This document shows positions 1 through 32,000 of a stretch of 32,000 nt of DNA, piece by piece. How positions within the stretch are numbered: position 1 is the first letter of the stretch; each line of letters begins with the position of its first letter. The position numbers and the translations under genes were made by a program. The stretch comes from Erysipelotrichaceae bacterium (GTDB lineage: Bacteria; Bacillota_I; Bacilli_A; Erysipelotrichales; Coprobacillaceae). Location: contig JAQVDW010000006.1 in NCBI GenBank assembly GCA_028698185.1, positions 63,816 through 95,815 on the forward strand, written 5' to 3'. A model generated the notes under the pieces. The model was given only the letters and a program-made list of their open reading frames with translations. It made no database searches and was not told the origin of the DNA.

Positions 1-129
1 ACCGATCAGACCGATGATTGTCTGTTCGTCACCGGCGGAAATATGCGGTGTAAGTCCTTTTGATTTTACCAGGTTTTCAATTTTGGCGACATCTTCTTGA
101 GTCGCTTCAGGTTTTAAAACTATAATCAT
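1..129 (-). CDS. DAHP synthase (3-deoxy-7-phosphoheptulonate synthase), first 43 codons only; the gene continues past the left edge
   Basis: Minus-strand ATG at 129-127 is preceded by AAAGGAG. The translation is MIIVLKPEATQEDVAKIENLVKSKGLTPHISAGDEQTIIGLIG. From memory this matches the N-terminal ferredoxin-like regulatory domain of Thermotoga-type (I-beta) DAHP synthase (MIVVLKPGSTEEDIRKV..HISKGQERTVIGIIGD). It is absent from the ORF track only because fewer than 60 codons lie in the window. Confidence 0.7.
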   Translation of the reverse strand, partial: MIIVLKPEATQEDVAKIENLVKSKGLTPHISAGDEQTIIGLIG

Positions 130-155
130 AATTATTTCTCCTTTTCTTTTCCAAC

Positions 156-400
156 AAAAAAAGACCCGTCCCTGTAAAGGGCGAGTCATCGCGTTACCAC
201 CTTTGTTTATTGACACATCACTATGCCAACCTCTTCGGGTACTATCATACCCACATAATATAACGGTTATAACCGGAGACGCCTACTATATTTCAACGTT
301 CTACTCAAAGATGTATTCATGACAACTTCTGATTCTTTTCCACCAACCAAGAACTCTCTAGCCAAAATGATCGTCACTACTATTTCTTATCACTGTATTT
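156..400 (-). promoter_or_regulatory. T-box leader (tRNA-sensing attenuator) with Tyr specifier UAC, controlling the DAHP synthase gene
   Basis: All reads are on the minus strand. Stem I has a GA motif and an AGTA S-turn (GTGATAAGAAATAGTAGTGAC). The distal loop is GGTTGGTGGAAAAG. The specifier loop reads GAA-TAC-A followed by TCTT, which pairs with AAGA (codon at 315-313). The conserved T-box sequence AAAGGTGGTAACGCG lies at 190-201. The terminator GACTCGCCCT..AGGGACGGGTC plus T7 lies at 156-187. Confidence 0.85.
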
Positions 401-406
401 ATACGT

Positions 407-435
407 ATATTAACCATTCTCCAAAACAATGTCAA
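407..435 (-). promoter_or_regulatory. Sigma-A-type promoter for the Tyr T-box leader
   Basis: Minus strand: TTGACA (435-430), 17-nt spacer, TAATAT (412-407). Confidence 0.6.
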
Positions 436-528
436 CACAATTTTTAAAATTGTCGGATATTTTGGCTTTTCAAAAAACAGATAGCTGGAATTTTAGATTT
501 TTCTTATTTATCCTCACATTTCGCTTAT

Positions 529-573
529 AAAAAGAAAAGATCCCCTGAAGACAATTGATGTCATTAGAGGATC
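529..573 (-). terminator. Rho-independent terminator after the TetR gene
   Basis: Minus strand: GATCCTCT..AGGGGATC forms an 8-bp stem (one G-U pair) and is followed by TTTTCTTTTT. Confidence 0.55.
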
Positions 574-611
574 ATGGCATATTAGATAAATGTTTGGGGA
601 TTATTTATTAA

Positions 612-1181
612 TTATGCTTGGGAATTAATGTACGCGTAGAAACCGTTTGACATGATTCCCGCGATACAGTCAGTAACTTCTTCTGCCGTCACTTTAGAGT
701 CAGATCTTAGCCATTCGATAATAAGGCTTGTAGCTCCAGCTGAAATATATTCGATTGACAATGCGAATAATTCTGGCGCCACAGTGATGTTGTCCTGTAA
801 AGCCGAAGCAATTTCTTCTTCTAATAATTTTTGGATATGAGCACTAAGGGTATTGCAATAACTAGATCCTACCAGCAATTTGAAAAATTGTTCATCTTCC
901 TGGATGATGTTGTTCAAATGTTTGAACAGCACCGAGAAATCCGGACGTCCTTCATTCCATTTTTCTTCTGCCAATTCCGCATGAAGACGATTGAAGATAT
1001 CGTCATCGATTTCGCTTAAAACATCAATAAACTGTCCGTAGTGAACATAGAATGTTTTCCGTGAAATGTCTGCAGTTTCCGCAAGTTCCTTTACTGTGAT
1101 TTTTGAAACGTCCTTTTCAGTCATCAACTGAATCAATGCATGTTTAATCGCTTTTTTGGTTTTAACCGTTCTTCTATCCAT
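612..1181 (-). CDS. TetR/AcrR family transcriptional regulator
   Basis: 189 aa. The N-terminal HTH is typical of the family (KKAIKHALIQLMTEKDVSKITVKELAETADISRKTFYVHYG). The RBS AAGGATGG lies upstream of the ATG. Confidence 0.85.
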   Translation of the reverse strand: MDRRTVKTKKAIKHALIQLMTEKDVSKITVKELAETADISRKTFYVHYGQFIDVLSEIDDDIFNRLHAELAEEKWNEGRPDFSVLFKHLNNIIQEDEQFFKLLVGSSYCNTLSAHIQKLLEEEIASALQDNITVAPELFALSIEYISAGATSLIIEWLRSDSKVTAEEVTDCIAGIMSNGFYAYINSQA

Positions 1182-1573
1182 CTTTTTCCATCCTTAAAAA
1201 ATTTTGTTGTTAGGCTTTGATACACTCGACATCTTTTTGCTCAAGAAAAATTATAAGTGTATTTATTTACCACATGACAATACTACAGGATATCGGCCAC
1301 AAAATCAAGTTATTTACCGGTTTTTTTAGTCATTTGTTTGATTCTTGAGTTATAGGATACTAGATTAACAAAAATACCGATGAATAATCTCAATTAGGCT
1401 ACATTATCCTCTAAGGCGAATAAATATCCAAATTTGTTCGAAGAATCACCCATTTATCTTGTGATAATTATAACACACACCGTTTATTATATCAATCGCG
1501 ATAATCATTTTTTTATAAATCTGGTAAATATAGCCCAAATAATCGACATAGGTCAGTAAACGCAAAGACCAAT

Positions 1574-1600
1574 CAAAAAAGGCTCAATTTCACTTGAGCC
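1574..1600 (-). terminator. Rho-independent terminator overlapping the GNAT stop codon
   Basis: Minus strand: GGCTCAAGTGAAATTGAGCC followed by TTTTTTG. The stop codon at 1590-1592 sits in the hairpin loop. Confidence 0.6.
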
Positions 1601-2348
1601 GTAACAAACCATAATCACCGTGATCCTTGAAACCCAGTCGATGATAGAGCCTCGCCGCAAAGGGATCGTTGTAGAAAAGGCACAGTTTCTTGCCTTGTTC
1701 TAAAAAATCATGACACAATCTATACACCGTCGCCAGCCCATATCCCTGGTTGCGGTACTGTTCAAGGGCATACACTCCGATGATCATAGCCGCCCCGTCA
1801 CAGTGGGCACTGGTCCTGGCTCCAGAAACCAATCGGCCTCCAACCTTGCATCCATAATACCGGGACGTCCCCTTTTCGAAGTTGTCTTTCTCCTGTTCAA
1901 GATCAATCTTGCGGTTGAAAATTCTTTGGCAATCGGTGACCATCGCTTCAAGATCACCGATTTCCAGTTCCACCGCCGGTGAATCGATCTTTTTATCGAG
2001 ACTCTCAAGCATCGCAATCTTGCATTTCTCCAGCTTGAAATCCCCAAGATTTAACTGCTTGATGATCTTGTAATCCCCGTTGATATCTATCAGCCCATAT
2101 TCTTTTACCAACTTTTCGACAAAGCCCTGATCGACAATCCCTTGAGCCGACCCGATGACCAGGTTTCTCCGGTAAACCAGATAAACAGTCTTGATATTAT
2201 CATACTCTCGGTCCATGAAAACAGTCTGGAATTGGCTGTCAAATCCATAAGTCTCGATGTCGCCTATAATGAAAAGGTTCATGACAACGTCCTGTTTTAC
2301 ATATGTCAAGACCTCTTCGCGGTTTGATTCTTTACATCTGATAATCAT
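1590..2348 (-). CDS. GNAT family N-acetyltransferase
   Basis: The C-terminal half carries the acetyl-CoA-binding pattern of the GNAT fold (RNQGYGLATVYRLCHDFLEQGKK .. ARLYHRLGF). The ORF track starts at 2354, but that ATG lies 1 nt from GAGG. The ATG at 2348 has 7-nt spacing and is preferred. A TATAAT lies about 20 nt upstream. Confidence 0.8.
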   Translation of the reverse strand: MIIRCKESNREEVLTYVKQDVVMNLFIIGDIETYGFDSQFQTVFMDREYDNIKTVYLVYRRNLVIGSAQGIVDQGFVEKLVKEYGLIDINGDYKIIKQLNLGDFKLEKCKIAMLESLDKKIDSPAVELEIGDLEAMVTDCQRIFNRKIDLEQEKDNFEKGTSRYYGCKVGGRLVSGARTSAHCDGAAMIIGVYALEQYRNQGYGLATVYRLCHDFLEQGKKLCLFYNDPFAARLYHRLGFKDHGDYGLLRLK

Positions 2349-2383
2349 AGTCATACCTCGCTTTTGTGCATTATATCATAATA

Positions 2384-2414
2384 TGAAAAAAAAGATACCT
2401 CAACGAAGTATCTT
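2384..2414 (-). terminator. Rho-independent terminator after aroD
   Basis: Minus strand: AAGATAC-TTCGTTGAG-GTATCTT followed by T8. Confidence 0.65.
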
Positions 2415-2428
2415 TGCCACAACATTGC

Positions 2429-3187
2429 TTATAGGCTGTATTTTTCCAGGATGTTCATCGCGGTCTTCAAATCCTCGAGGTCGACCTGACCAGGGGCGGA
2501 TCCGTCGCCGACTTTGGCAAACGTGATGGCGCTGCCAAAAAGCGAACCGGTCATCCGGGTCAAGACTCCAAGTTTGCCCATTGCGATGACGACAACTGGA
2601 ACGTTGAATATGGTATTGCACTCGTCCGTGAATTCCAAAATCTTCAAGACATCAAGGTAATTGGATGGCGTGACAGCAATCTTGAGAATATCGCCGTTAA
2701 ATGAGGCCATCTTCATGAACCGCATGCTCATCGTGTTGATTGATGGCGTCCTATGGAAATCATGGTTCGACATGATGACTTTCTTGCCACGTTCATGTAT
2801 CTTCGCGACCAGGTCGATGACAACCGAATCGTTGATAAGCAGCTCGATATCGTAGATCTCATAAGCTCCGGTTTGGATCGCAACTTCAATTATATGAGCA
2901 TATTCACGGGGCTCAACGTGAAGGTTGCCCCCCTCATTTCTGGTCCGCAAGGTGAATATAATCGGCAATTGGTTGATCATCTTTATATTATTAGACAAGG
3001 TAGTCAGCGCCTCATCGTCTTTGACATTTTCGAAACAGTCTATCCTCAATTCAATTAAATCAATCCCCTTTGTTTGTAAAGATTTGATTTGTTCAATAAT
3101 GTCGATATCGCTTTTCTGGGTAACCGGGACACAGATTCGTGATTTTTCATTATTCAACACCAAATCATTAACTTTGCACTCTTTCAT
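2429..3187 (-). CDS. aroD: 3-dehydroquinate dehydratase, type I
   Basis: 252 aa with type I dehydroquinase blocks: ICVPV, DLIELRIDCF, IIFTLRTRNEGG, SNHDFHRTPS, ILKIAVTP (catalytic Lys region) and VIAMGKLGVLTRM. The RBS is AGGAGGG. Confidence 0.9.
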   Translation of the reverse strand: MKECKVNDLVLNNEKSRICVPVTQKSDIDIIEQIKSLQTKGIDLIELRIDCFENVKDDEALTTLSNNIKMINQLPIIFTLRTRNEGGNLHVEPREYAHIIEVAIQTGAYEIYDIELLINDSVVIDLVAKIHERGKKVIMSNHDFHRTPSINTMSMRFMKMASFNGDILKIAVTPSNYLDVLKILEFTDECNTIFNVPVVVIAMGKLGVLTRMTGSLFGSAITFAKVGDGSAPGQVDLEDLKTAMNILEKYSL

Positions 3188-3418
3188 AAAATCCCTCCTG
3201 AAAAAATTATACCACCATTTAAGAAAAATGACAGGAAAAACGGCCCTTGAAACTCCACTTTGTCACAACAGGAAAAAATCATTCCATATCGAACAGAATG
3301 CCAAGTCCCTTTATTTGTTACAAAATGTAAATTATAATTAACTTTGCCTTATTATTTTTACCAAATCGACAAAATTTGGTATAATGTAATCAACCAATCA
3401 ATACAAGGAGTCTTTTAT

Positions 3419-5557
3419 ATGGATGAAATAGATTACAGTTACTCCCAAGATCGCGAGAAATCTTGGTTACAATTCAATGAACGCGTCTTGAAAGAGGCGA
3501 ATGATTTTGAAGTGCCGTTGATGGAGCGGCTTCGCTTCATGGCAATTTACGAGTCAAACCTGCAGGAATTTTTCCGGGTCCGGGTCGGTTCCCTGCATGA
3601 CATGATGGCATCGGATCCCATCCACCATGACTCAAGAAGCGGCCTCACCCCGCAGCAACAGTTAAGCGATGTGCTCAAAAGAGTCAAGAAACTGACAAGT
3701 TCACAGACAAAAATCTACAACGATCTCAATCAGGAACTTATTCTTCGTGACATTCAGATATGCAAAGCGGGTGATCTCAAGCAAAAGGATCTCAAATTCC
3801 TTGAGACCTACTTCACCGACACGGTCGCCCCTTTGCTTACGCCAATCGTTCTTTCTCCGCTACACCCGTTCCCTCATTTGGAAAACGGCAACACCTATTT
3901 GGCAGTCTTGTTGGATCGAGCCAAGGAATCCAGCTACGGTCTGGTTCCACTCAACCCAAAATTCGCGCCAGTGATTTTCCTGCCTGGCAATTCCTTGCGC
4001 CTGATCCTGGTGGAGGATCTTCTTGAGCTGTTTGCCGGACAGATTTTCAACCACTACCAGGTCAAGTCAACTTCACTGATCCGGGTCACCCGCTCGGCCG
4101 ATATCGATCCCGATGAAGCTGATGAGGATTACCGTGAAGCCATGAAAAAGCTGATCAAAAAAAGACGCCGACTTGAGGTTGTCCGGTTGGAATCGAACAA
4201 GCCCATCAATGAAAAAGTATACAATTTCCTGAAGCCCAATTTGAAAATCAATGATGACTCGTTCTTTATCACCAACGTCCCATTCAATTGGAAATTTATC
4301 GGCGAGATCAACGCTAAACTGCAAATCAAGCTCCAGGAAAATTTCAACTACAAGCCATTCAGGCCTTATCAGTCGGCCATGTTTGATTTCAATGCGCCCA
4401 TTACGCCCCAAGTCATGCACTCCGACAAGCTGCTTTCATTCCCTTATGAATCGATGGAACCATATATCAACCTGCTCAAGGAAAGCGCCCGTGATCCCGA
4501 GACAATATCGATCAAGATCACAATCTACCGTCTTGCCAAGGAAGCTAAAATCGTCAAATACCTGGCCGAAGCCGCCGAAAACGGAGTGGACGTCCTGGTA
4601 TTGATGGAGTTGCGGGCAAGATTCGATGAGGAAAACAACATCAACTATTCCCAAGTGCTCGAAGACGCGGGATGCAAGATCATCTACGGTTTCGAAGGTT
4701 ACAAGGTCCATTCCAAAATCACCCTGATAACCAAGAAAAAAGGAAACAATGTTTCCTACATCACCCAGATCGGTACCGGGAACTACAATGAATCGACCTC
4801 GAGAGTGTATACCGATCTTTCACTGATCACAACCGACTCCGACATTTGTCTCGATGCCGTGAATTTCTTCAACAACATGACTTTAAACGAGCTGTACGGG
4901 GAATACGGTTCCCTGCTTGTCGCTCCAAACAATCTGCGTGAAAGTCTTATCGGCGAGATTGAAAGCCAGACGATGATAGCCCAAAATGGCGGCACCGGCT
5001 ACATCTACATGAAAATGAATTCCCTGACCGACCGGACCATCATCGATGCCCTGGCGGTCGCCAGCCAGGCAGGAGTCAAGATCGAACTGGTCATCAGAGG
5101 CATCTGCTGCATCGTTCCGGGAATCCCAGACAAGACAGACAACATTACAATAAAATCGATCGTCGGCCGATTCCTGGAACACTCACGGATATATTCATTC
5201 GGCTTGAATGAACAGAACAAGATGTATATCGGTTCGTCGGACATGATGACTAGAAACACAATGCGTCGGGTGGAAATATGCGCACCGATCAAGGATGATT
5301 CGATCAAGGCGCGAATCCAGGAAATAATCGATCTGACCATGGCGGACAACGTCAAGGGTTCTTACCTGCAGCCTAACGGCAAGTATGTCAAAATCGTCAA
5401 AGATGGCAAACTGGTGAATTCACAGGAAATCCTGCTGGAAAAAGCCAAGATGAACGCCCAGATTGCCCAAAATCAAATCAACAACAACCACAACAGGAAA
5501 TCGAGTTCCGGCCTTATGGACTTTTTCAAAAATATGTTCAACAAAAAAATCGATTAG
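3419..5557 (+). CDS. ppk: Polyphosphate kinase 1
   Basis: PPK1 blocks are present: SWLQFNERVLKEA, RFMAIYESNLQEFFRVRVG, and the phosphohistidine region GYKVHSKITLI. The track ORF starts at TTG 3344. ATG 3419 has AAGGAG 8 nt upstream and an extended -10 (TGGTATAAT, 3377-3385), so 3419 is preferred. Confidence 0.9.
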   Translation: MDEIDYSYSQDREKSWLQFNERVLKEANDFEVPLMERLRFMAIYESNLQEFFRVRVGSLHDMMASDPIHHDSRSGLTPQQQLSDVLKRVKKLTSSQTKIYNDLNQELILRDIQICKAGDLKQKDLKFLETYFTDTVAPLLTPIVLSPLHPFPHLENGNTYLAVLLDRAKESSYGLVPLNPKFAPVIFLPGNSLRLILVEDLLELFAGQIFNHYQVKSTSLIRVTRSADIDPDEADEDYREAMKKLIKKRRRLEVVRLESNKPINEKVYNFLKPNLKINDDSFFITNVPFNWKFIGEINAKLQIKLQENFNYKPFRPYQSAMFDFNAPITPQVMHSDKLLSFPYESMEPYINLLKESARDPETISIKITIYRLAKEAKIVKYLAEAAENGVDVLVLMELRARFDEENNINYSQVLEDAGCKIIYGFEGYKVHSKITLITKKKGNNVSYITQIGTGNYNESTSRVYTDLSLITTDSDICLDAVNFFNNMTLNELYGEYGSLLVAPNNLRESLIGEIESQTMIAQNGGTGYIYMKMNSLTDRTIIDALAVASQAGVKIELVIRGICCIVPGIPDKTDNITIKSIVGRFLEHSRIYSFGLNEQNKMYIGSSDMMTRNTMRRVEICAPIKDDSIKARIQEIIDLTMADNVKGSYLQPNGKYVKIVKDGKLVNSQEILLEKAKMNAQIAQNQINNNHNRKSSSGLMDFFKNMFNKKID

Positions 5558-5576
5558 CTTTCTAATCGATTTTTTC
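5543..5576. terminator. Bidirectional terminator shared by the convergent ppk and V-ATPase D genes
   Basis: A7-ATCGATTAG-CTTT-CTAATCGAT-T6. The hairpin (5549-5570) spans both stop codons. Confidence 0.6.
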
Positions 5577-6174
5577 TTTCCTTGATCACTTTCTGGCGGG
5601 TGAATTCCTCCCGTTCCTTTTCTTCAAGGGACTCGCTGATGAATTTATTGGTTTCCTTCAAACGAGGGATAGTGATATTTTGCAAGGCGTTGGCCCGTTT
5701 CTGGGTCCGGCGGATTGCGTCAGCCAAGCGGTATACGCTGTTTTCGACTTCAGCCAACAGGATTGTCAGTTCCTTTACCCGGTAGAAGCATTGGTATGCA
5801 TAATCAACCCGGGAATTTGAACGTTCCATGTTGTAGTAGCAAACAAGCGGCGCCTTGGCATAGTTTATTTTGGGAATTTCCACACCCATCACTGAACGAT
5901 AGGCGATGGTGATTCCGGTGTCCACAGGAGCTTCGTTTACCAAAGAGGCAATTACCCCCAAGGAAATATTGGCATCCTGCAAGGCATCATAGGCATCCTG
6001 ATAGGAAGTTGTTATCTGGTCACGGATCACCTTGACCGAATCGATCAGCTGCATCATTTCCTTGATCAGGATGTTTCTTTTTTTGTCCAGCAAATCGTAG
6101 CCAACGGTGGCTAGCTGGAGTGATTTCTTATTAGCAAGCAAGTTGCCCTTTGTGGGCACAACCTTCATCGCCAT
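5554..6174 (-). CDS. ntpD: V-type ATP synthase subunit D
   Basis: 206 aa. The N-terminus VVPTKGNLLANKKSLQLATVGYDLLDKKRNILIKE is characteristic of the V/A-type D (central stalk) subunit. It is the last gene of the operon. Confidence 0.9.
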   Translation of the reverse strand: MAMKVVPTKGNLLANKKSLQLATVGYDLLDKKRNILIKEMMQLIDSVKVIRDQITTSYQDAYDALQDANISLGVIASLVNEAPVDTGITIAYRSVMGVEIPKINYAKAPLVCYYNMERSNSRVDYAYQCFYRVKELTILLAEVENSVYRLADAIRRTQKRANALQNITIPRLKETNKFISESLEEKEREEFTRQKVIKERKNRLES

Positions 6175-6176
6175 AA

Positions 6177-7619
6177 TTATTCACCTACTTTTTCTAATTC
6201 TTTGATAATCTTTGTTTCCTTGATGTTGAAGCGTTCCAACGCTTTTGCATGATTGTAGAACTTGTCCAGCAAGGCATTGTCAAGACGATCCAATGCGGTC
6301 TTTGGCAAGACTGAAAGCAGGTCCCAAGCCAAGTCCAGAGTATATTCGATTGAGCGGTTGTCATCGAAACCTTGTCTGACGAACTGTCCTTCGAACAGGC
6401 GGCCAAACTTCACGTATTCCTTGTCAAGATCAGACAACTCGTCTTCACCGATAACCGACATCAATGATTTTACTTCGCTGACGTGGTTGTAGCAGGCAAA
6501 CAGCTGGTTGGCAACATCCTGGTGGTCATAACGGGTATAACCTTCCCCGATACCATCTTTCATCAGACGTGATAGTGAGGGCAGCACTCCTACTGGAGGG
6601 TAGATTCCCGCACTGTTAAGATCGATATCCATTGAAATCTGACCTTCAGTTATGTATCCGGTCAAATCGGGAACCGGGTGGGTGATGTCGTTGTTTGGCA
6701 TGGTCAGGATTGGAATTTGGGTAACCGATCCTTTGGCGTATTTGGAAATCCCCGCTCTTTCATAGAGTGATGCCAAATCCGAATACAGGTAACCTGGATA
6801 CCCTTTACGGCCTGGTATCTCCCCGGTTGAAGAAGAGAATTCACGCAACGCCTCACAGTATGAAGTGACATCGGTATAGATAACCAGTACGTGCATGTTT
6901 TCTTCAAAAGCCAGGTATTCAGCTGCGGTAAGAGCGCATCTTGGAGTCAGGATTCTCTCGATGATCGGGTCATTTGAAATGTTCAAGAACATCACAACCC
7001 GGTCCATGATTCCCGCTTCCTTGAAGCTCCGTTTGAAGTAATCCGCAACGTCGTTGGTAACCCCCATAGCTCCAAAGACAACCGCGAAACCTTGGCCATT
7101 GTCTTGCGCCACTTTTGCCTGCTTTACGATTTGAACCGCCAACTGGTTGTGGGGCAATCCTGAAACCGAGAAAATCGGCAACTTCTGACCACGGATCAAG
7201 GTAGTCAGACAGTCGATGGTAGAAATACCGGTATTGATGTAATCACGTGGATAAACACGAGATACCGGATTAAGAGGCAAACCGTTGATGTCCATTGACT
7301 TGTTTGCATAAACCTGTCCTAGACCGTCGATCGGTTTCCCCGCTCCGTTGAATACTCTCCCCAGAATCTCTCTGGAAACCGCAAGTTCCATCGGATGCCC
7401 GGTAAGGCGGGTCTGTGAATTAGTGAGCGAAAGCTCGAATGTTCCTTCAAAGACCTGGATAACGACTTTTTTGCCAGAGATTTGGACAATCCGGCCATTA
7501 CGCATTGTGCCGTTATCCAGATGCAGTTCGACCATCTCGTCGTAGCTGGCGTTTTCAACGTTATCCAAAACTACCAATGGTCCATTGATTTCATTTAAAC
7601 CGACATATTTTAGACTCAT
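6177..7619 (-). CDS. ntpB: V-type ATP synthase subunit B
   Basis: 480 aa. It has V-type B blocks (INGPLVVL, FGAMGVTNDVADYF, PGRKGYPGYLYSDLASLYERAG) and no Walker A GKT. Confidence 0.95.
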   Translation of the reverse strand: MSLKYVGLNEINGPLVVLDNVENASYDEMVELHLDNGTMRNGRIVQISGKKVVIQVFEGTFELSLTNSQTRLTGHPMELAVSREILGRVFNGAGKPIDGLGQVYANKSMDINGLPLNPVSRVYPRDYINTGISTIDCLTTLIRGQKLPIFSVSGLPHNQLAVQIVKQAKVAQDNGQGFAVVFGAMGVTNDVADYFKRSFKEAGIMDRVVMFLNISNDPIIERILTPRCALTAAEYLAFEENMHVLVIYTDVTSYCEALREFSSSTGEIPGRKGYPGYLYSDLASLYERAGISKYAKGSVTQIPILTMPNNDITHPVPDLTGYITEGQISMDIDLNSAGIYPPVGVLPSLSRLMKDGIGEGYTRYDHQDVANQLFACYNHVSEVKSLMSVIGEDELSDLDKEYVKFGRLFEGQFVRQGFDDNRSIEYTLDLAWDLLSVLPKTALDRLDNALLDKFYNHAKALERFNIKETKIIKELEKVGE

Positions 7620-7629
7620 TTTATCCCCC

Positions 7630-9378
7630 CTAAGCTACTGACTGGATTGCTTGATCGATCTCTTTGATATAGCTGTCGAGCAATTCAATATTATCATTTG
7701 GAACATCATATTTCATTTTTACAATCTTATCGAAAATTCCGGTTTTAACCAGTTGGGAAACGACCCGACCGCCAGCGACCGCTTGATTCGAACGGTTGTA
7801 CAAGTGAATGATTACTTCCATCATCTTCAACTGTTTGGCCATTGGGACATATGTGTCATCCTTATGGAAGGCATTTTGTTGCAGGTACCCGACCCGGATG
7901 ATGCGGGCCACTTCGATGATCAGTTTTTGGTCTTCAGGCAGGACATCAGGCCCCATCAGGTTGACGATTTCCAGCAATTTCGCCTCTTCGGCCAGAAGGT
8001 AAGCCAGAATCTGGCGGTCTTTGACCCAGTTTTCGCTGACGTTTTCATCAAGCCATGAGCTAAGATCAAGGACATAATCAGAATATGACTGCGTCCAGTT
8101 GATTGCGAAGTAGTGACGGGCATAAGCCAATGATTTGTCCAGCGCCCAGAAACAACGGACGAAACGTTTTGTGTTTTGGGTTACCGGTTCCGAGAAGTCA
8201 GCCCCTTGAGGCGAAACGGCACCGATGATTGTAACCGAACCTTGGCTTCCGTTAAGGTTTTCCATGTATCCGGCACGTTCATAGAATTGAGAAAGACGTG
8301 ATGGCAGGTATGCCGGGAATCCTTCTTCGGCTGGCATTTCTTCGAGACGTCCGGAAATCTCGCGCAACGCTTCGGCCCAGCGAGAAGTCGAGTCCGCCAT
8401 GATTGCCACGTGGTATCCCATGTCACGATAATACTCCGCCAAAGTCACCCCGGTGTAAATTGACGCTTCACGCGCCGCAACCGGCATGTTTGAAGTATTG
8501 GCGATAAGCACTGTACGGTCGGTCAACGGCCGGTTTGATTTCGGATCGATCAGCTCTCCGAATTCTTCAAGAACCTGGGTCATTTCGTTCCCACGTTCTC
8601 CGCACCCTACATAGACGATGATGTCGGCATCGCACCATTTTGCGATCTGATGCTGGGTCATTGTCTTACCGGTACCAAACCCGCCTGGAATTGCGGCAGT
8701 CCCGCCTTTGGCGATCGGGAAAAGGGTGTCGATTACCCGTTGCCCGGTAACAAGGGGCATCGCGATCGGCAGACGTTCCTTGATCGGACGGGCGATTTTT
8801 ATCGGCCACTTTTGCATCAGGGAAATTTCATGCACTTTGCCATTGGCATCTTCCAATTTCACCAATGTTGTCTGGACATTGTACTGTCCATTTGGAGCAA
8901 CTTCAATGACTGTCCCGCGAATATTTGGCGGTACCATCGATTTGTGGGTGATCAACGGTGTTTCCGGGCAGGTCGCGATGACCGCACCGCTTTCCAGTTC
9001 ATCTCCAAGTGCCACTTGGATTGTGACATCCCACAATCTTTCCAGATCCAATGATGGGACATTGGAACCGGCTTCGATGAAGGCTCCTGATTGTTCTTCT
9101 AAATCTTTCAATGGTCTTTCGATCCCATCGAATATGTTTGTGATAATTCCGGGACCAAGTGTCGCCGATATTGGTGAACCTGTTGATAAAACTGGCTCTC
9201 CGGGTTTTAATCCAGTGGTCGTTTCATAAACCTGGATCGTTGTGAACTTGTCATTGATTGAGATTACTTCCCCCATCAACTGACTGTGTCCGACATAAAC
9301 CATCTCTAACATCTGGAATGTTTTCGAGTCTTTTACTTTAACAACGGGTCCATTGATTGAATAAATTACATCGCTCAT
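7630..9378 (-). CDS. ntpA: V-type ATP synthase catalytic subunit A
   Basis: 582 aa. Walker A is PGGFGTGKT. Other blocks are VYVGCGERGNEM and PAEEGFPAYLPSRLSQFYERAG. Confidence 0.95.
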   Translation of the reverse strand: MSDVIYSINGPVVKVKDSKTFQMLEMVYVGHSQLMGEVISINDKFTTIQVYETTTGLKPGEPVLSTGSPISATLGPGIITNIFDGIERPLKDLEEQSGAFIEAGSNVPSLDLERLWDVTIQVALGDELESGAVIATCPETPLITHKSMVPPNIRGTVIEVAPNGQYNVQTTLVKLEDANGKVHEISLMQKWPIKIARPIKERLPIAMPLVTGQRVIDTLFPIAKGGTAAIPGGFGTGKTMTQHQIAKWCDADIIVYVGCGERGNEMTQVLEEFGELIDPKSNRPLTDRTVLIANTSNMPVAAREASIYTGVTLAEYYRDMGYHVAIMADSTSRWAEALREISGRLEEMPAEEGFPAYLPSRLSQFYERAGYMENLNGSQGSVTIIGAVSPQGADFSEPVTQNTKRFVRCFWALDKSLAYARHYFAINWTQSYSDYVLDLSSWLDENVSENWVKDRQILAYLLAEEAKLLEIVNLMGPDVLPEDQKLIIEVARIIRVGYLQQNAFHKDDTYVPMAKQLKMMEVIIHLYNRSNQAVAGGRVVSQLVKTGIFDKIVKMKYDVPNDNIELLDSYIKEIDQAIQSVA

Positions 9379-9392
9379 ACAATTTCCCCTTC

Positions 9393-9989
9393 CTATTTGA
9401 TTATCAAGCCTGAATTTTTAGTGAAATATGCCATTTGGTCATCCAAAATGAAACTCAATGAGTTATCGATGACCACATTTGTCTTCGGATTCAACAATAT
9501 GAATCCTCCGATTGTCAGTTTTTCACTGACAACTACTTCAGCTTTCAATCCGTACGCGCTCAATATTTTCGCTTCGTATTTTTTGTCCTTTTCGCTGACT
9601 AAGATTTGCGCTTCATCAAAATTGTGATTTTGGGCAGCCGCTTTTACTTTTGACAACAAAAATTCCTCATATTTTTCACTGTTTGTAAAATCAATCAGTT
9701 TGGCTCTGGCACCTTCAAAAACCGTTTTGACATAACCGTCGCGCAGGTTTATCAGTTCCTGGCGCTGTTTGGTCGCGTCTGTCGCACTGGCAACAGTCGA
9801 TTTCAATTGAAGTGCCGCAAGTTCCTTGTCGAATCGAGCCTGAATTTCTTTGACAACCTCCAGTTTGATTTCCTCTTTAGCTTTTTCTCTTAATTCCTGA
9901 GCTTCTTCCAAGAGTCTGTTTTCCTGAGTGGCTGCTTCTCGTTCAATCTCTTCTTTCATGTAAAGAAATACTTGATCATTATTTGGCAT
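9393..9989 (-). CDS. ntpE: V-type ATP synthase subunit E
   Basis: 199 aa, with a charged coiled-coil N-terminus and a globular C-terminus (TIGGFILLN). Start chosen at ATG 9989, with AGGAG 7 nt upstream. The track ORF extension to 10088 overlaps the subunit F gene. Confidence 0.8.
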   Translation of the reverse strand: MPNNDQVFLYMKEEIEREAATQENRLLEEAQELREKAKEEIKLEVVKEIQARFDKELAALQLKSTVASATDATKQRQELINLRDGYVKTVFEGARAKLIDFTNSEKYEEFLLSKVKAAAQNHNFDEAQILVSEKDKKYEAKILSAYGLKAEVVVSEKLTIGGFILLNPKTNVVIDNSLSFILDDQMAYFTKNSGLIIK

Positions 9990-9999
9990 CACATTACTC

Positions 10000-10308
10000 C
10001 TATAGTTTAACCCCAACTGCTTCCGATACGTATCTGTCGATAGTCTCACCGATTTTCGACTCGCCATGGCGGTCAGGTATCTCCACAATTAACGGCTGAC
10101 GTTGTTTTAGTTTGATTTGTGAGATAACATCAGGTGCTAGCTCAATAAGTTTTGTCGTAATCAAGATAATTCCAATGGATTTATCTTTAATTTTTTCTTC
10201 AAGCAGTTCCAGGAACTCGCGTCGTTCATGAACCACTTCGCCTTCAATACCTACTAACCTTAGCCCAACTTGAGTATCCACGTTATCACTAAGTAAATAG
10301 AATTTCAT
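10000..10308 (-). CDS. V-type ATP synthase subunit F
   Basis: 102 aa. MKFYLLSDNVDTQVGLRLVGIEG is typical of the V/A-type F subunit. The RBS is AAGGAG. Confidence 0.85.
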   Translation of the reverse strand: MKFYLLSDNVDTQVGLRLVGIEGEVVHERREFLELLEEKIKDKSIGIILITTKLIELAPDVISQIKLKQRQPLIVEIPDRHGESKIGETIDRYVSEAVGVKL

Positions 10309-10318
10309 TGGTCGCTCC

Positions 10319-10753
10319 TTATAAAGAGTTGATAATCAAGATAGAAATCAATAATCCGTAGATTGCAACCCCTTCACCTAAGGCTACGAAGATCAATGAA
10401 CGCCCGAAGTTTGCAGGGTTTTCAGAGAATGCTCCGATGGCTGCAGATGATGCTGAAGAAACGGCGATCCCGGCACCCAAAGCCGCCAGACCGGTCGACA
10501 ATGCAGCTGCGACGAATCCCAAACCTTGAGCGATTGTCCCAGTCATCGGGTTTGTTGCTTCCTCTGCCAATACGCCGTTAGTCATGATTGAGAAAGTGAA
10601 CACCAAAGCTACCGCTCCAAAGAAACCAAGAACGTGAGTCGCAAGACGGAACTTAGCCGATTTCACATCACATTTCCCTTGGAATACTTTTACTAAAGGT
10701 AAAGACAACAGTACTACTGCAACTAAAGGTAAGATAAATTCTACTAATTTCAT
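10319..10753 (-). CDS. ntpK: V-type ATP synthase subunit K (proteolipid, c-ring)
   Basis: 144 aa. The C-terminal 75 aa form a Gly/Ala-rich helical hairpin with the ion-binding Glu in LGEGVAIYGL. The N-terminal 65 aa hold two further hydrophobic segments. Confidence 0.85.
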   Translation of the reverse strand: MKLVEFILPLVAVVLLSLPLVKVFQGKCDVKSAKFRLATHVLGFFGAVALVFTFSIMTNGVLAEEATNPMTGTIAQGLGFVAAALSTGLAALGAGIAVSSASSAAIGAFSENPANFGRSLIFVALGEGVAIYGLLISILIINSL

Positions 10754-10774
10754 TTTAAGATTCTCCTCGTTATG

Positions 10775-12661
10775 TTATTTATTGACAATATTCTTGAATG
10801 GCATTCCATCACCATCATAATATCTTGAAAACATTTCATAAAACTCAAGCCGCAATACTTGGATCCCGACGATAAGACCTTCAAGCCCCATTACGAACAG
10901 GTTACCGAATATCAAGACCAGATAATAACCGATACCGCCGAACATTTCCGCGATGGTGTATACCACCAGCATCATCCCCGCATGGGACAGGACGAATCCA
11001 CCAACCCGCAAGAATGACATCGTATTCGCCAAAAATGTCAGCATGATTTCGAACAATTCAAAGAACGCTTCGGTCAGCCCCATCGCCACCCCTTCAGGGA
11101 AAAGCTTGTGGCCTTCGATTTTCCGTTCGATGATCTCCTTGAAGAACATCAAGAAGAAAGTTACAATCGCCAGAACGGTAAGGACCGGCTTGATGCCAAG
11201 ATCGACCCCGAACATCCCAAGAGCCAATAGCAGCACCGAGACATAGAAAACCAGACCGGAAATGCAGTTTTGGGAGAGCACCATCTCCACGTACTTCTTG
11301 CGACGGAGGTTGGTGATTATCGCAATCGACATCGAAACGACGATCAAAGCGATCCCCAGGCCGACCGAAAAGCCTAACAGGGTCATGGTGTTGGCCGATT
11401 CCATCGGAAGGAAAATCGGTGTCAAAATTTCCTCGGAACCGAATACCGAACCGAAGATGACTCCAAAAAATATCGAGACAAGGGCAACCCGCATTCCGAT
11501 TCCCGCAAGAGCGTTTTTGGTTTTACGGTAGATCAGACTCGCAATGATGCCGATAAGCAGACCTTGCCCGACATCGGCGAACATGATCCCGAAAAGCAAC
11601 GAATACGACAGAGCCAGATAGCTAGTCGGGTCGATATCCCGATATGAAGGCACGCCATACATCTCGACAAAGATTCTAAACGGTTTGGAAAACCAGTTTT
11701 CGGTCAGTTTTGTCGGCGGGACAAGCCGGACATCGCTGTCGGCGGGACGCAGGGAAACATGGACATTTTCGAAACGCTCGAAATTGGCCTTGAATTCCTC
11801 GGATTTGCTTTTTTCCACAAACCCGGTTATCGCCAGATGGTCGCCCACCACGTAGACATAACGTTGCATGATGAAAATCGCATTGAGATGCTTGACGACG
11901 GTATAGATCCGATTAATTTCCTCAAAATTGTTCTGATACAATTTTTGGATTCGATTCTGATATTTGAATATGTTTTTCTGTGAAAGGTTTGTCTCCTCCT
12001 GGATTTCCTCAATCGCCCGCTTGGGATCCCCATGGGCAAACGCCGGAATATGAACCCGCTCGAACAATAGCGACGAAAACATGTTGTCGATTTCAGGCGC
12101 GTCATTTGGCGTTGTCACATACATGCACCAGGTAAAATCTTCAACCTCGTGGAACTGTCTGATGAAAAAAGGCATACCTTCATAGAAGCGCAGCTTTGCC
12201 AGGTTCTTGGTCGGGAGCTTCCCGAACCGGATTTGGAGATATTTTGTCGTGAAAAGCTCGTCAAAGTTGACATCCATTTCAACTACATTGCGGATATGAA
12301 TCACAGCTTCGCCGTTTTCCTTGACAAGCCGTTCAAGCTTCTCGATTACCGCTCCATATTTGTCGACTTCATTGATGAAGTTTTCGACGTAATGCTTGGC
12401 GGTAATCATGTTGATCCGGTTTGAAATGTGGCTTTGCTCAACCAGGTCGAACTTGTATTTTTTCGCTGCCGATTCAATTTTGTTTAGCAGATCCTCATAA
12501 ATATTCTCATCATTCCAGGCTGCCAGACTTTTTACGTTGGCAGTGAATTTAGAAGCGGGCTCCAGATGAATTTCATTGTAATTCAACAAATTGACAAGTA
12601 ATTCATTGTGACTGCGACGATCAAAATTGATATTTACCAGATTTAATTTTGTAATTGCCAC
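10775..12661 (-). CDS. ntpI: V-type ATP synthase subunit I (a-type stator/ion channel)
   Basis: 628 aa with a GTG start and GGGAGG 8 nt upstream. It has a soluble N-terminal half and a polytopic C-terminal half. The C-terminal half contains the conserved Arg helix (MSFLRVGGFVLSHAG) and the IQVLRLEFYEMFSRYYDGDG tail. Confidence 0.9.
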   Translation of the reverse strand: MAITKLNLVNINFDRRSHNELLVNLLNYNEIHLEPASKFTANVKSLAAWNDENIYEDLLNKIESAAKKYKFDLVEQSHISNRINMITAKHYVENFINEVDKYGAVIEKLERLVKENGEAVIHIRNVVEMDVNFDELFTTKYLQIRFGKLPTKNLAKLRFYEGMPFFIRQFHEVEDFTWCMYVTTPNDAPEIDNMFSSLLFERVHIPAFAHGDPKRAIEEIQEETNLSQKNIFKYQNRIQKLYQNNFEEINRIYTVVKHLNAIFIMQRYVYVVGDHLAITGFVEKSKSEEFKANFERFENVHVSLRPADSDVRLVPPTKLTENWFSKPFRIFVEMYGVPSYRDIDPTSYLALSYSLLFGIMFADVGQGLLIGIIASLIYRKTKNALAGIGMRVALVSIFFGVIFGSVFGSEEILTPIFLPMESANTMTLLGFSVGLGIALIVVSMSIAIITNLRRKKYVEMVLSQNCISGLVFYVSVLLLALGMFGVDLGIKPVLTVLAIVTFFLMFFKEIIERKIEGHKLFPEGVAMGLTEAFFELFEIMLTFLANTMSFLRVGGFVLSHAGMMLVVYTIAEMFGGIGYYLVLIFGNLFVMGLEGLIVGIQVLRLEFYEMFSRYYDGDGMPFKNIVNK

Positions 12662-12676
12662 AAATAATCCTCCCTT

Positions 12677-14035
12677 CTAAAATTCTACTTTTTTGCTTGT
12701 CATACCTCGGACAACAGCCAGAATCACCGTCAGCAAAATGATTCCGATAAAGAAATAAACGACTTTATGGATTGGCTGCAACGGGATCATGATGATGGCA
12801 GGATACAGGTGGTAAGTGTCAAAGACAGTACCGTAGAAAAGTCCTCCGACAAAACCACAACCGCCAAGGGTCAACAAGGCACGGCCGATGTTTGTTGTCC
12901 GGTGCCCGAAAAGGACTCCGACAAGCATAATCAAAGCGCCCCAACCTAGATCACCCAAGAACAAGGCTGCCAGCAATGAATAGCCGATTGCAATAAAAGG
13001 CGTCAGATCGACAGTGTCCCTGTGTCTAGGTTTCAGGATACCCTCGAACGACTTCACAAAAAAGTTATTGTGAGTGATTACCGGTGGTTCGATACCTCTG
13101 GAATTGTATATGTTTTTTGGCAATTGAAGGATACGGACTCCCTCAATCCCTTTGAAAATGCCTTCAACTTCAAGGACTGACAGAGTCGAAAAGGCATAAA
13201 TGGCGTTCTTGTTCGAATAATCAACCACATAACGGGCCTGATCAAACAATAGTTTCAAGTTGTAGATTTTGGTAAAGGCGCTCAACACCTGTTGTTGATA
13301 CTCCTGAGAAATTACCTCAATCCGTTCATTGATGTGGCCGATATAGTTGTTCATCGCTTCACATTCCGTTTTCAATTCACTGATGGCACTGTCTAAAGTA
13401 CCATGAGCGAAATCCGGAAGTTTAACCAATTCAAACGAAACCGAATCGAAAATATTGTCGATTTCAGCGATGTCTTTGGTCAAACCGGTATAGATACCCC
13501 ATATATAGTCCTTGTTTTGCGAATATTCCTTGAATATGAACGGATATTCGTTGTAATACTTCAATTTTTCATATTCACTTGCAGGAATTCGGCCAAAGCG
13601 ACATTTGATAAATTGGGTTGCTTCGATTTCATCCAAGTTGATATTTTGATTAGAAATTTCATTCAAGATCTGGATTGCGTTGAAGTTTTCCTCGCGAACA
13701 GTCACGATCTCGTCGCGGATTTTCACAGCCAGATCCAGTTTTTCGCTCACTTCGCCAATCAGCTTGTTCGCTAGCGCAATGCTTAGCGATTCACCGTGAT
13801 ACTCTGATGTCTGTTTTTCAAGACCGAGATTGTCAAGGAGGTGATACATTTTTTCCAATGTCTCGTTATAAGGATTTTCCTGATCCATCACAGTTACACC
13901 CTTGACATTGTTTGCCAACAGTTTGGAATCAAGAGGGAACATCTTGTCCTCGTTTTTCTTAATCAAAATCAAAACTTGCATCAAATCAGAAGAATTAAAG
14001 GTCACATTATATAAGTGCGTTGGTACAATTGCCAT
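12677..14035 (-). CDS. Truncated paralog of V-ATPase subunit I: N-terminal cytoplasmic domain plus about 3 TM helices, lacking the Arg channel helices
   Basis: 452 aa. It aligns by eye with the I subunit. One matching pair is CRFGRIPASEYEKLKYYNEYPFIF..AEIDNIFDSVSFELVKLPDFAHG against IRFGKLPTKNLAKLRFYEGMPFFI..PEIDNMFSSLLFERVHIPAFAHG. Another is FIAIGYSLLAALFLGDLGWG against YLALSYSLLFGIMFADVGQG. It ends after the third hydrophobic segment. The RBS is AGGAGA. Confidence 0.75.
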   Translation of the reverse strand: MAIVPTHLYNVTFNSSDLMQVLILIKKNEDKMFPLDSKLLANNVKGVTVMDQENPYNETLEKMYHLLDNLGLEKQTSEYHGESLSIALANKLIGEVSEKLDLAVKIRDEIVTVREENFNAIQILNEISNQNINLDEIEATQFIKCRFGRIPASEYEKLKYYNEYPFIFKEYSQNKDYIWGIYTGLTKDIAEIDNIFDSVSFELVKLPDFAHGTLDSAISELKTECEAMNNYIGHINERIEVISQEYQQQVLSAFTKIYNLKLLFDQARYVVDYSNKNAIYAFSTLSVLEVEGIFKGIEGVRILQLPKNIYNSRGIEPPVITHNNFFVKSFEGILKPRHRDTVDLTPFIAIGYSLLAALFLGDLGWGALIMLVGVLFGHRTTNIGRALLTLGGCGFVGGLFYGTVFDTYHLYPAIIMIPLQPIHKVVYFFIGIILLTVILAVVRGMTSKKVEF

Positions 14036-14044
14036 GACTTTCTC

Positions 14045-15073
14045 CTAACTATAAATTAATAACGATTCGATACTTGCCCCATCGCGACCATAGCGGATGC
14101 CTTCGATGATATGAATCAAGTTATCGATCTCTATTTTGGCAAGCATAGTGTATGCCAGATAGGCTACCGCATCATCGCTTGTCAAATACAAGAAATGACG
14201 GCACATGTGATATCTGACAAAGGCTACCGATTCCTCAATCGAAGTATCGGGAGCTAATTGCGAAGCGTCACTATAACGGATTCGCTCTTTGATCATCGAG
14301 TACAACGCCTCGATGCTTTTGGCTTCCAGGAGCTCTTGATAGCTCTCTTTGGAAATGCGGGAATATTTTAAAAAGAGCGATTGCAAGATGACTTCATTGG
14401 CCTCGTCAGGGAAATACGTTTTATATCGCACAAGCTTCGCGAGATTGCGAAGATCGATTGACATCGACAGGATTTCCAGAAGATCCGATTTGGTCTTGTT
14501 TGAAAAGTTCTTTTTAATCGCTTTAAAATATGTCCGGTAATAGAACTCCATGAATTCCTTGTTCAACTTGTTGAAATTGATCGGCATCTCGAAGTCGATG
14601 CCCTCGATCAGGAAGGAGTACTTGGTGTTCTTTAAAAACGCTACTAGTTCTTTATGAGTATCCACATTAATTAAACCGCGCAGATCAAAACTTGCGTGAT
14701 CGGCAACATACTGCGACACATTGACTTGAAATGCCTCAGGCATTGTGGTTATGGTTGCAATTTTTTCGAGGATTACATTAATCTCGATACCCATAATTTC
14801 CATGTAGTAAAACTGTTTTTTCTCTTTCGGTGCAAAACGAAGCAGCCCTGCACAGCGGCGGTAATATTCCTGATTTAAAATCGATTCGACTTCCTGACGG
14901 TGAATGATCCGAGGATTGGCATCCTGAAATGCCTCACTGTAAGAAGATTTCTGTTTCAAATAGGTTACAACATCACCAATTGTCTGTTTGCGCGCCAATT
15001 CCATATATGCATCTTGAAGAATCCGATTACCATACCGCGCTTTTGCCTTGGTACTTAATACATTAGATGACAT
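14045..15073 (-). CDS. ntpC: V-type ATP synthase subunit C (eukaryotic d / AC39 family)
   Basis: 342 aa. The size and the all-helical repeat pattern fit the family, as does the N-terminus (KAKARYGNRILQDAYMELARKQTIGDVVTYLKQ). The operon position is also consistent. The RBS is AAGGAGAG. Confidence 0.7.
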   Translation of the reverse strand: MSSNVLSTKAKARYGNRILQDAYMELARKQTIGDVVTYLKQKSSYSEAFQDANPRIIHRQEVESILNQEYYRRCAGLLRFAPKEKKQFYYMEIMGIEINVILEKIATITTMPEAFQVNVSQYVADHASFDLRGLINVDTHKELVAFLKNTKYSFLIEGIDFEMPINFNKLNKEFMEFYYRTYFKAIKKNFSNKTKSDLLEILSMSIDLRNLAKLVRYKTYFPDEANEVILQSLFLKYSRISKESYQELLEAKSIEALYSMIKERIRYSDASQLAPDTSIEESVAFVRYHMCRHFLYLTSDDAVAYLAYTMLAKIEIDNLIHIIEGIRYGRDGASIESLLIYS

Positions 15074-15085
15074 ATAGCTCTCCTT

Positions 15086-15394
15086 TTAGGATAAACAGCG
15101 TTGTACTAATTCGTCTATCCAAGCGTCTTTGTTTTGATTAAACTTAAGTTCTAATTCGGCTTTGGAACTATCGTAATCTTTGGTTTTTGCCGAAGTCTTG
15201 GCCAAAAGATTGCTTTGGAATTCAATTTTTTGCTTTTCAAGTTCTGCGGCTTTTTCAGCCCATAATTTTTCATAAAGTTCTTTTCTTATCGACTGCATGT
15301 CATCAGTAGCGTGGAACTTCTGATTTTTTGCCTGTTCGACACGATTAGCACACTCATGATCGATTCGGACTAATTCCTGAATTATATTATCCAT
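15086..15394 (-). CDS. Small coiled-coil protein, probable V-ATPase peripheral stalk subunit (G/H-like)
   Basis: 102 aa, highly charged heptad-rich sequence. It is the first gene of the operon, as the short stalk subunit is in the Enterococcus hirae ntp operon. The RBS is GAAGGAGGG. Confidence 0.5.
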   Translation of the reverse strand: MDNIIQELVRIDHECANRVEQAKNQKFHATDDMQSIRKELYEKLWAEKAAELEKQKIEFQSNLLAKTSAKTKDYDSSKAELELKFNQNKDAWIDELVQRCLS

Positions 15395-15417
15395 TTTTCT
15401 CCCTCCTTCAACCGTTT

Positions 15418-15445
15418 ATTATACTCTTTTGACAACATGAATCAA
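15418..15445 (-). promoter_or_regulatory. Candidate promoter of the V-ATPase operon
   Basis: Minus strand: TTGATT (15445-15440), 16-nt spacer, TATAAT (15423-15418), about 25 nt upstream of the first ATG. Confidence 0.5.
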
Positions 15446-15552
15446 ATTAAAATGAACATATTTTACATATTTTTTTTGTAAGCGTAACCATGTTTCTCGG
15501 ACTTTAAAAAGTGAGAAATTAATGTTATAATCTAGACCAAGGAGACGATCCC

Positions 15553-17313
15553 ATGAAAGAAAATAAACTTATAAAATTTCAAGAATTAATGAAAAAAAAC
15601 AAGATTGATTACTACATCGTGCCAACCAGCGATTTCCACTCAAGTGAAATTGCCGGTGCCTATTTCCAAGGCCGCAAATACCTCAGCGGTTTCACCGGTT
15701 CGGCAGGAACCCTTCTTTTCGGTCTTGAAAAGATCTACCTTTATGTCGACGGACGCTATTTCATTCAGGCTGACCAGCAAGTCGACTTGAGCATGATTAC
15801 GGTCATGAAGATCGGCCAGCCCGAATGCATCGACATGATCGACATCTTCAATCAGGACCAAACCAAGGTTGTCGGCTTTGACGGTCGCTGCGTATCCCAC
15901 AAATTCGCCGCTTCCATCAAAAATCCGATCGTCAGCGATATCGATTTGATCGACCAGGTATGGACTGACCGTCCGGAACTTTCAAAAGAACCTGTCTATA
16001 ACTACAGTATAGAATACTGCGGCCAATCACGCAAAGAAAAACTGGCTCAAATCCGCGATAAAATGAATGCTGGCACCCATATCGTCACGACATTGGACGA
16101 TATCGCCTACATTTTCAATTTGCGGGGCAACGACATCTGCCACACGCCCGTTTTCTACAGCTACGCGCTGATTTCCAAAACTCAGGCAATTCTATACCTG
16201 AACAAAGATTCTGTGAGCGAAACGCTGAAAATTGAGCTTGAACAAGACGGAGTAACCATCAAGGATTACTATGCCATCTACGATGACGCCAAAACGATCG
16301 AAGGTTCCATCCAGCTCGACACCAGCGTGGTCAACCACCAGATCGTTTCCAGCCTTGAAGGGACCGTGGTCGACTGCATGAATCCAAGCCAGCTGCTAAA
16401 GGCAATCAAGAACGAAACCGAGATTTCCAATACCCGGATTGCCCATATCAAGGATGGCTTGGCCATGACCAAGTTCATGCACTATCTCAAAACCAGCATC
16501 GCCAATGTCGCAATGGACGAACTGAGCGCAGATGAGATCCTGACTGGATACCGCCAGGAACAACCCGATTTCAAAGGCTTGTCGTTTGCGACAATCTGCG
16601 CCTATGAACAAAACGCCGCCCTGATGCACTACAGCGCCACAAAAGAAAATCACGCCCGACTCGAACCCAGGGGACTGCTTCTTATCGATAGCGGCGGGCA
16701 ATACCTCCAGGGGACAATCGACACAACCCGAACATTTGTCTTAGGTCCGATCAGCGATGTCCAGAAACACCATTTCACCCTGGTCTTCAAGGCGATGAAC
16801 AACCTCCAGCAGGCCCGGTTCCTGCATGGCAAAACCGGTGTCGGCCTAGATATTCTCGCCCGCGGGATAATCCAGCAGGAAAACCTGGATTACCAATGCG
16901 GCACCGGACATGGGGTCGGTCACTACCTTTCAGTCCATGAAGGGCCCCACGGTCTGCGCCCGGTGAAGAGGGAAAACGACCAGGATTCAATCTTCGAACC
17001 GGGCATGATCGTCACCGACGAGCCGGGCATTTACCTGGCTGGCGAATACGGCATCCGGCTTGAAAACGAGCTCCTGGTCACAAAGGGAGAAAAGAACTTC
17101 TATGGCCAGTTCCTCCATTTCGAAACCCTGACCATGGTCCCCATCGATCTTGATGGCATCAATCTTGCCATGCTCAACGATAAAGAGAGAAAACAGCTAT
17201 GCGACTACCACCAGCTCGTCTACAGCAATATCGAATACGGTCTGAATGACATCGAGAAGCAATGGTACCAGGAAACCCTGATCGCCCCGCTTCTTACTTC
17301 GCTTGACAAATAA
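15553..17313 (+). CDS. pepP: Xaa-Pro aminopeptidase (aminopeptidase P family, M24B, long form)
   Basis: 586 aa with a creatinase-like N-terminal domain and an M24 catalytic domain. Metal-ligand blocks are LLIDSGGQY, GTGHGVGHYLSVHEGP, TDEPGIY and IRLENE. The RBS is AAGGAGA. Confidence 0.9.
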   Translation: MKENKLIKFQELMKKNKIDYYIVPTSDFHSSEIAGAYFQGRKYLSGFTGSAGTLLFGLEKIYLYVDGRYFIQADQQVDLSMITVMKIGQPECIDMIDIFNQDQTKVVGFDGRCVSHKFAASIKNPIVSDIDLIDQVWTDRPELSKEPVYNYSIEYCGQSRKEKLAQIRDKMNAGTHIVTTLDDIAYIFNLRGNDICHTPVFYSYALISKTQAILYLNKDSVSETLKIELEQDGVTIKDYYAIYDDAKTIEGSIQLDTSVVNHQIVSSLEGTVVDCMNPSQLLKAIKNETEISNTRIAHIKDGLAMTKFMHYLKTSIANVAMDELSADEILTGYRQEQPDFKGLSFATICAYEQNAALMHYSATKENHARLEPRGLLLIDSGGQYLQGTIDTTRTFVLGPISDVQKHHFTLVFKAMNNLQQARFLHGKTGVGLDILARGIIQQENLDYQCGTGHGVGHYLSVHEGPHGLRPVKRENDQDSIFEPGMIVTDEPGIYLAGEYGIRLENELLVTKGEKNFYGQFLHFETLTMVPIDLDGINLAMLNDKERKQLCDYHQLVYSNIEYGLNDIEKQWYQETLIAPLLTSLDK

Positions 17314-17350
17314 AAAAATGGGTCCGTTTTATTAATGGACCCATTTTTTA
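17312..17350. terminator. Bidirectional terminator between pepP and the ATP-cone gene
   Basis: A6-ATGGGTCC-GTTTTATTAAT-GGACCCAT-T5. Confidence 0.75.
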
Positions 17351-18451
17351 TTTGTAGTTTATTATCAGCTGACCATCAAGGCCTTCAAAAAGATGCCCGT
17401 CTTGAAGGGATTGGCCCGTTTGGGAGTTGATAAGGTCGAGCTGGTTGACAGTGGTGTCGAACGCCAGATATTGCCGGTAGATTCCCAGCATTTTTGTACT
17501 GTTGATGAAAAGCTGGCGACTGGACTTGTTCAAGAACACTTTCAGGCGCTTCTCGAGTCCGACCAGGTCGATTCCTAGATCCGGGCTTTTTTTATCGAGC
17601 AAGGCGACATCGACAGCGATATTGTAGATGACATTGGCACCGGCAAAATCACTTTCAAAAGTGATATGAGGCCTTGTCAGACCCTGGCAAACCACTTCTT
17701 CTAGATCACCGGCTTCAATTTCCAAGCTGTTTTCCAGGAAAATCTCGAGACTGTCGAAAACGAGTCCCAATTTCTTCATAAAACCGGAATCGCCGGTGAG
17801 TAGGTCCAGGAATGTCTTGAAGTTGCAAAGGCGCAACGGTCCTTGCTGGTATCTGTCAAAATACATCACGACTTGCATGAACCGGTTCAATAAAACATCG
17901 CTGTTTTCCCCCGTTATCTTGGAACAGTCGATCACGTATTGGTAGATCAGGTCATCAAGGTAAGCGAGGTTGTTTATGCTCATTATATTCTGCTCGAGAG
18001 CTTTGGTCACAAAACAGTCAAAATGATTCGACTGGTTGTAATTTGCCAGGCTGGCCTCCCCCAAGATGCGAGAGCGCTCTTTGGGCGAGTTATAGAAGCT
18101 GTTTTTAGGCCGATAGGACTCCAGCTGCTCGAACGAGCTCCCCAGGGTCGCCGCTATCTTGCGCTGGTTCGACCGCTTTTCCCGGTACAGGATATAGGCT
18201 TTGGCCGCCCGGATATAGTTCTTTTCAATCAAGACTTCCTCGACAATATCCTGGACAAACTCGACTGTGGGAACTTCAACATCCCTGGTCTCGATTATTT
18301 TTACAACTTCATTGGCAAGCTGGATTGGAACCTGCTTGTCATAGTTTTTTATGCAATCACTTGCCTGAAACGATTTGTCGATCGCAACGGCAATCTTGTC
18401 GAGCTCAAAAGGCACCAGCGACCCGTCACGCTTCAATATCAGCTTAATCAT
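17348..18451 (-). CDS. ATP-cone domain protein with an uncharacterised 270-aa C-terminal region
   Basis: Start chosen at ATG 18451, with GGAGGG 6 nt upstream. The N-terminal 95 aa are a clear ATP-cone (MIKLILKRDGSLVPFELDKIAVAI .. VEFVQDIVEEVLIEKNYIRAAKAYILYREKR). The rest has no motif I recognise with confidence. Confidence 0.8.
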   Translation of the reverse strand: MIKLILKRDGSLVPFELDKIAVAIDKSFQASDCIKNYDKQVPIQLANEVVKIIETRDVEVPTVEFVQDIVEEVLIEKNYIRAAKAYILYREKRSNQRKIAATLGSSFEQLESYRPKNSFYNSPKERSRILGEASLANYNQSNHFDCFVTKALEQNIMSINNLAYLDDLIYQYVIDCSKITGENSDVLLNRFMQVVMYFDRYQQGPLRLCNFKTFLDLLTGDSGFMKKLGLVFDSLEIFLENSLEIEAGDLEEVVCQGLTRPHITFESDFAGANVIYNIAVDVALLDKKSPDLGIDLVGLEKRLKVFLNKSSRQLFINSTKMLGIYRQYLAFDTTVNQLDLINSQTGQSLQDGHLFEGLDGQLIINYK

Positions 18452-20093
18452 CGATATCCCTCCAATTTCCACAAATCAATTGTACACGATAATCTTTGAA
18501 GATGCCAACGATATAATCATTCCCGATTCTTTCAACCAGGCTGTAGCGAAACAGCAACTCCTGATCGTAACCCTTATCCACCAGATGATGCAGGACTTTC
18601 TTGGCCTCACCAATGCTCAGGGTCGGTTCATAGAAGCGTTTGGGTTTCACTTTGGCATTCGTGAAGTAGTCACAGACAAGTTCCTTGAACAGGGCCTGAT
18701 TCTCCTTTTGCAGGAATTCAAAGAGGTAGCCATACAGTTCGTGAAGCTGGTACCCCATCTTTTTGAAATTGCGCCCCCGATAAAATTCGCCGAGTTTCAA
18801 GAAGAAATCAAACATCGAAGGATAGCGTTCATATATCTTGTTCATGGTCGCCTCAAAGCGGCCGCTGTTCCAGTATTTTTCCAGCATATCTTCGACCAGG
18901 TGGATCTTGGCGATATCTTCAGCGCTCAGATCCGCCGAACTGGTTATCTCATAAGGGGCTGTCTGTTCGAACTCGTAGCCATATTCCTCATGATTCTGGC
19001 GCAGGCTCGTTCCCCGCAGGAGCTTCAAGAAGCCTAGCTGCAATTCCTTGGGTTTCAAGGCGAAGACATCATCGAAAGATTTCTTGAACCTTGCAAGCTT
19101 TTCAAGAGGCAATCCGGCAATCAGATCGAGGTGGAGAACGATATTGTGGGCCTGTTGGAGAGTAGTAATGACTTGTTCAAGCCGCTGGAAGTTCTGATAT
19201 CTTTTCACAATCAGGTTCGTTGGTTCATAGGTCGATTGGATCCCGATTTCCAGCCGCACCAGATCAGGCGGCACCTGCTGGGTCAAAAAATCAAGCAGGC
19301 GTTGGTCGAGGACATCGCCGTTTATTTCGAACTGGAAAACAACCCCGGCATCCTTTTTCGTCACAATATATTCCAGGATGGCCAACGCATGCTCATATTT
19401 GGCATTGAACGAACGGTCAAGAAACTTCACAGTCTTGGCCCCGCTGGCGATAATGGCATCAAGCTGTCCGGTCAGATAATCCACTGAGAAAAAGCGCAGT
19501 CCGACTTCCAGCGAGGAAAGGCAATATTGGCACTGGTAGGGGCAGCCACGACTTGTCTCGAAATAGAGAATCCGGTTTTTCATGTCCTTGAGATCCTTGT
19601 CCAGAACATAAGGTGAGTCGAGGCTTTCAATATAGCTAGGATCAACCAGTCTGGTCTGGTAGTGATCCCTTTTATGTCTTGATGAAACGCCGCGGATGGA
19701 AACTTCCTGGCCGTTTTCAATACAGTCAAGAAGACTGTTTAGCGCCACTTCACCTTCGCCGGAAATGAGATAGTCAATTTGATAATTGTCCATGAAATGG
19801 TCGACATCATAGCTTACTTCCGGACCGCCTACGATGATGTTTATTGCCGGGAACCTTGCTTTTATCGTGGAAATCAAAGCCATGGTCTTTTCAACGTTCC
19901 ATATATAGACGGAAAAGACAAGGTTGTCCGGCTGGAAGTCCATCAGACTGGCCAGAATCATTTCGCTTTCTTCCTTGATAGTGAATTCGACAAAGTCGAC
20001 ATCATGGTGATCCTTGCAGGCGACATAGAGCAGGCGCAAAGACAGGGCCTTATGAATGAATTTGGAGTTTAGAGTAGTAATTATTGTTTTCAT
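18444..20093 (-). CDS. B12-binding-domain radical SAM protein with a C-terminal extension (DUF4080-like, from memory)
   Basis: 549 aa. The N-terminus is flavodoxin-like and of the cobalamin-binding type (IITTLNSKFIH..NLVFSVYIWN..IIVGGPEVS). The radical SAM cluster motif is SRGCPYQCQYC. The stop codon at 18446-18444 overlaps the next gene's start. Confidence 0.85.
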   Translation of the reverse strand: MKTIITTLNSKFIHKALSLRLLYVACKDHHDVDFVEFTIKEESEMILASLMDFQPDNLVFSVYIWNVEKTMALISTIKARFPAINIIVGGPEVSYDVDHFMDNYQIDYLISGEGEVALNSLLDCIENGQEVSIRGVSSRHKRDHYQTRLVDPSYIESLDSPYVLDKDLKDMKNRILYFETSRGCPYQCQYCLSSLEVGLRFFSVDYLTGQLDAIIASGAKTVKFLDRSFNAKYEHALAILEYIVTKKDAGVVFQFEINGDVLDQRLLDFLTQQVPPDLVRLEIGIQSTYEPTNLIVKRYQNFQRLEQVITTLQQAHNIVLHLDLIAGLPLEKLARFKKSFDDVFALKPKELQLGFLKLLRGTSLRQNHEEYGYEFEQTAPYEITSSADLSAEDIAKIHLVEDMLEKYWNSGRFEATMNKIYERYPSMFDFFLKLGEFYRGRNFKKMGYQLHELYGYLFEFLQKENQALFKELVCDYFTNAKVKPKRFYEPTLSIGEAKKVLHHLVDKGYDQELLFRYSLVERIGNDYIVGIFKDYRVQLICGNWRDIDD

Positions 20094-20104
20094 GTTTTTC
20101 CTTT

Positions 20105-20128
20105 AAAAAAAGCCTGAATAATCAGGCT
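20105..20128 (-). terminator. Rho-independent terminator after the M15 peptidase gene
   Basis: Minus strand: AGCCTGA-TTAT-TCAGGCT followed by T6, starting at the TAA stop codon. Confidence 0.6.
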
Positions 20129-21360
20129 TAGCGTGCAACCACTGTTGGCAAAATGCCGTTTTCTAAACAGTACTGTTCAAATGTGATGTTTGCATCCGTT
20201 ATTTCCTGGGCAACTTCAGCCCCGACATATCTAAAATGCCACGGTTCGTGGGCAATTCCGGTCAGATCGCTTGTGGATTCAGGGTAACGGTTGATAAAGC
20301 CATATTTTGCCGCGTTGGCCAAAACCCACTTGTATTCGGCGGTGTCACCGAAAGTGATTCTCGTACCATCGACAACCGACTGGCTGGTAAGATCGACTCC
20401 TAGACCGGTCTGGTGTTCGCTTGCTCCGGGCAATGCCACATATTGGGAAGCGTACAGGCCACCATAACGGGTCTCAATATCCTGATAAGTCTGAGCTTGG
20501 ACCGTATATGAGCGGTACCCGCTGTTGAATACCAGACTCAGCCCTTCAGCCTTGGCATCTTCATACATCTGTTGCAAGGCATCTGCCACAACCTGGCGCA
20601 CCAATGGATTTTCACAATCCGGAGCAATCGGCATCGGTGCCTCAACCAGATCACCTGGCTCATATGAATTGTCAAGGTAGAATCCGGCTTTTACCAAAGT
20701 TAGAATCTCATCAGGGTTGGTAATCGTATAACCGCGGCCACTGTATTCAGCGGTCGACAGGATGAACGGATAATTCGTAATCCCGACTGTATATGTCGGA
20801 TTGTTGTTCGTTTTGTCGGCTTCGATGTAGGCTTTCATGTTTTTGACCATGTAGCCGTTAACTTCAAGGTATGGCGCGATTTGGGTCGCACTCAGTTTGT
20901 TGTCGATCAGGTACTCGAAGTCGCTGATTGATGCGCTGTTTGAAACCATCGCCCAGATTCCGTCATGGTCAAATCCCAATTCTTCCAGCTGAGAATATAT
21001 CTCACCATTGAGTTCATCGACGTAGCTGACAATTTCCGATGGCTGATAATCCTGAAAAAGTTCGTAATATTTTTCGTAATCATCATAATTTACCGGGGTC
21101 GCTTCCAGGTCATGCCAGATATCAAAATGTTCCATGAAATCCGATGCCAAAATCTCATTTTCAGCTTCGCCTTCCATCGCCACAATCTGGTTGGCCTGGG
21201 TGAAATTGTAGCCCTTGACCAGGGCCCGGATCCGGTTGAAATTCAGGAATACGACCACAGCGACAATCGCCACAACCAAGCCGATTATCCCAAATATTTT
21301 CAAGTTGTTGTTGCTTTTTCGACCATACGAATAGCTATACGAGTTGCTTCTTTTTAGCAC
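20128..21360 (-). CDS. VanY-like D-alanyl-D-alanine carboxypeptidase (peptidase M15B) with an N-terminal membrane anchor
   Basis: 410 aa. The TM segment is IFGIIGLVVAIVAVVVFL. Zinc-site blocks are SGYRSY, PGASEHQTGLGVDL and HEPWHFRYVG. The GTG start at 21360 has AAGGAG 8 nt upstream and overlaps the preceding gene by 7 nt. Confidence 0.85.
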   Translation of the reverse strand: MLKRSNSYSYSYGRKSNNNLKIFGIIGLVVAIVAVVVFLNFNRIRALVKGYNFTQANQIVAMEGEAENEILASDFMEHFDIWHDLEATPVNYDDYEKYYELFQDYQPSEIVSYVDELNGEIYSQLEELGFDHDGIWAMVSNSASISDFEYLIDNKLSATQIAPYLEVNGYMVKNMKAYIEADKTNNNPTYTVGITNYPFILSTAEYSGRGYTITNPDEILTLVKAGFYLDNSYEPGDLVEAPMPIAPDCENPLVRQVVADALQQMYEDAKAEGLSLVFNSGYRSYTVQAQTYQDIETRYGGLYASQYVALPGASEHQTGLGVDLTSQSVVDGTRITFGDTAEYKWVLANAAKYGFINRYPESTSDLTGIAHEPWHFRYVGAEVAQEITDANITFEQYCLENGILPTVVAR

Positions 21361-21920
21361 TTATTTTTCTCCTTAAATTCCAAGTATTGTTTTTTTCCTG
21401 ACTGGTACTGGTCATTGCCATAGGTGTCGTTGATCACAACCAACGGCATGTCTTTCACCTCAAGTCTGCGAATGGCTTCGGGACCGAGATCCTCAAAGGC
21501 AATTACTGTCGAACTCAAAACGCAGTTGCCAATAAGGGCTCCGGTACCTCCGATGGCACCGAAGTAGACACCTTGGTATTTGACAATGGCGTCTTTTACT
21601 TCCTGGCTGCGGTCTCCCTTGCCAATCATTGTTTTAAGTCCCAGGGAAATGAGTTTGGGTGCGAAACTGTCCATCCGATATGACGTGGTCGGACCGCCGC
21701 TGCCAAAAACCTCGCCCGGTTTGGTCGGTGTCGGACCCACATAGAAGATGGTGGCGTCTTTTATATCAAAAGGCAGTTCTTCATTGTTGTCAATCAGCTT
21801 GACAAGACGGGCATGGGCCGCATCCCGGCCGGTATAGATTGTTCCAGAGAGGAGCACCTGATCCCCGCTTTTGAGATTCGTCAGCTTGTCAGATGTGAGT
21901 GGTGTTTGTAAGTGGATCAT
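21354..21920 (-). CDS. Fe-S hydro-lyase beta subunit (class I fumarate hydratase / L(+)-tartrate dehydratase beta type)
   Basis: 188 aa counted from ATG 21920. Blocks are GDQVLLSGTIYTGRDAAHARL, FYVGPTP and GKGDRS. The ATG overlaps the alpha subunit's TGA stop (ATGA). Confidence 0.8.
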   Translation of the reverse strand: MIHLQTPLTSDKLTNLKSGDQVLLSGTIYTGRDAAHARLVKLIDNNEELPFDIKDATIFYVGPTPTKPGEVFGSGGPTTSYRMDSFAPKLISLGLKTMIGKGDRSQEVKDAIVKYQGVYFGAIGGTGALIGNCVLSSTVIAFEDLGPEAIRRLEVKDMPLVVINDTYGNDQYQSGKKQYLEFKEKNKC

Positions 21921-22762
21921 AGACTCGCCTCCATGTGTCGCGATACGTGACAGCAAATGGCCACAGCAACCGGCAATCCGGCAATGTGGGTCGGCATCGT
22001 TTCGATATTCAATCCCAGAGCGGTAGTCTTTCCGCCAAGCCCGGCGGGTCCGATTCCGGTCGCATTGACAATTTCCAGCAGTTCATCTTCCAAAGCGGCA
22101 TAACGTCCGTCGGGATGATGGCTGCCGATTTTTCGGAGCATCGCCTGTTTGGCAAGATAGGCAACCTTGTCAAAGGACCCGCCGATCCCCACTCCGACCA
22201 CGATTGGCGGGCAAGGATTCGATGAAGCCGTGGTGACAACTTCTTCGACAAACTGTCGCACTCCGGCTACCCCTTCGCTGGGTTTGAGCATTTTTATTTT
22301 CGACATGTTTTCCGAACCGAAACCTTTGGGGGCGAAAACGATCTTGAATTCATCGCCTTCGACAAGGTCGATATAGATCAAAGCCGGTGTATTGTCCTGG
22401 GTGTTCTTGCGGTCGAACAGCGGATCGTCGACTACCGATTTGCGCAAGTAACCATCCTGGTATCCTTGAGCCACACCTTTGTTTATGGCATCCTTCAGGC
22501 TGCCTCCGGTAATCGCCACTTCCTGACCGATGGTGATATAGACATTGGCCATCCCGGTGTCCTGGCAGATCGGTTTGCATGTGGTTCTGGCAATTTCATT
22601 GTTGTGCTTTATTGTTTTTAGAGTTTCCTGGGCCAGCGGAAAATCTTCCGCGGCGATTGCCCGGTCAAGGGCTATTGACACATCTTCAGGCAACTCGACT
22701 GCCGCCTTTTGCGCCAGTTTGGCGATGGTGGCAGTGATGTCCTGACATCTAATTTCTCTCAT
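21917..22762 (-). CDS. Fe-S hydro-lyase alpha subunit (class I fumarate hydratase / tartrate dehydratase alpha type)
   Basis: 281 aa counted from ATG 22762. It has the cluster-ligand block KPICQDTGM and the VVGVGIGGSFD block. The ATG overlaps the rpiR-family gene's TGA stop (ATGA). The 57-codon extension in the ORF track lies inside that upstream gene. Confidence 0.8.
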   Translation of the reverse strand: MREIRCQDITATIAKLAQKAAVELPEDVSIALDRAIAAEDFPLAQETLKTIKHNNEIARTTCKPICQDTGMANVYITIGQEVAITGGSLKDAINKGVAQGYQDGYLRKSVVDDPLFDRKNTQDNTPALIYIDLVEGDEFKIVFAPKGFGSENMSKIKMLKPSEGVAGVRQFVEEVVTTASSNPCPPIVVGVGIGGSFDKVAYLAKQAMLRKIGSHHPDGRYAALEDELLEIVNATGIGPAGLGGKTTALGLNIETMPTHIAGLPVAVAICCHVSRHMEASL

Positions 22763-23583
22763 TTGATAATACTCCCTGCTACATTTGGATAAAATAAAGA
22801 ATAATAGCGAAGCGACATCAGTTCGATGGTCGCGAGTAACGCATGTTTTCCCACCCGGGCTTTGTCCTTGTCTCCGATGATGATCCGGTGGGAAATTTTT
22901 AGATCTATCATTTTTTCGAAATCCGGGTTGCATGTGATCAAGATTACCTTGCAGCCTGACTTCTTGATGTAAGCCAAAGTCTTGTTGTTGCCGGTGACAT
23001 AAAGCCCGTTGACGGAGATGATCACGGCTACCGAATCCGAATCAAGATTCTGGGCACAGTTGAGCTGTCGTTCATCATCGAGATATGCCATGGTGAACTT
23101 CTCGAGCATCAGCAGGTCAGTCTGGAAATGCAAGGCGATCGATTGGGAAAACTGGGTCCCAAAAAAAGCGACACTTTCAGTTTGATTGATAAGGTGCAAA
23201 ACGCGGTCAATTTCATCCCAATCAAGATAATTTGGCAGATCGAGTATCACATCGGAAACCTTGCTGGCAAAATAGCTGACCGCTTCTTTTGGCTTTTTTG
23301 TCATCAAATCGATGTCGACATCGATCAAATTGTTGAATTTTTTCATATCTGAGGAGAATTCGGCACATTCCTGTTTCAAATGGGCGAAGTTCTCATATCC
23401 TAACGCTCGACAAAATCGTGAAATCGTCGCAGGCGAAACGTAGCATTTTTTTGCCAGTTCACTGATTCCCATCGTTGCAATTTCTGAAAAGTGGTGAGCC
23501 AGATACCACCCGATATTATAATTAGTATCATTATCATCAGCAGTATCTAAAAAAATAATCAATCGATAAAACAATTTTTTCAT
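22759..23583 (-). CDS. RpiR/MurR family transcriptional regulator (HTH plus SIS domain)
   Basis: 274 aa counted from ATG 23583, with AAGGAGG upstream. The HTH is GISELAKKCYVSPATISRFCRALGY. The SIS-like central and C-terminal region includes VAFFGTQFS and VAVIISVNG. Confidence 0.8.
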   Translation of the reverse strand: MKKLFYRLIIFLDTADDNDTNYNIGWYLAHHFSEIATMGISELAKKCYVSPATISRFCRALGYENFAHLKQECAEFSSDMKKFNNLIDVDIDLMTKKPKEAVSYFASKVSDVILDLPNYLDWDEIDRVLHLINQTESVAFFGTQFSQSIALHFQTDLLMLEKFTMAYLDDERQLNCAQNLDSDSVAVIISVNGLYVTGNNKTLAYIKKSGCKVILITCNPDFEKMIDLKISHRIIIGDKDKARVGKHALLATIELMSLRYYSLFYPNVAGSIIK

Positions 23584-23970
23584 AGCGCGCCTCCTTGTGT
23601 CATTATACATTATTTCATTTGGTTTTTAAATTAATTTTTATTGTTTCTAAGATTAATTTTCGGCGCTATTTTGCAGTTGTAAGTCAACACAACGCGAATT
23701 AACGGAACAGTCGAAAAATCAATTATTCTATTAAATTAACACTTGTAACCGTTTAAAATCAATGAATTTGTTCGATTGCATCGGATTTAATTCATTTATT
23801 TGCAATTGCAACGATAAATTATGTGAAATTCCAATCATTAACAATTAGTTCATATTGAGTTCACAATACTATCATATATTACAAGTGTAGTAAGTTTCCT
23901 TGCTTGCTACATATGTAAATTTTCCCTTTTTTATAATAATTACTGTTTGGGTAGCCCTTAACCTGAACAA

Positions 23971-24010
23971 GGAGCAAAGATGTCCCCTCGTCTTTGCTCC
24001 AATTTTTTTA
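23971..24010 (+). terminator. Strong hairpin with a plus-strand T-run (orphan terminator)
   Basis: GGAGCAAAGA-10 nt-TCTTTGCTCC is a perfect 10-bp stem, followed by AATTTTTTT on the plus strand. There is no comparable T-run on the minus strand. Confidence 0.5.
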
Positions 24011-24014
24011 CCTA

Positions 24015-24056
24015 AAAAGCGTCAGACCGAAGAGATCTTCGTTCTGGCGCTTTTTA
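24015..24056. terminator. Bidirectional terminator immediately after argB
   Basis: The hairpin is GCGTCAGACCGAAGA-GA-TCTTCGTTCTGGCGC. It is flanked by TTTTT on the plus strand (24051-24055). An A-run on the plus strand at 24015-24018 contributes to a TTTTT run in the minus-strand read. Confidence 0.7.
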
Positions 24057-24899
24057 TTTTGATATTTCTGTCCCGATTCCTTGGGCCGTGAAGATTTCAA
24101 TGATCATTGAATGCGGTTCGCGGCCGTCAAGAATATGGATTTTTTCGATTTTGTCCAGGGCGGCGATGCAGTTTTTGATCTTGACTGCCATGCCCCCTTC
24201 AATGACGCCCTGTTCAATCAGGTTGTTGGCCATGGTTTCATTGATATGGTGGATAAGAGAGTTGGGATTGTTGACATTCGAAAGTACGCCTTTCTGGTCG
24301 GTCAGGAAGACCAGTTTCGAAGCGTTCAGGCTGCGAGCGACTTCGGTTGCCACATCATCGGCATTGACATTGTAGCCCTGCCCGGCATCGTCAACCCCGA
24401 TTGATGAGATTACCGGAGTGTAGCCTAGTTCCAGCAGCGAGTTGATCAGGGTAGGGTCGATTTCCTTGATCGTCCCCACATAACCATAATCGGTATTCTG
24501 TTCGACTTTGATCATCTGACCATCCTTGCCAGAAAGGCCGACCGCTTTGACCTGATGTTCGCCCAGGTATCCAACCAGATCCTTGTTCACCTTGCCGCAC
24601 AATACCATCTGTACGACCTCCAGTGTGTCCTCGTCGGTAACCCGCAATCCGTTTTTGAATTGCGATTTGATTTTCGCCTTGTCCAGCCAACGGTTGATTT
24701 CTTTCCCGCCGCCATGGACGATGACAACTTTGATACCTACACTTTTCAAAACAGCGATGTCCTGAAGCACGCTTTTTTTGATTTCCTCGTTTTCCATTGC
24801 CGATCCGCCGTATTTGACGACCATGATGTGGCCGGAAAACTTCTGCATATAACTGAGCGCATCAACCAATACTTGCGCTGTTTGTTGTTCACTTACCAT
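24054..24899 (-). CDS. argB: Acetylglutamate kinase
   Basis: Blocks are VVKYGGSAM, VIVHGGG and NVNADD. Start chosen at ATG 24899, with GGAGG 6 nt upstream, just after the argJ stop. The track ORF extension overlaps argJ. Confidence 0.9.
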   Translation of the reverse strand: MVSEQQTAQVLVDALSYMQKFSGHIMVVKYGGSAMENEEIKKSVLQDIAVLKSVGIKVVIVHGGGKEINRWLDKAKIKSQFKNGLRVTDEDTLEVVQMVLCGKVNKDLVGYLGEHQVKAVGLSGKDGQMIKVEQNTDYGYVGTIKEIDPTLINSLLELGYTPVISSIGVDDAGQGYNVNADDVATEVARSLNASKLVFLTDQKGVLSNVNNPNSLIHHINETMANNLIEQGVIEGGMAVKIKNCIAALDKIEKIHILDGREPHSMIIEIFTAQGIGTEISK

Positions 24900-24909
24900 T
24901 TTTGCCTCC

Positions 24910-26133
24910 TTATGACCGATAATCGGCATTGATTTTGACATAGTCATAGCTCAGATCGCATCCCCAAGCCCGAGCTTTCTGATCCCCTTCATGCATGTCG
25001 ACAAGCACGTTAACTTTTTCATTGTCGATAATTTCAGTCGCCTTTTCTTCCGAATAGTCGGTAGCCATCCCTTTTTCAACAAGTTTGATCTTCTGACCGT
25101 TGGATTGCAGATAGATATCGACAATCGTATCGTCAAAATCAACTCCGGCATAGCCCATTGCACAGAACAACCGACCCCAGTTGGCGTCATTTCCAAACAT
25201 CGCAGTCTTGACCAGCGGTGATGTGCAGATTGATTTGGCGATGATTTTCGCATTTTCCTTTGAAGAGCAGTTGACAACATCGACTTCCAGCAATTTGGTA
25301 GCCCCTTCTCCGTCTCCGGCTATCGCTTTGGCAAGATAAGTGCAGATGATGCTCAATGCTTCCTTGAACAGGTCATAGTCATGACCAGGTCCTACGATTT
25401 CGGGATTGTGCGCCAGCGAGTTGGCCATGCAAAGAACCGTATCGTTTGTCGAAGTGTCGCGGTCGACCGAGATCATATTGAAAGTCTCATTGACAACTTC
25501 CTTAACCATCGCGTCAAGGACTGTTTTGGAAATATTGCAGTCAGTGGTGATGAATCCTAGCATGGTCGCCATGTTGGGATGGATCATTCCTGATCCCTTG
25601 GCACAGCACCCAAGCGTCACGGTCTTACCTGAAAGGGAAACCTCGATTGCCATATGCTTCGGTTTCGTGTCGGTCGTCATGATCGCTGTAGCCACGTCGA
25701 TTCCCGCCTGATCCGATTCGCTTAGAAGATCGATGGCTTTAGGCAAACCGGCTTCGATGATGTCCATAGGCAATTGTTTTCCAATGACCCCGGTCGAACA
25801 GATCAAAACCTCATGTTCGTCGAGCCCCATGTTTTCAGCCACGAGCCGGGCGAAACGCTGGTTGTTCAATTCTCCGGCAACCCCGGTGCAGGCATTTGCA
25901 ACGCCTGAATTGATCGCGATAACTTTTGCTGTCGAGTAATTGTCGACAATGTTTTTATCCCAAACCACAGGAGCCGCTTTGACGACATTGGTAGTGAATG
26001 TCCCGACACATTTGGCCGGCACTTGCGAAACGATCATCGCCAGGTCCTTTTTGGCTTTTTTTATGCCGATATAGCAACCGACACCCAGATAGCCGATCGG
26101 TGAAGTAACTGTTCCATTTTCAATTATTTTCAT
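24910..26133 (-). CDS. argJ: Bifunctional glutamate N-acetyltransferase / amino-acid acetyltransferase
   Basis: 407 aa. The autoprocessing site is PNMATMLGFITTD. The C-terminus WGCDLSYDYVKINADYRS is typical of ArgJ. Confidence 0.95.
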   Translation of the reverse strand: MKIIENGTVTSPIGYLGVGCYIGIKKAKKDLAMIVSQVPAKCVGTFTTNVVKAAPVVWDKNIVDNYSTAKVIAINSGVANACTGVAGELNNQRFARLVAENMGLDEHEVLICSTGVIGKQLPMDIIEAGLPKAIDLLSESDQAGIDVATAIMTTDTKPKHMAIEVSLSGKTVTLGCCAKGSGMIHPNMATMLGFITTDCNISKTVLDAMVKEVVNETFNMISVDRDTSTNDTVLCMANSLAHNPEIVGPGHDYDLFKEALSIICTYLAKAIAGDGEGATKLLEVDVVNCSSKENAKIIAKSICTSPLVKTAMFGNDANWGRLFCAMGYAGVDFDDTIVDIYLQSNGQKIKLVEKGMATDYSEEKATEIIDNEKVNVLVDMHEGDQKARAWGCDLSYDYVKINADYRS

Positions 26134-26147
26134 ATGTTTCTCCTTTT

Positions 26148-27185
26148 CTAAAGACTGTTTGGCGCCTGGTCGATTCCCATCGATTCTTCAAGACCATACA
26201 TGATGTTCATATTCTGGATTGCCTGACCGGCCGCACCTTTAACCAAATTATCCATCGCTCCCACTACTATTATTCTATTACATCTAGGATCGATTTTAAA
26301 GTTAATATCAATATAATTCGAGCATCTCACGTTACGGATTTCCGGATACACCCCGTCTTTAAGCACCCTCAGGAATTTTTCATCGTCGTACATCTTGTAT
26401 GCTCGGGCCACATCTTCCTGGGTGATTCCCTCTTTCAAAGTCGCATACGATGTTGTCAGGATTCCGCGGTTGATCGGGATGAGATGAGGCGTGAAAGTCA
26501 CATTGAACTTTTCGCCTGAAGCCCCATTGAGGATCATTTCGATTTCCGGAGTATGGCGATGATTTGCGATTCCATACGCCTTCACGCTTTCATTGACTTC
26601 ACAAAACAGGTTCGGGATCTTAGCCGAGCGGCCCGCACCCGATGTCCCTGAAAGGGCATCGATGATGATTGTGTCGGTTTCGATAAGTCCCGCCTTAACC
26701 AGTGGATACAAAGAAAGCGAAGAACATGTAGGATAGCATCCCGGGTTGGCCAGCAGCCGCGCGTCTTTGATCTGGTCGCGATTGATTTCGCAAAGACCGA
26801 ACACCGCATTTTCCATCATGTTCCAGCTAGGATGTCCGCATTGATACCACTGTTCATATGTCTCCTGGTCATCAAGACGGTAATCCGCCGACAGGTCGAT
26901 GACCTTCACTTTTTCGAGCATTTCCTTGGTGATCATCTTTGAAGCCACCCCATGAGGCGTCGCAAAGAACACCACATCAACCTGATCAAGATAGTCTTCT
27001 AGATTGTCGCTGATGAGCTCGTCATCGACGATATTGAAATAGCTGCCATAAATGTCACTGAACTGTTCCTTAGCATATGAACGTGATGAAAGCCACACAA
27101 TCTTAGCTTCCTGATGATTCAACAATAACCTGACCAATTCATTTCCACCGTATCCGGTTGCACCTACTATTCCTACTTTTACCAT
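26148..27185 (-). CDS. argC: N-acetyl-gamma-glutamyl-phosphate reductase
   Basis: 345 aa. The N-terminal NAD-binding block is VGIVGATGYGG. The active-site block is ANPGCYPT. Confidence 0.95.
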   Translation of the reverse strand: MVKVGIVGATGYGGNELVRLLLNHQEAKIVWLSSRSYAKEQFSDIYGSYFNIVDDELISDNLEDYLDQVDVVFFATPHGVASKMITKEMLEKVKVIDLSADYRLDDQETYEQWYQCGHPSWNMMENAVFGLCEINRDQIKDARLLANPGCYPTCSSLSLYPLVKAGLIETDTIIIDALSGTSGAGRSAKIPNLFCEVNESVKAYGIANHRHTPEIEMILNGASGEKFNVTFTPHLIPINRGILTTSYATLKEGITQEDVARAYKMYDDEKFLRVLKDGVYPEIRNVRCSNYIDINFKIDPRCNRIIVVGAMDNLVKGAAGQAIQNMNIMYGLEESMGIDQAPNSL

Positions 27186-27208
27186 TTTCTTCTCTCCTTT
27201 TAAAATAC

Positions 27209-27441
27209 AAAAAAACGCCCCATAAAAGAGACGTTTTTAACGCGATACCACTCTACTTGCCATCAGTTGACCTGATAACCTCTTTCACTGATAAGGGCAG
27301 TCACCCGAAAGTTATACTTGATTTCCAACTTTCCTCTCCAAAATGCGCTTGGGATTATTTATGTCGCTGACCTTCCACCGCCGTCAGCTCGCTTGAGACT
27401 TCCATAATCTTACTCTTTTTGTCATCGAGTTCAATTTATTT
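27209..27441 (-). promoter_or_regulatory. T-box leader with Arg specifier CGC, controlling argCJB (copy 1 of a duplicated leader)
   Basis: All reads are on the minus strand. The stem I base is GATGACAAAA-AGAGTA. The distal loop is GGCGGTGGAAGG. The specifier loop CCAAG-CGC-A is followed by TTTTG, which pairs with CAAAA (codon at 27347-27345). The T-box sequence GTAGAGTGGTATCGCG lies at 27241-27256. The terminator AACGTCTC..GGGGCGTT plus T7 lies at 27209-27240. Confidence 0.85.
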
Positions 27442-27447
27442 ACATTC

Positions 27448-27475
27448 ATTATAGACAATAACCGTTCATTGTCAA
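27448..27475 (-). promoter_or_regulatory. Promoter of the argCJB T-box leader
   Basis: Minus strand: TTGACA (27475-27470), 16-nt spacer, TATAAT (27453-27448). Confidence 0.65.
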
Positions 27476-27514
27476 CTATTTTCTTGGTTATTCTTAAATT
27501 TCTTTGGATTATTC

Positions 27515-28498
27515 TTATTTTCCTAAAGTTGCCACCAAAACAGCCTTAATCGTATGCATCCGGTTTTCAGCTTCCTGGAAGACAACCGAACTCTTCGAAC
27601 GGAAAACATCATCCTCAACTTCGCGGATGTCGATTCCTTGTTCTTTCTTTTCTTTAGCCAGGACTGTGTTGAAATCATGGAATGAAGGCAGACAGTGCAT
27701 GAACAGCACATTGTCGTTTTTGGTCTTTGCCATCATTACAGGGGTAACCTTGTATGGTTGTAGCAGGTCGACCCGGGTCTTGTACAATTCTTCAGGTTCT
27801 CCCATCGACACCCAGATGTCAGTATAGATGACATCTGCTCCCTCGATATCATCCAAAGATGATGTCACAGTGACCGAACCGCCAGATTTTTTCGCCTCTT
27901 CCTGGCAGTATGCCAGCACCTCAGGGTCGACTTCTAATGCATCCGGTCCAAGACATATAAAATCCATCCCCATTTTGCACGCCCCGTACATCAGACCGTA
28001 GCACACGTTGTTGCGGATGTCTCCGGCGAAGACGAATTTGACTTCGTTTAGAGGCTTGTCCAGGTTCTCCTCGATGGTCAAGAAATCAGCCAGTGTTTGA
28101 GTCGGATGATCCACGTCGGTCAGACCGTTGTAGACAGGCACACCTGAATACTTGGCCAGATCTTCCACCAATTGTTGGGAAAAACCGCGGTATTCGATCC
28201 CGTCATAGATCCCGCCTAGGACCTTGGCAGAATCTTCAACAGATTCCTTGACATTGAATTGCGAATTGTCAAGGAACGTCACATTCCCGCCTTCATCATT
28301 GATTGCAACTTCGAATGAGCACCGGGTTCTAGTCGAAGTTTTGTCGAAAATAAGGACAATGTTTTTCCCCGCCAGCGAGCTGCCGATGATGCCTTGTTTT
28401 TTCTTGGCCTTCAATTCCTTCGACAAGTCCAGCAAATAACGGATTTCCTCTTTTGTGTAATCCTTAAGGGTTAAAAAGCTTCTGTTTTTCAAGTTCAT
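27515..28498 (-). CDS. argF: Ornithine carbamoyltransferase
   Basis: 327 aa counted from ATG 28498, with AAAGGAGAAAAAC upstream. Blocks are STRTRCSFE, HPTQ, DIWVSMGE (ornithine-binding DxxxSMG) and HCLPSFH. Confidence 0.95.
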   Translation of the reverse strand: MNLKNRSFLTLKDYTKEEIRYLLDLSKELKAKKKQGIIGSSLAGKNIVLIFDKTSTRTRCSFEVAINDEGGNVTFLDNSQFNVKESVEDSAKVLGGIYDGIEYRGFSQQLVEDLAKYSGVPVYNGLTDVDHPTQTLADFLTIEENLDKPLNEVKFVFAGDIRNNVCYGLMYGACKMGMDFICLGPDALEVDPEVLAYCQEEAKKSGGSVTVTSSLDDIEGADVIYTDIWVSMGEPEELYKTRVDLLQPYKVTPVMMAKTKNDNVLFMHCLPSFHDFNTVLAKEKKEQGIDIREVEDDVFRSKSSVVFQEAENRMHTIKAVLVATLGK

Positions 28499-28511
28499 AT
28501 GTTTTTCTCCT

Positions 28512-29468
28512 TTAAAGTAGTTGTTGATATAAGCGCAAAACATTCAGGTGGGTTATCTTCTTGACTTCCACCGGGGTGAATTCCTTTTTCAATGCCCGAA
28601 CCAGATTGGGCAGGGCTCGGCCGTCATAAACTTCCAGCTTGCCATCGATGCCGTCGAAGTCGCTCCCCAGACCGACATTGTCAAGCACGCCCAACTTCTC
28701 AAAATGCTTCAGATGGCGGACCATGTCCGCTATCCTTGATTCATTGGCGCGATCATCGCTCAAGAAATCCCCAAGATAATTCAGACCTATGACACAGCCT
28801 CTTTGAGCCATCGCCACAATCAGATCATCAGGCAGATTGCGCCCGACATCACAGCATGCCCTGGCGTTAGAATGCGACGCTACGAAAGGCTTTGTGGTAT
28901 GTTCCAGGACGTCGCCGACCACCTTGTCCGAGCAATGGGACACATCGATGATTATGCCTAGCTCCTCCATCTTCTTGACATAGGCGATTCCATAAGCGCT
29001 AAGACCGTTGTCCCGATCGATCCGCCTGAGGTCCTCGTAGCTCTCGAGATTGTAGCCGTCGAGATTGGGGAAGCCGACCCGGTTTGGATAATTCCAGGTC
29101 AAAGTTATCATCCTTACCCCTAGACCGTAGAACTCCTCAAGCCTTTCATAAGGGATAAGCTCGCTGTCCTCGACGGTAAGAAGCGCGTTTAGTTTTGAAT
29201 GGTCAAGGTCATCATATTTGAAAACCGGTTTGATTCTCTCCTTGTTGGCCTCGAGCTGTTCATAGTAATAGGCGATGATTTTTTTTGTCAGATCATCCAA
29301 GTTTTCATACTCGGTCATATCCAAAAATATCGCAAAATTCTGGAGCAGATAATCACCGGACTCGAGTTTTTGAAGATCGAGATGACATTCATTTTCACGA
29401 AGTTGATCGTCTTCATCATCGAAATACAGCCGGGTTATCGTATCACAGTGCAAATCCACAATTCTCAT
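28512..29468 (-). CDS. Membrane-dipeptidase family protein (peptidase M19)
   Basis: 318 aa counted from ATG 29468, with GAGGTGG upstream. M19 zinc-site blocks are VDLHCDT, IIDVSHCSD, ASHSNARA and GLGSDFDG. Confidence 0.85.
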   Translation of the reverse strand: MRIVDLHCDTITRLYFDDEDDQLRENECHLDLQKLESGDYLLQNFAIFLDMTEYENLDDLTKKIIAYYYEQLEANKERIKPVFKYDDLDHSKLNALLTVEDSELIPYERLEEFYGLGVRMITLTWNYPNRVGFPNLDGYNLESYEDLRRIDRDNGLSAYGIAYVKKMEELGIIIDVSHCSDKVVGDVLEHTTKPFVASHSNARACCDVGRNLPDDLIVAMAQRGCVIGLNYLGDFLSDDRANESRIADMVRHLKHFEKLGVLDNVGLGSDFDGIDGKLEVYDGRALPNLVRALKKEFTPVEVKKITHLNVLRLYQQLL

Positions 29469-29511
29469 AAGCCACCTCGATAAAATAATACCATCAATCA
29501 AAGAAAAATAC

Positions 29512-29735
29512 AAAAAAACGCCTCTAAAAAAGAGACGTTGTTAACGCGATACCACTCTACTTGCCATCAGTTGACCTGATGACCTCTTTCACTGATAAGG
29601 GCAGTCACCCGAAAGTTATACTTGATTTCCAACTTTCCTCTCCAAAATGCGTTTGGGATTATTTATGTCGCTGACCTTCCACCATCGTCAGTTCGCTTGA
29701 GACTTCCATAATCTTACTCTTTTTTTCCACGAGTT
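29512..29735 (-). promoter_or_regulatory. T-box leader with Arg specifier CGC, controlling the M19 dipeptidase and argF (copy 2 of the duplicated leader)
   Basis: It has the same architecture as 27209-27441. The specifier loop is CCAAA-CGC-A (codon at 29651-29649). The T-box sequence lies at 29545-29560. The terminator AACGTCTCT-TTTTT-AGAGGCGTT plus T7 completes the leader. By manual alignment there are 6 substitutions against copy 1 over the roughly 190-nt core. Confidence 0.85.
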
Positions 29736-29741
29736 ACATAT

Positions 29742-29769
29742 ATTATAGACAATATCAGTAATCTGTCAA
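29742..29769 (-). promoter_or_regulatory. Promoter of the second Arg T-box leader
   Basis: Minus strand: TTGACA (29769-29764), 16-nt spacer, TATAAT (29747-29742). Confidence 0.65.
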
Positions 29770-29822
29770 GCCGTTTCGAAAAATTAGACGCATCGTTTCA
29801 AATGGAGATTTTTCACATGCCG

Positions 29823-30677
29823 TTAATTCTTGATGATTGTCTGGATCGCCAGACTGCCTAGACCCGCATGGCTGGTCAGCACCGCCGGCAACTCGACGAT
29901 TTCGGTTTCAATGTTGTCGAAATGGAGCTTCAGATATTCCTCAAACTTCTTTGCTAGGGGCGAATTGTTTCCATGAGCGAGATATATCTTATAATTTATT
30001 CCATTCACCCCGATTTTGGCGAAATGATCCCTAATGGAAGACATGATTTTCGATTCGGTCCGGGCCATTTCGAACTTGTCGATCTGGGTCCCGTCCTCCT
30101 TCAAGGCCAGCAGGACCTTGATTTTTAGCATCCCTGCCACGCCGGCCGCCAATGTCGAAAGCCTGCCTGATCTTGACAGCTGTTTGAAATTTTCGGGATA
30201 AAGAAAAGAGAAGTTATGGTCCATTTTGTGTTTGACCATGGCGACTATATCATCTTTACTCGCGCCAGAAACAGCCATTTTCTTCGCGGTGATGGCCATA
30301 TCCAAGATCGGCGCCCCGATGGTCCGGGTGTCGATGACAGTGATATTGTCCATTTCCAGCTGTTCCTTGGCCAGATTGACCCCGGAATAAGTCCCCGAGA
30401 GATCGCTTGAGCAGCAAAGGACGATGATTTGGTCGTAGCCTTCTTCTGTCCAATCCTGCATTTTGGTCATTATGTACCCGGTATTGGGCTGGCTGGTAGA
30501 AGGCACAGCTCCGGACTTTAGCTGTTCATAAAGCTCGCCAGTGGAAATATCGATCTGGTCCTTGTATTCGACGCCATCGATAATGACAGATAAAGAGAGC
30601 AACTCGATTCCTTCTTTTGCTGCCCGTTCATTGTCCATCGAACTGGTGGAATCGGCAACTATGAGTATCCTATCCAA
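29823..30677 (-). CDS. DegV family (fatty-acid-binding) protein
   Basis: 284 aa counted from TTG 30677. That start gives the family-typical N-terminus (M)DRILIVADSTSS, with GGAG 10 nt upstream. The track ORF extension to 30803 overlaps the upstream small gene. Confidence 0.8.
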   Translation of the reverse strand: MDRILIVADSTSSMDNERAAKEGIELLSLSVIIDGVEYKDQIDISTGELYEQLKSGAVPSTSQPNTGYIMTKMQDWTEEGYDQIIVLCCSSDLSGTYSGVNLAKEQLEMDNITVIDTRTIGAPILDMAITAKKMAVSGASKDDIVAMVKHKMDHNFSFLYPENFKQLSRSGRLSTLAAGVAGMLKIKVLLALKEDGTQIDKFEMARTESKIMSSIRDHFAKIGVNGINYKIYLAHGNNSPLAKKFEEYLKLHFDNIETEIVELPAVLTSHAGLGSLAIQTIIKN

Positions 30678-30936
30678 ATTGACCCATCTCCATTTCAACC
30701 GCAAATTCCTTATAGTTTCTTGTGAGGTGTTTGGTTGACTTGAGCCAGTAAATTGCCTCGTCAAACTCCTCCTGATTGAAACCATCCAATATACCGCTGA
30801 CAATCAGCTTGCATACATCGTAATTGCTTTGCCACAGGGCATCCAATACGTCCTCGTCAGCTTTTTGATCCGCCTGTTCAGACTCCAGGTATACTTCAAG
30901 GTCGCGCCCCGCCTCAATAGCTTCTTCATATGTCAT
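30670..30936 (-). CDS. Hypothetical small acidic protein (88 aa)
   Basis: It has a strong RBS (AAGGAGG 7 nt upstream of the ATG). Its stop overlaps the DegV TTG start by 8 nt. I recognise no family. Confidence 0.6.
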   Translation of the reverse strand: MTYEEAIEAGRDLEVYLESEQADQKADEDVLDALWQSNYDVCKLIVSGILDGFNQEEFDEAIYWLKSTKHLTRNYKEFAVEMEMGQFG

Positions 30937-31013
30937 AATACATCCTCCTTGTAATATTTCTTATTTTATTATATCATCATAATGTCCAAAAAAAAATAAA
31001 GGAGAATCACTAT

Positions 31014-31256
31014 ATGAAATCAGTATCAGCCTTCGATGCGCCGTTCATCAATAAAATATTCAACGAGAGAAACATCCCTGCCAAGATCAAACTCCACGAT
31101 ACTTGCGGTTCCCAGTCACTGGAATTGGTCTATGACGAGCAGGACAGCAGTATCGATATCGACGAGCTTATTGTAATCATAAACGAGTATTTCAAAAACA
31201 AATATATCAGAATCGAAAAAGGTCCGATTAATCCACGTATTCTTCAAATAAAGTAG
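31014..31256 (+). CDS. Hypothetical protein (80 aa)
   Basis: The RBS AAAGGAGA lies 8 nt upstream of the ATG. It is divergent from the 88-aa/DegV pair. I recognise no family. Confidence 0.5.
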   Translation: MKSVSAFDAPFINKIFNERNIPAKIKLHDTCGSQSLELVYDEQDSSIDIDELIVIINEYFKNKYIRIEKGPINPRILQIK

Positions 31257-31319
31257 ACCCCGTCTTGATTTGAGGCTTTCGTTTATATAAAAAATTGTAG
31301 TTTTTTTTGTAAAAAAGTA

Positions 31320-31348
31320 TTGCATTAGTGCCGATTAGGTGTTATTAT
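31320..31348 (+). promoter_or_regulatory. Promoter of the tRNA operon
   Basis: TTGCAT (31320-31325), 17-nt spacer, TATTAT (31343-31348), about 28 nt upstream of the first tRNA. Confidence 0.55.
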
Positions 31349-31375
31349 CAATGGGCACTAAGCGATACAGATTCT

Positions 31376-31451
31376 GCTTGAATAGCTCAGTTGGTAGAGC
31401 ACTCGGCTGTTAACCGAGCGGTCGTAGGTTCGAGTCCTACTTCAAGCGCCA
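31376..31451 (+). tRNA. tRNA-Asn (GTT)
   Basis: The acceptor stem pairs GCTTGAA with TTCAAGC. The D arm is TAGCTCAGTTGGTAGAGCA, the anticodon loop is CTGTTAA and the T arm is GGTTCGAGTCC. CCA is encoded. Confidence 0.9.
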
Positions 31452-31456
31452 TTTGG

Positions 31457-31532
31457 GGCCCGTTGGAGAAACGGTTAACTCACATGCCTTTCACGCATGC
31501 ATTCACGGGTTCGAATCCCGTACGGGTCACCA
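31457..31532 (+). tRNA. tRNA-Glu (TTC)
   Basis: The acceptor stem pairs GGCCCGT with ACGGGTC. The anticodon stem-loop is CATGC-CTTTCAC-GCATG and the T arm is GGTTCGAATCC. CCA is encoded. Confidence 0.9.
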
Positions 31533-31543
31533 TTAATATATTT

Positions 31544-31619
31544 GGGGGTTTAGCTCAGTTGGGAGAGCATCTGCCTTACAAGCAGAGGGTCAGCGGTTCG
31601 AGCCCGTTAACCCCCACCA
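31544..31619 (+). tRNA. tRNA-Val (TAC)
   Basis: The acceptor stem pairs GGGGGTT with AACCCCC. The anticodon stem-loop is CTGCC-TTACAAG-CAG with anticodon TAC. CCA is encoded. Confidence 0.9.
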
Positions 31620-31629
31620 TTTTTTATAA

Positions 31630-31705
<76 letters not shown>

Positions 31706-31711
31706 TATCAA

Positions 31712-31787
31712 GACCCGCTAGCTCAGTCGGTAGAGCATCTGACTTTTAATCAGAGGGTCAGGCGTTCGAGTCGCCTGCGGGTCACCA
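31712..31787 (+). tRNA. tRNA-Lys (TTT)
   Basis: The acceptor stem pairs GACCCGC with GCGGGTC. The anticodon loop is CTTTTAA. CCA is encoded. Confidence 0.9.
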
Positions 31788-31797
31788 TTTGAATATT

Positions 31798-31880
31798 GCG
31801 GGTGTGGCGAAATTGGCAGACGCACCAGACTTAGGATCTGGCGGGTAACCGTGGGGGTTCGAGTCCCTTCACCCGCACCA
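31798..31880 (+). tRNA. tRNA-Leu (TAG), class II with a long variable arm
   Basis: The acceptor stem pairs GCGGGTG with CACCCGC. The anticodon loop is CTTAGGA and the variable arm is GGCGGGTAACCGTG. CCA is encoded. Confidence 0.9.
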
Positions 31881-31885
31881 TACTA

Positions 31886-31916
31886 AAAATGACGGCTTAT
31901 TACGGCCGTTTTTTCT
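31886..31916 (+). terminator. Terminator after the tRNA operon
   Basis: AAAAATG-ACGGC-TTATTACG-GCCGT-TTTTTT. The G/C stem is short and is extended by A/T pairs. Confidence 0.5.
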
Positions 31917-32000
31917 TTTAATTTATATACCCGATATCGAATTTGCTCGAACCTTTAATGCATCCAATACCTGTAGTAACCTTGAATTTCGTTGTCTTTG

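Follow-up and report, generated by a model that had tools for sequence, protein, structure and literature searches.

A probable nrdD remnant with an ATP-cone follows a B12-type radical SAM gene in uncultured Coprobacillaceae

Genes and signals at the locus

The window (i.e. the whole 32,000-nt stretch of DNA that was analysed) carries a gene for a 549-aa radical SAM protein and, directly downstream, a gene for a 367-aa protein with an ATP-cone (Table 1). The radical SAM protein scores above the gathering cut-offs of 3 Pfam models, B12-binding (57.4 bits), Radical_SAM (49.6 bits), and DUF4080 (101.6 bits), and its CxxxCxxC motif (C184/C188/C191) is invariant in the alignment of homologues, which confirms the domain layout first read from the letters alone. 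By domains and motif it has all features of a class B radical SAM enzyme of the DUF4080 subgroup. As such, it resembles cobalamin-binding enzymes such as KedN5, PhpK, HpnR, and BchE in having a B12-binding domain and a radical SAM core with the CxxxCxxC motif, but differs from these in its C-terminal DUF4080 and does not reach the cut-off of any named family. Specifically, its best NCBIfam score among these is 79.6 bits against a cut-off of 700, and its scores for the characterised equivalogs (KedN5, PhpK, HpnR, BchE, TIGR04013, and similar) are far below the curated cut-offs, i.e. it belongs to none of them. A literature search for DUF4080 returned no paper naming the domain. Homologues number at least 8000, with about 60% identity in Thomasclavelia and 45–47% in Dysgonomonas and other Bacteroidota.

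The TAA stop of the radical SAM gene lies inside the start of the next gene, giving an 8-nt overlap (ATGATTAA), and a GGAGGG within the radical SAM coding sequence stands 6 nt ahead of the partner ATG; the earlier note had read both the overlap and the embedded GGAGGG. The GTG at 18472, which would give 374 aa, was dropped as an alternative start, because the ATG has the Shine–Dalgarno (SD) sequence and agrees with where NrdD and all homologues begin. The window and the two GTDB representatives of its clade have the gap of −8, and so do loci L001–L003, L007, and L009; at L008, where the assembly contains several split genes, the overlap is 26 nt.

A promoter-like site in the 3' end of the radical SAM gene is a candidate for a possible independent promoter of the cone gene. 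The 2 genes had been called a stand-alone cassette, which is right in that terminator-like hairpins flank the pair, but the upstream VanY gene is just 34 nt away. An Rfam search over the whole window reports neither a riboswitch nor any other RNA close to the pair. For the NrdR-box (consensus ACACWATATWTWGTGT), there are 0 matches at 0 mismatches in any locus, and those at 3 mismatches in locus L004 (T. ramosa) and the window are not above chance.

Table 1. Coordinates of the genes, protein regions, and signals in the window
Feature	Position	Strand	Evidence or remark
Xaa-Pro aminopeptidase (M24, pepP), convergent downstream neighbour	15553..17313	+	Pfam; far edge of syntenic slot
Bidirectional terminator-like hairpin, common to convergent pepP	17313..17349	.	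16-bp stem, T-runs on both sides
Truncated 367-aa protein, probably derived from NrdD, with ATP-cone, connector, and predicted degenerate half-barrel	17348..18451	-	ORF (ATG 18451-18449, stop at 17348), synteny
Predicted degenerate alpha/beta half-barrel, probably from N-terminal half of NrdD core, aa 143-345	17417..18025	-	AF2 and Foldseek
Connector region, aa 95-142, predicted disordered	18026..18169	-	pLDDT < 50; hhalign to NrdD connector
ATP-cone domain, aa 4-94	18170..18442	-	Pfam PF03477, 72.8 bits (cut-off 25.8)
Junction: SD GGAGGG 18463-18458, partner ATG 18451, radical SAM stop 18446-18444	18444..18463	-	Sequence
B12-binding / radical SAM / DUF4080 protein, 549 aa	18444..20093	-	ORF and Pfam PF02310, PF04055, PF13311
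Promoter-like TTGGCA-18-TACAAT in radical SAM 3' end, 28 nt before partner ATG	18479..18508	-	Consensus scan only
Terminator-like hairpin between VanY and radical SAM gene	20110..20129	-	Sequence scan
VanY-family D-Ala-D-Ala carboxypeptidase	20128..21360	-	Pfam PF02557; conserved upstream neighbour of radical SAM gene in Erysipelotrichales

The ATP-cone protein and its resemblance to NrdD

The cone at the N-terminus of the 367-aa protein, described as unmistakable from the letters, is recognised by Pfam, which finds nothing else in the protein and so agrees with the earlier reading that the rest carries no signature that can be named. Neither this protein nor the radical SAM protein fits a characterised family, and to that extent the statement that no characterised system is known to have this pairing stands. 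Only 6 full-length homologues exist, all syntenic, and the best matches outside this family are all NrdD fragments; aa 1–118 are 49% identical to the N-terminus of T. ramosa NrdD. In a gap-free alignment to 9D3X, the cone residues K7, R8, I20, Q67, and Y86 correspond to K19, R20, I32, Q79, and Y98 of StNrdD, which are its site-1 nucleotide ligand residues (PMC12662201). All 5 equivalents are invariant in the family alignment, and the ATP/dATP-contacting cone looks competent.

Beyond the cone, the NCBIfam NrdD model NF005497 aligns aa 1–167 to model positions 1–168 (74.4 bits against a cut-off of 764), and a full-length hhalign alignment to NrdD is collinear to aa 219; both reproduce the loose line-up of post-cone residues with NrdD proposed earlier. 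The C-terminal 250 aa alone are not significantly similar to the NrdD alignment in hhalign (E 0.24), with the same register as in the full-length alignment. A search of 1.84e9 representative proteins with an HMM of the C-terminal region finds nothing beyond its own clade, and a profile of this region finds nothing relevant among PDB sequences. As for its predicted fold, the best 18 Foldseek matches in the PDB to a cone-less AF2 model (pLDDT 75, pTM 0.72, built from 7 sequences) are all NrdD, at E 3e-4 to 7e-3 and a TMq of only 0.40–0.48. The earlier note had suggested profile and structure searches, and NF005497, hhalign over the full length, and Foldseek all align the protein with NrdD. Stretches that are invariant in the family (FDCF, YQYVID, and DxGID..GLE.R..FLN) occur throughout the C-terminal part.

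The catalytic equipment of NrdD is missing. There is no Pfam match to PF13597 (NRDD) or to Gly_radical in the protein, which stops at aa 367; the finger-loop cysteine (C445 in T. ramosa NrdD) lies beyond this end, and the zinc-binding cysteines are absent, C146 being the sole invariant cysteine of the family alignment. The NrdD-invariant residues H159, G162, H165, H167, D168, and C178 map in hhalign to L152, N155, S158, N160, N161, and I169. The Asn-X-Asn flap of NrdD, the role of which we take from PMC12662201, is not conserved in the connector. For NrdG, no match was found in the window or at loci L010 and L011. Judged by its residues, the 367-aa product cannot carry out ribonucleotide reduction, and it is probably a nucleotide-binding pseudoenzyme derived from NrdD. 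The label "headless NrdD" holds in that the protein has the features of an NrdD derivative without the glycyl-radical end, but tail-less would be more precise.

Compared with NrdD proteins that have an N-terminal ATP-cone (T. ramosa L004; S. thermophilus 9D3X/9DAU; P. copri 8P23), the 367-aa protein has the slot, the ribosome-binding site, and the cone in common, keeps the site-1 ligand residues, is collinear in the connector and the first core segment, and has an NrdD-like predicted fold in the remainder. By contrast, it is much shorter than NrdD (about 767 aa), has neither the finger-loop cysteine nor the glycyl-radical domain or zinc site, lacks an NrdG partner at its locus, has the HxHD motif, C178, and the flap replaced, and has a core that sequence and profile searches do not recognise. 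A second point of comparison is NrdR, which sets a precedent for a free-standing cone nucleotide sensor acting through oligomerisation. Like NrdR, the 367-aa protein is non-catalytic with the ATP-cone as its only recognisable module. However, in NrdR a DNA-binding zinc ribbon comes first and the cone follows at the C-terminus (about 150 aa), whereas here the cone is N-terminal, zinc ribbon and other DNA-binding motifs are lacking, and the companion domain is a predicted ribonucleotide reductase half-barrel. No CxxC pair is present, and no NrdR model is among the NCBIfam and Pfam matches.

The 367-aa protein has a dN/dS of 0.07–0.17. In the post-cone region, dN/dS is 0.18 between the window and L007 and 0.09 between L002 and L003, and this region evolves about 2 times faster than its neighbours (dN 0.07 vs 0.02–0.04, window vs L007). 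The reading frame is intact at 367–372 aa in 7 genomes, down to 43% identity and with dS saturated. Given the dN/dS of 0.09–0.18, the protein is maintained and is not a pseudogene.

Gene order around the radical SAM gene

The order RpiR-fumA-fumB-VanY-rSAM-[slot]-pepP-V-ATPase is common to the window and T. ramosa. In the latter, the slot between the radical SAM gene and pepP holds nrdD (767 aa) and nrdG, and full-length nrdD (about 767 aa) with nrdG fills it in Thomasclavelia and other sister Coprobacillaceae. The clade of the window, 2 GTDB species of uncultured Coprobacillaceae MAGs, lacks the C-terminal half of nrdD, nrdG, and the 95–300-nt spacer, and has kept the old nrdD ribosome-binding site, with TGGAGGGATAT at the junction identical to the ribosome-binding region of T. 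ramosa nrdD. The spacer found in the nrdD-bearing lineages is missing at the junction of the window, and the 8-nt overlap exists because this spacer was deleted.

We scored the downstream slot at 80 species-level radical SAM loci. The 367-aa form occupies it at 2 loci, a cone remnant of the 172-aa type at 6, and intact nrdD-nrdG at 12, while 58 loci have neither a cone nor nrdD downstream. The cone-bearing loci form a single syntenic Coprobacillaceae/Erysipelotrichales group, with the exception of the deeper-branching L049, and no cone stands beside the radical SAM homologues of Bacteroidota in this survey. At L024, pepP comes straight after the radical SAM gene, the cone gene being fully deleted and the radical SAM gene kept. 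The gene immediately 5' of the radical SAM gene is VanY in nearly all surveyed Bacillota loci. In the radical SAM tree, the clade of the window is nested within nrdDG-bearing lineages. Going by this gene content, the radical SAM enzyme does not need the cone protein. The earlier note had asked for a survey of whether the 2 kinds of gene recur together; across the 80 loci, such adjacency is absent in unrelated or non-syntenic genomes. An adjacency not kept in related genomes was one of the outcomes that the note would have taken as refutation, and this is largely what the survey shows.

Faecalibacillus and relatives (L015, L021, L022, L025, L026, and L028) encode proteins of 172–174 aa made of a cone and a short tail. 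Their cone is 67–70% identical to that of T. ramosa NrdD, and they are under purifying selection. This is a second truncation, independent in the radical SAM tree. Like the 367-aa protein, these proteins sit in the same slot after the same radical SAM gene, derive from nrdD, lack nrdG, and are selected. However, beyond the cone they have just a helical tail of about 65 aa and lack the half-barrel, and their genes stand 46–61 nt from the radical SAM gene in place of the overlap. The 2 types of remnant thus have the cone in common, and not their C-terminal parts.

Origin and possible partners of the 367-aa protein

We consider it likely (about 75%) that the 367-aa gene is a remnant of an nrdD that, in the ancestor of this group of Coprobacillaceae, followed the radical SAM gene. 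Comparison with the nrdD-bearing lineages shows that one deletion took the C-terminal half of nrdD, with the finger-loop cysteine, glycyl-radical domain, and zinc site, together with nrdG, and that a second took the spacer upstream of nrdD. Through the loss of the spacer, the radical SAM frame runs into the old 5' UTR of nrdD and overlaps its start codon by 8 nt. Purifying selection keeps the protein, in which the ATP-cone is intact and the half-barrel is degenerate and evolves fast. The product is probably a pseudoenzyme that still binds ATP/dATP through its cone, and, by analogy with other cone proteins, the dATP/ATP ratio probably changes its association with itself or with a partner. Because of the inherited gene order, the gene would be co-transcribed, and probably co-translated, with the radical SAM gene. 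The pairing of the 2 genes follows from the inherited rSAM-nrdDG order and is therefore not evidence for a new two-part enzyme system.

The same junction can be read differently, with the cone protein serving the B12 radical SAM enzyme as its dedicated regulatory subunit, held at stoichiometric levels by translational coupling and providing ATP/dATP gating. The overlap and the embedded SD are kept across the clade despite saturated dS, yet the overlap was born of the spacer deletion, the adjacency is inherited from the rSAM-nrdDG order, and the promoter-like site ahead of the cone ATG could uncouple expression. Two independent nrdD truncations both keep a selected cone frame directly after the radical SAM gene, but their remnants are alike in the cone only and have different C-terminal parts. 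ATP-cones are known as mobile modules and occur in fusion with non-RNR enzymes too, e.g. uridine kinase (among the homologue matches); however, the steady neighbour of the radical SAM gene is VanY and not a cone gene, 58 of the 80 loci have no cone, and L024 keeps the radical SAM gene with the cone wholly deleted. We regard this reading as unlikely. The dedicated, nucleotide-gated system envisaged in the earlier note is unsupported by the comparison, since descent from the rSAM-nrdDG order explains the adjacency, and nothing found requires functional coupling of cone and radical SAM enzyme. Doubtful, too, is that the cone was exapted as an ATP/dATP-sensing subunit of the cobalamin radical SAM enzyme, with nrdD trimmed twice and translationally coupled in 1 clade. 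If true, the pairing would have no characterised precedent. A selected cone frame retained twice after the radical SAM gene and a stable overlap are also what a real functional link would be expected to leave.

It is likewise improbable that the 367-aa protein modulates in trans a ribonucleotide reductase encoded elsewhere, e.g. by dATP-dependent cone-to-cone or dimer-interface pairing with a full-length NrdD. The cone remains intact, with invariant ligand residues, and by its fold match the half-barrel represents the region of NrdD in which the dimer interface sits. In StNrdD, inhibition works through dATP-driven cone-cone dimerisation (PMC12662201), a mechanism that would suit such pairing. 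However, among the best 120 cone-containing matches, none is ascribed to the 3 long-contig clade genomes, and this speaks weakly against another close reductase with a cone there; the best 120 matches to the T. ramosa NrdD core are all Thomasclavelia-like (82–100% identity). As for the partner of the 367-aa protein, we give the co-translated radical SAM enzyme and a reductase encoded elsewhere similarly small shares of the probability, and the larger remainder goes to another partner or to no specific one.

A decaying, functionless pseudogene, open only through recent truncation, would fit the roughly 2-fold faster post-cone region, the lack of relatives beyond a tiny clade, and the complete loss of the cone remnant in the sister lineage L024. 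This is very unlikely and was rejected on dN/dS (0.09–0.18), the frame being moreover intact in 7 genomes to 43% identity at saturated dS, with a confident AF2 domain and invariant motifs throughout the C-terminal part. That the protein supplies half of a split NrdD that is still catalytic, with the C-terminal half and the activase elsewhere in the genome, agrees with its predicted fold, which corresponds to the first half of the reductase barrel, but is hardly credible and was rejected for the loss of NrdD-invariant residues (the HxHD motif, C178, and G162 are replaced in that half), the Asn-X-Asn flap being gone and the sequence diverged past recognition.

With the 367-aa gene as an nrdD remnant, a tempting false lead is removed: the pairing would have come about through gene order and reductive evolution, and no new radical SAM system with nucleotide gating would be at hand. 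A modest evolutionary curiosity remains, in which the gene of an essential enzyme was cut down to a catalytically dead, still selected protein with an intact nucleotide-sensing module, and such reduction would have occurred twice in neighbouring lineages. If the remnants truly sense ATP/dATP, they would add further free-standing cone regulators to NrdR and offer a convenient minimal system for the behaviour of the cone. The case also calls for caution in predicting function from gene neighbourhoods in the uncharacterised DUF4080 radical SAM family, whose consistent neighbour in this order is the VanY-type carboxypeptidase.

The overlapping gene pair and its surroundings

The two open reading frames lie where the earlier note placed them. 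The stop codon (TAA, 18446–18444) of the gene for the 549-aa radical SAM protein (rSAM) falls within the third codon of its 367-aa partner, giving an 8-nt overlap (ATGATTAA), and the partner ATG is preceded 6 nt upstream by GGAGGG. The rSAM protein matches the Pfam domains B12-binding, Radical_SAM, and DUF4080, each above the gathering score, and no named NCBIfam family (top score 79.6 bits; cut-off 700). It is a class B radical SAM enzyme whose DUF4080 subgroup is uncharacterised, and the literature searched contained no paper naming DUF4080.

The earlier note read this junction as translational coupling. Overlap and Shine–Dalgarno sequence are real, but the arrangement is derived. Specifically, the 11-mer TGGAGGGATAT directly before the partner ATG is identical to the ribosome-binding region of Thomasclavelia ramosa nrdD (class III anaerobic ribonucleotide reductase, RNR), and the 95–300-nt spacer between the rSAM stop and nrdD in nrdD-bearing lineages is missing from the clade of the window. 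As such, the last 8–9 codons of rSAM (549 aa in the window vs 540–543 aa in homologues) are read from the former nrdD 5′ UTR, and the apparent coupling is a consequence of spacer loss. Three loci bearing nrdD and its activase gene nrdG (L012, L014, and L031) have ~1.65–1.75 kb between rSAM and nrdD, compared with 40–300 nt in the other nrdDG-bearing species, which indicates an insertion. A promoter-like TTGGCA-18-TACAAT (18479–18508, minus strand) also lies in the rSAM 3′ end, 28 nt before the partner ATG; judged by its consensus match, it could drive a separate transcript.

The flanking region with the polyphosphate kinase gene and the V-type ATPase operon is ordinary context, and two of the three T-box leaders lie in an arginine-biosynthesis block (argC/argJ/argB, OTCase).

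Features of the window and of compared loci (L labels)
Feature	Location	Strand	Details
rSAM gene	window 20093–18444	minus	ORF, 549 aa
Partner gene	window ATG 18451, stop ending 17348	minus	ORF, 367 aa
VanY-type gene	window 20128–21360	minus	also L004–L055, L081
T-box leaders (3)	window 174–402, 27224–27434, 29528–29738	minus (all)	117–128 bits
Polyphosphate kinase (PPK1) gene	window 3344–5557	plus	
V-type ATPase operon	window 5554–15394	minus	complete
tRNA gene cluster	window 31376–31877	plus	six genes
Esterase (PF00756) inserts	L002:11312–13945; L003:10953–13583 and 13818–16451		877 aa
172–174-aa cone proteins	L015:4874–5392; L021:7674–8192; L022:5721–6245; L025 from 7670; L026 from 7684; L028 from 7670		

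NrdD ancestry of the partner protein

The ATP-cone recognized in the earlier note is the sole Pfam match in the partner (aa 4–94, 72.8 bits). The note had also seen a loose likeness to NrdD after the cone, and profiles extend it: the NCBIfam NrdD model NF005497 aligns with aa 1–167, far past the cone, and a full-length hhalign profile alignment stays collinear up to aa 219, with ALEQNIMSINNLAY set against AHxxGDIHIHDL and QQGPLRLCNF against the Q..GGQ...NFD segment of NrdD. BLASTP against NrdD covers aa 1–118 only, and the C-terminal 250 aa alone are not significant against NrdD in hhalign.

Structural comparison, a check the earlier note had suggested, also places NrdD first, for the full-length model and for an AF2 model of aa 119–367 alone (pLDDT 75, pTM 0.72). 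For the latter, class III RNRs from T. maritima, phage T4, and S. thermophilus make up all of the top 18 Foldseek matches in the PDB, with E from 3e-4 to 7e-3, probability 0.99–1.0, and TMq 0.40–0.48; only unrelated, low-probability matches follow. The model suggests that aa 119–367 represent the first half of the RNR barrel in degenerate form; because it was built on seven sequences, this evidence is supportive, not decisive. Conservation after the cone is highest in S..D.GID..GLE.R...FLN (aa 289–308; window about 17528–17587, minus strand), which has 12 invariant residues and no recognised NrdD counterpart and is possibly a functional site specific to the clade.

The catalytic apparatus is lost. 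In hhalign, the NrdD-invariant residues H159, G162, H165, H167, D168, and C178 (T. ramosa numbering) are replaced by L, N, S, N, N, and I; the finger-loop cysteine (C445), glycyl-radical domain, and zinc site lie past the truncation point; and the partner locus holds no nrdG. The gene is nonetheless not a pseudogene. Its ORF is intact (367–372 aa) in seven genomes with synonymous sites saturated, and for the part beyond aa 100 Nei–Gojobori dN/dS reaches 0.18 between the window and L007 and 0.09 between L002 and L003, compared with 0.08–0.09 for rSAM and ~0.05–0.06 for fumarase. The partner is thus a selection-maintained descendant of NrdD, a member of that family by no functional criterion, i.e. 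a lineage-restricted pseudoenzyme and not a new system. The partner is a true ATP-cone protein; assignment to NrdR was rejected.

Among 5.8 billion proteins, a word-indexed search returned only six full-length relatives (89–43% identity); the remaining matches span the cone alone, the best being NrdD fragments (~50% identity). An exhaustive HMM search of 1.84 billion representatives with the region after aa 118 yielded nothing beyond the two clusters of the clade itself. The bearers are uncultured Coprobacillaceae MAGs, with two GTDB species representatives (OY776328.1 and OY780959.1), and every relative's locus reads RpiR, fumarase alpha and beta, VanY, rSAM, cone gene, pepP (opposite strand), and V-ATPase. 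One locus (L008; ERZ21869602 ctg94184l) has a 555-aa rSAM, a 26-nt overlap, and several split genes (pepP and V-ATPase subunits I and A), features that probably reflect long-read frameshift errors, not biology. A 371-aa sub-clade carries one or two esterase genes between the cone gene and pepP, marking the slot between rSAM and pepP as a rearrangement hotspot.

The slot between rSAM and pepP across genomes

In the same syntenic block of T. ramosa, nrdD (767 aa; ATP-cone and NRDD) and nrdG (171 aa) occupy this slot. We used an rSAM alignment to scan 185,579 species genomes, retained the best 80 loci, and ran tblastn to place the cone protein, NrdD, NrdG, VanY, and pepP in each. The recurrent pairing of rSAM and cone genes raised in the earlier note did not emerge: nothing cone-like follows rSAM in 58 of the 80 loci (four with <1 kb of downstream sequence), including all Bacteroidota homologues (~33 loci) and many Erysipelotrichales (among them Longibaculum, Stoquefichus, and Massilimicrobiota). 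nrdD–nrdG comes straight after rSAM in 12, the 367/371-aa form with the 8-nt overlap in 2, and a 172–174-aa cone ORF lacking nrdG in 6; the last 2 (L041 and L087), with partial rSAM matches and no cone, were placed in no class.

These 172–174-aa proteins (Faecalibacillus, a T. spiroformis strain, and related MAGs) are a second, independent orphan ATP-cone family. Their genes lie 46–61 nt downstream of rSAM and are under purifying selection (dN/dS 0.05–0.2). Each joins an NrdD cone (67–70% identical to T. ramosa NrdD aa 1–106) to a ~65-aa helical tail with no detectable nrdD similarity in any frame. In a neighbour-joining tree of rSAM, the window clade adjoins the nrdDG-bearing lineages Thomasclavelia, L023, L029, and L031, and the 172-aa clade falls in another part of the same group. 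L024 has lost even the remnant, as pepP there directly follows rSAM. The simplest history starts from an rSAM–nrdD–nrdG order in the ancestor, which was then truncated twice independently and, several times, lost completely.

Possible targets of the retained cone

In S. thermophilus NrdD, K19, R20, I32, Q79, and Y98 contact dATP/ATP at site 1 (PMC12662201). Their counterparts in a gap-free alignment, K7, R8, I20, Q67, and Y86, are all invariant in the partner family (5/5). The cone thus looks functional, and the partner is predicted to bind ATP/dATP and, by analogy with the cones of NrdD, NrdB, and NrdR, would then probably shift its oligomeric or partner contacts.

That it acts on the co-translated rSAM is doubtful. 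A cone ORF has repeatedly been kept at this position and the overlap is stable; however, most rSAM homologues have no cone neighbour, one lineage has lost the remnant, the two remnant types have only the cone in common, and VanY, not the cone gene, is the constant neighbour of rSAM. An RNR encoded elsewhere is likewise an unlikely target. We consider it improbable that the cone has been exapted to sense nucleotides for the B12 radical SAM enzyme. VanY, a far steadier neighbour of rSAM than the cone gene, is a D-Ala-D-Ala carboxypeptidase gene directly upstream in nearly all Erysipelotrichales/Coprobacillaceae loci surveyed and not in the Bacteroidota homologues, a neighbourhood that is a possible hint to the role of rSAM.
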